The position numbers and the translations under genes were made by a program. From an uncultured Candidatus Rokubacteria bacterium (GTDB lineage Bacteria > Methylomirabilota > Methylomirabilia > Rokubacteriales > DASRDR01): DNA of 64,000 bases. The stretch is from assembly GCA_963826115.1 (NCBI GenBank), contig CAWGVS010000010.1, positions 416,001 to 480,000 of the forward strand, read 5' to 3'. Positions 1-64,000 of the stretch are shown here, piece by piece. The notes beneath the pieces are model-generated. The model was not told the DNA's origin, made no database searches, and saw only the letters and a program-made list of their open reading frames with translations. The first letter of the stretch is position 1; every line of letters starts with the position of its first letter.

Positions 1-144
1 GCCGTTGCCGAGCACGGTGAAGAACGGGTTGTCCAGGCCCTTGACCACGACCGCGAGGGTCTTCTTCTGCTGGGCCGGGGCGGGAGTGCTCCCGACGAGC
101 GCGAGCGCCCAGACGCCGATGAGGACGAGGATCGTCTTTTTCAT
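1..144 (-). CDS. Sugar ABC transporter substrate-binding protein (RbsB/Peripla_BP-like), 5' part, runs off the window edge
   Basis: Manual translation from ATG at 144: MKKTILVLIGVWALALVGSTPAPAQQKKTLAVVVKGLDNPFFTVLGNG. Signal peptide plus the 'VVKGLDNPFF' motif typical of RbsB-like proteins. Confidence 0.8.
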   Translation of the reverse strand, partial: MKKTILVLIGVWALALVGSTPAPAQQKKTLAVVVKGLDNPFFTVLGNG

Positions 145-346
145 TCCGCGCCTCCACGTGGTGCGTGATTCACGCCGTCGTGCCGCGGACCGGGCGGGTC
201 GTAGGCGGTCGCCGTTGACCACCGGACGACCATACCCCAGCCGAGGGGCCCACGCCAGGGGCCGGGGCGCGGCCCGTCCGGCGAATGATATTCGCGCCTT
301 ACCGGCCGGCGGCGCCGGATCCGCGCGCGTTTCGCTGGACAAGCGA

Positions 347-362
347 GTGAGTGCATGCTCAC
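347..362. promoter_or_regulatory. Probable TetR operator (GTGAG-N6-CTCAC inverted repeat)
   Basis: GTGAGTGCATGCTCAC lies 9 nt upstream of the TetR ATG at 372, the usual position of an autoregulatory operator. Confidence 0.55.
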
Positions 363-371
363 CTGGAAGGC

Positions 372-1055
372 ATGCGGAAGCGTGTCCGGCTCCCGTCGGG
401 GGAGCGTCGCCAGGCGATCGTCACGGCCGTGAAGGGCGTCTTCGCCGCCAAGGGCTTCGACGGCACGACGACGCGCGAGCTCGCGCGCGCGGCGGGCGTG
501 TCGGAGGCGCTCCTCTACAAGCACTTCCCCAGCAAGGAGTCCCTCTACGCCGGCATGCTCGACGCGTGCGCCGACGGGCGCATGGCCGCGGAGTTTGGCC
601 GCATCCTCGCGCGGCCCGCGTCCACGTCGACCTTGATCGTGCTGGTGCACCTCCTGACCTCGCACTTCGTGCTCTCGAAGGACCTCCAGAAGGTCACCAT
701 GCACCGTCTGGTGCTCCGGAGCCTCCTGGAGGACGCCGACTTCGTCCGGCTCGGCGCCCGACAGTTCGACGCGAGCTGGATCCGGAAGGTCGAGGCGTGC
801 ATCGAGGCGGCGGTCAAGTCCGGCGACCTGAAGGCGACGCCCGTCCGGCGGGACCTGGGCGCCTGGTTCGTGCACCACCTGGCGTTCGCGCTGATGCTGC
901 ATCTGCAGCCCAAGGTGCCGCCCGTCGACTACGGAATCCCTCGTTCCGCGCTGGTCGTCCAAGCAGTGTGGTTCCTTCTCCGGGGGATCGGCCTGGAGGA
1001 GGCGGCGATCCGGCGCCACTATCGCCCCCAGGCCCTGTCGCACCTCCCGACGTGA
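372..1055 (+). CDS. TetR/AcrR family transcriptional regulator
   Basis: N-terminal HTH 'FAAKGFDGTTTRELARAAGVSEALLYKHFPSKESLY'; sits upstream of RND genes; start taken at ATG 372 after GGAAGG. Confidence 0.92.
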   Translation: MRKRVRLPSGERRQAIVTAVKGVFAAKGFDGTTTRELARAAGVSEALLYKHFPSKESLYAGMLDACADGRMAAEFGRILARPASTSTLIVLVHLLTSHFVLSKDLQKVTMHRLVLRSLLEDADFVRLGARQFDASWIRKVEACIEAAVKSGDLKATPVRRDLGAWFVHHLAFALMLHLQPKVPPVDYGIPRSALVVQAVWFLLRGIGLEEAAIRRHYRPQALSHLPT

Positions 1056-1084
1056 CGCGGCCAGAGCGACGCACAGGAATCGAC

Positions 1085-2500
1085 ATGAGCGTGTCATCGT
1101 TCGTCACCGCGGCCCGGACGCTCCTCGGCGTGGGCCTGCTCGCGCTGGCGCTCGCCGCCTGCGACCGGCAGGCCCAGCCCGCCTTCGAGCGGCCGCCGGC
1201 CCCCGTCGCCGTGGCGACGGCCGTCCAGCGCGATACGCCCCTCTATCTCGACGCCGTGGGGAAGTGCGCGGCCAACGAGGTGGTCTCCATCCAGCCGCAG
1301 ATCTCCGGGCGGATCGTGAAGATCCACTTCACCGACGGCGCCGACCTGAAGCAGGGCGACCTCCTGTTCACGATCGACCCGCGGCCGGTCCAGGCCGCCG
1401 TCCAGCAGGCCGAGGCCAACGTGGCGCGCGACCAGGCGCAGGCGCGCCAGGCTGAGGCCAACACCGCGCGCGACCAGGCTGCGGTGGCGCAGGCGCAGGC
1501 GGCGCTGACCCAGGCCCGGGCGCAGCTCGCCCAGGCGGAGGCCAACGTCGTCCGCGACCAGGCGCAGCTCGAGAACGCGCAGGCGCAGGACCGGCGCTAC
1601 GCCGAGCTGGTCCGCCAGGGGTACGTCGCCCGCGAGCAGGGCGACCAGGTCCGGACGGCCATGGAGACGGCGGCGGCCACGCTCCGGGCCGACCAGGCGA
1701 TGATCGACAACGGCAAGGCCGCCATCGCGGCCGCCGAGGCCTCGCTGGCGCAGGCGCGCGCCGCGGTGATTGCCGGCCAGGCGGCGGTCGAGAACGCCCG
1801 CGCCACCGTCCGCGCCAACGAGGCGGCGGTCGAGAGCACGCGGCTGCAGCTCGCGTACACGGAGATCCGGGCGCCGATCGACGGGCGCGCGGGCCAGCGG
1901 CTGGTCGACATCGGCAACGTCGTCACCGCCAATGCGGGCTCGCTCCTCAGCATCCAGCGGCTCGACCCGATCTACGCCGAGTTCACGGTGACGGAGAACG
2001 ACCTCACCGCGGTCCAGCAGCACATGCAGGGCGGCCGGCTCGCGGTCGAGGTGCGGCTGCCCGACCTGCCGGGCACGGTCATGCCGGGCACGCTGACCTT
2101 CGTCGACAACGCCGTGCAGGAGGGGACCGGGACCGTCAAGCTTCGCGCGACCGTGCCGAATCGGGAGCGCCGGCTCTGGCCGGGGCGCTTCGTGAATGTG
2201 CGGCTCATCCTCGGCCAGGTCGCCAACGCCGTGCTCATCCCCGGCGCGGCGCCCCAGGCGGCGGCGAAGGGCCTGTTCGTCTACGTGGTCAAGGAGGACG
2301 GGACGGCGGACATCCGGCCGGTGACGCTCGGACAGCGCCAGGGCGACCTGGTCATCGTGACGGCGGGCCTCAAGCCCGGCGAGCGCGTGGTCACCGTGGG
2401 CCAGATGGGCGTCACGCCCGGCGGGAAGGTCCGCATCGAGGCGCCGCCGGCCGCCGGGCAGCCCGCCACGCCCGGCGCGGACGCGAAGCCGAAGCCGTGA
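1085..2500 (+). CDS. RND efflux periplasmic adaptor (MdtA-like membrane fusion lipoprotein)
   Basis: Lipobox-like 'LALAACD', 'ISGRIVKIHFTDGADLKQGDLLFTIDPRP', long alpha-hairpin, 'YTEIRAPIDGRAG', 'TGTVKLRA'. True start at MSVSS (1085) inside the 5..2500 ORF. Confidence 0.92.
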   Translation: MSVSSFVTAARTLLGVGLLALALAACDRQAQPAFERPPAPVAVATAVQRDTPLYLDAVGKCAANEVVSIQPQISGRIVKIHFTDGADLKQGDLLFTIDPRPVQAAVQQAEANVARDQAQARQAEANTARDQAAVAQAQAALTQARAQLAQAEANVVRDQAQLENAQAQDRRYAELVRQGYVAREQGDQVRTAMETAAATLRADQAMIDNGKAAIAAAEASLAQARAAVIAGQAAVENARATVRANEAAVESTRLQLAYTEIRAPIDGRAGQRLVDIGNVVTANAGSLLSIQRLDPIYAEFTVTENDLTAVQQHMQGGRLAVEVRLPDLPGTVMPGTLTFVDNAVQEGTGTVKLRATVPNRERRLWPGRFVNVRLILGQVANAVLIPGAAPQAAAKGLFVYVVKEDGTADIRPVTLGQRQGDLVIVTAGLKPGERVVTVGQMGVTPGGKVRIEAPPAAGQPATPGADAKPKP

Positions 2501-5500
2501 ACCTCTCCGAGCCGTTCATCCGCCGGCCGGTCATGACGGCGGTCCTCACCGCCTCGGTGGTGCTCTTCGGCGTCCTGAGCTACCGCCAGCTGCCGGTGAA
2601 CGACCTGCCCGTCGTCGACTACCCGGTGATCCAGGTGCAGGCGGACTATCCGGGGGCCAGCCCCGACACGATGGCCAACAACATCGCGACGCCGCTCGAG
2701 CGCCAGTTCATGCAGATCACCGGGCTCGAGGTCGTGACCTCGAAGAGCACCCAGGGGCACGTCAGCCTGACGCTCCAGTTCTCGCTGGACAAGAGCATCG
2801 ACGCCGCCGCCACCGACGTCCAGACGGCGATCACCCAGGCCACCGGCAGCCTCCCCGTCGACCTGCCGTCACCGCCGACCCTGTCGAAGACGAACCCGAA
2901 CGACCAGCCGATCATGTACGTCGCGCTGACGAGCGACTCGATCACGCCCGGCCAGCTCTACGACTACACGAACGTCCAGATCGGCCAGCGCATCAGCATC
3001 CTGCCCGGCGTCAGCCGCGTCGCGGTCTTCGGCACCAAGTCGGCCATCCGCATCAAGGCGGACCCGGCGTCGATGTGGGCGCGCGGCATCTCGATCGACG
3101 ACCTCGCCAACGCCATCCGGGGCGGCACCAGCTACTCCGGGGCCGGGCAGCTGGACTCGGCGGCCGGCACCGCGCTGATCCGCCCCCACGGCCAGCTGGA
3201 CAGCGCCGACGCGTACCGGAGCCTCGTCGTCAACGTCAACTCGACCGGCGGCGCGCCCGTGTACCTCCGCGACGTCGCGGAGGTGAAGGAGTCCGTCCAG
3301 GACGAGCGCATCAGCATGCGGTACTGGGCGCGGGGCTACACCATCCCGTCCGCCACCGTCGTCATGGCCGTCTACCGGCAGGCGGGCGCGAACGCCGTGA
3401 AGGTGTCCCAGAGCATCAAGGACCTGGTGCCGGTCATCATGGCCGAGCTCCCGGGCGCGGTGCGCATCACGCCGGTCTACGACCGCTCGCAGACGATCGT
3501 GAACTCCGTCCACGACGTGCAGCTCACCCTGATCGTCGCGTTCGTGCTGGTCGTCGTCGTGATCTTCGTGTTCCTGGGCCGGGCGGCCGACACGCTGATC
3601 CCGGCCGTGGCGCTGCCGCTGTCGCTCCTGCTCACCTTCGTCGTCATGCGGCTTCTCGACTACAGCCTGGACAACCTGTCGCTGATGGCGCTCACGCTGG
3701 CCATCGGGTTCCTGGTGGACGACGCCATCGTGTTCCTGGAGAACACGGTGCGGCGCATGGAGCGCGGCGAGCGGGCCCTCGAGGCGACGCTCACCAGCGC
3801 CCGGGAGATCAGCTTCACGATCTTCGCCATGACCATCTCGCTGGCGGCCGTGTTCCTGCCGCTGGTCGTCATGCCAGGCCTGGTCGGCCGCATCTTCCGG
3901 GAGTTCGCCATCACGATCGTGGTGGCCATCCTCGCCTCGGGCCTCGTGTCGCTCACGCTGACCCCGCTGATGTGCGCGCGGCTCCTCGGACCGCGCGGGC
4001 ATGGGGCGGCCCAGACGTGGATGGAGCGGGTGATGGGCGGCGTCGAGCGCCGGATCCTCGGGATCTACGGCCGGTCGCTCGACTGGTTCCTGCGCCGGCG
4101 CCGGGTGGCCGTCGCGATCTGGCTCGCGTCCCTCCTGGGCACCGTCGGGCTGTTCCTCGTCGTCCCCAAGGCGTTCCTGCCGGTGGGCGACAGCAGCGTG
4201 GTCTTCGGCGTCTTCATCGCGCGCGAGGGCTCGTCGCCGGAGCAGATGCAGCGCGTGCAGGACCGGGCCGACGAGGTGCTCCACAACGACCCGAACGTCA
4301 TGACCGCGTTCACCATGACCGGGAACGGCGCGTTCCTGTCCTCGAACCAGGGGATCACCTTCACCTTCCTCCGGCCGCCCGAGGAGCGCGCGCCCATCGC
4401 CCAGGTGGCGGGCCAGCTGATGGGGAAGATGAGCTCGATCCCCGGGATGTTCGCGTTCCTGAGGCCCTACCCGGTGCTCGAGATCAGCACGGGGGCCACC
4501 AACCAGAACCAGGGGCAGTACGCGTTCTCGGTGTCGGGCGTGAACCCCGAGCAGGTGTACGACGCGGCGACCAAGCTGATGGCGAAGCTCTACGAGTACC
4601 CGGGGTTCGCCACGGTGTCCTCGGACTTCTTCAACAACACCCCGAACCTCGACGTCGAGCTCCGCCGGGACCAGGCCAAGATGTACGGGGTCTCGGAGGC
4701 GCGGATCCTGTCGCTCCTCCGCACCGCGTACTCCCAGAACTACGTGTACCTGATCAAGAAGCCGACGGACCAGTACCAGGTCATCCTCGAGATGGAGGAC
4801 TCCGCCCGGGCCCATCCGGAGGACCTCTCGCGCCTGTACATCCGGTCGGACGACGGGAAGAACCTGGTCCCGCTGAAGGCCCTCGTCGACTGGAAGACGA
4901 CGCTCGGGCCGCAGGCGGTGAACCACATCAACCAGTTCACCAGCGTCACGCTGTTCTTCAATCTGAAGCCGGGCGTGGCGATCGGCGAAGCGGCGGACCA
5001 CATCACGAAGACGGCCGCCGCGATCGTGCCGCCGACCCTGCGGGCCCAGCTCCAGGGCGAGGCCCTGACCTTCCAGAACACGGTGCGGGACCTGACGCTC
5101 CTGATGGCGCTCGCCGTGTTCGTGATGTACGTGATCCTGGCGATCCTCTACGAGAGCTACGTCCACCCGCTGACCGTGCTCTCGACCTTGCCCACGGCGC
5201 TGGTGGGCGGGCTGGCCACGCTCTACCTCTTCGGGGAGCCGGCCACCCTCTACGCGTTCGTCGGGATGTTCATGCTGATGGGCATCGTCAAGAAGAACGG
5301 GATCATGATCGTGGACTTCGCGCGGCACCGCGTCGAGGCGGGGCAGCCCGCGGCCCGCGCCATCCACGACGCGAGCCTCGACCGCTTCCGGCCGATCGTC
5401 ATGACGACCCTGGCCGCGGTGGCGGGGGCGGTGCCGATCGCGGTGGGCGTGGGCGCCGACGGCTCGTCGCGCCGGGCCCTCGGCCTGGTCATCGTCGGCG

Positions 5501-5721
5501 GCCTGATGGTGTCCCAGCTGATCACGCTCTACGTCACGCCGGTGATCTACCTCTACCTCGAGGGCTTCCAGACGCGGGTCCTCGACCGTTCGAGCTTCTT
5601 CCGGTCGGCGGCCCGTCGCGGGGCGGAGCGCGAGGCCGGGGTGGACCGGCGCGCCGTCCCGGCGGCGCCGACGGTCGCCGGCGGGAGCGGCGAGGACGAG
5701 CGCTCGGCCGGCTCCGCCTAG
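2497..5721 (+). CDS. RND efflux permease (MdtB/MdtC-like, HAE1)
   Basis: 1074 aa; 'FIRRPV', 'IGFLVDDAIVFLEN', 'GIVKKNGIMIVDFA', 'RFRPIVMTTLA'. Confidence 0.95.
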   Translation: MNLSEPFIRRPVMTAVLTASVVLFGVLSYRQLPVNDLPVVDYPVIQVQADYPGASPDTMANNIATPLERQFMQITGLEVVTSKSTQGHVSLTLQFSLDKSIDAAATDVQTAITQATGSLPVDLPSPPTLSKTNPNDQPIMYVALTSDSITPGQLYDYTNVQIGQRISILPGVSRVAVFGTKSAIRIKADPASMWARGISIDDLANAIRGGTSYSGAGQLDSAAGTALIRPHGQLDSADAYRSLVVNVNSTGGAPVYLRDVAEVKESVQDERISMRYWARGYTIPSATVVMAVYRQAGANAVKVSQSIKDLVPVIMAELPGAVRITPVYDRSQTIVNSVHDVQLTLIVAFVLVVVVIFVFLGRAADTLIPAVALPLSLLLTFVVMRLLDYSLDNLSLMALTLAIGFLVDDAIVFLENTVRRMERGERALEATLTSAREISFTIFAMTISLAAVFLPLVVMPGLVGRIFREFAITIVVAILASGLVSLTLTPLMCARLLGPRGHGAAQTWMERVMGGVERRILGIYGRSLDWFLRRRRVAVAIWLASLLGTVGLFLVVPKAFLPVGDSSVVFGVFIAREGSSPEQMQRVQDRADEVLHNDPNVMTAFTMTGNGAFLSSNQGITFTFLRPPEERAPIAQVAGQLMGKMSSIPGMFAFLRPYPVLEISTGATNQNQGQYAFSVSGVNPEQVYDAATKLMAKLYEYPGFATVSSDFFNNTPNLDVELRRDQAKMYGVSEARILSLLRTAYSQNYVYLIKKPTDQYQVILEMEDSARAHPEDLSRLYIRSDDGKNLVPLKALVDWKTTLGPQAVNHINQFTSVTLFFNLKPGVAIGEAADHITKTAAAIVPPTLRAQLQGEALTFQNTVRDLTLLMALAVFVMYVILAILYESYVHPLTVLSTLPTALVGGLATLYLFGEPATLYAFVGMFMLMGIVKKNGIMIVDFARHRVEAGQPAARAIHDASLDRFRPIVMTTLAAVAGAVPIAVGVGADGSSRRALGLVIVGGLMVSQLITLYVTPVIYLYLEGFQTRVLDRSSFFRSAARRGAEREAGVDRRAVPAAPTVAGGSGEDERSAGSA

Positions 5722-6980
5722 TCCGCGCCTGACAGCTCGCGGAGGCGGCCCTCGAGGAAGCGGCGCTCCGGTTCCTGTCGGGTGAGGGCGAGCGCGCGCT
5801 CGTAGGACGCGCGGGCCTCCGCCGCGCGGCCCAGCCGGCGGCAGAAGTCGGCCCGGGTCGAGTGGGCGAGGTGGTAGTCGGCGAGGTCGCCGCGCGCGAG
5901 AATGGCGTCGACCAGGGCCAGGCCCGCTTCCGCACCCTGGTGCATCGCCACCGCCACGGCGCGGTTCAGCTCGATCACCGGCGACGGCTCCACCCGCAGC
6001 AGCAGGTCGTACAGACCCACGATCTGGGCCCAGTCGGTCGCGTCCGCGGTCGGCGCCTGCGCGTGCACCGCGGCGATCGCCGCCTGGAGCGTGTACGGGC
6101 CGAAGCGGCGCGAGGACAGGGCCTGCGAGACCAGGCGCGATCCCTCCGCGATCTGCCGGCGGTCCCAGGCCGAGCGGTCCTGGGCGTCCAGGAGGATGAG
6201 CTCGCCGTCCGGCGTCGTGCGCGCCGCGCGCCGAGACTCGTGGAGCAGCATCAGCGCGAGGAGGCCCACCGCCTCGGGCTCTGGCAGGAGCTCGGTCAGG
6301 AGCCGCCCCAGCCGGATCGCCTCGCCGGAGAGGTCGTGACGCGTGAGCGAGGGTCCCGAGGACGCGAAGTACCCCTCGTTGAACACGAGGTAGATCACGT
6401 GGAGCACGGTGTCCAGCCGGTCCGGAAGCTCGGCGCGCTCCGGCACCTGGTAGGGGATGCCCGCGTCGCGGATCTTGGCCTTCGCCCGCACGATCCGCTG
6501 CGCGACGGCGCTCGGCGCGCTGAGGAAGGCCCGCGCGATCTCCTCCGTCGTGAGGCCGCAGACCTCGCGTAGCGTCAGCGCCACCTGGCCGGCCGGTGGG
6601 AGGGCCGGGTGGCAGCAGGTGAAGATCAGCCGCAGACGGTCGTCCTCGACGTCCTCTTCCTCGCGCATGGCTACGTCTTGCGCCTCCCCCTCGAGCCGTT
6701 CGGCGAGCTCACCCGAGGTGGCGTCGAAGCGGGCGCGCCGGCGGAGGCCGTCGATCGCTTTGAACCGGCCGGCGGAGACGAGCCAGGCGCGCGGATTCGC
6801 CGGCACGCCGTCCTTGGGCCACCGCTCCACCGCGGCGGCGAATGCCTCGTGGAGCGCCTCCTCGGCGAGGTCGAAGTCGCCGAGGAGGCGGATCAGGGTG
6901 GCGAGGACCCGCCGCGACTCGGCGCGGTAGACGGCCTCGACCGTCTCGCGCCCGCGCTCGCCCGCGCTCTCGTCCACCAT
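5718..6980 (-). CDS. ECF sigma factor with C-terminal TPR-like extension (ECF42 type)
   Basis: 'LGDFDLAEEALHEAF', 'DDRLRLIFTCCHPAL', 'VIYLVFNEGY', 'GPYTLQAAIAAVH'; adjacent to DGPF/YciI genes as is typical for ECF42. Confidence 0.92.
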   Translation of the reverse strand: MVDESAGERGRETVEAVYRAESRRVLATLIRLLGDFDLAEEALHEAFAAAVERWPKDGVPANPRAWLVSAGRFKAIDGLRRRARFDATSGELAERLEGEAQDVAMREEEDVEDDRLRLIFTCCHPALPPAGQVALTLREVCGLTTEEIARAFLSAPSAVAQRIVRAKAKIRDAGIPYQVPERAELPDRLDTVLHVIYLVFNEGYFASSGPSLTRHDLSGEAIRLGRLLTELLPEPEAVGLLALMLLHESRRAARTTPDGELILLDAQDRSAWDRRQIAEGSRLVSQALSSRRFGPYTLQAAIAAVHAQAPTADATDWAQIVGLYDLLLRVEPSPVIELNRAVAVAMHQGAEAGLALVDAILARGDLADYHLAHSTRADFCRRLGRAAEARASYERALALTRQEPERRFLEGRLRELSGAD

Positions 6981-7008
6981 TCCCACAAGCGGCGGCTGGG
7001 CTGCCCCG

Positions 7009-7374
7009 CTATTGGTGACAGCCGTCGGCGATGGGTCGGACCTCGACGGCCCAGCCCTGATGCTCGCCGAGCCGCGCGCCCGGGTGCATCGATGCCACCC
7101 GGACCGCCTCGTCGAAGTCCTTGGCCTCGATGATGAACAGGCCGCCGACCGTCTCCTTGGTCTCGACGAACGGGCCGTCGGTGGTGACGAGCCGGCCGTT
7201 CCGGGTGCGGACGGTCCGGGTCGCCCACTCGAGGCTCTCCACGGAGACGAGGTGGCCGCTCTGCCGGAGCTCCTCGTCGTAGACGCGGCATTTCGCGACC
7301 AGGGCCTCGAACTCGTCCTTGGACAGGGCCTCCATCTTCTGCTGGTCGCCGTAGGCGAGGCACAGGAACCTCAT
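7009..7374 (-). CDS. YciI/DGPF family protein
   Basis: 'TTDGPFVETKETVGGLFIIEA...VEVRPI'. Confidence 0.92.
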   Translation of the reverse strand: MRFLCLAYGDQQKMEALSKDEFEALVAKCRVYDEELRQSGHLVSVESLEWATRTVRTRNGRLVTTDGPFVETKETVGGLFIIEAKDFDEAVRVASMHPGARLGEHQGWAVEVRPIADGCHQ

Positions 7375-7488
7375 GACTCCTCCTCGATCGCGCGGAGATC
7401 GCGCTGAGCTGGGGACGGACGTCCGGTATCGATCGGTCGGTGCTCAGGAGTCCGCTCGTTCGAGCGTACCCCTGGCGCCGGCAGCTGG

Positions 7489-7845
7489 CTACGGTCGCGT
7501 GAACTCCCTCACGGGGCGCACCTCGATGCACCCGAGCCGCCCGGGCGGCATCTTCGAGGCCACGCGGATGGCGTCGTTCAGGTCCCGCGCCTCGATCAGC
7601 AGGAACCCGCCGAGCTGCTCCTTCGTCTCGGCGAAGGGGCCGTCGGTCGTCGTGAGCCGCCCGTTCCGCGTGCGGATCGTCGTGGCGGTCTGGACGGGCT
7701 GGAGGGCGTTCGAGGCGATGTACTGCCCGCTCCGCCGCAGCGCCTCGAGGTACTCGAACGTCTCGCTGACGAGGGTGTCGGACTCTGCCTTCGAGAGGGC
7801 GTCGAACGCTCGCTCCTCGTGGTAGATCAAGCAGAGGTATCTCAA
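7489..7845 (-). CDS. YciI/DGPF family protein
   Basis: TTG start at 7845 after AAGGAGGAG; (M)RYLCLIY...TTDGPFAETKEQLGGFLLIEA...IEVRPV. Confidence 0.9.
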   Translation of the reverse strand: MRYLCLIYHEERAFDALSKAESDTLVSETFEYLEALRRSGQYIASNALQPVQTATTIRTRNGRLTTTDGPFAETKEQLGGFLLIEARDLNDAIRVASKMPPGRLGCIEVRPVREFTRP

Positions 7846-7888
7846 GGAGATCTCCTCCTTCTCGGGGTGGAAGGGCGCAGTCACCCCG

Positions 7889-7917
7889 TAGTCGTCCGGC
7901 GCCGTCCGGGATCGACA
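7889..7917 (-). promoter_or_regulatory. ECF42-type promoter driving the yciI-yciI-sigma operon
   Basis: The minus strand reads TGTCGA-17 nt-CGACTA. Confidence 0.75.
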
Positions 7918-7967
7918 TGCCGCGCTCGCCGGGGGCGCCCCAGGGTCACGCCGGGCCGGGCGGAGGG

Positions 7968-7996
7968 TGTCGATCGCCGGGGGCCCCGTTCGACTA
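7968..7996 (+). promoter_or_regulatory. ECF42-type promoter driving the beta-propeller-MoaD-yciI-SRPBCC-DoxX operon
   Basis: TGTCGA-17 nt-CGACTA, with boxes and spacing identical to the divergent copy. Confidence 0.75.
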
Positions 7997-8094
7997 TAGA
8001 GTGAGAGGAAGGGTACCTGGTCCCGGTACGGGGACCGGGCTCGCGTGACGGACTGCAGGCCGAGCCATCCAGAGGCTCGGGAAGGAGCTTGGGG

Positions 8095-9210
8095 ATGAGC
8101 GGAGTACGGGTGCTCGTGGGGACGCGAAAGGGGGCGTTCGTCCTGACGTCGGACGGCAAGCGCGCCCACTGGGATGTCAGTGGCCCCCACTGGGGCGGCT
8201 GGGAGGTCTACCACCTCAAGGGCTCGCCCGTTGACCCGAACCGGCTGTATGCGTCCCAGTCCTCGGGCTGGTTCGGCCAGCTGATCCAGCGCTCGGACGA
8301 CGGCGGCAAGACGTGGGACGCGGTCGGGAACAAGCTCGTCTACGAGGGCGTCCCCGGGATGCACCTCTGGTACGACGGCACCCCGCGTCCTTGGGAGTTC
8401 TCGCGTGTCTGGCACCTCGAGCCGTCCCTGACCGATCCGGACACCGTCTACGCCGGGGTGCAGGACGCCGCGCTCTTCCGCTCGACCGACGGCGGGCAGA
8501 CCTGGCAGGAGCTGGCCGGGCTCCGCCAGCACCCGTCCGCCGGCCAGTGGCAGCCAGGCGCCGGCGGACTCTGTCTCCACACCATCCTTTTGGACCGGAG
8601 CCACCCCGGGCGCATGTTCGCGGCGATCTCGGCGGCGGGCACCTTCCGGAGCGACGACGCCGGCCAGACGTGGCGGCCCATCAACAAGGGGCTCCGGTCG
8701 GAGCAGATCCCCGACCCCACCGCGGAGGTCGGCCACTGCGTCCACCGCATCGCCATGCACCCGTCGCGTCCCCGGACGCTCTTCATGCAGAAGCACTGGG
8801 ACGTGATGCGGAGCGACGACGCCGGCGAGACGTGGCGGGAGGTGAGCGGCAACCTGCCGACCGACTTCGGGTTCCCGATCGACGTCCACGCCCACGAGCC
8901 GGAGACGATCTACGTGGTGCCGATCAAGAGCGACTCGGAGCACTACGTGCCGGACGCGAAGCTCCGCGTCTACCGGAGCCGCACGGGCGGCGGCGAGTGG
9001 GAGGCGCTCACGAAGGGCCTGCCGCAGCGGGACTGCTACGTGAACGTGCTGCGCGACTCGATGGCCGTCGATTCCTTGGACCCGTGCGGCGTCTACTTCG
9101 GCACCACCGGCGGCCAGGTCTACGCCTCCGCCGACGCGGGGGACAGCTGGGCGCCCATCGTGCGAGACCTGCCGTCCGTGGTGTCGGTCGAGGTCCAGAC
9201 GCTCGCATGA
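8095..9210 (+). CDS. BNR/Asp-box repeat beta-propeller protein (exo-alpha-sialidase/YVTN-like)
   Basis: Repeated S-x-D-x-G-x-T/S-W Asp boxes ([40 protein letters not shown]). Confidence 0.9.
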
Positions 9211-9503
9211 TCCGGGTGGTGCTCCCGGCGCACCTCCGGACGCTCGCCCGCGCGGAGGGGGAGGTGCGGCTCGACGTCGACGGCGAGGCCACCACGCGGG
9301 CGGTCCTCGACGCGCTGGAGGCGCGCTACCCGATGCTGCGAGGGACGGTCCGCGACCAGGTGACGGGCCGGCGCCGGGCGTTCCTGCGGTTCTTCGCCTG
9401 CGGGGAGGACCTGTCCCACGAGTCGCCCGAGGCCCCGCTGCCGGAAGCGGTCGCGACGGGAAAGGAGCCGTTCCTGATCGTCGGCGCGATGGCCGGCGGC
9501 TAG
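9207..9503 (+). CDS. MoaD/ThiS family ubiquitin-like protein
   Basis: [14 protein letters not shown]...[10 protein letters not shown]; 98 aa with C-terminal GG; ATGA overlap with the upstream stop. Confidence 0.9.
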
Positions 9504-9524
9504 GGACGTGATGGAGGAACGCGC

Positions 9525-9890
9525 GTGAGATACATGCTGCTGATCTACCTGCACGAGCACGCCCTGGACGAGGCCGAGCGCGAGGCCTGCTACCGGGAGT
9601 CCATCCAGCTCGCGCACGAGCTTCGCGCCGCCGGGCAGTACCTCGACGCCGCACCGCTCCAGCCCGTCGCGACGGCGGCGAGCGTCCGGGTGCGCGACGG
9701 CCGGCGGCTCGTGACCGACGGCCCGTTCGCCGAGACGCGCGAGCAGCTGGGCGGCTTCTTCATGATCGAGGCGAAGGACCTCGACGAGGCGACCGCCGTG
9801 GCCGCGCGGATCCCGATGGCGCGGAAGGGGACCGTGGAGGTCCGCCCGGTGATCGAGATCGCCGGTCTGCCGGACCCCGGGACGGTCTGA
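9525..9890 (+). CDS. YciI/DGPF family protein
   Basis: 'VTDGPFAETREQLGGFFMIEA...VEVRPV'. Confidence 0.92.
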   Translation: MRYMLLIYLHEHALDEAEREACYRESIQLAHELRAAGQYLDAAPLQPVATAASVRVRDGRRLVTDGPFAETREQLGGFFMIEAKDLDEATAVAARIPMARKGTVEVRPVIEIAGLPDPGTV

Positions 9891-9907
9891 GGCCAGGGGG
9901 AAACGCC

Positions 9908-10447
9908 GTGCTGAAGAAGGTCCTCATCGTCCTGGCTGTGCTGGTCGTCATCCTCGTCGTGGTGACCGCCCTCCAGCCGTCCGAGTTCCACGTCGCGCGG
10001 GCGACCACCGTCGCCGCGCCTGCCCCGGTGGTGTTCGCGCAGGTGAACGACTTCCACAAGTGGGAAGCCTGGAATCCCTGGGCGAGGATCGACCCGACGA
10101 TGAAGCAGGAGTATCAAGGTTCTCCGGCGGGCGTCGGCGCCGTCTACACCTGGGTCGGCAACTCCGAGGTGGGCGAGGGGCGGATGACCGTCGTGGAGAG
10201 CCGCCCGAGCGACCTCATCCGGGTGAAGCTCGAGTTCTTCAAGCCGATGGCGGGCGAGAGCGTCGCCGAGTTCACCTTCACGCCAGACGGCGACCGGACG
10301 GCCGTGACGTGGAGCATGAGCGGGCGGAACAATTTCATCGCCAAGGCGATGTGCCTGGTGATGAACATGGACAAGATGATCGGCGGCCAGTTCGAGAAGG
10401 GCCTGGCGCAGATGAGGGTGGCGGCGGAAGCCGCCGCCAAAGGCTGA
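9908..10447 (+). CDS. SRPBCC/polyketide cyclase family protein with N-terminal membrane anchor
   Basis: 'VFAQVNDFHKWEAWNPW', 'GVGAVYTWVGNSEVGEGRM', 'MDKMIGGQFEKGL'. Confidence 0.88.
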   Translation: MLKKVLIVLAVLVVILVVVTALQPSEFHVARATTVAAPAPVVFAQVNDFHKWEAWNPWARIDPTMKQEYQGSPAGVGAVYTWVGNSEVGEGRMTVVESRPSDLIRVKLEFFKPMAGESVAEFTFTPDGDRTAVTWSMSGRNNFIAKAMCLVMNMDKMIGGQFEKGLAQMRVAAEAAAKG

Positions 10448-10458
10448 GGACTCGCCCG

Positions 10459-10875
10459 ATGGCGGAGGGTAGGGTTTTGAACACCGTTTTGTGGGTCCTG
10501 CAAGGGTTGCTGGCGCTCGTCTACCTGTTGTCGGGCGGCATGAAGTTCGTGATGTCGATCGAGGAAATGACGAAGGACATCGCCCTACCCGGGGCCTTCC
10601 TGCGTTTCATCGGGGTGGCCGAGGTCGTCGGCGCGCTCGGGCTGGTCCTGCCCGGCCTCACGGGCATCCGGCCAGGCCTCACGCCGCTGGCCGCCGCAGG
10701 GCTCGTGATCATCATGACCGGGGCGACGCTGATCACCGCCGCGACCGTGGGGATGCCGATCGTGCTGATCCCGCTGGCGGTCGGGCTCGCCGTCGCCTTC
10801 GTGGGTTACGGCCGCTGGCGTCTGGCGCCGCTCCGCAGCCGTGCCCGACCGTCGCCCGTTCGGCCGTCCCGCTAG
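10459..10875 (+). CDS. DoxX family membrane protein
   Basis: 'LWVLQGLLALVYLLSGGMK', 'FIGVAEVVGALGLVLP', 'LTPLAAAGLVIIMTGA'. Confidence 0.88.
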   Translation: MAEGRVLNTVLWVLQGLLALVYLLSGGMKFVMSIEEMTKDIALPGAFLRFIGVAEVVGALGLVLPGLTGIRPGLTPLAAAGLVIIMTGATLITAATVGMPIVLIPLAVGLAVAFVGYGRWRLAPLRSRARPSPVRPSR

Positions 10876-10947
10876 TCCCGCCGTCCTGATACGCTGAAGA
10901 TGCGGGGGGGCGCGCGACCCTACCGGGGCCGCCGCGGTCCTGCGATC

Positions 10948-12737
10948 ATGCCGGCCCGGATCGAGGACTACGCGCTCATCGGCGACTGTCACACCGCGGC
11001 CCTCGTGGCGCGCGACGGGTCGATGGATTGGCTGTGCTTGCCGCGCTTCGACTCCGGCGCGTGCTTCGCGGCCCTCCTGGGGTCGCCGGACCACGGCCGG
11101 TGGCGGGTCGGCCCGGCGGTGCCCGCGCGCGCGACCCGCCGGCGCTACCGGGGCGACAGCCTCGTCCTCGAGACCGAGCACGACGTGGACGGCGGCACGG
11201 TGCGGGTCGTCGACTGCATGCCGCCCCGGACCGCGGCCCCCGACGTCGTGCGGATCGTGGAGGGCGTCCGGGGACGGGTGCCAGTGCGGTCCGACCTGGC
11301 GATCCGGTTCGACTACGGCGCGATCGTGCCCTGGGTCCAGCGGTCCGAAGGGGGGATCCGGGCCATCGCCGGTCCGGACACGCTGTTTCTCAGGACCCCC
11401 GCGCCGCTCCGGGGCGAGGGCTTCACGACCGTCAGCGAGTTCACGGTGGGGGAAGGGGAGCGCGTCAGCTTCGACCTCACATGGTGCCCGACGTGCGACC
11501 TCCGGCCCGAGGCGATCGACGCCGAGGCCGCGGTCGCCGAGACAGAGCGGTGGTGGACCGAGTGGGCGGCGCGCTGCCGGTATCGCGGCCCGTGGCGGGA
11601 GGCGGTGACGCGCTCCCTCATCACCCTGAAGGCCCTGACCTACGCTCCGACCGGCGGCATCGTGGCCGCGCCGACGACGTCCTTGCCCGAGCGGCTGGGC
11701 GGGGTGCGCAACTGGGACTACCGCCTCTGCTGGATCCGCGACGCGACCTTCACGCTCTATGCCCTGATGCTCGGCGGCTACGTCGACGAGGCGCGAGCCT
11801 GGCGCGACTGGCTACTCCGCGCGGTCGCCGGCATGCCGTCGCAGATCCAGATCATGTACGGGATCGCGGGCGAGCGGCGACTCACGGAGCTGGAGCTCCC
11901 GTGGCTCCCCGGGTACGAGGGCGCGGCGCCGGTGCGGATCGGCAACGCCGCGTATGGCCAGCGCCAGCTCGACATCTTCGGGGAGGTGCTGGACGCCTTC
12001 CACGTGGCCCGGCGCGAGGGCCTGCCCGACGACGAGACGGCGTGGCGAGTCCAGCGCGAGCTGCTCGGCTACCTCGAGACGATCTGGCAGGAGCCCGACG
12101 AGGGGATCTGGGAGGTCCGCGGCCCCCGCCGGCACTTCACGCACTCCAAGGTGATGGCGTGGGTGGCGCTCGACCGCGCCGTGAAGGGGGTCGAGCGGTT
12201 CGGGCTCGACGGGGACGTCGGACGGTGGCGCGCCCTCCGGGACGCGATCCACGCGAGGTGTGCGAGAAGGGGTTCGACCCAGGCCGCCAGACGTTCGTCC
12301 AGTACTACGGGAGCCGCGAACCCGACGCGAGCCTCCTCATGATGCCGCTCGTCGGGTTCCTGCCGGCTTCAGACTCCCGCGTGCGCGGAACGGTGGCGGC
12401 CATCGAGCGGGAGCTCATGGCGGATGGGTTCGTGCGGCGCTACCTGCCCCATCCCGACGTGGACGGTCTCCCGCCGGGAGAGGGCGCTTTCCTGGCGTGC
12501 ACGTTCTGGCTTGCCGACAACCTGAGCCTGCTCGGCCGGGACGCCGACGCCCGCGCGCTCTTCGAGCGCCTGTGCGGGCTGGCCAACGATGTGGGACTCC
12601 TGTCAGAGCAGTACGACCCCGTGTCGCAGCGACTCGTTGGCAACTTCCCGCAGGCCTTCACGCACGTCTCGCTGATCAACACCGCCTGCAACCTCGCGGG
12701 CGGGCGCGGCCCTGCGGACCACCGGCCCGCGAGCTGA
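10948..12737 (+). CDS. Glycoside hydrolase family 15 (trehalase/glucoamylase-like), frameshifted near 12255
   Basis: 'IEDYALIGDCHTAALV', 'NWDYRLCWIRDA', 'PDEGIWEVRG' in one frame. The C-terminus 'EGAFLACTFW...LLSEQYDP...GNFPQAFTH' continues in the 11028..12737 frame after 'cacgcgaggtgtgc' (one base missing). Confidence 0.88.
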
Positions 12738-12761
12738 CACCGACTCACCCGGCCCTCCGCC

Positions 12762-12778
12762 CGTAACATATCGTAACA
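12762..12778. promoter_or_regulatory. Direct-repeat regulator site CGTAACA-N3-CGTAACA
   Basis: AT-rich patch ccgtaacatatcgtaacaatgtgtgatt upstream of the aminotransferase-ABC operon; 10-bp period. Confidence 0.45.
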
Positions 12779-12912
12779 ATGTGTGATTCGGCGGTCGGAC
12801 ACCGCGACGGCGGCTGGGCTATACTCCTCGCGACCCACGGCCGGGACGCCATCCGGTGCCGTGGCCCGCGATCGTGTCGCGGGACGATGTGTCGCGGACG
12901 AGAGGAGCGTGG

Positions 12913-14265
12913 ATGTCGGGGAGCGACGATCAGCGCCTGATGGCCCCTCGGTCGGAATCCGGCGCGCCTCTCGTCGCGGAGCCCGGATCGGAGCTCTCGG
13001 CGCGCTCGGCGGCCGTGTTCCCGGGCGCCTCGCTCGGCGAGTACAACCTCCCCGAGGACCTGGCCGTCGTCCTCACGAAGGGCGACGGGCCCGTGGTGTG
13101 GGACAGCACCGGCCGCCGATTCCTCGACTTCACGATGGGCTGGGGCTCGGTCCTGCTCGGGCACGCCCATCCCGCCGTGGTCGAGGCGGTCCGTCGCCAG
13201 GCGGGCCTCGGGTCCAACTTCGCCTACGTGAGCGCACCGGCCCTCGAGCTCGGCGAGGAGATCCAGCGCGCGATGCCCTGCGCGGAGCGCCTCCGCTTCT
13301 GCGCGTCCGGCACCGAGGCCACGGCGTACGCCGCGCGCCTGGCGCGCGCCTTCACCGGCCGGCCGCGGCTCCTGAAGTTCGAGGGCGCGTACCACGGCGC
13401 CAACGAGCTCGGGACGGTGAGCCTGTTCCCGCGTCGCCTCCACGACTTCCCGCGCGGCGAGCCGAGCTCGGCGGGGCTGCCCTCGAGCGCGGTGGCGGAT
13501 GTCCTCGTCGCCCCGTTCAACGACCTCGGGACGACGGAGGCCATCGTCCGGGCCCACCGGGACGAGCTCGCCGGGATCGTCGTCGAGCCGCTCCACCGCT
13601 GCACGTCGCCCCGGCCGGGTTTCCTCGCGGGGCTCCGGCGGCTGGCGTCGGAGACGGAGAGCCTGCTGATCTTCGACGAGACGGTCACCGGCTTCCGGTT
13701 GGCGTACGGCGGCGCCCAGGCCTACTACGGCGTCACGCCCGACCTGTGCGCCCTCGGCAAGGCGCTCGGCGGCGGCTATCCCCTCGGCGCAATCGCGGGG
13801 CGCGCCGACGTCCTCGACCTCGTCCGCGAGGACCGCTTCGGCGAGCCGCGCTACGTCTGGTACGCGTCGAGCCTCGGCGGGAACCCGGTCTCCGCGGCGG
13901 CCGGGCTGGCCGCGCTCGCGGAGCTCCGGAAGCCCGGGACCTACGCGCGCCTCTTCGCCCTGGGCGCGGCGCTCCGCGCGGGCCTCCGGGCCGTGCTCCG
14001 CGAGGAGGGCGTGACGGCCCACGTGCAGGGGGACGGCCCTCTCGCCGCGGTGGTGTTCACCGACGGCGAGGTGGTGGACTACCGCTCGGCCTTCCGCGCG
14101 GACCGCCAGCGGGCTCGCGCCTTCCTGCTGGGCCTGTTTCGCCGAGGCATCTTCCTCAACCCCATGTCGACGAAGCTCTACCTGTCGCTCGCCCATACCG
14201 AGCGAGAGATCGGCCTGTTCCTGGACGCGGCTCGCGCCACCCTGCGCGAGGACTGCCGTGCCTGA
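12913..14265 (+). CDS. Class III aminotransferase (glutamate-1-semialdehyde aminomutase-like)
   Basis: 'SGTEAT', 'KFEGAYHG', 'LIFDETVTGFR', 'PDLCALGKALGGGYPLG' (PLP lysine). GAGGAG RBS before ATG 12913. Confidence 0.88.
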   Translation: MSGSDDQRLMAPRSESGAPLVAEPGSELSARSAAVFPGASLGEYNLPEDLAVVLTKGDGPVVWDSTGRRFLDFTMGWGSVLLGHAHPAVVEAVRRQAGLGSNFAYVSAPALELGEEIQRAMPCAERLRFCASGTEATAYAARLARAFTGRPRLLKFEGAYHGANELGTVSLFPRRLHDFPRGEPSSAGLPSSAVADVLVAPFNDLGTTEAIVRAHRDELAGIVVEPLHRCTSPRPGFLAGLRRLASETESLLIFDETVTGFRLAYGGAQAYYGVTPDLCALGKALGGGYPLGAIAGRADVLDLVREDRFGEPRYVWYASSLGGNPVSAAAGLAALAELRKPGTYARLFALGAALRAGLRAVLREEGVTAHVQGDGPLAAVVFTDGEVVDYRSAFRADRQRARAFLLGLFRRGIFLNPMSTKLYLSLAHTEREIGLFLDAARATLREDCRA

Positions 14266-14341
14266 GCCCCGCCCGAGGACGGTGGCCGCGGCCGACGGAC
14301 CTGACCCCCCTCGTCCGACACCCCGAACCGGAGGAGAAGTC

Positions 14342-15331
14342 ATGAAGCGCACGCTCGTTCTACTCGTCCTCGCCGCGGTCCTCTCGGCGCTCGCGGGCCC
14401 CGCCGCCGCGCAGGACATCAACGCCTACATGGGCACGTCGCCGGAGAACAACGTCAAGATCGTCAACTTCATCAAGGAGAAGACGGGCATCACCGTCAAC
14501 CAGACGTTCCAGTCCTTCGGCGAGATCGAGGCGCGGGTGAAGGCCGAGGCCCCGAACTTCAACGCCGACATGATCATCGGCTGCGGGTCCGCGCTCGGCT
14601 TCCTGGCCAAGAAGAGCGGCTGGTCGGTGCCCTACGTCTCGCCCGGCTGGAAGGGCGTGGCGGACGTCTTCATGGACCCGCAGGGCGACTGGTACAACAT
14701 CGCCAACTTCTCCTTCGTCCTGGTCGGCAACAAGGACCGGCTCGCCAAGGCGGGCTACGCGATGCCCAAGAGCTGGAAGGAGCTCCTGGACCCGAAGTGG
14801 AAGGGCGAGATCGTCATGCCCTCGCCGTTCAGCTCCGGCACCGCCAACATGATGCGCTACTCGTTCCTCGCGCTCTACGGCGACGCCGAGGGCTGGAAGT
14901 TCCTCGAGGCGCTCGATCAGAACATCCACCACTACACGCGGAGCGGCAACGCGCCCACCGACCTGGTCGGGCGCGGCGAGTTCATGCTGGGGCTCACCTC
15001 GGACGAGAACGTGAAGAAGCGCCTCGACGACGGCTACCCGCTGCTCTGGTCGGTGCCCGAGGAAGGCACCGGGTACGACGGCACGTTCGCCCTCGTCCTG
15101 AAGGGGACCAAGAAGCCCGACCTGGCCAAGAAGGTCGTCGACGCGCTCGGCACCCCCGAGTTCTCGGCGCTGATGGCCGGGATCGGGTACGCCACGCCGC
15201 GGCCGGCGCCGAACGCCCTCTACGGCAGCACGCCGCCCAAGTACATCAAGGTCGATCTCGCCAAGGCGGCCGACGACAAGGCGAAGAACAACGACATCTG
15301 GAAGTCCAAGCTCCGCTCGGACTTCAAGTAG
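14342..15331 (+). CDS. ABC transporter substrate-binding protein (Fe3+/aminophosphonate/polyamine-type cluster)
   Basis: Signal peptide MKRTLVLLVLAAVLSALAGPAAA; 'PKSWKELLDPKWKGEIVMPSPFSSGTA', 'HHYTRSG', 'VPEEGTGY'. Confidence 0.88.
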   Translation: MKRTLVLLVLAAVLSALAGPAAAQDINAYMGTSPENNVKIVNFIKEKTGITVNQTFQSFGEIEARVKAEAPNFNADMIIGCGSALGFLAKKSGWSVPYVSPGWKGVADVFMDPQGDWYNIANFSFVLVGNKDRLAKAGYAMPKSWKELLDPKWKGEIVMPSPFSSGTANMMRYSFLALYGDAEGWKFLEALDQNIHHYTRSGNAPTDLVGRGEFMLGLTSDENVKKRLDDGYPLLWSVPEEGTGYDGTFALVLKGTKKPDLAKKVVDALGTPEFSALMAGIGYATPRPAPNALYGSTPPKYIKVDLAKAADDKAKNNDIWKSKLRSDFK

Positions 15332-15412
15332 GCGAGGGCGCGCGAGACTCATGCGGCACGGCGCCCGCTGACCCGTCCGGACGTCGTGCGGTCGCGACCG
15401 GGCTCGAGCGTG

Positions 15413-17101
15413 ATGACGATCGGTCCGGGCGCGGCCGCGCCCGGGCGGGCCGTGCCCCGCCTCGCGCGCTTCCTGAACGCGAACCTGATCGGTCTCCTCG
15501 CGGCTGGGCTGTTCCTGCTGCTGGCGTTCTTCCTCCTCTACCCGATCGCCGCGGTCTTCGCGAAGTCGGTCCGGGGACCGGACGGCTTCACGCTCCAGTA
15601 CTACCGGGCCTTCTTCGGGAAGGGCTACTACTTCCGGTCGCTCTACAACACGCTCCTCCTCGGCGCCGTCAACACCGCGGTGTGCCTGACGGTCGGCTTC
15701 TGCCTCGCCTACATGACGACGCGCGGGCCCTGGCTCCTCCGGCGGCCCCTGAAGCTGATCGCGCTGGTCCCGCTGATCGCGCCGCCGTACCTCTTCGCGC
15801 TCTCGCTGATCATCCTCCTCGGTCGCAACGGGCTGATCACGCGGGCGCTCGACCTCAAGTGGCAGCTCTACGGCTTCGGCGGTGTCGCCCTGTCCCAGGC
15901 CCTGGCGTTCATCCCGCTGGCGTACCTGATGATCGAGAGCTCCCTCGTCTCGCTCGACCCCAACCTCGAGGAGAGCGCGTACGACATGGGGGCGTCCGAG
16001 GCCACCATCCTCCGCACGATCACGATCCCGCTCCTGGCCCCCGGGCTCCTCAAGGCCGCGCTCCTCATCTTCGTCATGACGATCGCCGAGTTCGGGAACG
16101 CCGCGATCCTCGGCGGGCGCACGCCCTTCCTGGCGCCCGACACCTACACGCTGATCACCGGCGAGTCCGACTTCAACATGGGGAGCGTCCTGTCCGTCGT
16201 GCTGATCGCGCCCTGCGTCGTGATCTTCATCCTGCACAGCCGGCTCCTCGAGGGGCGGAAGTACACGACGATCGGAGGGAAGCCCGTCGCCGCCCAGCCG
16301 AGGCGGATGAGCCCCCTGATCCGGGTGCCCTTCGTGACGATCGCGACCGGGGCCGCGGCGGCGATCTGCCTGTGCTTCGCGGTCGTGCTCGTCGCCTCGT
16401 TCTACAAGATCCTCGGGGTGACCACCCAGGCGACGCTGGCGAACTACCTGGACTTCACGTCGAACCGCGCGATCTACAACAGCATCCGCGTGAGCTTCGT
16501 GGCGGCGGTCATCGGCGCGTTCGTGGGCGTGCTCCTCGCCTACGTCATCGTGCGGGGGCGCTTTCCCGGCCGGTCCGTCATCGAGGCGGTGTCCCTGTCC
16601 GGGTTCGCGCTCCCGGGAACCGTCCTCGGCATCGGGTACCTCCTCGCCTTCAGCGCGCCGCCGCTCAAGCTCACCGGCGGGATCATGATCCTGGCGCTCA
16701 ACTGCGTGTTCCGCTTCCTCGCGGTGGGCGTCGAGGCGGGGGTCAGCAAGCTCCACCAGATCCACGTCGAGATCGAGGAGGCGTCGACGGACCTCGGCGC
16801 CGGCTCCCTGACCACGTTCTTCCGCATCGTCCTGCCCATCATGTTCCCGGCCTTCGTCGCGGGCTTCATCTACACGTTCATGACCGCCATCGTGTCGCTG
16901 AGCGCGATCGTGTTCCTGGTCAGCCCCGGCTTCGAGCTGGCCGCGGTCCGGATCTTCGACGCCGCGGTCTACGGGGAGATCGGCATCGCCGCGGCGACGA
17001 CGATGAAGCTGGTCCTGACCGTCCTCCTCTGCATGATCGCGCTGGGCTACGTGTCGCGAAAGGCGCGGATCGGCGCGGGCGTGACCCGGACCGCGGCATG
17101 A
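15413..17101 (+). CDS. ABC transporter permease with two TM modules (FbpB-like)
   Basis: Two EAA loops ('LEESAYDMGAS', 'IEEASTDLGAG'); about 12 hydrophobic segments. Confidence 0.9.
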   Translation: MTIGPGAAAPGRAVPRLARFLNANLIGLLAAGLFLLLAFFLLYPIAAVFAKSVRGPDGFTLQYYRAFFGKGYYFRSLYNTLLLGAVNTAVCLTVGFCLAYMTTRGPWLLRRPLKLIALVPLIAPPYLFALSLIILLGRNGLITRALDLKWQLYGFGGVALSQALAFIPLAYLMIESSLVSLDPNLEESAYDMGASEATILRTITIPLLAPGLLKAALLIFVMTIAEFGNAAILGGRTPFLAPDTYTLITGESDFNMGSVLSVVLIAPCVVIFILHSRLLEGRKYTTIGGKPVAAQPRRMSPLIRVPFVTIATGAAAAICLCFAVVLVASFYKILGVTTQATLANYLDFTSNRAIYNSIRVSFVAAVIGAFVGVLLAYVIVRGRFPGRSVIEAVSLSGFALPGTVLGIGYLLAFSAPPLKLTGGIMILALNCVFRFLAVGVEAGVSKLHQIHVEIEEASTDLGAGSLTTFFRIVLPIMFPAFVAGFIYTFMTAIVSLSAIVFLVSPGFELAAVRIFDAAVYGEIGIAAATTMKLVLTVLLCMIALGYVSRKARIGAGVTRTAA

Positions 17102-18226
17102 CGGCATCCACCCCGGCCGCCACTCCGGACGCGGACACCGGACGCCCCATGCTCGCCCTCCGGGACGTGCGGAAGTTCTACGGCCGCCACGAGGTCATCA
17201 AGGGCGTGTCGCTCGAGGTGAAGCGGGGCGAGCTCGTGACCTTCGTCGGGCCCAGCGGGTGCGGGAAGACGACGCTCCTCCGGCTGATCGGCGGCTTCAC
17301 CGACGTCTCGTCGGGCGACATCGTCCTCGACGGCCAGCGCGTGAACGACCTGCCGCCGAACCTCCGGGACACCCGGATCTGCTTCCAGAATTACGCGCTG
17401 TTCCCCCACATGACGGTGGCGGGCAACATCGGCTACGCGCTCCGGATCCACGGCTGGTCCCGGAAGGCGATCGCCGACCGGGTGACGGAGCTCCTCGAGA
17501 TGGTCGAGCTCGCGGGCTACGGGGACCGCATGATCGACAAGCTCTCGGGCGGCCAGCAGCAGCGGGTCGCCTTCGCGCGGGCGCTGAGCCTCGAGCCCAA
17601 GGTGCTCCTCCTCGACGAGCCGCTCTCGAACCTCGACGCCAACCTCCGGCTCGTGATGCGCGAGGAGATCCGGAAGCTCCAGGGCCGGCTCGGGATCACG
17701 ACCGTGCTCGTGACCCACGACCAGTTCGAGGCGATGGCGATCTCCGACCGCCTCGCGGTGATGCGGGACGGGGTCGTCGAGCAGGTCGGAAGCCCGATCG
17801 AGATCTACGAGCGACCCGCGACGGAGTTCGTCGCGGGCTTCGTCGGCTACGTGAACTTCCTGGAGGGCCGGCTCGCGGCGGTCGACGAGACGCGCGGGGC
17901 GGCCGTCGTCGAGACCGCCCACGGGGCGATCGACGTGGCGCTCGAGCAGCCGGGGCTCGCGCCCGGGCGATGACGTCCTGATGGTCATCCGACCGGAGAG
18001 CGTCGGGCTGTCGCTCGACTGCGAGTCGCCGCGGCGGAACGTGCTCGTCGGCACCCTCGAGACGTACATGTACGCGGGGTCCCTGGCGAAGTGCACCGTG
18101 GCGATCGGCGGCCGCACCATGATCGTCGACCAGTACAACCCGCGGGACGCGCGCCACTTCAAGGATGCGCGCCGGGTCGCGGTCGAGATTCCGCGGAGCG
18201 TCCACCTCCTGAAGCGGTCGCGGTAG
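17098..18226 (+). CDS. ABC transporter ATP-binding protein (FbpC/PotA-like) with TOBE domain, frameshifted near 17965
   Basis: Walker A GPSGCGKTT, LSGGQQQR, LLLDEPLSNLD. The TOBE tail 'MVIRPESV...' is in the next frame after 'gcgcccgggcgatgac' (one extra base). Confidence 0.88.
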
Positions 18227-18233
18227 GCGCGAT

Positions 18234-18560
18234 TCAGGCCCGGTCCACGAGGACGAACACGCACCCCGTCTCCGAGTGAACGTCCTCGTCGACGCTGCCG
18301 GCGGCGGCGACGCTCGCCCAGCCGGGTCCGAGGCGCCGGCCGTTCTGGACGAGCTCGCCCTCGAGGACGAAGAGGAACTCCGGCCGCTCGTGGGCGTGGA
18401 TCGGGAACCGGGCTCCGGGCTCGAAGCGCACCACCTGCATCTCCCAGCCGTCGGTGACGGCGACGTCCTTCACGTGGACTCCGGTGGCGAACGTCGACGG
18501 CCGCCAGGGAAGGCGGTCCGTGTCGACGGTCCGGACGGCCCCACGCGCGAGCTGGCTCAT
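18234..18560 (-). CDS. Cupin domain protein (ChrR-like)
   Basis: 'VRFEPGARFPIHAHERPEFLFVLEGEL...VHSETGC'; GAGGAGG RBS. Confidence 0.8.
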   Translation of the reverse strand: MSQLARGAVRTVDTDRLPWRPSTFATGVHVKDVAVTDGWEMQVVRFEPGARFPIHAHERPEFLFVLEGELVQNGRRLGPGWASVAAAGSVDEDVHSETGCVFVLVDRA

Positions 18561-18623
18561 CGGGGTCGCCTCCTCGCCCGCGATGACATCCGCCCTCTCG
18601 GACGGACCGCTCAGGCTGCCTCG

Positions 18624-18639
18624 TACGACCAAAGTCGTA
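18624..18639. promoter_or_regulatory. Palindromic operator TACGAC-N4-GTCGTA
   Basis: Perfect 6-bp inverted repeat in the divergent intergenic region. Confidence 0.4.
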
Positions 18640-18760
18640 TGGACCACCCCGATCCCGGGACCGATACTGAGGCCGCCTGGGGTATCGCTCGAGAGTGGGC
18701 AGCCAGGTGTACGTTGAAGGTTCCACCGCCCGGCGTGACGGGGGTGAAGGGAGACGAGAG

Positions 18761-21218
18761 ATGGATGACCCCGTGATGAGGCCGAGCGAGCCGCGCCTGC
18801 CCGTGACGCGTCCGGAGCCGCCCGCGGTCGGGCTGATGAGCCGACGAGCGGCGCTGGGCGGGCTGATCGTCCTCGCGTGGGAGGCGCGGGCGCTGGCCCA
18901 GACCCCGCCGGGGGGCGCGAGCCCGCCGATGTCCGCCGCGGACGCCCTGGCGGCGCGCGGCGCGCCGACCCCGGCGGACTGGCCCCGGGTGGTGAAGACG
19001 GGCGACACCACGATCGAGTACTACCTGCCCCAGCTCGACTCCTGGGACGGCCGCCGCCTCGAGACGCACAGCGCGGTCAGCATCCAGACCTCGGCGAAGG
19101 CGCCGCCCGTGTTCGGCGTCGCCGTCGTCGTGGCCGACACCCAGGTGGACAAGGGCGCGCGCCAGGTGACCCTCGAGAACGTCCGGATCGAGAAGGTGAC
19201 GTTCCCCTCGGCGACGGCCCAGGAGGCGGCCTACCAGAAGCTCCTGCAGCAGAGCATCCCCGCCAAGGTCCGCACGATCGAGCTGGACCGGCTGGAGACC
19301 GCGCTGTCGATGAGCGAGCAGAAGGAGAAGGGCGAGTCGAAGCCCCTCAAGAACGACCCGCCGAAGATCGTGTTCTCGACGACGCCGGCCATCCTCGTCC
19401 TGATCGATGGCGCGCCGGTGTACCGGCCGGTCCCGGGGAGCACCAGCTACACGCGGGTCGTGAACACGCGTCCGCTCATCCTGAAGGACACGGGCGGGAA
19501 GCACTTCCTCCGGCTCTTTGACGGGTGGATGACCGCCACCGCCTTCACGGGACCATGGACCGTCGCCCCCACCGTGCCCGGGGGCGAGCTCGACAAGCTG
19601 GTCCAGAATCTGTCGAAGACGCAGTCCCTGGACCTCCTCGACTTCGTGGACCCGAAGGACCCGAAGAGCCGGCCGACCCTGGCGAAGGGCCCGGTCCCCA
19701 CGGTCGTGGTGGCGACCGAGCCCACCGAGCTGATCGTGACGCAGGGGGAGCCGAACTACTCGCCCATCGACGGCACCCAGCTCCTCTACGCGTCGAACAC
19801 GACCGGCCACGTCTTCAAGCACCTCGGCGACCAGCGGACCTACGTGCTGGTGACCGGGCGCTGGTTCCGCGCGGAGGCGCTTGCGGGTCCGTGGACGTTC
19901 GTTCCCGGCAAGGACCTCCCGCCGGACTTCGCGAAGATCCCCGACGAGAGCCCGAAGGAGAACGTGAAGGCGTCGGTGCCCGGCACTCCGCAGGCCGGAG
20001 AGGCCGTGATCGCGAACAGCCTGCCCGAGACGGCGGCGATCAAGATCAGCGAGGCGAAGCTTCCGGTGCCGAAGTACGACGGACCGCCCCAGCTCAAGCC
20101 GATCGAGGGCACGCCGCTGTCCTACGTCGTGAACAGCCCGCTGCCGGTGATCCACGTCCCGCCGGACCAGTACTACGCCCTCCAGAACGGGGTCTGGTTC
20201 GTCGCCCCGTCGCCCCAGGGACCGTGGAAGGTCGCGACCACCGTGCCCCCGGTCATCTACTCGATCCCGCCGAGCTCGCCGCTGCACTACGTCACCTACG
20301 TCTACGTGTACCGGGCGACGCCCCAGGTGGTGTACGTCGGCTACACGCCGGGGTACTACAGCGTCTACGTGTCCGACGGCGTCGTGGTCTACGGCACCGG
20401 CTACTCGTACGTGTCGTGGGACGGCACCGTCTGGTACGGCACGCCGGTCACCTACGGGTTCGCGACCGCTCCGACCTACACGCCGTGGACCGGCTGGGTC
20501 ATGGGCTTCGGCTTCGGGCTCGCGTTCGGTGCCGCGACGGCCGGCTGGGGCTGGGGCTCCTACCCCTGGTGGGGTCCCTATCACTATGGTTACGGCTCCG
20601 GCCGGGCCGTCGGGCCGTACGGCGCCGCGGCGTGGGGTCCCGGTGGCTGGGCCGCGACCACCGGGAACGTCTACAGCCGGTGGGGCGACACCGCTGCGGT
20701 CACCCGCCACTCGGCGGGCTACAACGCGTGGACGGGGAACGCATGGGCGGGCGGCGCGGGGATGTCCTACAACTCGCGGACCGGCACCGTCGCGGCCGGC
20801 CAGCGGGGCGTCGTCAGCAACGCCTACACCGGCAACTACGCCTACGGGGGGCGCGGCGCCGCGGTGAACCCGAACACGGGGCAAGCGGTGTCGGCGCGGA
20901 CGCGTGACGGCGGGGAACGCCTACTCCGGCCAGGCCGGCTCGGCCGGCTACGTCCGGGGGGAGCAGGGCGGTGTGGCCCGAGTCGGCAACGACGTCTACG
21001 CCACCCGCGACGGCTCGGTCTACCGCAACACGGGCAGCGGCTGGCAGCAGAACAGCGGCAGCGGCTGGGGCAACGTGAGCGAGCCGGCGCGCACGCAGTC
21101 GCTCAACAACGAGGCCCAGGCCCGCTCGAGCGGCCAGACCCGCGTCAACAACTACCAGGCATCGGGCGGATACCGCGGCGGGGGCGGCGCTCGCGGGGGC
21201 GGCGGCCGACGGCGGTAA
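18761..21218 (+). CDS. Large exported Pro/Tyr/Trp/Gly-rich protein of unknown function (copy 1), frameshifted near 20896
   Basis: Tat-like 'MSRRAALGG' signal; extensive similarity to 49327..51693. The Gly-rich tail 'NDVYATRDGSVYRNTGSGWQQN...GGGRRR' is in the 20904..21218 frame. Confidence 0.8.
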
Positions 21219-21382
21219 CGCGCGTCGGCGCCGGCGCGTCGTTCGACCGCGGCGACGGCTCGATGGTACGCCATGGGGCGTTTGCCCCGTCGCGCCGCGG
21301 CCGTGACTCGATCGCGGGGAGTCACACAACCAGCGGGCAATGGTCCCGGCGAGGAGACCGGCCCGGGACAGGGGAAATCGCG

Positions 21383-21839
21383 ATGGGACGGATCGTCGGA
21401 GTCCTGGCGCTCCTCGCAGCCTATCGGCCGGATGCGCGACGCCGGGCGGGATCCCGATGCCGCAGGCCGACGTGGACGCGGTCAACCAGGCCGTCGAGGC
21501 GCACCGGGCGGCGTTCAACGCGCGCAACCTCGACGCGCTGCTCCTGGGCATCGCGGACGACGCCAGGGTCGTGTCGCTGCCCGCGTTCGGCACCGGACGC
21601 GGAGCGGGCGACGGCCAGGTGACGAAGGTCCAGTACCGGGAGGACATGACGGCCCTGATGGCGCGCGGCGACGGACGCTGCTCGAGCACGCCCGGTGGAC
21701 CGTGGAGTTCGCGGATGCGACCCACGCGACGGCCAAGGGGCAGGGCCAGCTCGGCGAGAGCCGCGGCGACTTCCAGTACAAGCTCGAGAAACGGCAGGGC
21801 CGCTGGGTGATCGTCGAGTCCACGGTGAAGCGGAAGTAG
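21383..21839 (+). CDS. Small NTF2/SnoaL-like lipoprotein, two apparent frameshifts (~21420, ~21670)
   Basis: Pieces join as MGRIVGVLALLA / LSAGCATPGG...AHRAAFNARNLDALL...DDARV / ...GDFQYKLEKRQGRWVIVESTVKRK. Confidence 0.6.
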
Positions 21840-21920
21840 TGAAGCGCATGAAGCAGGCGTGGCGCGCGGATCGTGCGACGCTCCGCGGGCGTGATCTCGA
21901 CGCTGATGAAGGAGAACGCA

Positions 21921-22370
21921 ATGCACTCGCGAGAAAACCGCAATCGCGCGACCGACTGGGCGAGACGACTCGGGGCCTTCGTGCTGGCCGCCGGCCTGCT
22001 GCGCCGGGGCCATGAGGGCCCGGGCGGCGGACGACGTCCAGGACGCAAACCAGCTCGCCGAGAAGGCCAAGCTGAGCGTCGAGGAGTTCCAGAAGGACCC
22101 GAACATGGAGAGCTTCCGCGAGCTCGCCAAGAAGGCCCACGGGATGCTCATCATGCCCCAGATGGTCCGGGGCGCGTTCATCATCGGGGCGTCTGGCGGC
22201 AGCGGCGTCATGGTCGCGCGGGACGCGCCCGGCGGGCAGTGGAAGGGTCCGGCCTTCTACACGCTCGGCGGGGCGAGCTTCGGGTTCCAGGCCGCGCCGA
22301 CGTGGCCGAAGTGATCATCCTGGCGTATGGAGTGAGGCCGCGGGAGGCACCCATGAGGAGAACGTTATGA
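21921..22370 (+). pseudogene. Ysc84/SYLF lipid-binding domain protein, frameshifted and 3'-truncated
   Basis: 'AHGMLIMPQMVRGAFIIGASGGSGVMVAR...WKGPAFYTLGGASFGFQA / ADVAEVIIL' and then homology stops; frame changes near 22000 and 22293. Confidence 0.65.
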
Positions 22371-23446
22371 GATCAGGCGCTACTGCGCCGAACGATAAGC
22401 GAGACAGACTGACTGCGCCCCGCGCCCCGGGCGGTCGACGAGTCGGGCGGCCGCGCGGCGCCGCGCTCGCGATGGGCGTCGTGGCGGCCGTCCTCCTCGG
22501 CGCGTGGCTTCCCGCTCCCGCCCAGACGGACCCCCTGCCGTCGTGGAACGACGGGCCGGTGAGGCAGGCCATCGTGAAGTTTGTCGAGGCCGTCACGACC
22601 CAGGGTGGACCGCAGTTCGTCGCGCCCGAGGCGCGCATCGCGGTCTTCGACAACGACGGGACCCTCTGGAGCGAGCAGCCGATGTACTTCCAGGGCTTCT
22701 TCGCGTTCGACCGGGTCAAGGCGCTCGCGCCCAAGCACCCGGAATGGAAGACGAAGCAGCCGTTCAAGGGCATTCTCGAGAACGACATGAAGGCGGTGGC
22801 GGCGGCGGGAGAGAAGGGGCTCGGCGAGGTGATCGCGGCCACGCACTCGGGGATGACGACCGACGAGTTCGCGCGGACGGTCACGGAGTGGCTCGGGCAG
22901 GCGAAGCACCCCAAGCTCCAGCGGCCGTACACGGACCTCGTGTACCAGCCCATGCTCGAGCTGCTGGCGTATCTCCGCGCCAACGGCTTCAAGACCTTCA
23001 TCGTCTCCGGCGGCGGCGTCGAGTTCATGCGCGTGTTCACCGAGCAGGTGTACGGCATCCCGCCCGAGCAGGTCGTCGGGAGCGTGGGCGAGACGAAGCT
23101 CGAGCTGCGGAACGGCAAGCCCGTGCTGGTGAAGCTGCCCAAGATCAACCTGGTCGACGACAAGGCCGGGAAGCCGGTCGGCATCAACCGGTTCATCGGG
23201 CGGCGGCCCATCCTGGCCTTCGGCAACTCCGACGGCGACCAGCAGATGCTGGAGTGGACCGCCGCCGGAGACGGCGCGCGCTTCATGGGCATCGTCCGCC
23301 ACACGGACGCCGCGCGGGAGTGGGCCTACGACCGGCAGTCCTCCATCGGGCGGCTCGACAAGGCGCTGGACGAAGCGACCCAGAAGGGCTGGACGGTGGT
23401 CGACATGAAGCAGGACTGGAAGGTCATCTACCCCTTCCAGCGATGA
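22367..23446 (+). CDS. Exported HAD-family hydrolase (acid phosphatase-like)
   Basis: 'DPLPSWNDG', motif I 'VFDNDGTLWSEQP', 'IVSGGG', 'AFGNSDGD'; GAGGAG RBS. Confidence 0.9.
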   Translation: MRSGATAPNDKRDRLTAPRAPGGRRVGRPRGAALAMGVVAAVLLGAWLPAPAQTDPLPSWNDGPVRQAIVKFVEAVTTQGGPQFVAPEARIAVFDNDGTLWSEQPMYFQGFFAFDRVKALAPKHPEWKTKQPFKGILENDMKAVAAAGEKGLGEVIAATHSGMTTDEFARTVTEWLGQAKHPKLQRPYTDLVYQPMLELLAYLRANGFKTFIVSGGGVEFMRVFTEQVYGIPPEQVVGSVGETKLELRNGKPVLVKLPKINLVDDKAGKPVGINRFIGRRPILAFGNSDGDQQMLEWTAAGDGARFMGIVRHTDAAREWAYDRQSSIGRLDKALDEATQKGWTVVDMKQDWKVIYPFQR

Positions 23447-23563
23447 CCAGCCCCATCGTCCGGAGGGTCGCAGCGATCGCCGGGCTCGCGGTCGCCGTGG
23501 CCGCGGGCGACGTCCGGGCCGGCGTCATGTAACCTGGTAGTGATCGTGGCGCTGAGCGAAGCG

Positions 23564-23956
23564 CTAGCGAGGCGCGCCCGCCGCGGGCTTCAGCACGAGG
23601 AAGTCGGCCACGCCGATCAGGCGCAGGATGAGGCGGACGGGCCAGGGCACCATCCGCCGGGACGGGTCGTGGACCACCTCGGGGTGGACCAGGCGGACGT
23701 GCCGGCCGCGCGTCTCCACGACGCATGCGCCGGCCGCCAGGACGTTCTTCACCCACTCGCTGTCGCGCCCGTAGGTCAATGCGATCGCGTAGCCCAGGCC
23801 CTGCGCAAAGATGTTCACCGGCGTGCGCCGCACCCGGCCGCTCGTCCGGCCGACGTGGGTCACCATGGCGAAGCCGGGCGCCCACCACGCGATGTGCCGC
23901 AGGATGGGATTGGTCAGGATCAGGTTGAGTCGGGCGACGGCCCTGGGAATCGGCAT
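23564..23956 (-). CDS. Deazaflavin (F420)-dependent nitroreductase-family oxidoreductase (DDN/FDOR-like)
   Basis: 'HVGRTSGRVRRTPV...ALTYGRDSEWVKNVLAAG'. Confidence 0.82.
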   Translation of the reverse strand: MPIPRAVARLNLILTNPILRHIAWWAPGFAMVTHVGRTSGRVRRTPVNIFAQGLGYAIALTYGRDSEWVKNVLAAGACVVETRGRHVRLVHPEVVHDPSRRMVPWPVRLILRLIGVADFLVLKPAAGAPR

Positions 23957-24055
23957 CGCAGCTCCAAGGTACGCCGGCTCGGCGGCTCGCCGCGAGCGCT
24001 CGAGGCGCTGTGATATGGTGAGGCGGGCGCACGTCAGGACGCCCGGGAAGAGGCC

Positions 24056-24415
24056 ATGGTGGCGGAGCGCTTCATCATGAACGCCGGTCGGACGACCAAG
24101 CAGGGGCAGCAGGTCAACGCCGGCAAGGACTCCCCGGAGTATCGGGCGATCGTGAGCACCCTGACCATGCACCCCGAGGACATGCGGACGGTCGGCGTCG
24201 CCGCCGGCGGCTCCGTCCGGGTGCGCACGCCCCACGGCGAGGCGGTCTTCCAGTGCGTCGAGGGGAAGGTCCCCGCGGGGATGATCTTCGTCCCCTACGG
24301 CCCGCCCACCTGCCGGCTGATGGGCGGCGAGACCGACGGGACCGGCATGCCGACGTCCAAGGGCTGGGAGGTCGAGGTCGAGGCCATCGGGCCCGACGGC
24401 CCGGCCTCGGCGTAG
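24056..24415 (+). CDS. fwdD: Formylmethanofuran dehydrogenase subunit D (molybdopterin dinucleotide-binding domain)
   Basis: 'GRTTKQG', 'MHPEDM', 'VRVRTPHGE', 'GMIFVPYGP', 'TDGTGMPTSKG'; first gene of the fwd cluster. Confidence 0.88.
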   Translation: MVAERFIMNAGRTTKQGQQVNAGKDSPEYRAIVSTLTMHPEDMRTVGVAAGGSVRVRTPHGEAVFQCVEGKVPAGMIFVPYGPPTCRLMGGETDGTGMPTSKGWEVEVEAIGPDGPASA

Positions 24416-24448
24416 ACCGTCTCGCGACGCGGGATCGGGGAGCGCACG

Positions 24449-24607
24449 ATGGCAGAGCGGTTCGAAGAAACAAGGATGGGGGAGCGGGACGCCGCGCGGC
24501 CCGACGCTCCGGCCGGCGGCCACACCCCGGCCTGGGAGCTGGTCGAGCCCGGGCGCTACCGACCCCTCCGGATCCGGGGGAGCTTCCCCGGCCGCGAGCT
24601 CGGCTGA
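24449..24607 (+). CDS. Possible 52-aa small ORF between fwdD and fwdB
   Basis: GGGGAG-N6-ATG; MAERFEETRMGERDAARPDAPAGGHTPAWELVEPGRYRPLRIRGSFPGRELG; no recognised family. Confidence 0.3.
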   Translation: MAERFEETRMGERDAARPDAPAGGHTPAWELVEPGRYRPLRIRGSFPGRELG

Positions 24608-24663
24608 ACGTTCGCGGTGCCGCCCGGTCCGGGGCGGCCAGACGAGGCGGAAGCGGGAGACCG

Positions 24664-25998
24664 ATGACCGTCACGGTCGTGAAGAACGCGACGTGCACCT
24701 TCTGCGGGTGCGTCTGCGACGACATCGAGCTCCACGCCGATGGCACGCGGATCCTCAAGAGCAAGAACGCCTGCAGCCTCGGCGACGCCTGGTTCCAGAA
24801 CCACACGGCCGAGCGCCTGTACCCCGACGCGCTGGTGGACGGGAAGCCCGCGACGCTCGACGCCGCGGTGGAGGCGGCCGCGAGCTTCCTCCACGCCGCG
24901 GACATGCCGCTCGTCTACGGCCTCAGCAACATCACCTGCGAGGCCCAGCGGGAGGCGGTGGCGATCGCCGAGCTGATCGGCGGCGTGATCGACAGCCACA
25001 CCTCCCTCTGACACGGCCCCACTGAGATAGCCGCCCAGTTGGGGGGCAAGGTGACGTGCACGCTGGGGGAAGTGAAGAACCGGGCGGACCTCATCATCTA
25101 CTGGGGCGGTAATCCGGCCGAGTGCCACCCGCGGCACTTCACGAAGTACACGCTGACCCAGAAGGGGAAGTACGTCCCGCAGGGCCGGAAGGGCCGCTAC
25201 ATGGTCCTGGTCGACATCCGCGAGACGCCCAGCGCGCGCGCGGCCGACCTGTTCCTCCAGATCCGGCCCGGCAAGGACTTCGAGGTCGTCACCACGCTCC
25301 TGGCGCTCGTGAAGGGCCGCCCGGTGGACGCCGAGCGCGTCGCCGAGACTGGCATGACGGTCGAACAGCTCCAGGACCTCGCGGACCGGATGAAGCGCGC
25401 CCGCTTCGGCGTCCTGTTCTTCGGGATGGGCCTGTCGATGACGCGGGGGAAGCACATGAACTCCGCGTCGGTCCTGACCCTGGTCACGGCGCTGAACGCC
25501 TACACGAAGTTCGTCGCCATGCCGATGCGGGGCCACGGCAACGTGACCGGCGCCGACATGGTGATCCGCTGGACGACGGGCTACCCGTTCGGCGTCAACC
25601 TGGCCCGCGGCTACCCCCGCTTCAATCCCGGCGAGTTCTCGACCGTGGACCTCCTCGTCCGCGGCGACAACGACGCCGCGCTCATCCTGGGGGCCGATCC
25701 GGGCGCCACGATGCCCCAGCCCGGCATCGAGCACCTGCGCCGCATCCCGACGATCGTCCTCGACCCGAAGGTGACCCACACCAGCCGCATGGCGCGCGTG
25801 CACATCACGACCGCCGCCACCGGCATCAGCGCGCCCGGCACCGTGTACCGCATGGACGAGGTGCCGCTCCCGCTCCGGCCCGCCCTCAGCTCCCCGTACC
25901 CGACCGACGAGGAGGTCCTGCGCCGCATCCGCCGGGCCGTCGCGGCGAAGCCGGCCTGGACGCCGGCGGCGTCGAACGGTCGACCGCGCTCCGCCTGA
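24664..25998 (+). CDS. fwdB: Formylmethanofuran dehydrogenase subunit B, selenocysteine-containing (in-frame TGA 25009-25011, residue 116)
   Basis: N-terminal [4Fe-4S] motif CTFCGCVCDD...NAC. 'DSHTSL*HGPT' aligns with FwdB 'DxxxSxCHGP'. The downstream in-frame ORF has 'TCTLGEVKNRADLIIYWGGNP...HPRH' and 'MRGHGNV'. 444 aa when read through. Confidence 0.9.
25012..25048 (+). promoter_or_regulatory. Candidate bacterial SECIS hairpin
   Basis: cacggccccactgagatagccgcccagttggggggc can fold as CCCC-ACUG/CAGU-U-GGGG (loop AGAUAGCCGCC) or GCC-G-CCC/GGG-G-GGC (loop AGUU). Both loops have G at position 2. Rare codons (ACT, ATA, TTG) cluster here. Confidence 0.6.
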
Positions 25999-26003
25999 CC
26001 GCG

Positions 26004-27638
26004 ATGCTCCGCATCACCGGCGGGAAGGTCTACGATCCCGCCAACGGCGTGGACGGCGAAGTCCGGGACGTCGCCATCGCGGATGGCCGGATCGTGTCCC
26101 ACGTCGAGGGCGGGCGGACGATCGACGCGACGGGCATGGTCGTCGTCCCCGGTGGCGTCGACGCCCACACCCACGTGGCCGGCGCCGCGCTCAACTTCGC
26201 GCGCGCCATGACCCCGGAAACCCAGCGGCAGGCGCTTCCGTTCCTCCACACGCCGGAGCGGCGGATGGGGCTCGGCGGCCTCACGCCCACGACCTTCGCC
26301 ACCGGGTACCTCTACGCCGGCATGGGCTACACGACGGTCACCGAGGCCGCGGTGCCGGTGCTCACCGCCAAGCACACGCACGAGGAGCTCCGCGACACGC
26401 CGATCCTCGACAAGGCGTGCCTGCTCCTCATGGCCAACAACGAGATCGTGATGGACCTCCTGGAGGCCGGGGAGACGGAGCGCGCCGGTCACGTCGTGGC
26501 CTGGCTCATCTGGGCCGCCAAGACGTACGGCGTGAAGGCGGTCAACCCGGGCGGCGTGGCGGCCTGGAAGTGGGGCGGGAACGCGAAGGGGCTCACCGAT
26601 CCGATCGAGGGCTACCGCACCGTGACCCCGGCCCGGATCATCGAGAGCCTGGCGGATATCATCGACGGCCTCGGGCTCCCGCACCCGCTCCACCTTCACT
26701 GCAACGCGCTCGGCATGCCGGGCAACGTCGCGACCACGCTCGAGACCATGCGGATATTGGAGGGCCGCCGGGCCCACCTGGCGCACCTCCAGTTCCACGC
26801 GTACGGCGGCGACGACTGGGCCACGATGCGCTCGGAGGCGCCGGCGGTCGCCGAGTACTTCAACGCGCACCCGGGCTTCACGGCCGACGCCGGCGCGATC
26901 CTGTTCGGGAACGCCATGACGATCACCGCCGACGGGCCCTGGCAGCACCTGCTCCACGAGCTGACCGGGCGCAAGTGGGGCAACATCGACGTCGAGAACG
27001 AGACGGGGTGCGGCATCGTGCCGTACGTCTACAAGAAGCGCAGCCTCGTCAACGCGGTGCAGTGGGCGACGGGGCTCGAGCTCCTGCTGCTCGTCACCGA
27101 CCCCTGGCGGATCTTCCTGACCACCGACCATCCGAACGGAGCCGGCTTCTGGCGCTACGCGGAGATCGTCCAGCTCCTGACGGACGTGGACTACCGCCGG
27201 GAGCGGGTGAAGAGCCTGCCGACCAAGGCGCTCAAGCGGATCGTGCTCCCGGAGCTCGACCGCCGGTACACGCTGTCGGAGATCGTGACCATCACCTCCG
27301 CGGGGCCGGCGCGGGCTCTCGGCCTCTCGCGGAAGGGGCATCTCGGCGTCGGCGCGGACGCGGACGTGGCGATCTACTCCGAGCGCGCGGGCGTCGTGGC
27401 GATGTTCCAGTCGCCCCGCTACGTCCTGAAGGGCGGCGAGATCGTCGTCGAGGAGGGCCAGGTCCGGGCGGTGACCGAGGGCCGCGAGTTCGTCGTCCGG
27501 CCCGCCTTCGATCCCGGCATCGAGGACTACCTCCGGCCGGTGTTCCAGCAGTCCTACACCATGTCCTTCGACAACTACCCGGTCGAGGCCGAACGCGTCC
27601 ACGGCATGGAGCTGGCCGAGTGCCGGCCCCGCGCGTGA
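26004..27638 (+). CDS. fwdA: Formylmethanofuran dehydrogenase subunit A (binuclear amidohydrolase)
   Basis: 'YDPANGVDGEVRD', metal ligands 'DAHTHVAG', 'GVKAVNPGG', 'HLHCN', 'HLQFHAYG', 'TTDHPN'; 'ETGCGIVP'. Confidence 0.93.
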   Translation: MLRITGGKVYDPANGVDGEVRDVAIADGRIVSHVEGGRTIDATGMVVVPGGVDAHTHVAGAALNFARAMTPETQRQALPFLHTPERRMGLGGLTPTTFATGYLYAGMGYTTVTEAAVPVLTAKHTHEELRDTPILDKACLLLMANNEIVMDLLEAGETERAGHVVAWLIWAAKTYGVKAVNPGGVAAWKWGGNAKGLTDPIEGYRTVTPARIIESLADIIDGLGLPHPLHLHCNALGMPGNVATTLETMRILEGRRAHLAHLQFHAYGGDDWATMRSEAPAVAEYFNAHPGFTADAGAILFGNAMTITADGPWQHLLHELTGRKWGNIDVENETGCGIVPYVYKKRSLVNAVQWATGLELLLLVTDPWRIFLTTDHPNGAGFWRYAEIVQLLTDVDYRRERVKSLPTKALKRIVLPELDRRYTLSEIVTITSAGPARALGLSRKGHLGVGADADVAIYSERAGVVAMFQSPRYVLKGGEIVVEEGQVRAVTEGREFVVRPAFDPGIEDYLRPVFQQSYTMSFDNYPVEAERVHGMELAECRPRA

Positions 27639-27645
27639 CCCCCGC

Positions 27646-28455
27646 ATGATCACGCTGACGCTCACGCGGCCGCCGACCGTGCCCCTCGAGGCGGAGAGCA
27701 TCTCGCCGGACGTCATGGCGCCGCTCTCCCACGACGCGATCCGAGCCCTGCCGGTGCTCCTGGGGAAGCGGCAGCGCCGTCTCGACGACTTCTTCGCGGT
27801 CGAGGGCGTGGCGAGCGACGAGCTCCTGATCCGGGGCGACCTCGGGCGGGTCAAGTGGATCGGCCGGGGCATGACGCGCGGCCGCATCGCCATCGAGGGC
27901 AACGCGGGCATGCACCTCGGGGCCTCCATGCGGGGCGGGACGATCGAGGTCCGCGGCAACGTGTCCGACTGGCTGGGCGCCGAGATGTCGGGTGGGCTCA
28001 TCCGGGTCCGCGGCAACGCCGGCGGCCAGGTGGGGGCCGCCTATCGCGGCAGCCCCCGAGGGATGAACCAGGGGACGATCCTGATCGAGGGCTCGGCGGG
28101 CATCGAGCTGGGGATGCGGATGCGGCGCGGCGTCATCGCCGTCGCCGGTCCCGTGCGCGACTTCGCCGGGCTCCAGATGAAGGGCGGGACGATCTTCCTG
28201 CTGGGCGGGGCGGAGATCCGGACCGGCGCCTGGATGAGCCGCGGCACGATCGTCTCCATGAAGCCGCTCCACCTCCTGCCGACGTTCACCTACGCCTGCA
28301 CATATCAGCCCACGTTCCTGCGCCTCTACGCGCGACATCTCGAGACCCTCGGGTTGCCCATTCCCGCCGATTCCGGGGATGGGTCCTACCAGCGCTACAC
28401 GGGGGACACGTCGGGCCTGGGCAAGGGCGAGATCTTGGTGTGGGAGGCGCGGTAA
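27646..28455 (+). CDS. fwdC: Formylmethanofuran dehydrogenase subunit C (GXGXG beta-helix)
   Basis: 'PLEAESISPD', repeated 'G..M..G.I.I.GN.G', C-terminal 'GKGEIL'. Confidence 0.93.
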   Translation: MITLTLTRPPTVPLEAESISPDVMAPLSHDAIRALPVLLGKRQRRLDDFFAVEGVASDELLIRGDLGRVKWIGRGMTRGRIAIEGNAGMHLGASMRGGTIEVRGNVSDWLGAEMSGGLIRVRGNAGGQVGAAYRGSPRGMNQGTILIEGSAGIELGMRMRRGVIAVAGPVRDFAGLQMKGGTIFLLGGAEIRTGAWMSRGTIVSMKPLHLLPTFTYACTYQPTFLRLYARHLETLGLPIPADSGDGSYQRYTGDTSGLGKGEILVWEAR

Positions 28456-28590
28456 CCAGCGGGACACGACGGGGGTCGGCATGGCAGGCAGCATGACGCG
28501 TCGCGCCAGGGCGACCGAAGCCGTTCCGGTGGCACCCGCGGTCGACGCGAGGTCGTAGGGTACCCTGGAGGTCGCCACAGGGCGCCAGAC

Positions 28591-29460
28591 ATGCCTCTCC
28601 GCGTAACGAAGCCAGAGCTGGAGTTGGACGTCCCGAAGGGCGCCTCCGCCGTTCCCCACACGGTGGTCAGCTTCCGGGACCTGATTCCGGCCGTCCAGGA
28701 GGACGAGCTCGCCGTCGAGGAGCCGCTCGAGATCCGGCTGGGCGGTACGAGTCTCGCCGTGACCATGCGGACGCCCGGGCACGACGAGGAGCTCGTCGCG
28801 GGCCTGCTGCTCTCTGAGCGCGTGATCGAGGGCCCCGCCGACATCGACGTGATCGCCCACTACACCGGACCGGACGACGATCCCCGGGTCGGGAACGTGA
28901 TCAACGTCCTCCTGAACCGTCCCGGCCCCGCGATCCACCAGCGCCTCCACCGGAGCTTTTTCACGTCCTCCGCCTGCGGCCTCTGCGGCAAGACCTCGCT
29001 GGACGCGATCGACTTGGACTTCCAGCCCGTTGCCGGCGACGTCACGGTGTCCCTCGACGCGCTCTACACGCTCGTCCCCGCGCTGACCGCGGTGCAGGCG
29101 ACCTTCGAGCGGACGGGTGGCCTCCACGCGGCCGCGCTCTTCGACTCCACCGGGCAGCTCCTGGCGGTGCGGGAGGACGTGGGGCGGCACAACGCCGTCG
29201 ACAAGGTCGTCGGCCACATGCTGCTGACGGGCGGCCTGCCCCTCGACCGGCACATCCTGATGGTGAGCGGACGGGCGAGCTTCGAGATCATGCAGAAGGC
29301 GCTGGTGGCGCGGATCCCTGTCGTGGCCGCCATCTCGGCGCCGTCGAGCCTGGCGGTCCAGCTGGCGCTCGCCAACGGCGTGACCCTCATCGGCTTTCTG
29401 CGCCCCGGGCGGCTCAACGTGTACGCGAATTCCCACCGGCTCCGGCCGGAGCCTGCGTGA
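28591..29460 (+). CDS. fdhD: Formate dehydrogenase accessory sulfurtransferase
   Basis: 'VEEPLEI', 'TMRTPGHD', 'SSACGLCGK', 'TGGLHAAALF', 'EDVGRHNAVDKVVG', 'SAPSSLAV'. Confidence 0.95.
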   Translation: MPLRVTKPELELDVPKGASAVPHTVVSFRDLIPAVQEDELAVEEPLEIRLGGTSLAVTMRTPGHDEELVAGLLLSERVIEGPADIDVIAHYTGPDDDPRVGNVINVLLNRPGPAIHQRLHRSFFTSSACGLCGKTSLDAIDLDFQPVAGDVTVSLDALYTLVPALTAVQATFERTGGLHAAALFDSTGQLLAVREDVGRHNAVDKVVGHMLLTGGLPLDRHILMVSGRASFEIMQKALVARIPVVAAISAPSSLAVQLALANGVTLIGFLRPGRLNVYANSHRLRPEPA

Positions 29461-29498
29461 CGACGGCCGAGGAGGCCGCGCCTCGCGCGGCCCGGCGC

Positions 29499-29684
29499 TT
29501 ACGACGGAGTGGCGCCCTGGCGAAGGCGGTCGATGAGCGCCGTCACCTCTTCGAGGCGCGCGCGCACCTCCCGCTCGGACTCGCGTATCTCCTCCAGCGA
29601 AGACCGGTTCTGAACCGCGTCCTCGTACGCGGTCACGGCCACACCGAACACCCTCAGGAGGCGGCGGGTCTCGTCGCTGGGCAT
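29499..29684 (-). CDS. Small hypothetical helical protein (61 aa)
   Basis: MPSDETRRLLRVFGVAVTAYEDAV...; AAGGAAGG RBS; overlaps the AOR 3' end. Confidence 0.6.
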   Translation of the reverse strand: MPSDETRRLLRVFGVAVTAYEDAVQNRSSLEEIRESEREVRARLEEVTALIDRLRQGATPS

Positions 29685-31501
29685 CGATGTCCTTCCTTCT
29701 CGGCCGCGGGAATTCCGAGCTCGGTGGCCTTCCATTGGGGAACGAACCCGTGTTCGTCCCACTGCCTCGCCTCGTAGTAGCCGCCCACCATCTCGCGTAG
29801 CTCGTCTCGAGACAACCCGATGCCGGCGGCGACCCCGGTCGGCAGCGATTCGCTCAGCAATCGCTCGGGCAGCCAGTCGTCCTCGGGTTGCCAGCGCTCT
29901 CGGATGTTGAAGAGCTTCTTCAGCGTGTGGATGCGTTCGCCCGCGCGACGTAACTCCGCGCCCGTGTAGTCCCAGCCCGTCACTGCGGCGAGCATCTCCG
30001 CGGCTTCCGCGTAGAAGTCGGTGAAGCACTTCCGCAGAAACTTGCAGACGATCAGCGAGTCCAGCACCGCGGCGAAGTCTTCCGACGCCGCGACCAGGGT
30101 GCCCCGGCTCGCGTCACCGCGGAATCGATCCACCTCGCCGGAAAAGTCGGCTTCGTACGCGCCCGACCGGTTGTGACAGGCGCCGCGCGGGCTGACGGCC
30201 AGGCCCAGCGCCATGGTCTTCAGGCTTCGCGGGTCGTACCCCGGAAGCTCGAGACCCTTCACCTGCATCGCCCAGTAGCCACTGTCCCGGCCGGTCTCGA
30301 TCGCGGCGCGTTTCGATCCCTCGGCCAGGAGATCGCCCACGCCTTCCCGATTGGCAATCGCGCCGATCGTGGCCAGGACCGCTTCGCCGTGGCCGAAGCG
30401 CAATCCGAGCGCCTCCGCCTCGGGCAGCACTCCCTTCTGGACGCTCTCGATCGCCCATGCGAGCGTGCCGCCGGTGCTGATCGTATCGAGACCATAGCGA
30501 TCGCAGAGACGAGCCGCGGCGAGCACGACCTCGGGATCGCTGATGCCGCAGAGCGGCCCGAGCGCAAACAAGGTCTCGTACTCGAGCCTCTGTTCTTCGC
30601 CGCCGCGCGACGCGAAGAGCCGCTCGCAGCGAATCGAGCAAGATGCGCAGCCGTGCCGGCGGCTGAAGCTCGTTTCGGTCAGCGACTCCCCGGTCAGGGC
30701 ATCGGCCTCTTCGAAGGTGGCCTGCTGGAAGTTGCGCGTGGGCAGCGTGCCGAGGCGGTTGAACACCGCCAGGTTGGCGACGGTCCCGACGAGCCGGTAC
30801 TTGGCGGTCACCGCGCCGAGGCTGCGGCGTCGCAGCGACTCGGCGATGGCGCTCACCTGTCGGGGATCCGCGACCAACGTGGCCCGGTCGCCGGACACTG
30901 CGATGGCCTTCAGGTTCTTGGACCCCATCACTGCGCCGACGCCGCCCCGGCCGGCATGGCGACCCTCGTTGCTGATGGTGGCGAAGCGGACCCGGTTCTC
31001 GCCGGCGCTGCCAATGGACGCCACCCACGCGCCCCGGCACCCCCCGTCGGAGCGGATGAACGATTGCGTCTCCTCCGGGGTCTTCCCCCTCAGCTGGTCG
31101 GCCGCTCGAATCTCGACCTCCTCGCCACGGATGAACAGGTAGACCAAGGACGGCGCCTGGCCGGTGATCACCAGAGCATCGATGCCGAGCCGCTTCAGCT
31201 CCAGGGCGAAGTGGCTCGACGAGAGCGAGTCCGCGATGAATCCGGTCAACGGCGACTTGGTGACGACCGCGAACTTCGCCGTCGTGGTGAGACCGGTTCC
31301 GACCAGGGGTGCGGTTGCGAAGATCAGGGGGTTGTCGGCTGACAGTGGATCGACTCCCGGGGGCGCATAGTCGTGGAGCAGGCTCACCCCAAGGCCTATG
31401 CCGCCCATGTACATGCGCAGCCGCGACTCTTCCAGGTCGTGGTGCGCGCTACGCCCGCTCGTCAGATCGATGTGCAGGACGCGGCCGGAAAAGCCGTGCA
31501 C
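29654..31501 (-). CDS. aor: Tungsten-type aldehyde:ferredoxin oxidoreductase family protein
   Basis: GTG start (V)HGFSGRVLHIDL; 'KSPLTG', 'GRGGVGAVMGSKNLKAIAV', 'GCASCSIRC', 'EYET', 'GLDTISTG', 'VKGLELPGYDPR', 'RGACH'. Confidence 0.92.
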   Translation of the reverse strand: MHGFSGRVLHIDLTSGRSAHHDLEESRLRMYMGGIGLGVSLLHDYAPPGVDPLSADNPLIFATAPLVGTGLTTTAKFAVVTKSPLTGFIADSLSSSHFALELKRLGIDALVITGQAPSLVYLFIRGEEVEIRAADQLRGKTPEETQSFIRSDGGCRGAWVASIGSAGENRVRFATISNEGRHAGRGGVGAVMGSKNLKAIAVSGDRATLVADPRQVSAIAESLRRRSLGAVTAKYRLVGTVANLAVFNRLGTLPTRNFQQATFEEADALTGESLTETSFSRRHGCASCSIRCERLFASRGGEEQRLEYETLFALGPLCGISDPEVVLAAARLCDRYGLDTISTGGTLAWAIESVQKGVLPEAEALGLRFGHGEAVLATIGAIANREGVGDLLAEGSKRAAIETGRDSGYWAMQVKGLELPGYDPRSLKTMALGLAVSPRGACHNRSGAYEADFSGEVDRFRGDASRGTLVAASEDFAAVLDSLIVCKFLRKCFTDFYAEAAEMLAAVTGWDYTGAELRRAGERIHTLKKLFNIRERWQPEDDWLPERLLSESLPTGVAAGIGLSRDELREMVGGYYEARQWDEHGFVPQWKATELGIPAAEKEGHRCPATRPAAS

Positions 31502-31503
31502 CG

Positions 31504-32433
31504 CTAGCCCCCCGCGTCCGCCGAGAGTATGACGATGTTGTCTCCCGGATTGACGGTGACCGTCGGCGTGCGGATGAAGTCCAGGCCGTTCACGTTGCAC
31601 GCAAAGCCGTCGATGAGGCGAGCCCGATCGGGGGCGATGACCCTGCCAACCAACACCGGCAGCTCGGCGGCGAGCGCCGCATAGACCTCGGAGAACGTCG
31701 CCCCCGCGGGCAGGCTGAGCGACACCTCCCTGGTGTGGGCCAGGAAGCGCGCAGCGCCGAACAGCTCGACGGTGCACTGAATCGTGGCATCCGAGCGCAG
31801 GCCGGGTGATCGGCGCGCCTGGCTCCAGCGCCTCTGCGCCTCTGCGTAGTCCTCCGGCGTGTTCATGTTGAAGAAGCTCGAACCGTCGGGGTCGAAGCGG
31901 CGAATCTCCTCCTCGTCGACCCTGCGGGTGCGAACGCGATCGAACAGATAGACGGGCCTCAGCTGCCCGCGCGCGAGGAGCTCCGCGAGGTGCGGTAGCA
32001 CGCTGCGTCGATAGACCGCATGCAGCGGTTGGTCGCGGCCCTGCCAGTGAGGCACGACGACGTCGTGCTCCGGCATCTGCGAGACGAGGTGTGCGATCAG
32101 GTCCACGTTCAGGAACGCCGCGTCGCAGGACGTGGCGAAGCTGACCTCCCCGCGGGCGGCGCCGAGCCCGTAGCAGAGCCCGCCGACGGGCCCCTGGTGC
32201 TCGACCTGGTCGCGCACCAGCGTGACGGGCATCGAGGGCAGATCCTGGCCCGGTGCGGCGACGACGACCACCTCGGCAAACCGGCGTCGCAGCGTGGCGA
32301 CGATGTGCACGATGAGCGGCGTGCCGTCGAAGAGGAGTAGCGCCTTGGGCGTGCCCATGCGCGAGCTCCGGCCTCCGGCCAGCACGATGGCCGTGGCACC
32401 GGTCGCGTTACCTGGACGTTCGATCGCAGTCAT
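31504..32433 (-). CDS. mobA: Molybdenum cofactor guanylyltransferase MobA fused to a C-terminal MoaD/ThiS domain
   Basis: 'IVLAGGRSSRMGTPKALL', 'QGPVGG', 'QPLHAVY', 'FFNMNTPEDY', then a beta-grasp 'CTVELFGAAR...ILSADAGG'. Confidence 0.88.
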   Translation of the reverse strand: MTAIERPGNATGATAIVLAGGRSSRMGTPKALLLFDGTPLIVHIVATLRRRFAEVVVVAAPGQDLPSMPVTLVRDQVEHQGPVGGLCYGLGAARGEVSFATSCDAAFLNVDLIAHLVSQMPEHDVVVPHWQGRDQPLHAVYRRSVLPHLAELLARGQLRPVYLFDRVRTRRVDEEEIRRFDPDGSSFFNMNTPEDYAEAQRRWSQARRSPGLRSDATIQCTVELFGAARFLAHTREVSLSLPAGATFSEVYAALAAELPVLVGRVIAPDRARLIDGFACNVNGLDFIRTPTVTVNPGDNIVILSADAGG

Positions 32434-32682
32434 CGTGTGACGGCACCCCGCGCTCGAGCGAAGGCCCGCCTGCGCTCAACGACCCAGTCGGGCTCCGCTC
32501 TTCAGGGACGACGTGGAGGCGCGCAGCCTGACGACCAACGTCCGTGGTCACGCGGGGTGTCAGGCCCCCGCAGCGCTCGCGTCCTTGGGTGGTCCACAGC
32601 GCCAGTGTCGACAGGCGTGACACCAAGTCCCTTATACATACACCGGCGTTTGCGAAAGAGGTAGTCAGCTCGTCCCGGGCCC

Positions 32683-32715
32683 TCGGCGGCTCAGGGTTGT
32701 CGGCGGCTCAGGGTT
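32683..32715. repeat. 16-bp tandem direct repeat TCGGCGGCTCAGGGTT x2
   Basis: Copies at 32683-32698 and 32700-32715. Confidence 0.8.
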
Positions 32716-32744
32716 TGACCGACGCCCGCTGCCCTCGCTATACT
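32715..32744 (+). promoter_or_regulatory. sigma70-like promoter TTGACC-N18-TATACT
   Basis: Near-consensus -35/-10 upstream of ORF 32797. Confidence 0.55.
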
Positions 32745-32796
32745 CCGGCCGACGGCACCGGTGAAGGCTGCCCCACACCGTCACGCGGTGGACAGC

Positions 32797-33150
32797 ATGA
32801 GCAAAGAGCGCTCCTCGGACGAGCCCCCGGCCAATTCGCCCTGGGGAGGGCCCTCCGAGCGGGCCCTCAAGATGCGCAAGCGGCCGGACCAGGGGGCCGA
32901 CCTCTTCCGCGCGGCGCTCCAGCAGATCGAGGATCCGGCGCGACTTCGGCAGGCCCTGCTCGAGCTCAGCCGGACCTACAACCCGGTCACGAACGCCACC
33001 CTGCTGGCGCCCGAGGTGCGGCAGCGGGTCCTCGAGCTCGCCGGTCAAGGGGCAGGCGACGAGGCCCGCCAACTCCTGGAAGCGGCCCTGGGCCGCTACA
33101 TCGAGTCGGGGCAGCCTCCCGGGTCCCCGGAAGCGTCACGAGGCGCTTGA
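32797..33150 (+). CDS. Hypothetical protein
   Basis: GC3-rich codon usage; downstream of the sigma70-like promoter; no recognised motif. Confidence 0.6.
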   Translation: MSKERSSDEPPANSPWGGPSERALKMRKRPDQGADLFRAALQQIEDPARLRQALLELSRTYNPVTNATLLAPEVRQRVLELAGQGAGDEARQLLEAALGRYIESGQPPGSPEASRGA

Positions 33151-33254
33151 CATGGTGTCGCCTGGGCCCCTAGGATCGGGGTAGCGGTTCTGGAACACCC
33201 CCCGTAGCGCGCCTTGCTGAACTGATTGAAGGCCGAGGCCAGCGGAGGTGGTGC

Positions 33255-33536
33255 ATGTCATTACCGTCTCGCCCGACTGCCTGGCTCCAGGAAAACCGTC
33301 TCGTCGTCGTGTCCGTCGATCCGGTGGGCGGTCATCTCCGCCTGCGAGGCGTCCAGGACCAGTGCTCTGACATGAGCTGTGGCGGCGATGCCGTCGTGGT
33401 CGCTGACGAGACGACCTCGGCCTTGGACGCGCTCAGCCCCGGTGACATCGTGAAGATCGAGTCCCCCGCCGTCGGACCGATGCGCATCGTCGTTCTCCGG
33501 CGCGCCTGGGAAGAGTACGCCAGCCCGGAGCTCTAG
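33255..33536 (+). CDS. Small hypothetical protein (possible OB-fold-like)
   Basis: GGAGG RBS; 'LVVVSVDP...LSPGDIVKIE...RRAWEEYASPEL'. Confidence 0.55.
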   Translation: MSLPSRPTAWLQENRLVVVSVDPVGGHLRLRGVQDQCSDMSCGGDAVVVADETTSALDALSPGDIVKIESPAVGPMRIVVLRRAWEEYASPEL

Positions 33537-33666
33537 CCAGGGTGCTTCGCGAGCCCTTTCGGCCTCCGCCGCGCTCCACCCGGCTCGCTGCGGTTACCTT
33601 TGCCCGAAACGTGCCCCGGGATCGGGCACCCCGATGTGACGCCAGCCACGCGAGAGGAGAACGGCC

Positions 33667-36600
33667 ATGAGCCTGTCTCGACGTGACTTCCTGAAGTGGT
33701 CCGGCGGCGCCTCCGGCGGCGTTCTCGCGGGAACCCGGGGCATCGACCTCGCCCCCGTCGAGGCCGCCGTGAGCGACCTCCGGATCAAGGAGGCCAAGAC
33801 CTTCCCGGGCGTCTGTCCCTACTGCGCGGTCGGGTGTGCCCAGCTGATCTACGTGAAGGACGGCAAGATCGTCGACATCGAGGGCGACCCCGACACCCCG
33901 CATACCGAAGGCGCGCTCTGCCCGAAAGGCTCCTCTACCTACCAGCTCTCGGTCAACGCGCGCCGCTTGACGAAGCCCATGTACCGGGCGGCGGGTAGCG
34001 ACAAGTGGGAAGAGAAGCCCCTCGACTGGATGATGGAGCAGATCGCCCAGCGCGTGAAGAAGACGCGGGACGCCAGCTTCGTCGAGACCGCCAAGGTCGG
34101 CGACAAGCCCGTCACCGTCAATCGCTGCGAGGGCATTGCCTGGCTCGGCTCCTCGGTGCTCGACAACGAGGAGAACTACCTGATCGCGAAGCTCTCCCGG
34201 GGCCTCGGCCTGGTGAACCTGGAGAACTCCGCGCGGCTCTGCCACTCGGCGACCGTGCCGGCGCTCGGCGCGACCTTCGGCCGGGGCGCCATGACGACCA
34301 ACCTGATCGACGTCATCAACGCCGACGTGATCATGCCGACCTCCAACTGGGCCGAGTGCCACCCCGTCAGCTACAAGTGGGTGATGAAGGCCAAGGAACG
34401 CGGCGCGACGATCATCCACGTCGATCCTCGCTTCACACGGACGTCCGCGACCGCGGACATCTGGGTGCCCATCCGGTCCGGCACCAACATCGTGTACTTC
34501 GGCGGGCTCATCCGCCACGCGATCGAAAGCAACAAGTACTTCCACGACTACGTGGTCGCCTACACCAACGCCTCGCTCCTCCTGGACCCGGCGTTCAAGA
34601 GCCCGACGGATCTCGACGGAGTGTTCAGCGGCTTCGACGCGGGAAAGCGTGCCTACGACCAGGCAACCTGGAAGTTCCAGCTCGATGCCGACGGCTACCC
34701 CAAGCAGGACAAGACCCTGAAGGACCCGAACTGCGTCTTCCAGCATCTCCGCCGGCACTACTCGCGATACACCCCGGAGATGGTCGAGAAAGTGTGCGGC
34801 ATCTCGAAGGAGCTGTTCCTCAAGGTGGCCGACATCTTCTGCTCGGCCTCCGGGCCCGACAAGACCTCGACCATCTCGTACGCGCTTCAGCTTAACCAGT
34901 CGACGAACGGCGTGCAGCAGATCCGCTCCCTCTGCATGCTCCAGCTGATCCTCGGCAACATCGGACGCCCGGGCGGGGGAGTCGTGGCCCTCCGGGGGCA
35001 CTCGAACGTCCAGGGGGCCACGGATTTCGGGACGCTCTACCACATGTTGCCGGGCTATCCGATCGAGCCCCTCCAGGCGGCCCACCCCACCCTGACCGAC
35101 TATCTCGAGAAGACGACGCCCAAGGGCGGCTACTGGGTGAACAATCCGAAGTTCGTGATCAGCCTGCTCAAGGCTTGGTGGGGCCCCGCTGCCACGAAGG
35201 ACAACGACTACGCCTACGACCACCTCCCGAAGCGGGAGAAGGGCGATGCGTACTCGCACCAGCACTTCATGATCGCGATGCTCGAGAAGAAGGTGAAGGG
35301 GTTCCTTTGCATGGGCCAGAACCCGGCGGTCGATAGCCCGAACGCCGGAACGGTTCGTCAGGGTCTCCGGAACCTCGAGTGGCTGGTCGTCGTCGATCTC
35401 TTCGAGACCGAGACGGCCGCGGTGTGGAAGGCGCCGGGCGCCGATTCGAAGTCCTGCCAGACCGAGGTGTTCTTCATCCCGGGAGCGCCAGCGGCGGAGA
35501 AAGATGGATCGATCACCAACACCATGCGTCTCGCGCAGTGGCACGTGAAGGCGGTCGAACCGCCCGGTGAATCCCGCTCCGACGCGGCATTCATCGTGGA
35601 GCTCGGGAACAGGCTCAAGGCGCTGTACACGGGTTCCCGCGCCAAGAAGGACCGGCCTGTGCTCGACCTAGTCTGGGACTACCAGCCCGACGGACCGAAG
35701 AAGGAACCGAAGATGGAGCTGGTCCTGAAGGAGGTCAACGGATACGCCACCGAGGACATCCCGGACAAGGACAAGCCCGGGGAGCTCCTGTTCAAGCGCG
35801 GCCAGCCGGTCAAGAGCTTCGGGAACCTGCGGGACGATGGTTCGACGGCCTGCGGCAACTGGATCTACTCCGGGATCTATCCCGAGGAGGGGAAGAATCT
35901 CGCCGCCCGGCGCGAGAAGCCGAAGGGCGACGACTATCTCGCCCACGGCTGGGGGTTCGCTTGGCCGGCGAACCGCCGGATCCTCTACAACCGCGCCTCG
36001 GCGGACCCCTCGGGGAAGCCCTGGAGCGAGAAGAAGAAGCTCATCTGGTGGGACGCCGCCCAGAAGAAGTGGGTCGGCAACGACGTGCCCGACTTCAGCC
36101 CCGTCATGGCGCCCGACGCGCCACGCGCGAAGGACGGCCCGCTCAAGGGTATCTCGGGAACCGACGCGTTCATCATGAACCCGCATGGGCTCGGGCAGTT
36201 CTTCGCGTCGGTCCTGGACGGGCCGTTCCCCGAGCACTATGAGCCCTTCGAGTCGCCCACTCAGAACCTCCTCTCGAAGGTCCAGAACAACCCCGTCGCC
36301 AAGGTCTACGACGTCGGTGATCTCAACAAGCTCGGGACGCCGGACAAGTACCCCTTCGTCCTCACGACGTACCGGCTCACCGAGCACCACGCTGCCGGCA
36401 TGTCGCGGCATGTGCCCTGGCTCTCCGAGCTGTTCTTTGGCCACTTCGCGGAGATCGGGCCCGAGATGGCAAAGCAGCTCGGAATCCAGAACGGCGACAT
36501 GCTGAGCGTCGAGACGCCCCGGGCCAAGATCAAGGTGCGGGCGCTCGTGACCGAACGCATCAAGCCGTTCACGATCAACGGTAAGAAGGTTTACCAGGTC

Positions 36601-36747
36601 GGCATCCCGTGGCACTGGGGGTACCAGGGCGTCATGGAGTCGGCTCGAGGCGACGTGACCAACGACCTCGTCGCGAACCTCGGCGACCCGACGACGTTCA
36701 TCCAGGAGTCCAAGGCGCTCCTCTGCAACGTGCGGAAGGAGGCGTAG
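33667..36747 (+). CDS. fdnG: Formate dehydrogenase alpha subunit (FdnG/FdoG-like), Tat-exported, Cys-ligated
   Basis: Tat 'SRRDFLK'; CPYCAVGC...LCPKG; 'ENSARLCHSAT' (TGC at 34240); 'LRGHSNVQG'; 'GPFPEHYEPFESP'; 'TTYRLTEH'. Confidence 0.93.
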   Translation: MSLSRRDFLKWSGGASGGVLAGTRGIDLAPVEAAVSDLRIKEAKTFPGVCPYCAVGCAQLIYVKDGKIVDIEGDPDTPHTEGALCPKGSSTYQLSVNARRLTKPMYRAAGSDKWEEKPLDWMMEQIAQRVKKTRDASFVETAKVGDKPVTVNRCEGIAWLGSSVLDNEENYLIAKLSRGLGLVNLENSARLCHSATVPALGATFGRGAMTTNLIDVINADVIMPTSNWAECHPVSYKWVMKAKERGATIIHVDPRFTRTSATADIWVPIRSGTNIVYFGGLIRHAIESNKYFHDYVVAYTNASLLLDPAFKSPTDLDGVFSGFDAGKRAYDQATWKFQLDADGYPKQDKTLKDPNCVFQHLRRHYSRYTPEMVEKVCGISKELFLKVADIFCSASGPDKTSTISYALQLNQSTNGVQQIRSLCMLQLILGNIGRPGGGVVALRGHSNVQGATDFGTLYHMLPGYPIEPLQAAHPTLTDYLEKTTPKGGYWVNNPKFVISLLKAWWGPAATKDNDYAYDHLPKREKGDAYSHQHFMIAMLEKKVKGFLCMGQNPAVDSPNAGTVRQGLRNLEWLVVVDLFETETAAVWKAPGADSKSCQTEVFFIPGAPAAEKDGSITNTMRLAQWHVKAVEPPGESRSDAAFIVELGNRLKALYTGSRAKKDRPVLDLVWDYQPDGPKKEPKMELVLKEVNGYATEDIPDKDKPGELLFKRGQPVKSFGNLRDDGSTACGNWIYSGIYPEEGKNLAARREKPKGDDYLAHGWGFAWPANRRILYNRASADPSGKPWSEKKKLIWWDAAQKKWVGNDVPDFSPVMAPDAPRAKDGPLKGISGTDAFIMNPHGLGQFFASVLDGPFPEHYEPFESPTQNLLSKVQNNPVAKVYDVGDLNKLGTPDKYPFVLTTYRLTEHHAAGMSRHVPWLSELFFGHFAEIGPEMAKQLGIQNGDMLSVETPRAKIKVRALVTERIKPFTINGKKVYQVGIPWHWGYQGVMESARGDVTNDLVANLGDPTTFIQESKALLCNVRKEA

Positions 36748-36749
36748 CC

Positions 36750-37523
36750 ATGGCCCGCACCCTCGCGATGTTCACGGACGTCTCGCTGTGCATCGGGTGT
36801 CGCGCCTGCCAGGTCGCCTGCAAGCAGTGGAACCAGCTGGCGCCCGAGGAGCCGGAGTGGACCGGCACCTACCAGAACCACGCGCACTTCACTGACAAGA
36901 GCTACCGGCTCGTGCGGTTCTTCGAGGAGCCGGACGACAAGGTCGGCGTGCGCTGGCACATGATGTCCGACGTGTGCAAGCACTGCGCCCAGGCGGGCTG
37001 CCTGGAGGCGTGCCCCACCGGGGCGATCTACCGCACCGAGTACGGCACGGTCAACATCAACCAGGACATCTGCAACGGCTGCCGCTACTGCGTGTCCGCC
37101 TGCCCGTTCGGCGTGGTCGCGTTCAACCACGACACCGGCACCGCCACGAAGTGCACGTTCTGCAACGACCGCATCCACAACGGCCTCGGACCCGCCTGCG
37201 CGAAGGCGTGCCCGACCGAGTCGATCCGTTTCGGCTACCGCGACGAGCTGGCGGCCCTTGCCCGGAAGCGGGTGGAGACGCTCCGGAAGCAGGGGTACAA
37301 GGACGCCCGGCTCTACGGCGAGGATCAGAACGGCGCCCTGGGCGGCCTGAACGCCTTCTTCCTGATCACGGGGAAACCGTCGATCTACGGACTGCCCGAG
37401 AACCCGAAGCTCCCTCAACGCAACGTGTTTGTCGACTCTCTCCTGTCGATCGGCTCGGCAATCGCCGTCGGGATCGGGGCCGTCGTGGCGTTCCGCTCGC
37501 GGGGCGGGAAGGAGGAGAGCTGA
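36750..37523 (+). CDS. fdnH: Formate dehydrogenase iron-sulfur subunit (FdnH-like) with C-terminal TM helix
   Basis: Four CxxCxxCxxxC-type motifs (CIGCRACQVAC, CKHC...CLEACP, CNGCRYCVSACP, CTFC...CAKACP). Confidence 0.92.
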   Translation: MARTLAMFTDVSLCIGCRACQVACKQWNQLAPEEPEWTGTYQNHAHFTDKSYRLVRFFEEPDDKVGVRWHMMSDVCKHCAQAGCLEACPTGAIYRTEYGTVNINQDICNGCRYCVSACPFGVVAFNHDTGTATKCTFCNDRIHNGLGPACAKACPTESIRFGYRDELAALARKRVETLRKQGYKDARLYGEDQNGALGGLNAFFLITGKPSIYGLPENPKLPQRNVFVDSLLSIGSAIAVGIGAVVAFRSRGGKEES

Positions 37524-37524
37524 G

Positions 37525-38460
37525 ATGGAGCCCGGACTTCTCAAGAGCGCCGACTGGCCGCTGCTGATCGACGTCTACTTCTTCCTGGGCGGGATCGCGG
37601 GCGGGGCCTTCGTGATCGCCACCATCGCGAACCTTCTCGACGCCGAGCGGTACCGCAGCGTCGTCCGTGCAGGCTATTACGTCGCTCTCCTGGCCGTGAT
37701 CCCGGCACCGATCCTGCTCATCGCCGATCTCGGGCGCCCGACGCGTTTCCTGCACATGATGATGGTGGCGAAGCCATCCACGCAGATCGGCATGGGCGCG
37801 CTGACCCTCGGCCCGTTCCACCTGAAGCTGGTCTCGCCCATGAGCATGGGCGCGTGGGCGCTGCTCGCGTTCAGCGGGCTTGCCTTCCTGGCCGCGCTCG
37901 ACGTGTTCCTTGAGCACCGCGGGGGACGCGGGTTCCCGGGGCTCCGGATGATCGTCGGCCTGGTGGGGTCCGTCTTCGGGTTCTTCCTGGCGGCGTATCC
38001 GGGCGTCCTGCTGGGCGCGACCGCGCGGCCGCTGTTCGTCAACGGCCACTGGCTGGGTGCGCTGTTCGTGGCCGTCGGAGCTTCGACCGGAGGGGCGGCG
38101 ATCGCGCTGGCCCTCGCCCTCTTCGGCGGTGAGCGGCGCGACGGGCTCGCCGCGCTCATGCGCACAGTGGCCATCGCGCTCGTCGTGCAGGCCGTGGCGC
38201 TGGTGCTCTTCATCGTGACCGTGAAGATGAGTGGCTCGGTCGGCATCGGCCAGGCGCTCACGCCGCTCGTGTCCGGTCAGTACAGCCTGACCTTCTGGCT
38301 CGGCGCCGTGACGATCGGGTTGATCGTGCCCCTCGCTCTCGCGTTCAGCGGCCGCCTCCGGCGGGCGTCCGCCGGGCTCGCCGCCCTCGTGGCGATCCTG
38401 GTGCTGGTGGGCGGCTTCGTCATCAAGTACGTCCTGATCGCCGCGGGCCAGGTCACCTGA
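37525..38460 (+). CDS. NrfD/PsrC family membrane anchor
   Basis: 'WPLLIDVYFFLGGIAGG', 'LIADLGRPTRF', 'SPMSMGAWAL', 'YPGVLLGATARP'. Confidence 0.9.
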   Translation: MEPGLLKSADWPLLIDVYFFLGGIAGGAFVIATIANLLDAERYRSVVRAGYYVALLAVIPAPILLIADLGRPTRFLHMMMVAKPSTQIGMGALTLGPFHLKLVSPMSMGAWALLAFSGLAFLAALDVFLEHRGGRGFPGLRMIVGLVGSVFGFFLAAYPGVLLGATARPLFVNGHWLGALFVAVGASTGGAAIALALALFGGERRDGLAALMRTVAIALVVQAVALVLFIVTVKMSGSVGIGQALTPLVSGQYSLTFWLGAVTIGLIVPLALAFSGRLRRASAGLAALVAILVLVGGFVIKYVLIAAGQVT

Positions 38461-38486
38461 CGGCGTCGGTCCCCGGCTGCCCGCCG

Positions 38487-39338
38487 GTGGACTTCCTGGG
38501 AGAGTGGCGCGCACTCCTCGACCGCCGCGCGAGCTTTCGCGAGGTGCTGGCCCCTTGCGAGCCGCTGCTCGAGGCCTGGGCCGAGTGGCGCAGTGAAGCG
38601 GTTCTCCAGGCACCCTGGCTCGCAGACGAGTGCCGCCTCTCGTGGAGCCGGGGCGAGCCGCTACTGGCCCGGGCCCAACCCGAGATTCCGAACGCCGAGC
38701 TCGAGCCGCTGCTCGGCCCTGCCCTGGACGCCCTGGGAGCCGTGGGCGTCGACATCGACGCGCTCCGGACCTTCGGCGAGCTCTGGGACGCTGGCAGCGT
38801 CACCGTGCGGGATCTCCTTCCGGCTCCGGGCCGGCTCGGCGCCGGCTGGTTGCCGGAGCGCACCCGGCTCTCGGTCGAGAGCCTGGGCTTCCTGGCCGTG
38901 GCGGCCCTCCGACCCGTCCTGACCCGATTCTTCGCGGATGCGCGCGCGCACTTCGACGCCGGATCGTGGGGCCGGGGCGTGTGCCCCTTCTGCGGCGCCC
39001 CGCCGGGCTTCGCGGATCTTCCGGAAGACGGGCAGCGCCGGTTGACGTGTCACGCGTGCGGGGGCGCCTGGGTGTTCTCGCGGACCCGGTGCCCGCTCTG
39101 CGGGACCCTCGACCTTCAACAGCAGATCCGCCTGGTGCCCGAGGGCCTCGCGGAAGAGGGCTACGCCATCACGGCGTGCAAGAGCTGCGGCGGTTATCTC
39201 AAGGAGCTCGACCGCAGGGTCCGCTGGAATGCCGGGGGCGCCCTCGTCGAGGACTGGGGCTCGCCGCACCTCGACCTCGTCGCCCGGCGCACGGGGTACT
39301 GGCGGCCCATCCCGGTCCTCGTGACGGCGGCCGACTGA
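38487..39338 (+). CDS. fdhE: Formate dehydrogenase maturation protein FdhE
   Basis: CPFCG, 'RRLTCHACGGAW', 'RTRCPLCG', 'CKSCGGYLKELD', 'HLDLVARRTGY'. Confidence 0.88.
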   Translation: MDFLGEWRALLDRRASFREVLAPCEPLLEAWAEWRSEAVLQAPWLADECRLSWSRGEPLLARAQPEIPNAELEPLLGPALDALGAVGVDIDALRTFGELWDAGSVTVRDLLPAPGRLGAGWLPERTRLSVESLGFLAVAALRPVLTRFFADARAHFDAGSWGRGVCPFCGAPPGFADLPEDGQRRLTCHACGGAWVFSRTRCPLCGTLDLQQQIRLVPEGLAEEGYAITACKSCGGYLKELDRRVRWNAGGALVEDWGSPHLDLVARRTGYWRPIPVLVTAAD

Positions 39339-39345
39339 GCGCTGG

Positions 39346-39966
39346 GTGTCGCGCCTGTTCCTGGTCGCGGACCGCTCGGAGATCGAGCGCCGCCGGAGGC
39401 AGCTGGGTCCGGGCGAGCTCGTGGAGGCCTGGGAGACGCTGCACACGCCGGACGTGACGTGGCTCGGCGATCCCGAGCTCCGCCGGATCGCGTACCAGCG
39501 CGGCGGCGCGACCCCGACGCCGGGCCTCTTCTGGGTCGGGGAGTCCGCCAAGGCGGCGCTCGACCGGGTCGGCGCGCCCCTGCCACACTTGCTGGCGATT
39601 CCCGAGGCGACCGTGCCCATTTACTACGGGCCGTGGCTCCGTGACACCGAATCTCTTCCCGCCGAGGAGTCGCTCAAGGCGCGTGTGCTGTCGGCGCGCG
39701 GCATCGCCGTAACCTGGGCCACGTACGACCATGCCGGGGACCGGTTGGAGTACCAGCCCGCCGATCCCCTCGACCCCGTGTTCTACCTGCGCCGAGCCCG
39801 GACGCGGGTGCTCCACGCATGGCGGCTGTTCCGCACTCGCGGAGAGGCGCTTCGTTACGCCGACACTCTGAAGGAGGATCAGGACGCAGGGCGCTGGGCG
39901 GAGAGCATTCCGTCGGGCGACTTCGACGAACTCGTCCGGACGTTCGGTGCCGGCCCGTCGGCCTGA
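39346..39966 (+). CDS. Hypothetical protein
   Basis: 206-aa ORF continuing the operon; flanked by 12-bp direct repeats. Confidence 0.65.
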   Translation: MSRLFLVADRSEIERRRRQLGPGELVEAWETLHTPDVTWLGDPELRRIAYQRGGATPTPGLFWVGESAKAALDRVGAPLPHLLAIPEATVPIYYGPWLRDTESLPAEESLKARVLSARGIAVTWATYDHAGDRLEYQPADPLDPVFYLRRARTRVLHAWRLFRTRGEALRYADTLKEDQDAGRWAESIPSGDFDELVRTFGAGPSA

Positions 39967-40078
39967 GCGCTGGGACTTCATGCCGCCGGCGCGATCGGCT
40001 CGTTAGTCAGCCCGACGCCGGCCGCGGGAGGGGCGCAGCGCGGCGGTCCGGGCCCGCCCGACGCGTCGGACGCGGGGG

Positions 40079-40480
40079 TCAGCGATCTCCGAAGGCGAGG
40101 CGGAAGCGCCGCCGGGCGAGTCCGTCGAGGGACTCGCGGAACCGCCGGTAGCGCGCCAGGAAGGCCCGCCCCTCGCGGGTCAGGCGCGCGCCGCCCGCGC
40201 CGGCGCCGCCGGGCCGGCGCGTGAGGAACGGGAATCCCGCCGCGGCCTCGAGCTCGCGGATGTACCCCCACGCCGCCCGGTACGACATGCCCATCTGCGC
40301 GACGGCGCTCCGGATGGAGCCGAGCTCGTCGATCAGCTCGAAGAGCCGGGCCCGGCCGTCGCCGAGCTTCGTCCCGCCGTCGAACACGACCCAGATCTTC
40401 ACGCGCGGCCCGGCCGACGGGCGGGTCCGAGTGTTCCGACGGGCCGGTGTTGCGCGGCGCGGCGCGACTCTCGACGCCAT
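40079..40480 (-). CDS. ModE-type winged HTH regulator (N-terminal domain only)
   Basis: 'KIWV...LGDGRARLFELIDELGSIRSAVAQMGMSYRAAWGYIRELE...GGARLTREG'; no molybdate-binding TOBE domains. Confidence 0.88.
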   Translation of the reverse strand: MASRVAPRRATPARRNTRTRPSAGPRVKIWVVFDGGTKLGDGRARLFELIDELGSIRSAVAQMGMSYRAAWGYIRELEAAAGFPFLTRRPGGAGAGGARLTREGRAFLARYRRFRESLDGLARRRFRLAFGDR

Positions 40481-40713
40481 CGGGCGATTATAGTCCGCGG
40501 GGCGCGCGATGCTCGATCGAACGACTGCGGGACCTCGCTGATGGGGCGGGCGATCCCTTGACGGCTCCGAGAGTGTCTGTTAGGCCTGGGACCCGAGCGT
40601 TTCTCACCGCGTTCGAGAGGGAGGTCCGGGTGCCGTTGCCACTTCCGATGCCGCGCCGTGGCGCCGTCCGCGCGGGTCGCGGGCCGCCCGGACGCGGCCC
40701 GGCGGGTCTGGCC

Positions 40714-42138
40714 GTGATCCCCGCGCTCGTCGTCGCCGGCGTGGCCAGCGGTGTCGGCAAGACGACCTTCACCCTCGGGCTCCTGGAGGTTCTGCGCCGC
40801 CGCGGACTCGTCGCGCAGCCCTTCAAGGTCGGACCCGACTTCATCGACCCGGGATTCCACGGGCTGGTCGCGGGCCGCCCCTCGCACAACCTGGACGGGT
40901 GGCTCTGCTCGCGCGACGTCGTGCGCGCCACGGTGGCCCGCCACGCGGCGGACGCGGACCTGGCCCTCGTCGAGGGCGTCATGGGCTGCTTCGACGGCCG
41001 TGGCGCGTCGAGCGACGAGGGCTCCACCGCCGAGATCGCCAAGTGGCTCGGCGCGCCGGTGGTGCTGGTCGTCGACGCGTGGGCGATGGCACGCAGCGCT
41101 GGCGCCGTCGTGCTCGGTTTCGAGCGCTTCGATCCGGACCTGGACCTCGCCGGCGTCGTGTTCAACCGGGTCGCCGGCGAGGCTCACTGGCGGTGGCTCC
41201 GGGAAGCGGTAGCTCCGCGCTGCCGCGCGGTGGCGCTCGGCTACCTGCCGGGCCGGGACTCCCTGGCACTGCCCGAGCGCCACCTCGGACTGGTCACCGC
41301 CCCGGAGCGCGGGCTCTCGCGGGCGCTCCTCGACGAGCTGGCCGGCGCGATCGAGGCCTCGGTCGACGTCGACGGGCTGCTCCGGCTCGCGCGGAGCAGC
41401 GTCGAGCCCGCCGCCGCCGCGTCGCGCTCGCCCGGCGGTCGTGCCGCGTCGCCCCGGGCCCGGATCGGCGTCGCCCGAGACGTCGCGTTCCAGTTCTACT
41501 ACCCGGCGAACCTCGACCTCCTGCGCGCCGCCGGCGCGGAGCTGGTCTTCTGGAGCCCGCTCGTTGACGGGGAGCTCCCCGACGTGGACGCGCTCTACCT
41601 TGGCGGTGGCTACCCGGAGGTGCACGCCGCGCGTCTCGCGGCCAATCGCTCGATGCGCGAGGCGGTGCGGGCGTTCGCGCTGTCCGGGCGGCCGGTGTAC
41701 GCGGAGTGCGGCGGGCTCCTCTATCTGACCGAGGCGCTCGAGGACGAGGCCGGCGTGCTCCAGCCGATGGCGGGCGTGCTCCCGACCGTCGGCCGGATGG
41801 CGCCGGGGCGCCTCACGCTGGGCTACGCCGAGGTGGAGGGGACCCGCGCGACGCCCCTCGGCCCCGCGGGCATCGTGGTCCGCGGCCACGAGTTTCACGC
41901 CTCGCGCATCGACGACGTCCCGGACGACGTGCCGCGCGCCTATGCCGTCCGCGCGGGCGGCGGTGGCCCGCCCCGCGCCGAGGGCTACCTGATCGGCGAA
42001 ACCCTCATGAGCTACGTGCACCTTCACTTCGGCTCGAATCCCGCCGTCGCTCACCACCTGGTGCGCCACGCGAACGCCCGCCGGCGCGGGCGTGCAGGCG
42101 CGCCGGTCACCGTCATGTCGTCCAAGGAGGCCCTGTGA
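40714..42138 (+). CDS. cbiA: Cobyrinate a,c-diamide synthase (CbiA/CobB)
   Basis: 'SGVGKTT', 'FKVGPDFIDP', 'EGVMGCFDG', 'LPERHLGLV', 'AFQFYY', 'YAECGG', 'RGHEFH', 'SYVHLHF'. Alternative start GTG 40630 after GGAGG. Confidence 0.92.
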   Translation: MIPALVVAGVASGVGKTTFTLGLLEVLRRRGLVAQPFKVGPDFIDPGFHGLVAGRPSHNLDGWLCSRDVVRATVARHAADADLALVEGVMGCFDGRGASSDEGSTAEIAKWLGAPVVLVVDAWAMARSAGAVVLGFERFDPDLDLAGVVFNRVAGEAHWRWLREAVAPRCRAVALGYLPGRDSLALPERHLGLVTAPERGLSRALLDELAGAIEASVDVDGLLRLARSSVEPAAAASRSPGGRAASPRARIGVARDVAFQFYYPANLDLLRAAGAELVFWSPLVDGELPDVDALYLGGGYPEVHAARLAANRSMREAVRAFALSGRPVYAECGGLLYLTEALEDEAGVLQPMAGVLPTVGRMAPGRLTLGYAEVEGTRATPLGPAGIVVRGHEFHASRIDDVPDDVPRAYAVRAGGGGPPRAEGYLIGETLMSYVHLHFGSNPAVAHHLVRHANARRRGRAGAPVTVMSSKEAL

Positions 42139-42347
42139 CCACGGACCGCACTCACGCCGCTCCGTCACCGCCCGAGACCGGGCTCCTGGTCGGCCTCCTC
42201 GGGCTCGCGCTCTTCGGCTTCTACGTGCTCGCGCTCGACCAGGGCTGGCTCCTGTCCCTGGTCCAGGGGGCCCGCGCCTTCGACCTGAACTTCATCCACG
42301 AAGCCGTCCACGACGCGCGTCACGTCGCCGGATTCCCGTGCCACTGA
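42135..42347 (+). CDS. cbtB: Cobalt transporter subunit CbtB
   Basis: One TM helix plus C-terminal 'HEAVHDARHVAGFPCH'. Confidence 0.9.
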   Translation: MTTDRTHAAPSPPETGLLVGLLGLALFGFYVLALDQGWLLSLVQGARAFDLNFIHEAVHDARHVAGFPCH

Positions 42348-42352
42348 GCGCC

Positions 42353-43085
42353 GTGGACCTGCGAAGCGCGCTCCGGGCCGCGATTCTGGCCGGGCTGGTC
42401 GCGGCCGTCCTCGCGTCGCTCTTCCACCAGGCGCTCACCGAGCCGGTCATCGACCGGGCCATCGCCGCCGAGGAGGCGCGCGCGGCGGCGCAGCCCGGCC
42501 ACGCGCACGCCGAGGAGCCGGTGGTGAGCCGCGGGGGCCAGAAGGTCGGGCTCGTCGTGGGGCTTCTCCTCTACGGGCTCGTGTGGGGACTCGTGGTCGG
42601 GCTCGGCCTCCACGCGACCCGCGGGTGGGCGCCGCCGGGATGGAGCCTCGGCCGCCGGGGGCTGGTCGTCGCCGGCCTGGTGGGATGGTCGGCGGCGCTC
42701 TTTCCATTCCTCAAGTACCCGGCCAATCCGCCGGGCGTCGGCGAGCCCGGGACGATCGGCTACCGCCAGACGCTCTACGTCGGCTTCATCGCGCTGGCGG
42801 TCCTCGGCGCCGCGCTCGCCGCGTCGCTCCGGCGGCGTCTGGCCGGGACGTCGCGCGGCGCCGGCGTCTGGATCGCGCCGGTGGCGTTCTACGCGGTGTG
42901 GGCTCTCGCCCTCTACGCGCTGATGCCCCCGAACCCGGATCCCGGTGGAGCTGTCAGCGTCGATCGTGCGGCCGTTCCGGGCCCTGTCCCTGGCGGGACT
43001 GGTTGTGTTCTGGGGCGGGTTCGCGCTCGCCCTCGCGTATCTGGGCCGCGAACGGCGGCGCGTTCCGGCCCGCGTCCGTGGCTGA
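42353..43085 (+). CDS. cbtA: Cobalt transporter subunit CbtA, frameshifted near 42942
   Basis: 'EPVIDRAIAAEE', 'KYPANPPGVG..TIGYRQ'. After 'gatcccggtggag' the next frame gives 'ELSASIVRPFRALSLAGLVVFWGG...' to TGA 43085. Confidence 0.85.
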
Positions 43086-43488
43086 GCGGGGGCTCGTCTT
43101 CGCGTGTAGCGGGTGCTGTTGCGGCCATCCGGACCGCGGCGGGCAGATGGCGCCACCCCGCGTCCTCCGGTCGGCCGCCCGCCGTCTCCACAAGGCCTCG
43201 GGGCTCGCCGGGCAGGTACGGCTCTCGATCTCCGACTGCCTCGGACCCTGCAGCGAGGCCAACGTCGTCTTCGTCTGCGTGAACGGCCGGACGCTCTGGT
43301 TCCGCCGCATGAACTCGCCCGAGCTCTTCGCGGAGCTCCTCCGCTACGTCGGCGAGGCAGCGGCCGACCCGACGCGGACGCTGCCGGCCGCGCTGGCGCT
43401 CCACTCGTTCAGCTGGGCCGGCGGCGGCGCCGGACCCGAGCCGCCCGTTGCCGACGACGGGGAGCCGGCGGGCGAGGGCGTGGCGTGA
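43078..43488 (+). CDS. Thioredoxin-like (2Fe-2S) ferredoxin / Cys-rich metal-binding protein
   Basis: 'FACSGCCCGH...SDCLGPCSEANVV'. Confidence 0.75.
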   Translation: MAERGLVFACSGCCCGHPDRGGQMAPPRVLRSAARRLHKASGLAGQVRLSISDCLGPCSEANVVFVCVNGRTLWFRRMNSPELFAELLRYVGEAAADPTRTLPAALALHSFSWAGGGAGPEPPVADDGEPAGEGVA

Positions 43489-44144
43489 GCGCGGCGCCGG
43501 GCTCGGTCGTCGCGGACCGGACCGTCGTCCTGATGTGCGGGCTGCCCGCGTCGGGCAAGACGACGACCGCGGAGCGCCTCCACGCCGCGATCGGCGGCGC
43601 GCTCATCCGGAGCTGCGACGTGTACCGGGCGCTCGGCATCTCGCTTCCGGACTGGGTACGACGGACGCGCGGCTTCACGGTCGATGTCCATCTCTACGAC
43701 CGCGTGCGCGACGAGGCCTACCGGGAGATGGGGCGGCGACTCGCTGCGGCGCTCCTGGCGGGCGTCTCACCGGCAATCGTCGATGCGGTCCACGGCGAGC
43801 CGGAGAAGCGTGCCGACATGTACGCGATCTGCCAGGCGCATGGCGCGACGCCGGTGCTCCTCCTCTGCCGCTGCGACGACCCGACGGAGATCGCGCGGCG
43901 GTTCGGGGCGCGAAGCGGGCGCGAGCGCGAACCCCGGAACGAGGCGAGCGACCTGTCCGTGTTCCGCGACATCGCGCGACGCTGGCAGGACCCGGCGGGC
44001 GACCGGCTTCCCGATGGCCGGGCGCCCACGCTCATCACCTACGACACGGGCGCCCGCGTCCTCCGGGACGTGCGGATGGACGCCGAGACGGCCGATCTCG
44101 CCCGCCTCGTGGCGGCCCTCGAGCGGGACGGCGCCGCCGTCTGA
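43485..44144 (+). CDS. P-loop kinase (AAA_33-like)
   Basis: 'VLMCGLPASGKTTTA', 'IRSCDV', 'AIVDAV'. Confidence 0.78.
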   Translation: MSAAPGSVVADRTVVLMCGLPASGKTTTAERLHAAIGGALIRSCDVYRALGISLPDWVRRTRGFTVDVHLYDRVRDEAYREMGRRLAAALLAGVSPAIVDAVHGEPEKRADMYAICQAHGATPVLLLCRCDDPTEIARRFGARSGREREPRNEASDLSVFRDIARRWQDPAGDRLPDGRAPTLITYDTGARVLRDVRMDAETADLARLVAALERDGAAV

Positions 44145-44159
44145 GGGGCGCGCAGCTTT

Positions 44160-44837
44160 TCAGTCCGTCGCGGCCGGCGTCGCGCCCGGTCGGCGGTACT
44201 CGCGCACCGAGGCCGGCGCCTGGATGCCCGGGGTGAGTCGCGGGTCGGCCACCGGCGGCCCGACCTCCACGCGGAAGGGCAGCACCCCGGCCCAGCAGGG
44301 GAGACCGTAGTCCTCCTCGTCGTCAACCGGCGGCCCGGTCCGGACCTTGGCCGAGGCCTCGTCGATGGGAAGTCGCAGGATCCGCGTGGCCTTGAGCTCC
44401 AGGGCGCTTGGCGGCCGGACGTCCGCCCAGCGGCCGCGGACGATGTGCTCCGAGATGGTCTCGAGCGCCGAGAGCCGCTCGCGCTCCCCGGTCACCTCGA
44501 CGGCCCGGCCGAGGACGACGACCGACCGGTAGTTCATGGAGTGGTGATAGGCGGACCGGGCGAGCACGAGCCCGTCGAGGAGCGTCACGGTCACGCACAC
44601 CGGGAGGCCGTCGGCGAGCGTCCGCACGAGGCGGCTCGCCGCGGAGCCGTGGAGATAGAGGTCGTCCCCCGCGCGGCCGTAACCCGTCGGGATGACGTAC
44701 GGCTGGCCGTCGGCGACGAAGCCGACGTGGCAGAGGAAGCCCTCGTCCAGGATGGCGTGCACGGCGGCGCGGTTGTACACCGCCCGCTGGGGGAGCCGGC
44801 GGACCTGCGTTCGCGGCGTGACGGCGATGTCGGCCAT
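44160..44837 (-). CDS. Pyridoxamine 5'-phosphate oxidase-like flavin-binding protein (NimA-like)
   Basis: 'ILDEGFLCHVGF', 'LYLHGSAASR', 'DGLVLARSAYHHSMNYRSVV', 'SAKVRTGPP'. Confidence 0.9.
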   Translation of the reverse strand: MADIAVTPRTQVRRLPQRAVYNRAAVHAILDEGFLCHVGFVADGQPYVIPTGYGRAGDDLYLHGSAASRLVRTLADGLPVCVTVTLLDGLVLARSAYHHSMNYRSVVVLGRAVEVTGERERLSALETISEHIVRGRWADVRPPSALELKATRILRLPIDEASAKVRTGPPVDDEEDYGLPCWAGVLPFRVEVGPPVADPRLTPGIQAPASVREYRRPGATPAATD

Positions 44838-44958
44838 GGCGTGTCCTCCTCGGTCGCCACCATGCCCGCATCAATGGACCGACTAAAGATCCACAATCAC
44901 ACGATCGAATGGGGCCACTTCGACGGGAGGCACGGGGGCGCGCCGGCCCCGGCCCCGC

Positions 44959-45414
44959 TCAGCGCGCCGGCTCGAGCTCGTAGATGCCGGCGTCCGCCAT
45001 CAGCGCGAGGAAGAGGTGGCCGTCCCGGATCGCGTAGGAGCGGACGAAGCTCCAGTCCCTGACGATGCGGTCGTGGAGCGACCCGGGCGGGCACATGGCG
45101 CGCGTGAGGGCGAGGGGACCCAGCTGGAGCTGGCTCGGCCCAGGCGACGTCCACGTGCCGCGCCCGCGGTTGCAGTCGATGCGCGTGGTCACGCTCCCGT
45201 CGGCGTTGAACGCGATCGTGTACTTCGCCCGGTCGTCGGGCGTCAGGATCCGGTCGTCGCCGCCCTGGAACCGGACCAGGCGCCACTCCGTCCCGCCGAG
45301 CCCGGCCGGCGCGGCTCCCGACGGCGTGGTGTTGACCGCTCCGCAGGCGGCCGCCAGGGTCACGAGGAGCAGAAGCGTCGACAGGGTGGGGGGGCTCGCG
45401 CGCGGCGTGCTCAC
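44959..45414 (-). CDS. META domain lipoprotein
   Basis: Lipobox 'LAAAC'; 'LGGTEWRL', 'DCNRGRG', 'LALTRAMCPPGSL'. Confidence 0.85.
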   Translation of the reverse strand: MSTPRASPPTLSTLLLLVTLAAACGAVNTTPSGAAPAGLGGTEWRLVRFQGGDDRILTPDDRAKYTIAFNADGSVTTRIDCNRGRGTWTSPGPSQLQLGPLALTRAMCPPGSLHDRIVRDWSFVRSYAIRDGHLFLALMADAGIYELEPAR

Positions 45415-45559
45415 CGGGTCCTCCTCGGGTCGGGGGGGGGAGGCCACCTTCCGGGTCGCCTCGAACTCCCGTATTGTCGAACTGTACCGGATGCGCGCGC
45501 CGATGGCGCCCGGGGACGAGCGACCACGGCCCGGCCCCGTGGCGCTCAGGGAGGGCCCG

Positions 45560-46582
45560 ATGCGTCGTGGACTGATCCTGCTGCTTGGGTGCGGCGGTGC
45601 CCTGCTGGCGGCGAGCCCGGGGCTCGCCCAGGCGCCGGCCCCGGACATCGAGCGCGTGCTGGCGGAGCGGTTTGGCCTCACGGGGGCCGAGCTCGGTCAG
45701 CTGCGAGGCGGCGAGCCCGTGATCAGGACTACCCCGCTCGAGGCGCCCGAGATGGCCGCCTTCGGCGGGGTCCGGATCCCCGACGACAAGGAGCGGCTCG
45801 TCCGGTGGGTCCGCGACATCGAGGGGTTCCGCAAGGCGGCCGACCTCGGGCTGGCGCGCAAGCTGAGCTCACCGCCGTCGATCAACGACTTCGGGGACCT
45901 CACCCTCGACGCCGGCGAGCTCGACGCCCTCCGCAAGTGCAAGCCCGGCGACTGCGCGCTCCGCCTGGGCGACCAGGCCATCGCGCGGTTCCAGGCCGAG
46001 GTGCCCTGGGACGCGCCGGACGCGGGGCGACGGGCGAACCTGCTGACGCGCCAGCTTCTCCTGAAGTACGCGGAGGCGTACCTCAAGGGCGGCGAGAGCG
46101 CGTTGGGGGCGGCCCACGACGAGCGCAAGCCTCGGCTCGTCGCCGACGACTTCCGCGCCCTGATCCAGGACGCCACCAACCTGTACGCGCTGGCGCCCCA
46201 GCTGGCCGCCTACCTGGCCCAGTACCCCGGAGGCCCCGCTATTCCGGTGGAAGAGTTCCTGTACTGGGCCAAGGGGGGCTTTGGGACCGAGCCGTCGATC
46301 ACGCTGCATCATCTCGTGATCCACCGGGACCCCGCCGGTGGCGTCTTCGTCGCCAACAAGCAGCTCTACGCCAGCCGCTACGTGGACGCCTCGATGCTGG
46401 TCCTGTGGCTGGCGTCTCCGCCGGACGGCAAGGGGTACTACCTCCTGGCCGGCGTCCGCGCGCGCTCGCGCCTGCTGGAGGGCTTCACGGCGCGGATGCT
46501 GCGCGGGCGGATCGAGGAGGAGACGCGCTCCTATCTCAAGATCTATCTGGACTGGCTGCGGAAGAGCCTGACGCCGGCGTGA
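45560..46582 (+). CDS. Exported hypothetical protein
   Basis: Signal peptide MRRGLILLLGCGGALLAASPGLA; 'EEFLYWAK', 'KQLYASRYVDAS'; GGAGG RBS. Confidence 0.75.
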   Translation: MRRGLILLLGCGGALLAASPGLAQAPAPDIERVLAERFGLTGAELGQLRGGEPVIRTTPLEAPEMAAFGGVRIPDDKERLVRWVRDIEGFRKAADLGLARKLSSPPSINDFGDLTLDAGELDALRKCKPGDCALRLGDQAIARFQAEVPWDAPDAGRRANLLTRQLLLKYAEAYLKGGESALGAAHDERKPRLVADDFRALIQDATNLYALAPQLAAYLAQYPGGPAIPVEEFLYWAKGGFGTEPSITLHHLVIHRDPAGGVFVANKQLYASRYVDASMLVLWLASPPDGKGYYLLAGVRARSRLLEGFTARMLRGRIEEETRSYLKIYLDWLRKSLTPA

Positions 46583-46710
46583 CTCGGGTCGCCGTGATCC
46601 GCCGGATATGACGGCGGGACCGTTCCGGGCGGCGGCAGGTGGCTGGGGCCCACGGCCCGACGGGCGCGCGCGCGCCGATGCCACGGGTATTTCCGGCGCG
46701 GTGCGGGGCG

Positions 46711-46725
46711 TGGCACGGACGTTGC
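46711..46725 (+). promoter_or_regulatory. sigma54 (-24/-12) promoter
   Basis: TGGCAC-GGACG-TTGC, exact consensus, ~80 nt upstream of the Ca2+/H+ exchanger. Confidence 0.75.
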
Positions 46726-46806
46726 CACACCATGCCCGCATGACCGGGACGGCCGGGGAACGCGAACACCGCCGATGAACGCTCGCGCACCGGGGACAGC
46801 CCGGGC

Positions 46807-47880
46807 GTGAAGCCCTCGGTCACCTGGCTGCTGGCGCTCATCCCGGTCACGCTCTGGCTCGATCACAGTGGCGCCCCGGCCCCCTGGGTGTTCTTCTCCG
46901 CCGCCCTGGCCATCGTGCCGATCGCGCGAATGATCGTCCGCGCGACCGAGCAGCTCGCCACCTACACCGGTGACGCGGCCGGCGCCCTCCTCAACGCGAC
47001 CTTCGGGAACGCGCCGGAGCTGATCATCGCCTTCGTCGCGCTGCGCGCGGGCCTTCTCGACATGGTGCGCGCCTCGCTGGTGGGGGCCATTCTGGCGAAC
47101 CTGCTCCTCGCCCTCGGCATCGCGTTCGTGGTCGGCGGGGTCCGCTTCCACAACCAGACCTACCGGGAGTCCGCGGCGCGCGTCTACAGCTCCATGATGC
47201 TCATCGCGGCGATCAGCATGACCGTGCCCAGCGCGTTCAGCCGGGTGTTCGCGCCCGAAGAGACCCTTTGGGAGGAGTCGCTGCTGAACGTCGGCCTCGC
47301 CATCGTGCTGCTCGTCACCTACGCGCTCTACCTCGTCTTCATGCTCAAGACCCACGCCGAAGAGTTCGCGGAGGAGGGCGGCTCCAATGAGGCCCATCAC
47401 GGCCCGCGCTGGAGCCTCCGGCGGGCCGTCGGGAGCCTGCTCGGCGCGTCGGTCCTGGCGGCGTGGATGAGCGAGGTGCTGGTGGGCGCCGCGGAGGGCA
47501 CCGGGACGGCGCTCGGGATGTCGGACGTCTTCATCGGCATCGTCTTTCTGGCGATCGTCGGTGGCGCCGCCGAGAGCGGCTCCGCGGTCGCCATGGCGGC
47601 CCGGAACCGCATGGATCTGGCGGTGGGCATCGCCCTCGGCAGCTCCATCCAGATCGCGCTCTTCGTGGCGCCGATGCTGGTGCTGGCCAGCTACGTCATC
47701 GCGCCTGCGCCCCTCGAGCTGTCCTTCGGGCGGGCGGAGATCGGGTCTCTCTTCATGGCCGTCCTGATCGGCGCGCACGTGGCGGGCGTGGGGCGCGGGA
47801 ACTGGTTCAAGGGGGTCCAGCTCGTCGCCGTCTACCTGATCATCGCGTTGATGTTCTACCTGTCGCCCACGGCGAACTGA
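46807..47880 (+). CDS. cax: Calcium/proton exchanger (CAX/ChaA family)
   Basis: 'LLNATFGNAPELII', 'GAILANLLL', 'GSSIQIALFVAP', 'NWFKGVQL'. Confidence 0.92.
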   Translation: MKPSVTWLLALIPVTLWLDHSGAPAPWVFFSAALAIVPIARMIVRATEQLATYTGDAAGALLNATFGNAPELIIAFVALRAGLLDMVRASLVGAILANLLLALGIAFVVGGVRFHNQTYRESAARVYSSMMLIAAISMTVPSAFSRVFAPEETLWEESLLNVGLAIVLLVTYALYLVFMLKTHAEEFAEEGGSNEAHHGPRWSLRRAVGSLLGASVLAAWMSEVLVGAAEGTGTALGMSDVFIGIVFLAIVGGAAESGSAVAMAARNRMDLAVGIALGSSIQIALFVAPMLVLASYVIAPAPLELSFGRAEIGSLFMAVLIGAHVAGVGRGNWFKGVQLVAVYLIIALMFYLSPTAN

Positions 47881-47968
47881 GCGTGGTCGCCGACCTCGCC
47901 GAGGCGGATGCCCGCCCGCCGGGATCCTCGGGCTTGGCGTGGCGGCGCGCGCGCGTGGAGACCCACTC

Positions 47969-48424
47969 ATGCTGAGGCTGATCCTGTCCGCGTTCGGTCT
48001 CGCGACGGTCACCGTGATGCTGCACGGGATCGGCACCGTGGCCGTGGCGGGGCACGCGATCGGGTTCTGGGCGGGCCACCGGGAGGCACGGACGCGCTTC
48101 GGCGGGGAGCTCCTCCTGGCGCGCCTCGTGAGCGTCCTGTTGCTGCTGCACCTCGCCGAGGCGGTCGTCTGGGCAGTGTTCATCTATCTGATCGGCGAGC
48201 TGCCCGACCTCGAATCCTCTCTCTACTTCTCCCTCACGAGCTACACCACCGTCGGGTACGGGGACGTGGTGCTCGCCGCGCCATGGCGCCTCCTGGGACC
48301 CATCGAGGCGGCGGTGGGTGTGCTCATGCTCGGCTGGTCCACGGGCATCCTGGTCGCGGTCATCGGCATGGTGTATCGGGACGTGTTCCCGACCCTGAGG
48401 CAACCGGCGGAACGGCCCCGCTGA
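47969..48424 (+). CDS. Potassium channel family protein (2TM-P, KcsA-like)
   Basis: Selectivity filter 'YFSLTSYTTVGYGD'. Confidence 0.88.
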   Translation: MLRLILSAFGLATVTVMLHGIGTVAVAGHAIGFWAGHREARTRFGGELLLARLVSVLLLLHLAEAVVWAVFIYLIGELPDLESSLYFSLTSYTTVGYGDVVLAAPWRLLGPIEAAVGVLMLGWSTGILVAVIGMVYRDVFPTLRQPAERPR

Positions 48425-48589
48425 TCCGGACCCGGCCGCGTCGGCGCGCTGACGGCACGAGGCAGCGCACGGGACGCCTGTGCGCGGGTTCAACCCGCCG
48501 CATGCGACGGGCGCCGCTTCCCGTGACGGGAGGCGCGCCGCCGCCCTCCCGCCACGTCTGAATCGACGGCTACTTCCGCATCCCCTGCA

Positions 48590-48604
48590 TGGCACGCGCG
48601 TTGC
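48590..48604 (+). promoter_or_regulatory. sigma54 (-24/-12) promoter
   Basis: TGGCAC-GCGCG-TTGC, exact consensus, ~55 nt upstream of the outer-membrane barrel gene. Confidence 0.75.
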
Positions 48605-48657
48605 CTCATGTCTCGGCGACTCAGTGTCGCTATCCAACGAAACGGAGGAGGCACCCC

Positions 48658-49302
48658 ATGCGAGGATTTCGACGCACGAGTCTGGGGGTTGCGATCGTCG
48701 CCCTCGGACTCGTTCTCAGCACGGCCCGCCCGGTGGCGGCCGAGTGGTTCCTGGACGTCTACGGCGGCGTCTCGATAACCGACGACGCCGACGTCACGGT
48801 CCGTGACGGCCGGACGGTCGACGACAAGGTGAAGTTCGACGACGAGGGGATGGGCGGCGGGCGCCTGGGCTTCTACCTCGAGGGCCTGCGGTGGCTGGGC
48901 TTCGCGGCCGACGTGTCCTACTTCGCCCCGGCGGGCCAGGGCACCACTGTCGAGACGCGCCTGGAGGTCGTGCCGATCTCGGCCCTGGTGATGTTCCGGC
49001 TCCCGCTCTTCGACGGCCCGGGGTTTCCGAACGGCCGGCTCCAGCCCTACCTCGGTGCGGGGCCGGGGATCTTCCTCACCAGCGTGAAGGTTGACGTCCC
49101 GGGGGCCGGGGAGCAGCATTCCGACTGGCAGGTGGAGATCGGGGCGGACGCGCGGGCCGGCCTCGCGTTCCTGTTCACTCCCGGATTCGGCATGTTCGTC
49201 GAGGGACGCTACACGCTGTTCAGCACGAATCCGGGCGGCGGGAGCACGGATCTCGACGTCCAGACCCTTCACGTGATGGGCGGGTTCACCTTCCGCTGGT
49301 AG
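48658..49302 (+). CDS. Outer membrane beta-barrel protein (OmpA/OmpW-like 8-strand)
   Basis: Signal peptide; 'LQPYLGAGPG', 'FVEGRY', C-terminal 'GFTFRW'. Confidence 0.85.
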   Translation: MRGFRRTSLGVAIVALGLVLSTARPVAAEWFLDVYGGVSITDDADVTVRDGRTVDDKVKFDDEGMGGGRLGFYLEGLRWLGFAADVSYFAPAGQGTTVETRLEVVPISALVMFRLPLFDGPGFPNGRLQPYLGAGPGIFLTSVKVDVPGAGEQHSDWQVEIGADARAGLAFLFTPGFGMFVEGRYTLFSTNPGGGSTDLDVQTLHVMGGFTFRW

Positions 49303-49326
49303 GGCGGGCGCGCAAGCGCGCCCGCG

Positions 49327-51693
49327 GTGAGGATGGCGATGACGCTGAAGGTCACGCGGGCGACACGCTGGTCGGCCATCGCGACGCTCCTGTTCCTCGG
49401 GATCCAGCTCTCGCTGCCCACGGCGTGGGGGCAGGCCCCGTCGATGCCGGCGACCGGCGCGCCGGCGTCGAAGGCGGCCGGTTCGCCGAGCGCGCCCCCC
49501 GCGAAGGCCGCTCCGCCGGCTGCCGCGCCCGCTCCGTCCGGCGCCGGGAAGACCGCGCCGGCGGGTTCGAGCCAGGGCTCCGCCACCGCGCCCTGGCCCC
49601 GGGAATCCACGGAGGACGGCCGCACCTACACCGTGTACCAGCCGCAGATCGAGAAGTGGGACGGCACGCGGCTCCACGCCCGGGCGGCGGTCTCCGTCGA
49701 GAACGCCGCCTCGCCCCTCCAGCATTTCGGGGTCGTGTGGTTCTCGGCGCGCGCCGAGGTCGACAAGGCCAACCGTCTCGTGGCCCTCAGCGAGTTCCGC
49801 ATCGACAAGTTCGCCTTTCCGTCGGAGCCCGACCGGGCGGCGGACTACCAGAAGGTGCTCGAGCGACACCTGCCCCGGGACGTGTCGCGGATCTCGCTCG
49901 ACCGGGTCCAGGCCGCGCTCGCGGTCACCGAGGCCCAGGTCAGCAAGGCCGCGCCCCAGCCGGTCAAGAACGAGCCGCCCCGCATCATTGTCAGCACGAC
50001 GCCGGCGGTCCTGGTGCTGGTGGACGGCAAGCCCGTCCTGCGCCCGGTCGATGGCTCGAGCCTCCTCCGGGTCGTCAACACGTGGGCGCTGATCCTCGTC
50101 GACCAGCAGGCCAACAAGCACTACCTGCGGGCCCTCGGACGGTGGTTCGAGGCGAGCGGCCTCGACGGGCCCTGGAGCGTGGTCGCCCGGCCGCCTGCCG
50201 GGATCGACGCTGCGATGCAGACCGTGGCCAAGGGGCAGCAGCGCCTGAACCTCCTGGACGATCCCGGCCCCGGGATCAAGGACGCCGCGGCGCGGGGGGT
50301 CTTCCCGACCATCTACGTCAGCGGCGTGCCGACCGAGCTGGTCCAGACCGAAGGTCGCCCGGACTACGAGCCCATCGAGGGCACGAACCTCCTGCACGTC
50401 CGGAACTCGTCGACGGGCGTCATCCTCGACCTCGGGGACCAGCGGCACTACGTCCTCCTGTCGGGACGGTGGTTCCGGAGCGCGTCCGTGACCGAGGGGC
50501 CGTGGGAGTACGTGCCCCACGACAAGCTGCCCCCGGACTTCGCGAAGATCCCCGTGACGCACCCGAAGGGCGCGGTCCTCGCGTCCGTCGCGGGGACGCC
50601 CCAGGCCCAGGAGGCCCTGATCGACAACAGCATTCCCCAGACCGCCGAGGTGAGCCGGTCGACCGCCACCTACCGCGCGGTCTACGACGGGGCGCCGAAG
50701 TTCCAGGCCATCGAGGGCACGTCTCTCCAGTACGCGGCGAACACGGCGGACCCGGTCATCCAGGTCGACCCGAAGAGCTACTACGCCTTGAAGGACGGCG
50801 TGTGGTTCGTCGCCACCGCGCCGGCCGGGCCGTGGGCGGTCGCCACGACCGTCCCCGCCGCGATCTACTCGATTCCCGTCTCCTCGCCGCTGCACTACGT
50901 GACCTACGTGCAGGTCTACGGCGCCACCCCGCAGACCGTCTACGTCGGGTACACGCCGGGCTACTACGGGACCGTCGTCGCCCCGAGCTCCGTGGTCGTG
51001 TACGGGACCGGCTACGTGTACCCCCCGGTGTACGTCGGCGCGTACTGGTATCCGCCACCCCCGACGTACGGGTACGGCGCCGGCTTCGGGTGGGGCGCGG
51101 TGACGGGCTTCGCGTTCGGCGCGGCGACCGCCGCGGTCTGGGGCGGCGCCTGGGGCTGCTGCGGCTACGACGACGTGGACATCGACCGGACCGTCAACAT
51201 CAACCGGAACGACGCCTACAACCGCTGGAACCAGAACCAGGTGCGGTCCAACCTCGAGAGCCGCGCGCAGTCGCTCACCCCGGAGCAGCGCCAGCAGGCC
51301 CAGCAGCGGGCGCAGTCCCGCGCCCAGGGCGCGACGCCCGAGCAGCGCCAGCGCGCTCAGCAAGCCGTGCAGGACCGCGGCGGGGCGGCGCGGTCCAATG
51401 ACGTCTACGCCGGCCGCGACGGCAACACCTACCGCCGGGGCGCCGAGGGCTGGGAGCAGAACTCCGGCAAGGGCTGGGACCGGGCCAGCTTCGGCCAGGG
51501 CGGGGAGTCGGCCGCCGACTTGAACCGCCAGCAGCAGGGGCGAAGCGTGGGCGCGGCCCGCGAGTCGTCCACCCAGCGCGGCGGGGGCGGCGGCTCGTAC
51601 AGTGGCGGCGGGACGCGGTCGGGCGGCGGCGGGGGCGGCGGCGCGCGGTCGGGCGGCGGGGGCCGCGGCGGAGGCGGCGGGCGCCGGCGCTGA
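49327..51693 (+). CDS. Large exported Pro/Tyr/Trp/Gly-rich protein of unknown function (copy 2)
   Basis: Paralog of 18761..21218; signal peptide; Gln/Arg repeat and Gly-rich tail. Confidence 0.85.
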   Translation: MRMAMTLKVTRATRWSAIATLLFLGIQLSLPTAWGQAPSMPATGAPASKAAGSPSAPPAKAAPPAAAPAPSGAGKTAPAGSSQGSATAPWPRESTEDGRTYTVYQPQIEKWDGTRLHARAAVSVENAASPLQHFGVVWFSARAEVDKANRLVALSEFRIDKFAFPSEPDRAADYQKVLERHLPRDVSRISLDRVQAALAVTEAQVSKAAPQPVKNEPPRIIVSTTPAVLVLVDGKPVLRPVDGSSLLRVVNTWALILVDQQANKHYLRALGRWFEASGLDGPWSVVARPPAGIDAAMQTVAKGQQRLNLLDDPGPGIKDAAARGVFPTIYVSGVPTELVQTEGRPDYEPIEGTNLLHVRNSSTGVILDLGDQRHYVLLSGRWFRSASVTEGPWEYVPHDKLPPDFAKIPVTHPKGAVLASVAGTPQAQEALIDNSIPQTAEVSRSTATYRAVYDGAPKFQAIEGTSLQYAANTADPVIQVDPKSYYALKDGVWFVATAPAGPWAVATTVPAAIYSIPVSSPLHYVTYVQVYGATPQTVYVGYTPGYYGTVVAPSSVVVYGTGYVYPPVYVGAYWYPPPPTYGYGAGFGWGAVTGFAFGAATAAVWGGAWGCCGYDDVDIDRTVNINRNDAYNRWNQNQVRSNLESRAQSLTPEQRQQAQQRAQSRAQGATPEQRQRAQQAVQDRGGAARSNDVYAGRDGNTYRRGAEGWEQNSGKGWDRASFGQGGESAADLNRQQQGRSVGAARESSTQRGGGGGSYSGGGTRSGGGGGGGARSGGGGRGGGGGRRR

Positions 51694-51704
51694 CCCGCGG
51701 TCGG

Positions 51705-53855
51705 CTACGACCGGCGCGGGCGCGTGATCCCGAGCTTCCGCATGCGGTTCCGCAGCGTGCTCGGGTTCAGCCCGAGGCGGTCGGCGGCCTGACCGCGGCC
51801 CTCGATCGTCCACCCGCAGCGCTCGAGCACCTGGACGATGTGCGCCCGCTCGGTGTCCTGGAGCGTCTCGGTCGAGCGGCGGCGCTCGCCGCTGTCCCGG
51901 TCGGTCGCGGCGGCTCCCAGCGCTTCCTCGACGCGGAGGACGGGGCCCGGCGAGAGGATCATGGCCCGCTCGATCACGTTCTGGAGCTCGCGGACGTTGC
52001 CGGGCCAGTCGTAGGCCTCCAGGCGGGCCATCGTGGCCTTGGGGATCCTTGTGATCCGCCGGTTCAGGGCCCGCTGGCGTGACTGGATGAAGTGCCAGAC
52101 GAGGGGCGCGATGTCCTCCCGGCGGTCCCGGAGCGGCGGCAGCTCGATCGGGAAGACGCTCAGGCGGTAGTAGAGGTCCGACCGGAACCGACCCTCGCGC
52201 TCCTCCCGGCGAAGCTCGCGGTTCGTGGCCGCCACGATGCGGACGTCGACCTTGCGCGATGCGGTCGAGCCGAGCCGCTGGATCTCGCCGTCCTCGAGCA
52301 CCCGGAGGAGCTTCGCCTGGAGGGCAGGCTCCAGCTCCCCGAGCTCGTCGAGGAGGAGGGTCCCCTGGTCCGCGAGCTCGAACCGCCCGAGCTTCGCGTG
52401 GGTTGCGCCGGTGAAGGCGCCCTTCTCGTGCCCGAAGAGCTCGCTCTCGATGAGCGTGGCGGGCAGGGCCGCGCAGTTGATCGCGACGAACGGGCCGGCG
52501 CGCCGGCGGCTCTGTGCGTGAAGCGCGCGGGCGATGAGCTCCTTGCCGGTGCCGGTCTCCCCCAGGAGCAGGACGGGCGCGGTGGTGTCGGCCACCTGGC
52601 GGACCTTCCCGAGCGCCGACCGGAGGACGGGGCTCTGGCCGACGATGTCGCCGAAGTCGTTCGCCTCGACGAGCTCCGCCTGGAGGTAGACGTTCTCGGC
52701 GGCCAGCCGCTCGCGGAGCCGCTCGTTCTCCGCCAGCGCCGCGCGGAGAGCGAGGTCGGTGTCCCGCCGGCCGAGGGCGCTCGCGATGATCTCGCCGAGC
52801 AGCCGCAGGCGCGCCACGAGATCCGGCGACCACCGCTGCTCTCGCGTGGATGTCGCGAACATCAGCTCGCCGATGACCCGGTCCTCGTTGACCATCGGGG
52901 CGAGGGCGCCCGAGATGACTCCGTTCCGCTCGAGCGTGGCGCGGTCTCGGGCGGCCTCAGGGGGCAGCTCGTCCAGCCGCGTCAGGGCCACGAGCTCGCG
53001 CGCGTCGAACACCCGGGAGAGCAGCCACGGGAACGCGTCCAGCGTGTCGGTGCGGGGCGGGCCGCTCACGCCCTCGCGCACCCACAGGTGAGTGCGGACC
53101 AAGAGCTCGGTCTCCACGTCTCGCTGGATGACGGCAGCCCGATCCGCGCCGAGCAGCTCCCCGAGGGTTCGCAGCGTCGTCGTGATCTGGTCATCGATCT
53201 GGTCCGCCGGCACCCGCATCAGGCTCGCCGACTGCCCTGCGACGATCTGGTCGAACTCGATGGCCTGTCGGAGGGCGCGCTCGGCTTCCTGGCGGCCGAC
53301 GGCGCTCGCCAGGATCCCGCCGACAAGCCGGAGGCGAGCGACCAGATCCGGCGACCACCGCTGCTCCCGGAGGGCCGTCGCACAGGAGATGATGCCCACG
53401 ACTCGGTCGTCGACCACCATCGGCGCGAGCGCGCAGGAGGCGACGACGTTCCGCTCGAGCGACCTGCGGTCCTGCGCGGCCTCCGGCGGGAGCTCGTCGA
53501 GCCGCGTCAGCGCGATGACCTCCCGGGCCTCGTAGAGCCGCGTGGTCATCCACGGGAACGCCTGGATCGAGTCAACCGTCGGCGGGGAGGGCGTGCCCGT
53601 CCGTACCCACTGGTGAGTCCGGGTCAGGCGCTCGGGAGGATCGACCCGGAAGACGCTCACCCGGTCGGCCCCCAGGAGCTCCCCGACGGTCTCCAGCGCC
53701 TGGACGATGTGGGCGTCGATGGCCTCGACCGGCACGTGTATCAAGGTCGCCGCGATCGTGGCGACCGCCTGGTCGAACTCGATGGCCTGCTGGAGGGCCT
53801 GGTCGGTGTCCGTGGGCGCACCGGGCGGTGACGACAGGTTCCGGATCGAGCGCAG
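51705..53855 (-). CDS. sigma54-dependent enhancer-binding protein (FhlA-like; two GAF-like domains, AAA+, Fis HTH)
   Basis: 'GETGTGKE', '[15 protein letters not shown]', '[10 protein letters not shown]', HTH '[21 protein letters not shown]'. Start uncertain: TTG 53744 or CTG 53855 after GAGAGGGG. Confidence 0.9.
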
Positions 53856-54158
53856 GTTGCGTACCCCTCTCGGTGTTGGTATGCGACGCCCGCCTCGTGT
53901 AGGTCCCCCGGCGGCACGGGCAGTATGGCATTATCCCGCGGGGCTTTCCAGATCGTGCCCGATGTCGTCGACATCGGGCCGCCGCATGTGGCGGCGGACC
54001 ATCATCGGTGGCGGGCACGAGGCGGGGGTCGAGTCTCGGGTCCGGTGGGTTTCCATTGTGTTGTCACTGGTTTCCGGCTCGGCCAGCCCGGTGGAACGCT
54101 TCTTGCCCTCGGTACGCGCGGGCGAACGGATGCGCTCGTCGAGGGGAGGTCCGGCCAG

Positions 54159-54503
54159 ATGGGATTCCGGTTGATCATGTGCGAGTCGGCCGACCTGACG
54201 ACCATCCGGGCCGTCGGGCGTCTCCGCGACGACGCCGTGGCGCTCCTCGGCGACACCTGCGGCGGGGCCAGGCGCCCTCTCGTCCTGGACCTCAGCGAGC
54301 TCACGGGCGCCGGCGAGGCCGGCGTGCTCCTGCTCGCCCGACTCAAAGGCGAGGGGGTGCACCTCCTGGGGGCGTCTCCCTATGTTAGGCTCCTGCTGGA
54401 CCGCACGGCGGGGACGGCGAGCTCACCCGTCTCTCGCAGGCGCGGCAGCTCGCGGTCCCCGGGCGGGTCTCGGACCGCCGCCCGCGGGAAGCCCCGCCCA
54501 TGA
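54159..54503 (+). CDS. STAS-like (anti-anti-sigma-like) small protein
   Basis: 'TTIRAVGRL...LVLDLSELTGAGEAGVLLL...LLGASPYVRLLL'; GGAGG RBS. Confidence 0.65.
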   Translation: MGFRLIMCESADLTTIRAVGRLRDDAVALLGDTCGGARRPLVLDLSELTGAGEAGVLLLARLKGEGVHLLGASPYVRLLLDRTAGTASSPVSRRRGSSRSPGGSRTAARGKPRP

Positions 54504-54617
54504 CGGTTCCTCCGGAGATGGGGGCATGCGCGTCTCGGCCGGGGCAGGGCTGCCCCGCAGGGGCGCGACCGAGCGTGTCCGACGGCCGTGATTCCGCGAA
54601 GTCCGGCGCGTGATCGA

Positions 54618-54632
54618 TGGCACTGCGATTGC
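54618..54632 (+). promoter_or_regulatory. sigma54 (-24/-12) promoter
   Basis: TGGCAC-TGCGA-TTGC, exact consensus, ~50 nt upstream of the porin ATG. Confidence 0.78.
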
Positions 54633-54679
54633 TCTCGTGGAGACGGGACCCCCGTTTCCGCGAGCCCGGAGGTGAGAGG

Positions 54680-56008
54680 ATGACGGCCACGAGCCGCTCG
54701 AAACTGGTAGCCGTGCTCTTCGCGCTCGGCGCGATGACGTGGGCGGGATCGGCCGCCGCCGAGGACGATCCGCCACCGCCACCCAGTCCCCCGCTGGAGC
54801 GCCTCTTCGCCCCTGTCAAGGAGGCGATGAAGGATCTGCCGCCCGTCCTGCGGGACACCGACCTGAAGATCCACTTCCGCACGTACTACCTCACCCGCGA
54901 GAGCCCCGCCGGCGTCGAGAACGAGGCGTGGGCGTTCGGGGGATGGCTCTCCTACCGATCCGGCTGGCTTTTCGACATGTTCGGCGTCGGCGCCACGTTC
55001 TACGGTTCGGCGCCCCTCTACGCGCCCGACGAGAAGGATGGCACGACCCTCCTCAAGACCGGGCAGGACGGCTACTACGTCGTCGGCGAGGCCTACGCGG
55101 CCCTCCGGTACCTGGACTACGTGCTGGCCAAGGGCTACCGGCAGGAGGTCACCCAGGGCTACATCAACCGCGAAGACAACCGGATGACGCCGAACACCTT
55201 CGAGGGCCTCACGGTCGGCGGAAAAGTGGGGCCGGTCGAGTACCTTGGCGGGTACCTCTGGAAGATGAAGGCCCGGAACTCCGACGACTTCCTGTCGATG
55301 GCCGAGCAGGCGGGCGCGCCGGCGGGCAACGACGACGGCGTCGCCATGTTCGGGGTGAGGATCAAGCCCATCCCGGGCCTCATGCTCGAGCTCAACGAGC
55401 AGTACGGGTTCAACACGTTCAACACGATCTGGGCCCTCGCCGAGTACGCGCACAAGCTCTCGGACGACCTGAACCTCGTCTTCGGCGGCCAGTTCACCGA
55501 TCAGCGGGCGGTGGGCGACAAGCTCCTGACGAACGCGGCGACCCAGGACTGGGACACCTACAACGTGAGCCTCAAGGCGGCGGTGGGCTGGAAGGATCTG
55601 ACCGTTTCCGTCCTGGGGCAGGTGACCGGCGACGGGAACACGGCCCAGGCGCCGTGGGGGAGCTACCCCGGCTACCTCTCGCTGATCCAGGAGGACTTCC
55701 AGCGGGCGAACGAGAAGGCGGTGGGCGTCGGCGTGGCCTACGACTTCTCGAAGTTCGTCACGCCGGGCCTCAGCGCCTTCGCGACCATCGGCTGGGGCTG
55801 GGACGCGATCGACCCGAAGACCCGGGCGAACGCGCCGGACCAGACCGAGTACGACCTCACCGTCGACTACCGGCCGCCCTTCAAGACGCCCGCGTTCCTG
55901 CAGGGCATGTGGCTCCGCGTGCGCGGCGTCATCCTGGACCAGCAGGGCGCCGACCAGCTCGGCTGGCAGGTCCGCCTGATCCTCAACTGGGAACGCGACC
56001 TGCTCTGA
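54680..56008 (+). CDS. OprD/Occ-family outer membrane porin
   Basis: Signal peptide; 'LSYRSGW', 'DNRMTPNTFEG', 'DFQRANEKA', 'EYDLTVDY', 'RLILNW'. Confidence 0.8.
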   Translation: MTATSRSKLVAVLFALGAMTWAGSAAAEDDPPPPPSPPLERLFAPVKEAMKDLPPVLRDTDLKIHFRTYYLTRESPAGVENEAWAFGGWLSYRSGWLFDMFGVGATFYGSAPLYAPDEKDGTTLLKTGQDGYYVVGEAYAALRYLDYVLAKGYRQEVTQGYINREDNRMTPNTFEGLTVGGKVGPVEYLGGYLWKMKARNSDDFLSMAEQAGAPAGNDDGVAMFGVRIKPIPGLMLELNEQYGFNTFNTIWALAEYAHKLSDDLNLVFGGQFTDQRAVGDKLLTNAATQDWDTYNVSLKAAVGWKDLTVSVLGQVTGDGNTAQAPWGSYPGYLSLIQEDFQRANEKAVGVGVAYDFSKFVTPGLSAFATIGWGWDAIDPKTRANAPDQTEYDLTVDYRPPFKTPAFLQGMWLRVRGVILDQQGADQLGWQVRLILNWERDLL

Positions 56009-56047
56009 GATCCCAACAAGTCGCCATTGCGATCGGGAGAGTGACTC

Positions 56048-58801
56048 ATGACTGATACCACCCGGGCCGTGGACCTTCGCGCCTTCTTCTCCGCCTCGGA
56101 GGCACGCATCGACCGGTGGCGGACGCTGAACCGCGTCGCCAAGGCGCTCGCCGGCGGTGGGGTCTCGCCGGCGGGGGGGCATGCGGGGGACCCGAAGGCG
56201 CTCCTGGCCGAGCTCGCGCCGCTCGAGGCGCTGTGCGGCTACCCCGGGCCCCGCCTGATGAGCCTGGTGCACGAGCGCCTGCAGACCGGGGACTTCACCG
56301 GATTCTCGCGCCTGGTCCAGCGGATCAGCGGCGCGCTCCTCAGCAACAGCTACCGGGACGACCCGGAGTCGTGGAAGGCGGACGAGGAGGGCGAGGCGCA
56401 CTTGCCCGACGTCCTGCCGCCGACGCTGGGCCGGGGCCAGAGCCGCCGGCCGTACTTCGAGCTCCTCATCGTCTCGCCCGCGGAGCACTCCGCGTGGCCG
56501 GAGATCCGGGAGACGTTCCGCCGCCTGCGACGGGTCGAGGACGATTTCCTGTACGAGCCCGTCGTCGTCGGAAGCTTCGAGGACGCGGTCCTGGCCGTGG
56601 TCTTCAACGCGAACCTCCAGGCGGTCGTGATCAGCGACGGATTCGGCTACCCCTCGCAGCACACGATGCCGGTTCTGCGGGAGATCCTCACCCGTCAGGT
56701 GCAGGTCGCCGAGTCCGCGCGCAGCGGCGACCTCGGGACGCTCCTGGCCCAGATGGTCAAGCGGTGGCGCCCGGAGCTCGACGTCTACCTGACGACCGAC
56801 CGCGACGTCGCCGCGCTCGCGGGCTCCGACGATGCGGCGCCGATCCGGCGAATCTTCTACGGGGTCGAGGAGCCGATGGAGATCCACCTGGCGGTCCTCG
56901 ACGGCGTGCAGGACCGCTACGAGACGCCCTACTTCAACAATCTCAAGAAGTACGCCGAGCGTCCGATCGGCACGTTCCACGCGCTCCCGATCGCCCGCGG
57001 GAAGTCGATCTTCAAGTCGAACTGGATCCGCGACATGGGCGAGTTCTACGGGATCAACCTCTTCCTCGCCGAGTCCTCGGCGACCACCGGGGGCCTCGAC
57101 AGCCTGCTCGAGCCGACGGGCAACATCAAGGTCGCGCAGGACAAGGCCGCCCGCGCGCTGGGCGGGGACCGCAGCTTCTTCGTCACGAACGGCACGTCCA
57201 CGTCGAACAAGATCGTCCACCAGGCGCTCCTCCGGCCGGGCGACATCGTCCTGATCGACCGGGACTGCCACAAGTCGCACCACTACGGGCTCGTGCTCGC
57301 TGGCGCCCAGCCGCTGTACATCGACGCCTTCCCGCTCACGCAGTACTCGATGTACGGGAGCCTCGCCATCAAGCCGCTCAAGAAGGCGCTCCTCCAGCTG
57401 AAGGCGGAGGGCAAGCTCGACCGCGCGAAGCTGGTGGTCCTGACGAACTGCACGTTCGACGGCCACGTCGCGAACGTGAAGCGCACCATGCTGGAGTGTC
57501 TTGCCATCAAGCCGGACCTCATCTTCCTCTGGGACGAGGCGTGGTTCGGGTTCGCGCGCTTCTCACCGTTCCTCCGGCGACGCACCGGTATGGGCGCGGC
57601 CGCGGCAATCCGCGAGCTGATGCAGAGCCCCGAGTACCGGAAGCGCTACGAGGCGTTCAAGGCCAGTGCGGGCAAGCTCGACCCGAAGGACCCGAAGCTC
57701 GTGGACATGGAGCTCCTGCCGGATCCGGACAAGGTGCGCGTCCGCGTCTACGAGACCGACTCAGTGCACAAGTCGATGTCCTCGCTCCGTCAGGGCTCGA
57801 TCATCGTGGTCGCGGACCAGGACTTCCACACGGTCGAGCCGTCCTTCAAGGAGGCGTTCTTCACCCACACCTCGACCTCGCCCAACCTCCAGATCATCGC
57901 GTCGCTCGACGTGGCGCGGCGGCAGATGGAACTGGAGGGCTACGAGCTGGTCGGGCGGGCCATCCAGCTGGCGCTCGAGATCCGGCGACAGGTCAACGCG
58001 CACCCGCTCATCTCGAAGTACTTCCGCATCGCCACGCCGGCCGAGATGATCCCCGCGGAGTACCGGAAGTCGGGCTTCACCGACTGGGGCGCGCCGGGCT
58101 GGACGATGAACGACACGATGGGGGCGCTGGACAACGACGAGTTCTACCTCGACCCGACCCGGATCACGCTCCTCTGCGGCGCCGCGGGGTACGACGGCTC
58201 CCAGTTCAAGGCGATCCTCGCCAGCGAGCACGACATCCAGATCAACAAGACCTCGCGCAACAGCGTGCTCGTTCAGATCAACATCAACAACACGCGGAGC
58301 GACCTGGCGCACCTCATCAAGGCGCTGGCGGACATGGCGCGGGGGATCGAGAAGCGGCTCGCCGAGGGGGGCGAGGAGGAGCGCGCGGTCTTCAAGGCGC
58401 GCGTGAAGTCGCTGGTCGAGGACGTGCCCGACTTGCCAGACTTCCAGCGCTTCCACGACGCCTTCCGCGACGACCCGAAGGGGCAGACCCAGGAAGGGCA
58501 CATGCGCGAGGCGTACTACATGGCGTACGATGCCGCCAACATCGAGCACGTCAAGCTGAACAGTAAGGAGATCGACGAGCGGCTCGCGAAGGGCCCGGAG
58601 CTTGTCTCCGCGAAGTTCGTGATCCCGTACCCGCCGGGCTTCCCGATCATGGTGCCCGGCCAGGTCGTCACGAAGGAGATCATCACGTTCATGCGGAAGC
58701 TCGACGTGAAGGAGATCCACGGCTACAACGCCGGCAAGGGACTCGAGCTCCTGAAGCCCGACGCGCTGGCCAAGCACCGAACGAAGGCCTCCGGGCGCTA
58801 G
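56048..58801 (+). CDS. Orn/Lys/Arg decarboxylase family (fold-type I PLP)
   Basis: 'GLDSLLEPTG', 'FVTNGTSTSNK', 'DRDCHKSHHYG', 'WDEAWFG', PLP site 'DSVHK', 'TSTSP', 'IPYPPGFP'. Confidence 0.9.
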   Translation: MTDTTRAVDLRAFFSASEARIDRWRTLNRVAKALAGGGVSPAGGHAGDPKALLAELAPLEALCGYPGPRLMSLVHERLQTGDFTGFSRLVQRISGALLSNSYRDDPESWKADEEGEAHLPDVLPPTLGRGQSRRPYFELLIVSPAEHSAWPEIRETFRRLRRVEDDFLYEPVVVGSFEDAVLAVVFNANLQAVVISDGFGYPSQHTMPVLREILTRQVQVAESARSGDLGTLLAQMVKRWRPELDVYLTTDRDVAALAGSDDAAPIRRIFYGVEEPMEIHLAVLDGVQDRYETPYFNNLKKYAERPIGTFHALPIARGKSIFKSNWIRDMGEFYGINLFLAESSATTGGLDSLLEPTGNIKVAQDKAARALGGDRSFFVTNGTSTSNKIVHQALLRPGDIVLIDRDCHKSHHYGLVLAGAQPLYIDAFPLTQYSMYGSLAIKPLKKALLQLKAEGKLDRAKLVVLTNCTFDGHVANVKRTMLECLAIKPDLIFLWDEAWFGFARFSPFLRRRTGMGAAAAIRELMQSPEYRKRYEAFKASAGKLDPKDPKLVDMELLPDPDKVRVRVYETDSVHKSMSSLRQGSIIVVADQDFHTVEPSFKEAFFTHTSTSPNLQIIASLDVARRQMELEGYELVGRAIQLALEIRRQVNAHPLISKYFRIATPAEMIPAEYRKSGFTDWGAPGWTMNDTMGALDNDEFYLDPTRITLLCGAAGYDGSQFKAILASEHDIQINKTSRNSVLVQININNTRSDLAHLIKALADMARGIEKRLAEGGEEERAVFKARVKSLVEDVPDLPDFQRFHDAFRDDPKGQTQEGHMREAYYMAYDAANIEHVKLNSKEIDERLAKGPELVSAKFVIPYPPGFPIMVPGQVVTKEIITFMRKLDVKEIHGYNAGKGLELLKPDALAKHRTKASGR

Positions 58802-58832
58802 ACCCGAACCGGCCACGTAGACGGAGGGCACG

Positions 58833-60530
58833 ATGATTGAGTGGTTCTTCGCGACGCTACGTCAGTACCCGGAGATCGCGATCTTCCTCTCGCTCGGTCT
58901 CGGGTACTACTTCGGCAAGTTCACCTTCAAGGGCATCGGCCTGGGGTCCGTCACCGCGACCCTGCTGGCCGCCGTCGTGATCGGGCAGCTCGGGATCACG
59001 GTCAACCAGCCCCTGAAGGCGTTTGCCTTCCTGATGTTCCTGTTCGCGGTCGGCTACGGGGTCGGGCCGCAGTTCGTCCGCGGCGTGGCCAAGGATGGCT
59101 TGCCGCAGGCGCTCTACGCGGTGGTCGTGTGCGTGCTGTGCCTGGGTTCGGCGGTGGGTGTCGCCAAGCTGGCCGGCTACGACCTCGGGTACGCGGCCGG
59201 GCTGTACGCGGGATCGCAAACCATCTCGGCCTCGATGGGCCTCGCCACCGACGCGATCAACCGGCTGGGTCTGGCCGCCGAGCAGACCAAGGCGATGCTC
59301 GACGGGATGCCAATCGCCTACGCCGTGAGCTACATGTTCGGCACGGTCGGCTCGGCGATCGTGATCGCGCTGGTCGGGCCGGCGCTGCTGCGCATCGATC
59401 TCCGCGCCGCGGCCAAGGATTACGAGCAGAAGTTTGGCGGCGGCTCCAAGGAGCTTGGCGGGGCGGGCTCGGCCTGGCATCGCTGGGAGTTGCGAGCCTT
59501 CCGGGTACGGGCGGGCGGGAAGGCCGTCGGCCTCCGGGCCGTCGAGGCCGAGGCCCTGGTGCCCAATGCGCGGGTCTTCGTCGAGCGCATCCGACGCAGC
59601 AACGGGACGATCGAGGACGCCACCGCCGACACCGTGATCCGCGAGGGAGACGTGCTGGCGGTCGTCGGGCCGCGCGAGGTCCTCGTCAAGGTGATCGGGG
59701 AGAACGCCCAGGAGGTCGACGACGCCGAGCTGCTGCACGTCCCGGTCGAGGGCGTCGACGTGTACGTGACCGAGAAGGCCGTCGACGGCAAGACGCTCGC
59801 GGAGGTGGCCAAGCTGCCCGAGGCGCGGGGCGTCTTTCTGCGCCGGATCTCGCGGGGGGCGACCTCCACCGAGATCCCCATCCTGCCCAGCACCACGATC
59901 CAGCGCGGCGACATCTTCAACATCGTAGGCCGCACGCAGGACATCAGCGCCATCACCAAGCGCCTGGGTGTGCCCGATCGGGCGACCGACGTCGCCGACG
60001 TCGCGTTCATCGGATTTGCGGTCACGATCGGCGCGCTGATCGGGGCGCTGGTCTTGACGGTCGGCGGGGTGCCGCTGACGCTGTCCACCGCCGGCGGCGC
60101 CCTCATCTCGGGGCTCGTGTTCGGCTGGCTGCGCTCGACGCGCCCGTTCTTTGGGCGCATCCCGTCGTCCACCGTGTGGTTCATGAACTCGGTCGGGCTC
60201 AACATCTTCATCGCCATCGTCGGTATCTCGGCTGGCCCGGGGTTCGTCAACGGCCTCAAGACGCAGGGCGTCAGCCTGTTCCTGTGGGGCATGGTGGCGA
60301 CGACGGTGCCGCTGATCCTCAGCATGTACATCGGCAAGTACATGTTCCGCTTCCACGACGCCATCCTGCTCGGGGCCGTCTCCGGCGCGCGGACCACGAC
60401 GGCCTCCCTTGGCATGGTTTGCGACCTCGCGGAGAGTCAGGTGCCCGCGCTCGGCTACACCGTCACGTACGCCATCGGCAACACGCTGCTCACGATCTGG
60501 GGTATGGTCCTCATCATCCTGCTGTCGTGA
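58833..60530 (+). CDS. aspT: Aspartate:alanine antiporter (AspT/YidE family)
   Basis: '[13 protein letters not shown]', TrkA_C loops, 'GARTTTA', '[13 protein letters not shown]'; adjacent to aspD. Confidence 0.9.
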
Positions 60531-60652
60531 CGCCATGAACCTCGTGACGCTGCGCCAGCAGTGCGCGCTTCCGAGCGCTGAGCCCCTTCGATCGGCGGGA
60601 TACGCTCATCGCGCCGGCCGCTAACAACGCCAAGCTCATAAGGAACCGTCAA

Positions 60653-62299
60653 ATGGAAGACATGAGGCTCAAGCAGTACGAGAAGCTGGGTCCGTTCGAG
60701 ATCAAGGACTTCCTCGCCAAGGTCGCGTCGAAGGCCGCGCAGGAGGCGTCCATCTCGTATCTGAACGCCGGGCGTGGCAACCCGAACTGGGTCGCCACCG
60801 AGCCGCGCGAAGCGTTCTTCCTGCTCGGGCAGTTCGCGGTCACCGAGAGCAAGCGCGTGCTCGACCTGCCGCCGGGCGTGGGTGGCATGCCCAAGGCATC
60901 GGGCGTTGCCGGCCGGCTTGAAGCCTGGCTGAAGAAGCACAACGACATGCCGGGCGCCGACTTTCTGCAGGCGATGGTTCCGTGGGCGGTCAAGAAGTTC
61001 GGTTTTGACGCCGACAAGTTCGTGCACGAGCTGGTGGATTCCATCATCGGCGACCACTATCCGGTGCCGGACCGCATGCTGGTGCACAACGAGCAGGTCG
61101 TCCACGAGTACCTGCAGTGGGCGATGTGCGGGAACCCGCGGCCGAAAGGCAAGTTCAAGATCTACGCGGTCGAGGGCGGCACCGCCGCCATGTGCTACAT
61201 CTTCAAGTCGCTGAAGAGCAACCGGATACTCAACCCCGGCGACACGATTGCGCTCGGCGTGCCGATCTTCACTCCGTACCTCGAGATGGCGCACCTCGAG
61301 GACTACGACCTCAAGTTCGTCGAGGTGCACGCCAAGCAGGAGGACCGATTTCAGTACTCGGATGAAGAGATCAAGAAGCTCCTCGACCCGAAGATCAAGG
61401 CGTTCTTCATCGTCAACCCCGGCAACCCGTTCGCCGTGGCGCTTTCACTCGACACGATCAAGAAGATCGGGGCCGTTCTCAAAAAGCGGCCGGACCTCAT
61501 CCTGCTGACGGACGACGTCTACGGCACCTTCGTGCCGGGCTTCCGTTCGCTGATGGGGGAGTTCCCGAAGAACACCATCGGCGTCTACTCGTACAGCAAG
61601 TACTTCGGCTGCACCGGCTGGCGCCTGGGCACGATCGCGGTCCATGAGGACAATATCTTCGACGAGATGATCGCCCGCCATCCCGAGCCCACCAAGAAGC
61701 TGCTGGACAAGCGTTACGGCACGCTCACGCTCGAGCCCCGCAAGCTCGCCTTCATCGACCGCATCGTGGCGGACAGCCGCGACGTCGCGCTGAATCATAC
61801 GGCCGGCCTGTCGCTTCCCCAGCAGGTCATGATGTCGCTGTTCTCGCTGAGCGAGCTGATGGACGAAAAGAAGGCCTATCAGAAGGCCTGCATCGGCATC
61901 GTCAAGAAGCGGGTCGAGGCGACAATCGAGGGGCTGGGCATCGAAGTCAGCCCGAACGAGCTGTTCGACTACTATTATGGTCTGATCGACTTCGAGTTCT
62001 GGGCCCGCAAGTACTTGGACGAGGACATGGTCAAGTGGATGAAGGCGAACGTGCATCCGCTCGACATCGTGTTCCGGCTGGCCGAGGACCATGGCATCGT
62101 CCTGCTCAACGGTAGCGGCTTTGCCGCTCCGGACTGGTCGGTGCGCATATCGTTCGCGAACCTGGAGGATCACGTCTACGACGACATCGGCCGGGCGGTT
62201 CGCGCCATCGCGCGCGGATACAATCAGGCCTATCAGGCCGCCACGGGCAAGGGCGGCAAGTCGGCTGGGCCCACGGCTCGTAAGCGGGAAGTTCGGTAA
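60653..62299 (+). CDS. aspD: L-aspartate 4-decarboxylase / aminotransferase
   Basis: 'PFEIKD', 'LNAGRGNPNW', 'EGGTAAMCY', 'LTDDVYGTF', 'YSYSKYFGCTGWRLG', 'VALNHTAGLSLPQQ'. Confidence 0.93.
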   Translation: MEDMRLKQYEKLGPFEIKDFLAKVASKAAQEASISYLNAGRGNPNWVATEPREAFFLLGQFAVTESKRVLDLPPGVGGMPKASGVAGRLEAWLKKHNDMPGADFLQAMVPWAVKKFGFDADKFVHELVDSIIGDHYPVPDRMLVHNEQVVHEYLQWAMCGNPRPKGKFKIYAVEGGTAAMCYIFKSLKSNRILNPGDTIALGVPIFTPYLEMAHLEDYDLKFVEVHAKQEDRFQYSDEEIKKLLDPKIKAFFIVNPGNPFAVALSLDTIKKIGAVLKKRPDLILLTDDVYGTFVPGFRSLMGEFPKNTIGVYSYSKYFGCTGWRLGTIAVHEDNIFDEMIARHPEPTKKLLDKRYGTLTLEPRKLAFIDRIVADSRDVALNHTAGLSLPQQVMMSLFSLSELMDEKKAYQKACIGIVKKRVEATIEGLGIEVSPNELFDYYYGLIDFEFWARKYLDEDMVKWMKANVHPLDIVFRLAEDHGIVLLNGSGFAAPDWSVRISFANLEDHVYDDIGRAVRAIARGYNQAYQAATGKGGKSAGPTARKREVR

Positions 62300-62375
62300 A
62301 GAGGGCATGTCATGTCCGCCCTGCGACCACCCGGTTCATGTTGCCTGTCGTCTGACTCGGAGGAGGAGCTGGAAG

Positions 62376-62480
62376 ATGACCTTGGGACTGACCGCATCGG
62401 AGGCGCCCGATCTCACGACGATCCGGGTTGCCGGATACTTCGGAGACGCGACGGCGGTGTACAGCAGGGGAAAGCGATGA
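62376..62480 (+). pseudogene. Remnant of a second STAS-like gene (34 codons)
   Basis: MTLGLTASEAPDLTTIRVAGYFGD resembles MGFRLIMCESADLTTIRAVGRLRD of 54159..54503; GGAGGAG RBS. Confidence 0.5.
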
Positions 62481-63100
62481 AGACACTTGTTGTCGGGTTG
62501 CTGATGAGTGCGCTTGCCCCGGGGGTCGCATTCGGCGGGAGTCCCGCAACGCCTCCCGTCCTCGCGCAGGCCACGGCGCCGGCGGCCAAGCCGGCCAGCC
62601 CGGCGCCCGCCATGCCGAAGGGTCAGGAGGCCGCCGTCGTCACGCTTCGCGGCACCGTGGAGGCCATCGACAAGGAGAAGCAGACGGTCACCATCAAGGG
62701 GCCGAATCGGACCCTGACGGTTCGGGTCCAGGACCCGAAGAAGCTCGAGGCGATCAAGGTAGGTGACCCGGTGGTGGGGAAGTACTACGAGGCGATCGCC
62801 TTCGAGGTGAAGAAGCCCGGCACGGCGACCCCGGGCGTGACCGCGCAGCAGGCCATGGGCACGTCGAAGCCCGGCCAGACCCCGGCCGGTGCCGTCGCCG
62901 AGCAGGTGACCATCACCGCGACCATCACGGCCATCGACAAGAAGGCGCACACGGTCACCATCAAAGGCCCGGAAGGGAACAGCGAGACCGTCAAGGCGCG
63001 AAACCCGAAGAACCTGGACGTGGTGAACGTGGGCGATCTCGTCGAGATCACCTACACGCGCGCCCTGGCCATCGCGCTCGACAAGTCGACCAAGAAGTGA
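62477..63100 (+). CDS. Exported hypothetical protein with two OB-fold-like repeats
   Basis: Signal peptide MKTLVVGLL...; 'TVEAIDKEKQTVTIKGP...KVGDPV' repeated as 'TITAIDKKAHTVTIKGP...NVGDLV'. Confidence 0.8.
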   Translation: MKTLVVGLLMSALAPGVAFGGSPATPPVLAQATAPAAKPASPAPAMPKGQEAAVVTLRGTVEAIDKEKQTVTIKGPNRTLTVRVQDPKKLEAIKVGDPVVGKYYEAIAFEVKKPGTATPGVTAQQAMGTSKPGQTPAGAVAEQVTITATITAIDKKAHTVTIKGPEGNSETVKARNPKNLDVVNVGDLVEITYTRALAIALDKSTKK

Positions 63101-63159
63101 CCGACTCTCCCGAGCGGTTGGATGGCGCGCGGCAAGGCGATCGCGAAACAGGAGCGAGC

Positions 63160-63630
63160 ATGCTAGGACGCAGGCGAGCGGCCCGGGTTCTCGTGGCGAT
63201 CGTCGCTCCTCTGATGATCTTGATCGGGGGAGGCTGCGCGACGTCGATCAACCATTCCTACGACCCGTCGACGAGCTTCGGACCCCTCAAGAGCTACGCG
63301 TGGGCGCCCGGATCCGTGGCCTACTCGCAGAGCGGCCTCGTCGAGGCGAACGTTCAGTTTGTGGCCGATCCGATCTTGGCGAAGAAGGGATTCACCAGAG
63401 CGACGACCGCCCCTGACTTCGTCATCCTGGTCAGGATCGAGAACTACCCGGTCGGCAGCTCCGAAGGCTACGAGCTCAGGATACTGGATCTGAACGTGTA
63501 TCGACCCGACGGTCGCACGCTGATCTGGCGGGGGACCGCGTCCGGCTCCATCAGCACCGACGCGGCGTCCGGTGACCTGAGCAAGGCGGTCGAGGGCATT
63601 CTGGCCGCCTTTCCCCCGAAGTCGAAGTAG
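63160..63630 (+). CDS. DUF4136-like lipoprotein
   Basis: Lipobox-like 'IGGGC'; '[15 protein letters not shown]', 'LIWRGTA', 'ILAAFPP'. Confidence 0.75.
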
Positions 63631-63761
63631 GTGACCGTCGGTGGGACGGGGTGCCCGCGCGGCGCGCCCCGGCCCGGCCGTCGGATCTCGAGTGGTGGTC
63701 CGGCTGTGGCAGCGATGCCGCCTTTGAAGAGGGCCAGACAGAGGACAAGGGGGGTCAACGT

Positions 63762-64000
63762 ATGAGCTGGTTCGTCGAGGGCCTGCGGCACAATCCCGAG
63801 CTGGCGATCTTCCTCACCCTGGCTCTGGGCTTCTTCATCGGCAAGCTCAAGATCGGGGGCTTCAGCTTCGGCACCGTGGTGGGTACGCTGCTGGCGGGCG
63901 TCCTCGTGGGCCAGCTCAGCATCCAGGTCCCCGGGATCGTCAAGACCGTCTTCTTCGATCTGTTCCTCTTCACGACCGGCTACAAGGTCGGGCCCCAGTT
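63762..64000 (+). CDS. aspT: Second AspT/YidE-family antiporter, 5' part
   Basis: [28 protein letters not shown]...[12 protein letters not shown], homologous to the N-terminus of 58833..60530. Confidence 0.85.

Follow-up and report, generated by a model that had tools for sequence, protein, structure and literature searches.

A bacterial selenocysteine-type formyl-methanofuran dehydrogenase operon from a Rokubacteria bacterium and a probable small selenoprotein gene within it

Introduction

The closest described relatives of the locus analysed here are the Sec-type fmdD-fmdB-fmdA-fmdC operons of the planctomycete isolate P2, a Lake Washington fosmid and Ca. Methylomirabilis oxyfera, as given in the available text of Kim 2016 (PMC4807772), which also cites Sec and Cys isoenzymes in Methanopyrus kandleri. 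Two further systems serve for comparison: the archaeal tungsten enzyme FwdABCDFG, known from solved structures (5t5i, 8rja, 9sfi, 9sw6, 7bkb), and the Fhc complex of Methylorubrum extorquens (6s6y; PMC6926001), whose FhcB is without a pterin cofactor according to the available part of PMC10100899. Here we describe a fwdDBAC-fdhD operon in a window of 64,000 nucleotides, the whole stretch of DNA analysed, from an uncultured Candidatus Rokubacteria bacterium. The operon is a member of the Sec-type kind, and a further predicted gene lies between its first two subunit genes.

Results

Operon layout and subunits

The operon and its convergent neighbours comprise the following features.

24056..24415, + strand: fwdD, cap domain (domain IV) of the W/Mo-pterin module, 119 aa (PF01568 Molydop_binding, 3e-12)
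24664..25998, + strand: fwdB, W/Mo-bis-pterin subunit with a 4Fe-4S site (TIGR03129, 502 bits, cut-off 328)
25030..25047, + strand: SECIS-like hairpin of fwdB, 7-bp stem with one mismatch here, AGUU loop, 18 nt after the UGA (fold)
26004..27638, + strand: fwdA, amidohydrolase subunit with the formyl-methanofuran site (TIGR03121, 679 bits, cut-off 393)
27646..28455, + strand: fwdC, GXGXG beta-helix subunit (TIGR03122, 262 bits, cut-off 131; PF01493)
28591..29460, + strand: fdhD, sulfurtransferase for the sulfido ligand of the pterin cofactor (NF001943, 290 bits, cut-off 269; PF02634, 3.9e-67)
29654..31777, - strand: aldehyde:ferredoxin oxidoreductase of the tungsten family, convergent neighbour (AFOR_N, 233 bits; AFOR_C, 384 bits)
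31504..32430, - strand: MobA-like nucleotidyl transferase, pterin guanine dinucleotide synthesis (PF12804, 1.2e-36)

Profile matches place fwdD, fwdB, fwdA, fwdC and fdhD exactly where a preliminary description of this DNA had put them. FwdD resembles solved archaeal FwdD chains (9sfi_S, 5.8e-19; 5t5i_D, 1e-18) and scores 82 bits on the NCBIfam FwdD model NF042908, under its 175-bit cut-off. FwdB carries a single in-frame TGA (25009-25011) within DSHTSL-U-HGP, the Sec codon of the Sec/Cys-His metal ligand motif, together with 4Fe-4S cysteines (Cys11, 14, 18 and 37; these and Cys16 are invariant in 9/9 and 11/11 aligned homologues), bearing out the earlier claim of a 4Fe-4S, Sec-bearing subunit. 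The HxH, Lys, two-His and Asp motifs of FwdA align with those of solved FwdA chains, in agreement with the earlier claim that its metal ligands are complete; the ligand list for the binuclear site (four His, Asp and a carboxy-Lys) comes from the available text of PMC11656701, which gives it without residue numbers. FwdA scores 484 bits against 8rja_A and 357 bits against FhcA 6s6y_A. It is the sole genome copy above the model cut-off, fwdB is also single copy, and on these matches the operon is taken to encode the sole formyl-methanofuran dehydrogenase of the genome, a bacterial enzyme of the selenocysteine type. The true start of the aldehyde:ferredoxin oxidoreductase is probably further in than annotated, since its domain match begins at residue 98.

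TGA occupies the FwdB Sec site in 53/61 related loci and in 60/60 metagenome loci covering that site, and the same hairpin is present in the window and in 54 related loci. The genome encodes the Sec insertion machinery: SelA (577 bits), SelB (348 bits), SelD (393 bits) and tRNA-Sec.

Comparison with described and congeneric operons

The operon shares its gene order, Sec in subunit B and the lack of F/G subunits with the fmdD-B-A-C operons of PMC4807772, as far as the available text describes them; it differs in that fdhD follows and that Ftr lies on another contig. The view that it matches neither known kind of enzyme is thus superseded, the operon type, Sec included, having already been described there. 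fdhD lies 3' of fwdC in just 5 of 80 related loci, four of which are L028, L033 and L036 (Rokubacteria-labelled) and L034.

Subunits A, B, C and D match the archaeal tungsten enzymes near full length, with bit scores of 354-378 for FwdB and 417-484 for FwdA against solved chains, and the Sec/Cys-His motif and 4Fe-4S cysteines are common to both. Unlike the archaeal complex, the window's operon lacks the polyferredoxin FwdF, FwdG and any Hdr or F420 reductase module, adds a predicted small selenoprotein gene, and likely works in the oxidative direction.

A Cys-type operon of the same enzyme family, fae-fwdD-fwdB(Cys)-fwdA-ftr-fwdC, occurs in G004, G010, G019 and G025, genomes of the same genus or family. 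Its FwdB is about 64% and its FwdD 44-52% identical to those of the window; it has Cys for Sec, Ftr and Fae inside the operon, and no small gene (absent from 4/4 such operons). G004 has both the Sec-type and the Cys-type operon, recalling the two isoenzymes that PMC4807772, in its available text, cites for M. kandleri.

A small gene between fwdD and fwdB

The preliminary description overlooked that the 249 bases separating fwdD from fwdB are not empty; they contain a further predicted gene with a hairpin of its own.

24449..24667, + strand: small selenoprotein gene (predicted), 52 codons, TGA (Sec, 24605-24607) and 19 codons (read-through translation)
24619..24638, + strand: SECIS-like hairpin of the small gene, 7-bp G+C stem, loop GGUCCG, from 11 nt after the TGA (fold)

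The gene is single copy in the genome and its final TGA overlaps the fwdB ATG (ATGA). It occurs wherever fwdB comes after fwdD (51/51 loci), and loci titled Rokubacteria, Planctomycetota, Acidobacteriota and Binatia share the order fwdD, small gene, fwdB, fwdA, fwdC. Its conserved part consists of the 25 residues preceding the UGA, the N-terminus before them being variable, and the core reads W-E-x-[IV]-x-x-G-R-[YF]-x-P-R-R-x-[RK]-G-S-x-x-G-R-x-L-G-U-[TAV]-F-x-x-P. Upstream of the TGA, the three codon positions have entropies of 0.35/0.46/1.51. The hairpin starts 11-12 nt past the TGA across loci and resembles those of fwdB and of an FDH-like gene in the same genome. Among 53 sequences, 89.2% of its cells are paired, both sides change in 5/7 pairs, and the covariation score is reached by 0/500 shuffles. 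Folding predicts a hairpin with 5 bp or more in 124/133 loci, with GUU or GUC in the loop of 97.

The small protein matches nothing in Pfam or NCBIfam at E<=10, solved structures offer no relative at E<=0.1, and no redox partner Cys is conserved in it. Its gene shows the hallmarks of bacterial selenoprotein genes, with a UGA in frame, a hairpin that begins 11-12 nt later and coding sequence before and after the UGA; its LG-U-TF motif fits none of the 119 prokaryotic selenoprotein families listed in the available text of PMC13188914. Likewise, the available text of PMC4807772 lists no small selenoprotein beside fmdB. The gene, apparently undescribed, probably encodes a new selenoprotein tied to bacterial Fwd.

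A different function for the same frame, which we consider unlikely, would be a gate acting in cis: the UGA would be passed only with Sec-tRNA, ribosomes would then stop on or beside the fwdB start, making translation of fwdB, a selenoprotein gene too, depend on selenium, and the conserved nascent peptide would slow termination at the UGA. Such a gate fits the 25 conserved residues behind a variable N-terminus, as in arrest peptides, the read-through frame that ends on the ATGA overlap in 17/53 loci, the window among them, and the confinement of the small gene to Sec-type fwdB. However, the UGA-to-fwdB distance is at least 100 nt in 14/52 loci and at least 400 nt in 6, two of which contain a whole extra gene in the gap, and amino acids past the UGA, for which a gate has no need, are conserved. 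These long gaps are easier to reconcile with a protein that works in trans than with a leader in cis. We know of no precedent for a cis-acting UGA gate of this sort.

Lower still in probability is an open reading frame that simply ends at the TGA, with the hairpin as another RNA element such as a SelB-binding regulator or stabiliser. Gene callers do end the small protein there in nearly all 57 database clusters, and the hairpin has no Rfam match; yet fwdB's own SECIS has none either. Against a plain stop, TGA directly follows the conserved block in 135/135 loci from at least four phyla, all retrieved via the conserved peptide preceding it, and TAA or TAG never does. The invariant Phe two codons past the TGA is encoded by TTT in 68 and by TTC in 65, three of the four spacer codons vary most at their third position, and in 133/133 measurable loci no stop interrupts the frame for 12 codons or more. 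A confirmed Cys homologue of the small protein, whose lack favours the plain stop, is not provided by the two deviating database entries, P0164 (C at the Sec position) and P0148 (W). TGA stands in 80/80 metagenome loci retrieved with P0164, including its nearest DNA relatives and eight loci that are 78-92% identical to it; the C in P0164 may stand for U. If the selenoprotein reading is true, the family stayed hidden because gene callers stop at its UGA.

Electron transfer and direction

No electron-transfer subunit is encoded in the operon and none is conserved beside it in 91 related loci; a ferredoxin-motif scan of the window and the flanks of the same 91 loci likewise place neither FwdF nor FwdG with it, which upholds the earlier observation that the operon is without FwdF/G. 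The only ORF in the window with a ferredoxin CxxCxxCxxxC motif is a PsrB-like gene (36585-37523) in a Psr-like cluster 8 kb away.

This arrangement bears on the possibility, to which we give little weight, that the enzyme runs reductively and turns CO2 into formyl-methanofuran, either for assimilation or to dispose of electrons. The archaeal enzymes are reversible according to the available text of PMC11656701, and the adjoining aldehyde:ferredoxin oxidoreductase suggests low-potential ferredoxin chemistry in the organism. The same text, however, puts the required donor near -0.5 V, no such module is found in or near the operon, and the linked fae and NAD(P)-type mtd belong to the oxidative bacterial route.

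The C1 carrier and the redox type

Contig C3 of the genome encodes Ftr (446 bits), Mch (387), Fae (249), Mtd (Mpt_N, 109) and beta-RFAP synthase (mptG). It also has MfnF-, MfnE- and MfnB-like genes; all three matches were recorded as below equivalog cut-offs, and the MfnF-like gene is also recorded as passing TIGR03123 (353 bits, cut-off 244). The Ftr on C3 is the sole match in the whole genome, so that the earlier statement that there is no formyltransferase holds for the operon and fails for the genome. In related loci, Ftr adjoins the orthologous operon in 18 of 80, and an Ftr cluster is found in 25 of the 91 of at least 7 kb. PQQ methanol dehydrogenase has no match in the genome (99% completeness), a point against the scheme proposed below, which starts from formaldehyde.

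Because of the pathway genes on C3 and the Ftr beside the operon in those 18 loci, the carrier is almost surely methanofuran. The preliminary description had raised a carrier other than methanofuran, a suggestion that by its own account a complete H4MPT/methanofuran pathway with ftr and fwdFG elsewhere in the genome would overturn; the larger part of this, namely fae, ftr, mtd, mch, mptG and the mfnB/E/F-like genes, is now found on C3. That the enzyme formylates or deformylates another carrier is accordingly very improbable: the lack of Ftr within this operon, and an earlier soil study whose Rokubacteria genomes were reported without formaldehyde oxidation pathways (PMC5103831, in the part available), speak for it, whereas the C3 genes, the Ftr adjacency and the FwdA score on its equivalog model argue against it.

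Fhc has the same pathway position and homologous A, B and C subunits. It contains FhcD and no FwdD, whereas the window's operon has FwdD and Sec and no Ftr, and M. extorquens FhcB aligns with FwdB at just 56.5 bits (residues 57-152), far from the scores of the archaeal FwdB chains. A hydrolytic, Fhc-like complex whose pterin site is no longer used is hardly credible: close homologues with Ser or Thr replacing Sec/Cys do occur, but this operon retains Sec and its hairpin as well as FwdD, the cysteines of the 4Fe-4S site and fdhD. These features sustain the earlier assignment to a redox-type enzyme.

Discussion

The locus is best explained, in our judgement with good confidence, as an ordinary bacterial Sec-type Fwd operon that works with the methanofuran/methanopterin pathway of contig C3 and is joined by a probable small selenoprotein that may act in trans. 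For the direction, metal, tunnel and acceptor of the enzyme, we infer the following scheme. Fae would bind formaldehyde to tetrahydromethanopterin, Mtd would oxidise and Mch hydrolyse the bound C1 group, and the stand-alone Ftr would move the formyl group to methanofuran. FwdA would then split formyl-methanofuran, and formate would pass through a tunnel inside the complex to FwdB/FwdD, where a Sec-ligated W- or Mo-bis-pterin centre would oxidise it to CO2. The electrons would exit via FwdB's single 4Fe-4S cluster to an acceptor encoded outside the operon. The small gene is taken to be translated through its UGA into a product of ~72 aa, which in trans could be an accessory of the Sec-type enzyme, conjecturally in maturation, in protection or as the electron outlet of FwdBD.

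A more far-reaching proposal, which we hold at about an even chance, is that bacterial Sec-type Fwd has an unrecognised fifth component, a selenoprotein of ~60-80 aa whose gene separates fwdD from fwdB in Rokubacteria, Planctomycetota, Acidobacteriota and Binatia. Such a protein would do work that in archaea falls to FwdF/G or other partners, such as leading electrons out or protecting or maturing the W/Mo-Sec site, and would define a new prokaryotic selenoprotein family.

On its own the operon resolves little, since a bacterial fwdDBAC of the Sec type has been published before. Public annotation of Sec-type FwdB is nevertheless poor, 107 of the best 120 database matches being fragments of 310-318 aa that start after the UGA, and this fragmentation hides how common redox-active, selenium-dependent Fwd is in soil and water bacteria. 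As the only conserved extra component of bacterial Fwd, the small gene is a concrete test object for the enzyme's electron wiring. Within one genus, operons of the Sec type, which have the small gene, occur alongside operons of the Cys type, which do not, and this offers a natural comparison for what selenium buys Fwd. If the reading proposed here is true, the small gene adds a selenoprotein family linked to the oxidation of C1 compounds in phyla that are widespread and for the most part uncultured.

A putative selenoprotein gene within a redox-type fwd operon

The most interesting item in the operon interval is what is very probably an overlooked small selenoprotein gene, positioned between fwdD and fwdB. 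The window has a G+C content of 70-72%, and its operon comprises the following genes.

Genes of the fwd operon (window positions, strand, best matches)
24056-24415, +, fwdD; archaeal FwdD chains of known structure, 6e-19 and 1e-18
24449-24667, +, small gene; putative selenocysteine (Sec) codon TGA at 24605-24607
24664-25998, +, fwdB; NCBIfam 502 bits, above the curated cut-off
26004-27638, +, fwdA; NCBIfam 679 bits, above the curated cut-off
27646-28455, +, fwdC; NCBIfam 262 bits, above the curated cut-off
28591-29460, +, fdhD; NCBIfam 290 bits, above the curated cut-off

The fwdB gene possesses a single in-frame TGA at 25009-25011 (context DSHTSL-U-HGP), followed 18 bases downstream by a hairpin with an AGUU loop that recurs in 54 related loci, and its product retains Cys11, 14, 16, 18 and 37. 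SelA, SelB, SelD and tRNA-Sec are all encoded in the genome. Because the subunits match, fwdB carries its TGA with the hairpin and the Sec machinery is present, the preliminary description of the operon is correct in its genes, coordinates, fwdB TGA and FwdB cysteines. Solved archaeal FwdB chains match window FwdB at 354-378 bits, whereas the match to FhcB of the Methylorubrum-type Fhc complex (M. extorquens) reaches 56.5 bits and covers residues 57-152 only; for window FwdA the scores are 484 bits with archaeal FwdA and 357 bits with FhcA. Judged by sequence, the enzyme is of the redox type and not an Fhc. Both fwdA and fwdB are single-copy in the 6.24-Mb, 99% complete assembly, in which the window corresponds to C10:416001-480000.

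The preliminary interpretation holds in calling the enzyme redox-type and in finding no FwdF/G in the operon, but not in proposing an unusual carrier or an operon that fits no known kind. As framed there, the operon belongs to a known kind, because the same Sec-type bacterial fmdDBAC arrangement is already published: the available text of Kim et al. (2016, PMC4807772) describes a planctomycete fmdB containing Sec within an fmdD-fmdB-fmdA-fmdC operon, and the same operon structure in a Lake Washington fosmid and Ca. Methylomirabilis oxyfera. The accessible parts of two further papers note fwdD in NC10, Firmicutes and Synergistetes (Chistoserdova 2016, PMC5020050) and put the number of bacterial FwdB homologues at 149 (Wells et al. 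2023, PMC10100899).

Relatives of the operon

An FwdA scan of species-representative genomes yielded 148 relatives, the best 80 of which were kept. Within these best 80, the nearest (87-90% identity) come from records titled Candidatus Rokubacteria and the next-nearest from Planctomycetota, Acidobacteriota, a single Binatia and a handful of others. Most loci that span the four genes keep the order fwdD-fwdB-fwdA-fwdC, and Ftr adjoins the operon in 18 of the 80. At the FwdB Sec site, TGA stands in 53 of the 61 loci matching FwdB, with Cys, Thr and Ser in one each; five do not cover the site. FwdB scored above the cut-off in 10 of 41 related genomes; one of the genomes tallied, G038, is unpublished and supports no claim made here.

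Four relatives (L107-L110) carry a Cys-type operon, fae-fwdD-fwdB(Cys)-fwdA-ftr-fwdC, and one genome, G004, holds both a Sec-type and a Cys-type operon.

Sequence evidence for the small gene

The fwdD-fwdB gap spans 249 bases and contains an open reading frame (24449-24604) with a Shine-Dalgarno-like GGGGAG upstream. Ahead of the UGA, the N-terminus of the product is variable and the last 25 residues are conserved, forming the block W-E-x-[IV]-x-x-G-R-[YF]-x-P-R-R-x-[RK]-G-S-x-x-G-R-x-L-G. Searched as a profile, the block matches the window and 52 of the 80 loci, including all 51 with fwdD followed by fwdB, plus L031, a locus cut at fwdD; the genome itself has one copy. Together with 80 metagenome loci and two congeners, this gives 135 loci, all found by the conserved block, and in each of them the next codon is TGA (135/135), never TAA or TAG.

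This TGA is followed, 11-12 bases on, by a G+C hairpin whose loop is of GUU, GUC or GGUC type and which is similar to the SECIS hairpins of fwdB and of the formate dehydrogenase-like gene of the same genome. In an alignment of 53 sequences, 89.2% of cells are paired and five of seven pairs show changes on both sides; the covariation score was matched by none of 500 shuffles, and pairing falls to 26-55% of cells when the partners are slid. For 124 of 133 loci the predicted hairpin has 5 bp or more. Past the TGA, no stop interrupts the frame for at least 12 codons in any of the 133 measurable loci; the second codon invariably encodes Phe (TTT 68, TTC 65), and of the four spacer codons three vary most at the third position. 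Before the TGA, entropy by codon position is 0.35, 0.46 and 1.51. Read through, the window gene encodes 72 residues, and its closing TGA overlaps the fwdB start. The conserved TGA, hairpin covariation, open frame and Phe codon pattern therefore make 24449-24667 very probably a selenoprotein gene on sequence grounds.

RNA-library contigs provide a weak hint of expression, as contigs cannot show transcription or translation: in four soil or rhizosphere libraries, contigs include segments of fwdB that run through its UGA, and two contigs from relatives take in the small gene's end and hairpin.

Database searches returned no named counterpart. Pfam and NCBIfam gave no match at E<=10, solved structures gave one chance-level match (E 0.37), and the ESM Atlas returned unnamed clusters only (52-55 aa, scores 0.87-0.88, under the 0.9 mark). 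Copies in databases stop at the TGA and carry the name hypothetical protein. None of the 119 selenoprotein families and motifs in the available table 1 of a May 2026 review (PMC13188914) fits the protein, and the accessible literature on selenoproteins or SECIS with formylmethanofuran dehydrogenase did not contain the gene, although recent selenoprotein work may list it. Rfam had no match in the window at gathering score; at E<=10 over 24400-25150 it gave a single chance-level microRNA match and also missed the known fwdB SECIS. A FwdD-small protein fusion was rejected: where a long frame overlaps fwdD (L065, L097, L102 and L106, checked by hand) the frames differ, and in the window the two share a frame with a TAG between them.

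Possible roles of the small protein

The small gene is found with Sec-type fwdB only: the fwdB site is TGA in all 60 metagenome loci that carry the small gene and cover it, and the gene is absent from all four Cys-type operons. We give about an even chance to a trans-acting product that serves the Sec-type enzyme as an accessory protein. The residues conserved after Sec favor this role, as do the wide gaps between the UGA and fwdB (100 nt or more in 14 of 52 loci and 400 nt or more in six), two of the six widest holding a whole fwdB-like gene. These two, in Gemmataceae (L050:9591-10907 and L054:7044-8312), encode an extra FwdB-like paralogue with a weak Molybdopterin match; L030, L038, L047 and L100 have 420-520 nt of unexplained DNA between the small gene and fwdB.

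A cis-acting, selenium-dependent gate on fwdB translation would account for the position of the conserved block immediately before the UGA and for the ATGA overlap between the frame and the fwdB start codon that 17 of 53 loci show, but the same wide spacings and the conservation past Sec make it unlikely. That the UGA is a plain stop with no read-through is very improbable.

No partner Cys for Sec is conserved, and therefore a classical selenenyl-sulfide redox pair is not general; many planctomycete versions have a Cys seven residues before Sec or in an acidic tail, and Rokubacteria versions have none. Complex prediction with a Cys homologue of FwdB (P0003), FwdD and a small-protein homologue (P0164) recorded with C, which may stand for U, at the Sec position, with alignments for each, scored 0.02 and is uninformative either way.

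Methanofuran and methanopterin genes on a second contig

An island on contig C3 of the same genome encodes a methanofuran/methanopterin route.

Genes of the contig C3 island (80-96 kb)
fae
ftr, 446 bits
mch, 387 bits
DUF447 gene
DUF1464 gene
beta-RFAP synthase gene
pterin synthesis genes
MfnF-, MfnE- and MfnB-like genes
Mpt_N methylene-H4MPT dehydrogenase

With these genes on C3, the formyltransferase reported as lacking is missing from the operon only, and there is no need to invoke another carrier than methanofuran. At C3:80223-81715, ftr directly follows fae; in L107-L110 the same pair brackets fwdD-fwdB(Cys)-fwdA, with fwdC after ftr. The island resembles a Cys-type operon stripped of its fwd genes, and this genome has apparently lost the Cys-type enzyme. 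Such a loss would explain why the Ftr of the surviving Sec-type operon lies elsewhere.

No PQQ methanol dehydrogenase was found in a search of the 99% complete assembly, and the methanopterin pathway may serve formaldehyde arising from other reactions. According to the available text of a soil study (PMC5103831), its Rokubacteria genomes encode none of three formaldehyde oxidation pathways, unlike the present Rokubacteria-like genome with its full methanopterin route.

Electron partner and neighboring genes

In section 10 of PMC11656701, the modules listed are polyferredoxin/ferredoxin, Hdr and F420 ones, all of them for archaeal enzymes. The whole window contains one ferredoxin-motif ORF, located in a Psr-like molybdoenzyme cluster 8 kb downstream of the operon. 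Clustering of flanking ORFs from 91 loci of at least 7 kb revealed, besides Fwd subunits, only Ftr (25/91) and common planctomycete families (DUF1559, WD40, PSCyt/DUF1553) as recurrent neighbors. The genes that interrupt the fwdB-fwdA junction in planctomycetes were rejected as electron carriers, being PemK/MazF, PIN, DUF4058, DUF5615, HTH and AbiEii-like AAA genes instead, that is, toxin-antitoxin-like or of unknown function; selfish-looking inserts occur in L030, L038, L088, L093, L094, L096, L097, L100, L104 and L065. These window and 91-locus searches pointed to no electron acceptor.

A run of Mo/W-cofactor genes lies downstream of the operon, at 29654-38457.

Mo/W-cofactor genes downstream of the operon (window positions)
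29654-31777, -, aldehyde:ferredoxin oxidoreductase
31504-32430, -, MobA-like transferase
33667-36744, molybdopterin oxidoreductase of the Psr-like set
36609-37520, 4Fe-4S protein of the Psr-like set
37429-38457, NrfD membrane subunit of the Psr-like set

Upstream of fwdD and divergent from it, 23564-24013 (-) encodes a deazaflavin (F420)-dependent nitroreductase family protein (TIGR00026, 57 bits, above cut-off). Farther upstream, a 975-aa ORF (18695-21622, +) has coding-like base composition, a C-terminal half rich in Gly, Tyr and Trp, and no Pfam family.

Other selenoproteins and database annotation

The selA, selB and tRNA-Sec genes are clustered at C8:81424-86039, and selD (C5:561687-562604) carries an in-frame TGA, so SelD is itself a selenoprotein. 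Outside the window on the same contig, C10:502124-503311 (-) is a second molybdopterin enzyme gene whose frame contains a TGA (NIDSCNRT-U-HAPS); a hairpin with a GGUCU loop lies 13 nt past the TGA, and the product is probably a Sec formate dehydrogenase. Among the best 120 FwdB matches in the public database, 107, under the name formylmethanofuran dehydrogenase subunit B, are 310-318-aa fragments beginning past the UGA. The Sec form of FwdB is systematically mis-called in the public protein database.

What the first reader, a model, noticed from the sequence alone, without database searches (positions are those of the whole stretch)
24664..25998. Selenocysteine-encoding formylmethanofuran dehydrogenase B subunit in a bacterium
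Seen: the ORF track splits fwdB in two, but both halves are in the same frame, separated only by TGA at 25009-25011 in 'DSHTSL*HGPT'. Known: this is the position of the Cys that ligates Mo/W in FwdB/FmdB (S-x-C-H-G-P), and Sec versions (FwuB/FwdB) are established in Methanopyrus and Methanococcales archaea, which use 3'-UTR SECIS elements. Here the context UGA-CAC-GGC-CCN matches the start of the E. coli fdhF Sec context, and a hairpin follows directly, as in bacterial SECIS elements. Inference: a bacterial-style recoded Sec-Fwd that standard annotation would call a pseudogene. I cannot verify how novel it is.
Basis: partly seen in the sequence, partly recalled or inferred. Interest (0 to 1): 0.92.

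Follow-up and report, generated by a model that had tools for sequence, protein, structure and literature searches.

The report
Bacterial selenocysteine formylmethanofuran dehydrogenase operon
The apparent stop codon inside this soil bacterium's formylmethanofuran dehydrogenase gene is a genuine selenocysteine codon, a known kind of recoding that is widespread yet routinely mis-annotated, and a tiny conserved gene just upstream carries a second such codon that may report whether selenium is available.

Summary
TGA at 25009-25011 lies in frame in a full-length fwdB (24664-25998) and aligns with the tungsten-ligand Cys118 of solved FwdB.

- The genome has selA, selB, tRNA-Sec and a Sec-containing selD.
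- 79 of 80 nearest relatives from several phyla carry TGA at this codon. More distant Cys-type homologues carry TGC or TGT.
- A hairpin (GCCGCCC-AGUU-GGGYGGC) 22-39 nt from the UGA is held almost invariant at synonymous sites.
- Public gene calls truncate the gene.

It is not new in kind. A Sec-fmdB in a planctomycete and in unclassified bacteria was published in 2016, and reviews list FwdB as a selenoprotein family of both bacteria and archaea.

I did not find the following in print. Between fwdD and fwdB lies a small ORF (24449-24667). Its conserved 24-residue core ends in an invariant TGA (24605-24607). A covarying hairpin follows, with a GGUC loop at the same spacing as in E. coli fdhF. 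The ORF accompanies Sec-type fwdB in 80 of 81 genome loci and is missing from Cys-type operons. It is either a small selenoprotein or a Sec-dependent leader peptide; that question is open.

The parts
24056..24415 (+). fwdD: molybdopterin-dinucleotide-binding 'fourth domain' subunit, 119 aa, stop TAG
   Evidence: Pfam PF01568 Molydop_binding, E 3e-12. Found upstream of fwdB in 74 of 80 related loci. Stop codon read.
24449..24667 (+). Small ORF: 52 codons, in-frame TGA at 24605-24607, 19 further codons, then a stop TGA at 24665-24667 that overlaps the fwdB ATG (ATGA). Putative small selenoprotein or Sec-dependent leader peptide.
   Evidence: Translation. Core W-E-x-[IV]-x-x-G-R-[YF]-x-P-R-R-x-[RK]-G-S-x-x-G-R-x-L-G followed by TGA in the window and 79 of 80 genome loci and in 78 of 80 metagenome loci. 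Residues are invariant while third codon positions vary. No Pfam or NCBIfam match.
24619..24638 (+). Hairpin after the small ORF's TGA: GCCGCCC / GGUCCG / GGGCGGC. Loop G22 G23 U24 C25, counted from the U of UGA. Putative SECIS.
   Evidence: -16.1 kcal/mol, z -2.82. On 67 sequences, 21 cells changed on both sides against 4.2 in shuffles, reached by 0 of 500 shuffles; pair types GC/GU/UA/AU and CG/UA/UG. RNAalifold finds the inner 4 pairs. E. coli fdhF has the same loop at the same spacing.
24664..25998 (+). fwdB: catalytic subunit of W/Mo formylmethanofuran dehydrogenase, 444 aa, Sec at codon 116
   Evidence: TIGR03129 at 502.5 bits. PDB FwdB chains at E 1e-94 to 5e-112. U116/H117/R289 align with Cys118/His119/Arg288 of 5t5i_B.
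25009..25011 (+). UGA read as selenocysteine (U116)
25030..25047 (+). Hairpin GCC-G-CCC / AGUU / GGG-G-GGC, 22-39 nt from the U of UGA: putative bacterial SECIS of fwdB. It has a G.G mismatch in this genus; most other lineages have a perfect 7-bp stem.
   Evidence: -11.4 kcal/mol, z -2.14. 98.2% of 553 cells paired in 81 sequences. RNAalifold gives the same consensus. Third-position entropy is 0-0.33 at codons +7 to +10, against about 1-1.9 at most other four- and six-fold codons in the stretch.
26004..27638 (+). fwdA: amidohydrolase subunit
   Evidence: Pfam Amidohydro_3, E 8e-50. Downstream of fwdB in 66 of 80 loci.
27646..28455 (+). fwdC: GXGXG beta-helix subunit
   Evidence: Pfam GXGXG, E 1.1e-11. 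Found in 53 of 80 loci; flanks were limited to 3 kb.
28591..29460 (+). fdhD-like gene (FdhD/NarQ family). Its role as a sulfur carrier for Mo/W-bisPGD enzymes is recalled, not tested here.
   Evidence: Pfam FdhD-NarQ, E 3.9e-67. Seen within the 3-kb flanks in 4 of 80 loci, all in the Rokubacteria clade (three titled Rokubacteria, one titled only 'uncultured bacterium').

Best explanation
The TGA at 25009-25011 is a selenocysteine codon in an intact fwdB/fmdB gene of a 'Candidatus Rokubacteria' (Methylomirabilota) genome.

Inferred decoding mechanism (from the E. coli fdhF paradigm, recalled): SelB with Sec-tRNA(Sec) binds the in-ORF hairpin 22-39 nt downstream and delivers Sec to the ribosome at UGA116.

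Inferred by homology: Sec116, with His117 and Arg289, forms the W/Mo-bis-pyranopterin active site, and the N-terminal cysteines bind a [4Fe-4S] cluster. FwdD caps the cofactor. FwdA (amidohydrolase) and FwdC complete a formylmethanofuran dehydrogenase.

The same genome holds Fae, Ftr, Mch and tetrahydromethanopterin-biosynthesis genes. The enzyme therefore most likely interconverts formyl-methanofuran and CO2 at the end of an H4MPT-linked C1 pathway. The direction and the electron partner are unknown.

The gene belongs to one Sec-type fwdD-sORF-fwdB-fwdA-fwdC lineage shared by Rokubacteria, Acidobacteriota, Planctomycetota and others. Gene callers truncate it systematically.
For: Sec machinery in the same genome:
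- selA at 576.5 bits and selB at 347.8 bits, adjacent on contig C8.
- tRNA-Sec (anticodon tca) next to them.
- selD at 393.2 bits, itself with one in-frame TGA in 'SHGAG*ACK'.

TGA is otherwise a normal stop: 67% of 1999 long high-GC3 ORFs end in it, as does fwdB itself.

Conservation of the codon:
- TGA at codon 116 in 7 of 7 same-genus copies.
- TGA in 79 of 80 best genome-contig loci, from records titled Rokubacteria, Acidobacteriota/Vicinamibacteria, Gemmataceae/Pirellulales, Binatia, Gemmatimonadetes and others.
- TGA in 60 of 60 metagenome loci in which my pattern found the codon.
- Cys (TGC/TGT) in the 63-66% identical homologues L024-L026 and L028.

Active site:
- U116/H117/R289 align with Cys118/His119/Arg288 of 5t5i_B. 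Those residues are named catalytic in PMC6926001 (passages).
- 9sfi_Q has X at the same place.

Hairpin. Leu+10 inside the loop is TTG in 81 of 81 sequences, while Leu+18 uses six codons.

Within-genome comparison: 16 of 22 motif-picked selenoprotein candidates have a GU-loop hairpin 20-29 nt after the UGA, against 28 of 187 other same-frame TGAs. The window's fwdB itself failed that strict test because of its G.G mismatch.

Operon and pathway: operon; Fae, Ftr, Mch and pterin genes on contig C3.

Contigs of three DNA studies bridge the site with no listed change at 25009-25011.
Against: - No direct evidence of Sec incorporation.
- The fwdB hairpin shows no compensatory double changes, because its columns are almost invariant. 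Every measure equals the shuffles (500 of 500), so its support is synonymous-site conservation, not covariation.
- In this genus the stem has a G.G mismatch (5 of 81 sequences).
- The 67-nt fold is not unusual for its composition: z -0.70, with 43 of 200 shuffles folding as well.
- No Rfam family matched, and no Pfam family at E <= 0.001 matched the protein.
- In one search, 105 difference rows were not shown, so a minority variant at the TGA cannot be excluded.
- The hairpin is also retained in the one TGC locus, L056.
Confidence: 0.9

Rival explanations
1. Pseudogene: a nonsense mutation has inactivated fwdB.
For: Table 11 splits the frame. G012 and G004 (contig C18) carry copies matched in two pieces, which may be broken or mis-assembled.
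Against: The same TGA is present in 79 of 80 genome loci and 60 of 60 metagenome loci. Both halves are 78-92% identical in protein, and synonymous variation on both sides shows purifying selection.
Confidence: 0.02
2. Sequencing or assembly error: the true codon is TGC or TGT.
For: None found. One relative (L056) does have TGC.
Against: Independent assemblies agree. Contigs from three DNA studies bridge the site with no listed difference there.
Confidence: 0.01
3. Two separate polypeptides are made, or the UGA is read through by a near-cognate tRNA (Trp or Cys) without selenium.
For: A TTG at 25039 and the public call starting 'MTCTLGEV' could in principle start a C-terminal piece. Near-cognate read-through of UGA exists in bacteria (PepNL; PMC11890864, abstract).
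Against: The metal ligand and the FeS domain would be separated from the pterin-binding domains. Complete Sec machinery is present, a conserved hairpin sits at SECIS distance, and the position aligns with Cys or Sec of solved enzymes.
Confidence: 0.04
4. About the upstream small ORF, reading A. It is a Sec-dependent leader or arrest peptide. The conserved nascent chain holds the ribosome at the UGA. Only if SelB with Sec-tRNA(Sec) decodes that UGA does translation run on towards the fwdB start. Expression of the Sec enzyme is thereby tied to working Sec decoding.
For: - Conservation covers only the roughly 24 residues before the UGA. The N-terminus and the tail (12-49 codons) vary.
- TGA in 80 of 80 carriers, whereas fwdB's own terminal stop in the same 80 loci is TGA in only 27 (TAG 33, TAA 19, 1 runs off the locus).
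- Found only with Sec-type fwdB: exactly the 8 of 61 related genomes that carry it. Absent from Cys-type operons and from L056.
- No established Cys lineage.
- The extended frame ends on ATGA/GTGA at the fwdB start in 28 of 149 loci, and 2-20 nt upstream of it in 40 of 149. The spacing is congruent to 2 mod 3 in 26 of 46 loci with spacing <= 70 nt.
- Precedents: PepNL stalls at a UGA and is relieved by read-through (abstract). Selenium controls fdhF(Sec) transcription through translation in Treponema primitia (abstract).
Against: - In 81 of 149 loci the extension stops more than 20 nt before fwdB, up to 461 nt before (77 loci), or more than 1 nt past its start (4 loci).
- My start-codon assignment is heuristic, and the loci are related, not independent.
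- Phe at +2 is invariant with TTC/TTT variation, and Thr at +1 uses four codons. This hints at protein-level selection after the UGA.
- No stalling or regulation data exist.
Confidence: 0.35
5. About the upstream small ORF, reading B. It is a small selenoprotein of about 60-100 aa that works with the Fwd complex as a subunit or maturation factor.
For: - A canonical SECIS-like hairpin with covariation.
- The peptide is conserved at protein level across phyla.
- Residues after the UGA (T/V-F-V/T-V/I-P) are conserved, also in 8 read-through database entries.
- Strict linkage to fwdB.
Against: - AlphaFold gives no confident fold: mean pLDDT 55.5, pTM 0.26, only a short beta-hairpin.
- No partner cysteine or redox motif is conserved.
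- Much of the conservation at +5 to +10 is explained by the hairpin. The P-to-S and G-to-D changes track the C-G to U-A pair changes.
- The Cys, Trp and Arg variants are singletons on contigs of about 1.1 kb or shorter.
Confidence: 0.35

Closest known systems
Sec-containing fmdB of planctomycete 'P2' (Rhodopirellula-like) and two unclassified bacteria (Kim et al. 2016, PLoS One, PMC4807772; section 17 read)
   Same: A bacterial fmdB encoded as a selenoprotein. The operon is fmdD-fmdB-fmdA-fmdC. Some organisms hold both Sec and Cys forms.
   Different: A different phylum here (Rokubacteria). That section does not describe the SECIS or any small ORF between fmdD and fmdB.
Archaeal Sec-FwdB (FwuB of Methanopyrus kandleri; Methanococcales). 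Listed with Vorholt et al. 1997 in the review tables (PMC13188914 and PMC9312934, passages)
   Same: Same family (TIGR03129), same U-H-x-P site, same metal-ligand position.
   Different: Here the hairpin lies inside the ORF directly after the UGA, and a bacterial SelB is present. FwdF and FwdG polyferredoxin genes were not seen next to this operon.
E. coli formate dehydrogenase H (fdhF), Sec140 and its SECIS
   Same: UGA CAC GGC CC context. A hairpin with G and U in the apical loop. The small ORF's hairpin has the same GGUC loop at nt 22-25.
   Different: The fwdB loop is AGUU and starts at nt 29, 7 nt further out. Protein similarity to FdhH is only marginal (E 1.4e-4). The domain-IV equivalent is a separate protein, FwdD.
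FhcB of the formyltransferase/hydrolase complex of Methylorubrum extorquens (PDB 6s6y; Hemmann et al. 2019, PMC6926001, passages)
   Same: A bacterial homologue of FwdB working in an H4MPT-linked C1 pathway with FhcA, FhcC and FhcD.
   Different: FhcB has Ser in place of Cys118, lacks His119, Arg288 and the FeS domain, and has no FwdD partner. The window protein keeps all of these and matches 6s6y_B only at E 1.9e-14, against about 1e-105 to 1e-112 for true FwdB chains.
PepNL arrest peptide of E. coli (Ando et al. 2025, PMC11890864, abstract) and translation-coupled selenium control of fdhF(Sec) in Treponema primitia (Matson et al. 2013, PMC3892789, abstract)
   Same: For the small ORF: a short upstream ORF whose conserved nascent chain ends at a UGA, with read-through as the relieving event. 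Selenium supply is felt through translation of a UGA.
   Different: In T. primitia the sensing UGA lies in the enzyme gene itself, not in a separate leader. Nothing has been tested for this ORF.

Membership tests
FwdB/FmdB (formylmethanofuran dehydrogenase subunit B, TIGR03129) | Full-length match above the curated cut-off | tested here: met
   502.5 bits against a cut-off of 327.8, profile positions 1-420 of 421.
FwdB/FmdB (formylmethanofuran dehydrogenase subunit B, TIGR03129) | Metal-ligand Cys/Sec followed by His, plus the catalytic Arg (Cys118, His119, Arg288 of M. wolfeii FwdB) | tested here: met
   U116, H117 and R289 align with them. The residues are named in PMC6926001.
FwdB/FmdB (formylmethanofuran dehydrogenase subunit B, TIGR03129) | N-terminal cysteine cluster for the [4Fe-4S] centre | tested here: met
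   C11, C14, C16, C18 and C37 are present and invariant in 12 full-length homologues. They align with the cysteines of 5t5i_B.
FwdB/FmdB (formylmethanofuran dehydrogenase subunit B, TIGR03129) | Partner subunits FwdD, FwdA and FwdC encoded alongside | tested here: met
FwdB/FmdB (formylmethanofuran dehydrogenase subunit B, TIGR03129) | Formyl-methanofuran:acceptor oxidoreductase activity with a W or Mo cofactor | not testable with these tools
   Context only: fdhD and mobA-like genes nearby; Fae, Ftr and Mch in the genome.
FhcB (non-redox scaffold of the Fhc complex) | Loss of the Cys/His/Arg site, the FeS domain and FwdD | tested here: not met
   All are retained here. The match to 6s6y_B is weak, E 1.9e-14.
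Bacterial selenoprotein gene | In-frame UGA aligned with Cys in homologues | tested here: met
Bacterial selenoprotein gene | Stem-loop directly downstream, apical loop about 16-37 nt from the UGA with G among its first loop bases (criteria recalled from the bSECISearch model, not from a call) | tested here: met
   Loop AGUU at nt 29-32. Supported by conservation only, not covariation.
Bacterial selenoprotein gene | selA, selB, selC and selD in the genome | tested here: met
Bacterial selenoprotein gene | Selenium shown in the protein | not testable with these tools
   Needs 75Se labelling or mass spectrometry.
Small ORF as a selenoprotein | Conserved UGA with a covarying SECIS-like hairpin | tested here: met
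   TGA in 80 of 80 genome carriers and 78 of 78 metagenome carriers. 21 double-change cells, reached by 0 of 500 shuffles.
Small ORF as a selenoprotein | Cys-containing homologues | tested here: inconclusive
   Only 2 Cys, 4 Trp and 2 Arg read-through entries among the best 120 of 3286 clusters. All are singletons on short contigs. The nearest DNA relative of the Cys entry has TGA.
Ribosome arrest / leader peptide | Conservation confined to the tunnel-length stretch before the stall codon, with a variable N-terminus and a position directly 5' of the regulated gene | tested here: met
Ribosome arrest / leader peptide | Demonstrated stalling and an effect on the downstream gene | not testable with these tools
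   Needs toeprinting, ribosome profiling or reporters.

The most novel reading that the evidence does not exclude
The Sec-type fwd operon carries its own selenium check. A conserved leader peptide ends at a UGA followed by a canonical SECIS. Only when SelB with Sec-tRNA(Sec) decodes that UGA do ribosomes run on to the fwdB start, which in this window is an ATGA overlap. The cell therefore makes the selenoenzyme only when it can finish it. This would be the first Sec-tRNA-sensing leader peptide, the selenium counterpart of amino-acid attenuators and of the PepNL/TnaC class. It is spread over several soil and freshwater phyla.
Probability: 0.3. Interest if true: 0.8.

Novelty: new variant of a known kind. 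Interest (0 to 1): 0.5.

Why it matters
**The fwdB finding alone.** It is a confirmed member of a published kind, bacterial Sec-FwdB. Its practical value is for annotation and ecology. In one search, 107 of the 120 best database clusters are 310-318-aa fragments. Pipelines therefore under-call a formylmethanofuran dehydrogenase that the nearest relatives in Rokubacteria, Acidobacteriota and Planctomycetota genomes share at 78-92% identity. [quoted passage not shown]

**The upstream small ORF.** This is the part that could change thinking. It is a second invariant UGA with a covarying, E. coli-like SECIS in a 24-residue conserved core, and it is present only beside Sec-type fwdB. If regulatory, it gives a simple, testable model for how bacteria match selenoprotein expression to selenium supply. 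If a true subunit, it is a new small selenoprotein family. Searches that require Cys homologues (as described in PMC12013277, passages) would miss it.

Tried and rejected
- **Rfam.** No family at gathering score in the window. Only chance-level hits (E >= 1.1) around the TGA. There were no tRNA genes in the window.
- **Pfam on FwdB.** No hit at E <= 0.001. NCBIfam identified it instead.
- **E. coli DNA similarity.** blastn of the 91-nt context found nothing, so I fetched fdhF by accession.
- **G019.** I first took it for a second Sec lineage because one search listed '1 TGA'. One search showed a Cys-type gene with a frameshift, so I dropped it.
- **Terminators and promoters.** The simple scan found none in 23800-25200, so the small-ORF hairpin is not a classic intrinsic terminator.
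- **Small ORF annotation.** No Pfam or NCBIfam family even at E <= 10. The protein atlas gave only 'hypothetical protein' clusters scoring 0.87-0.88, below the 0.9 mark.
- **Small ORF structure.** The structure model was of low confidence.
- **Complex prediction.** FwdB alignment A4 + window FwdD + small-protein alignment A5 (collected; the first collecting call, 114, found the job unfinished). The result was 'no answer', score 0.17 against a mark of 0.32. I do not use it for or against binding.
- **Tree.** The careful search did not finish in 300 s. Only the quick tree was used.
- **Read laying.** Only contigs were available, not raw reads, and 105 difference rows were unseen. The RNA contig of X15 (25002-25315) starts 7 nt before the TGA and does not bridge it. 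I draw no expression claim from it.
- **Literature.** I found no report of a UGA-bearing small ORF or leader next to fwdB in the listings, or in the passages read. The groundwater selenoproteome study cited as reference 66 of PMC13188914 was not found in the library. The supplements of PMC4807772 were closed. Either could bear on novelty.
Full report
**Observation.** The window has TGA at 25009-25011, in the frame that runs from the ATG at 24664 to the stop at 25996-25998. Read with TGA=U, this frame gives a 444-residue protein with U116 in DSHTSL-U-HGPT. The protein matches NCBIfam TIGR03129 (formylmethanofuran dehydrogenase subunit B) end to end, at 502.5 bits against a cut-off of 327.8. It also matches five solved FwdB/FmdB-type chains, four deposited under that name and 9sfi_Q as 'Molybdopterin oxidoreductase', at E 5e-112 to 2e-94. 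U116, H117 and R289 align with Cys118, His119 and Arg288 of the M. wolfeii enzyme. Hemmann et al. name these as the catalytic residues that FhcB lacks (PMC6926001, passages). The best PDB match has a non-standard residue (X) at the same column.

**Is UGA read as Sec here?** The window is C10:416001-480000 of a 6.24-Mb, 72% G+C genome in 12 contigs.
- The genome encodes selA and selB side by side on C8, with a tRNA-Sec (anticodon tca) next to them.
- It also encodes a selD that itself has an in-frame TGA in SHGAG*ACK.
- TGA is otherwise the main stop: 1343 of 1999 long ORFs with high GC3 end in it. A reassigned code is therefore excluded.
- Ten other TGA-interrupted frames picked by motif all carry a Pfam domain spanning the TGA: six AhpC-TSA/Redoxin, and one each of UGSC, CMD, GATase and ThiF. 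This organism uses Sec widely.

**Conservation.**
- Among 60 relatives, five same-genus genomes carry 91-93% identical full-length orthologues. Two more carry the gene in two pieces. All have the TGA.
- The 63-66% identical homologues (G010, G004 contig C5, G025, G019) read SV-C-HGPSG with TGC or TGT. The '1 TGA' listed for G019 lies in a frameshifted stretch.
- A scan of one genome per species found 424 loci encoding a relative. Of the best 80 (78-92% identity), 79 have TGA and one (L056) has TGC. Their record titles name Rokubacteria, Acidobacteriota/Vicinamibacteria, Gemmataceae/Pirellulales/Planctomycetota, Binatia, Gemmatimonadetes, Polarisedimenticolia and a few others.
- The nearest records are titled 'Candidatus Rokubacteria', which places the window's organism.
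- In an independent metagenome collection, the codon was TGA in all 60 loci where my pattern found it.
- A quick maximum-likelihood tree separates this Sec clade (81 rows) from three Cys-type rows by a long branch. Inside the clade it groups rows largely by phylum, with very short inter-phylum branches (the careful search did not finish). Strong conservation, lateral spread and mis-binning cannot be told apart from this.

**The fwdB SECIS.**
- Directly downstream, nt 22-39 counted from the U of UGA form GCCGCCC-AGUU-GGGYGGC.
- RNAalifold predicts exactly this hairpin as the consensus of 81 sequences. 98.2% of 553 cells pair, against 29-56% when the 3' arm is slid by 1-3 columns.
- There are no compensatory double changes, and all measures equal the shuffles, because the columns hardly vary.
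- The real evidence is suppressed synonymous variation. Third-position entropy is 0.33, 0.28, 0 and 0 at codons +7 to +10 (GCC GCC CAG TTG). Most other four- and six-fold codons in the stretch give about 1-1.9. The loop leucine is TTG in 81 of 81, whereas the leucine eight codons later uses six codons.
- In this genus the Y is G, giving a G.G mismatch. The hairpin still folds at -11.4 kcal/mol (z -2.14), against -13.1 for the common form.
- The 67-nt stretch as a whole is not unusually stable: z -0.70.
- Within the genome, 16 of 22 motif-picked Sec candidates have a hairpin with GU in the loop starting 20-29 nt after the UGA, several with AGUU(G) loops. Only 28 of 187 other same-frame TGAs do. 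I chose the candidates by eye from protein motifs before looking at hairpins. The window's fwdB itself fails the strict 5-bp criterion because of its mismatch.

**Operon and pathway.**
- The gene order is fwdD (24056-24415), small ORF, fwdB, fwdA (26004-27638), fwdC (27646-28455), fdhD (28591-29460).
- FwdD, FwdA and FwdC flank fwdB in 74, 66 and 53 of 80 loci, within 3-kb flanks.
- Contig C3 holds Fae, Ftr, an MptG-like GHMP kinase, Mch and a GTP-cyclohydrolase/HPPK fusion. This is the bacterial H4MPT-linked C1 module.
- The protein is not FhcB. It keeps the ligand, His, Arg and the FeS cysteines, has an FwdD partner, and matches the Fhc structure only at E 1.9e-14.
- I infer a redox-active formyl-methanofuran dehydrogenase. 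The direction, the metal and the electron partner are not shown.

**Annotation.** Of the best 120 database clusters, 107 are fragments of 310-318 aa covering 65-72% of the query, and 13 cover 95-100%. The call made on this very genome is a 315-aa fragment (P0005). One NCBI model simply skips the region, and one homologue has Ser at the site.

**Reads.** Contigs of three DNA studies bridge the codon, and no difference at 25009-25011 is among the listed rows. However, 105 rows were not shown and no raw reads were available.

**Known or new?**
- Kim et al. [quoted passage not shown]
- The 2022 and 2026 selenoproteome reviews list FwdB as experimentally verified. [quoted passage not shown]
- Wells et al. 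2023 count 149 bacterial FwdB hits and note that UGA truncates such genes in annotation (PMC10100899, passages).
- The same review mentions a Methylomirabilota MAG with 63 predicted selenoprotein genes.
- The fwdB finding is thus a new member of a known kind.

**A second UGA.** The 248-nt gap between fwdD and fwdB is not empty.
- *Layout.* An ORF starts at 24449 and has an in-frame TGA at 24605-24607. It continues for 19 codons to a TGA at 24665-24667, which overlaps the fwdB ATG.
- *Occurrence.* Its core (W-E-x-I/V-x-x-G-R-Y/F-x-P-R-R-x-R/K-G-S-x-x-G-R-x-L-G) followed by TGA occurs in the window and in 79 of 80 genome loci. The exception is L056, the one TGC-fwdB locus. The core also occurs in 78 of 80 metagenome loci.
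- *Stop-codon choice.* The stop is TGA in every carrier. The genuine stop of fwdB in the same 80 loci is TAG 33, TGA 27, TAA 19, with 1 running off the locus.
- *Peptide selection.* Ten residues are invariant in 67 of 67 sequences, while their third codon positions vary (entropy 0.86-1.69, above 1.2 at seven of the ten). This shows selection on the peptide.
- *Hairpin.* After the TGA comes CCGCCC-GGUYC-GGGCGG, with real covariation. The pairs are GC 46, GU 6, UA 4, AU 3 at one position and CG 52, UA 12, UG 2 at another. There are 21 double-change cells against 4.2 in shuffles, reached by 0 of 500 shuffles. Its loop, G22 G23 U24 C25, has the same letters and spacing as the E. coli fdhF SECIS.
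- *Residues after the TGA.* Phe at +2 is invariant with TTC/TTT variation. Positions +5 to +10 are mostly explained by the hairpin.
- *Linkage to Sec-type fwdB.* A profile of the ORF hits, at E <= 1e-16, exactly the 8 of 61 related genomes that carry Sec-type fwdB. Each has one copy, directly upstream of fwdB. The four Cys-type operons examined lack it, and two of them clearly have shorter fwdD-fwdB gaps.
- *Database status.* It has 3286 database clusters, all 'hypothetical protein' where a source names them, apart from one entry in the listed 120 named uroporphyrinogen-III decarboxylase. There is no Pfam or NCBIfam family. Eight of the best 120 entries read through (4 Trp, 2 Cys, 2 Arg). All are singletons on short contigs, and the closest DNA relative of the Cys entry has TGA.
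- *Fold.* No confident fold is predicted.

**What the small ORF does is open.** Conservation is limited to the stretch before the UGA. The ends vary. The stop is always UGA. No Cys lineage is established. The ORF is linked only to the Sec form. Together these fit a leader or arrest peptide that senses Sec decoding.
- In 68 of 149 loci the extended frame ends within 20 nt before the fwdB start or on it. The spacing favours that frame: 26 of 46 loci with gaps <= 70 nt.
- Against this, 81 of 149 loci do not fit: in 77 the extension stops more than 20 nt upstream and in 4 it runs past the start. The loci are kin, and my start assignments are heuristic.
- Precedents are PepNL (abstract) and translation-coupled selenium control in Treponema primitia (abstract).
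- The rival reading is a small selenoprotein partner of Fwd. It is supported by protein-level conservation on both sides of the UGA.
- I put about 0.7 on the UGA being decoded as Sec, and about 0.35 on each functional reading.
- I found no description of this ORF in the searches listed under Tried and rejected.

**Verdict.**
- The novelty of the fwdB recoding itself is modest.
- The operon's second, leader-like Sec ORF raises the interest and is directly testable.

Noticed in passing
window 24449-24667 (+): Conserved small ORF between fwdD and fwdB with an invariant in-frame TGA (24605-24607) and a covarying SECIS-like hairpin (24619-24638). Its extended frame ends on the ATGA of the fwdB start. 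Present only beside Sec-type fwdB.
   Followed up: yes
G000 contigs C2, C5, C6, C10, C11, C12 (loci L212-L221): The genome is rich in selenoprotein genes. Ten TGA-interrupted frames each carry a Pfam domain across the TGA: six AhpC-TSA/Redoxin, and one each of UGSC, CMD/AhpD-like, class-I GATase and ThiF/MoeB-rhodanese. About a dozen further motif-picked candidates from 209 same-frame TGAs were not checked.
   Followed up: partly
G000:C5:561717 (locus L011): selD is itself a selenoprotein gene (SHGAG-TGA-ACK).
   Followed up: partly
G000:C10:502808-503287 (-), about 23 kb beyond the window end: A second molybdopterin-enzyme gene, formate-dehydrogenase-like, with one in-frame TGA. Similar TGA-bearing genes lie near the fwd operon in G002, G008, G013 and G003.
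   Followed up: no
window 31504-32433 (-) and 33667-38460 (+): A MobA-like NTP-transferase fused to a ThiS/MoaD-like domain. Next comes a TAT-signal molybdopterin oxidoreductase (1026 aa, no internal stop), a 4Fe-4S protein and an NrfD-type membrane subunit, i.e. a Psr/Ttr-like complex.
   Followed up: no
loci L048-L127: Sec-type FwdB is 78-92% identical across records titled as different phyla, with very short inter-phylum branches. Single rows labelled Actinomycetota, Binatota, Myxococcota and Pseudomonadota, and two labelled Gemmatimonadota, nest inside the Acidobacteriota or Planctomycetota groups. This could be lateral transfer, extreme constraint or mis-binning.
   Followed up: partly
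proteins P0002 and P0003: One NCBI gene model (417 aa) silently omits the stretch around the Sec codon. One 70%-identical homologue has Ser where Sec or Cys stands (SQTSV-S-HGPT), as FhcB does.
   Followed up: no
window 25041-25047 and loci L048-L051: The Rokubacteria clade has G instead of Y in the 3' arm of the fwdB hairpin, giving a G.G mismatch (5 of 81 sequences). Its small-ORF hairpin in four loci has a GGCC or GGCU loop without the U.
   Followed up: partly
G000:C3:80224-84262 (locus L131 8224-12263): An H4MPT-linked C1 gene cluster (Fae, Ftr, MptG-like kinase, Mch), followed by a GTP-cyclohydrolase/HPPK fusion and other pterin-pathway-like genes.
   Followed up: partly
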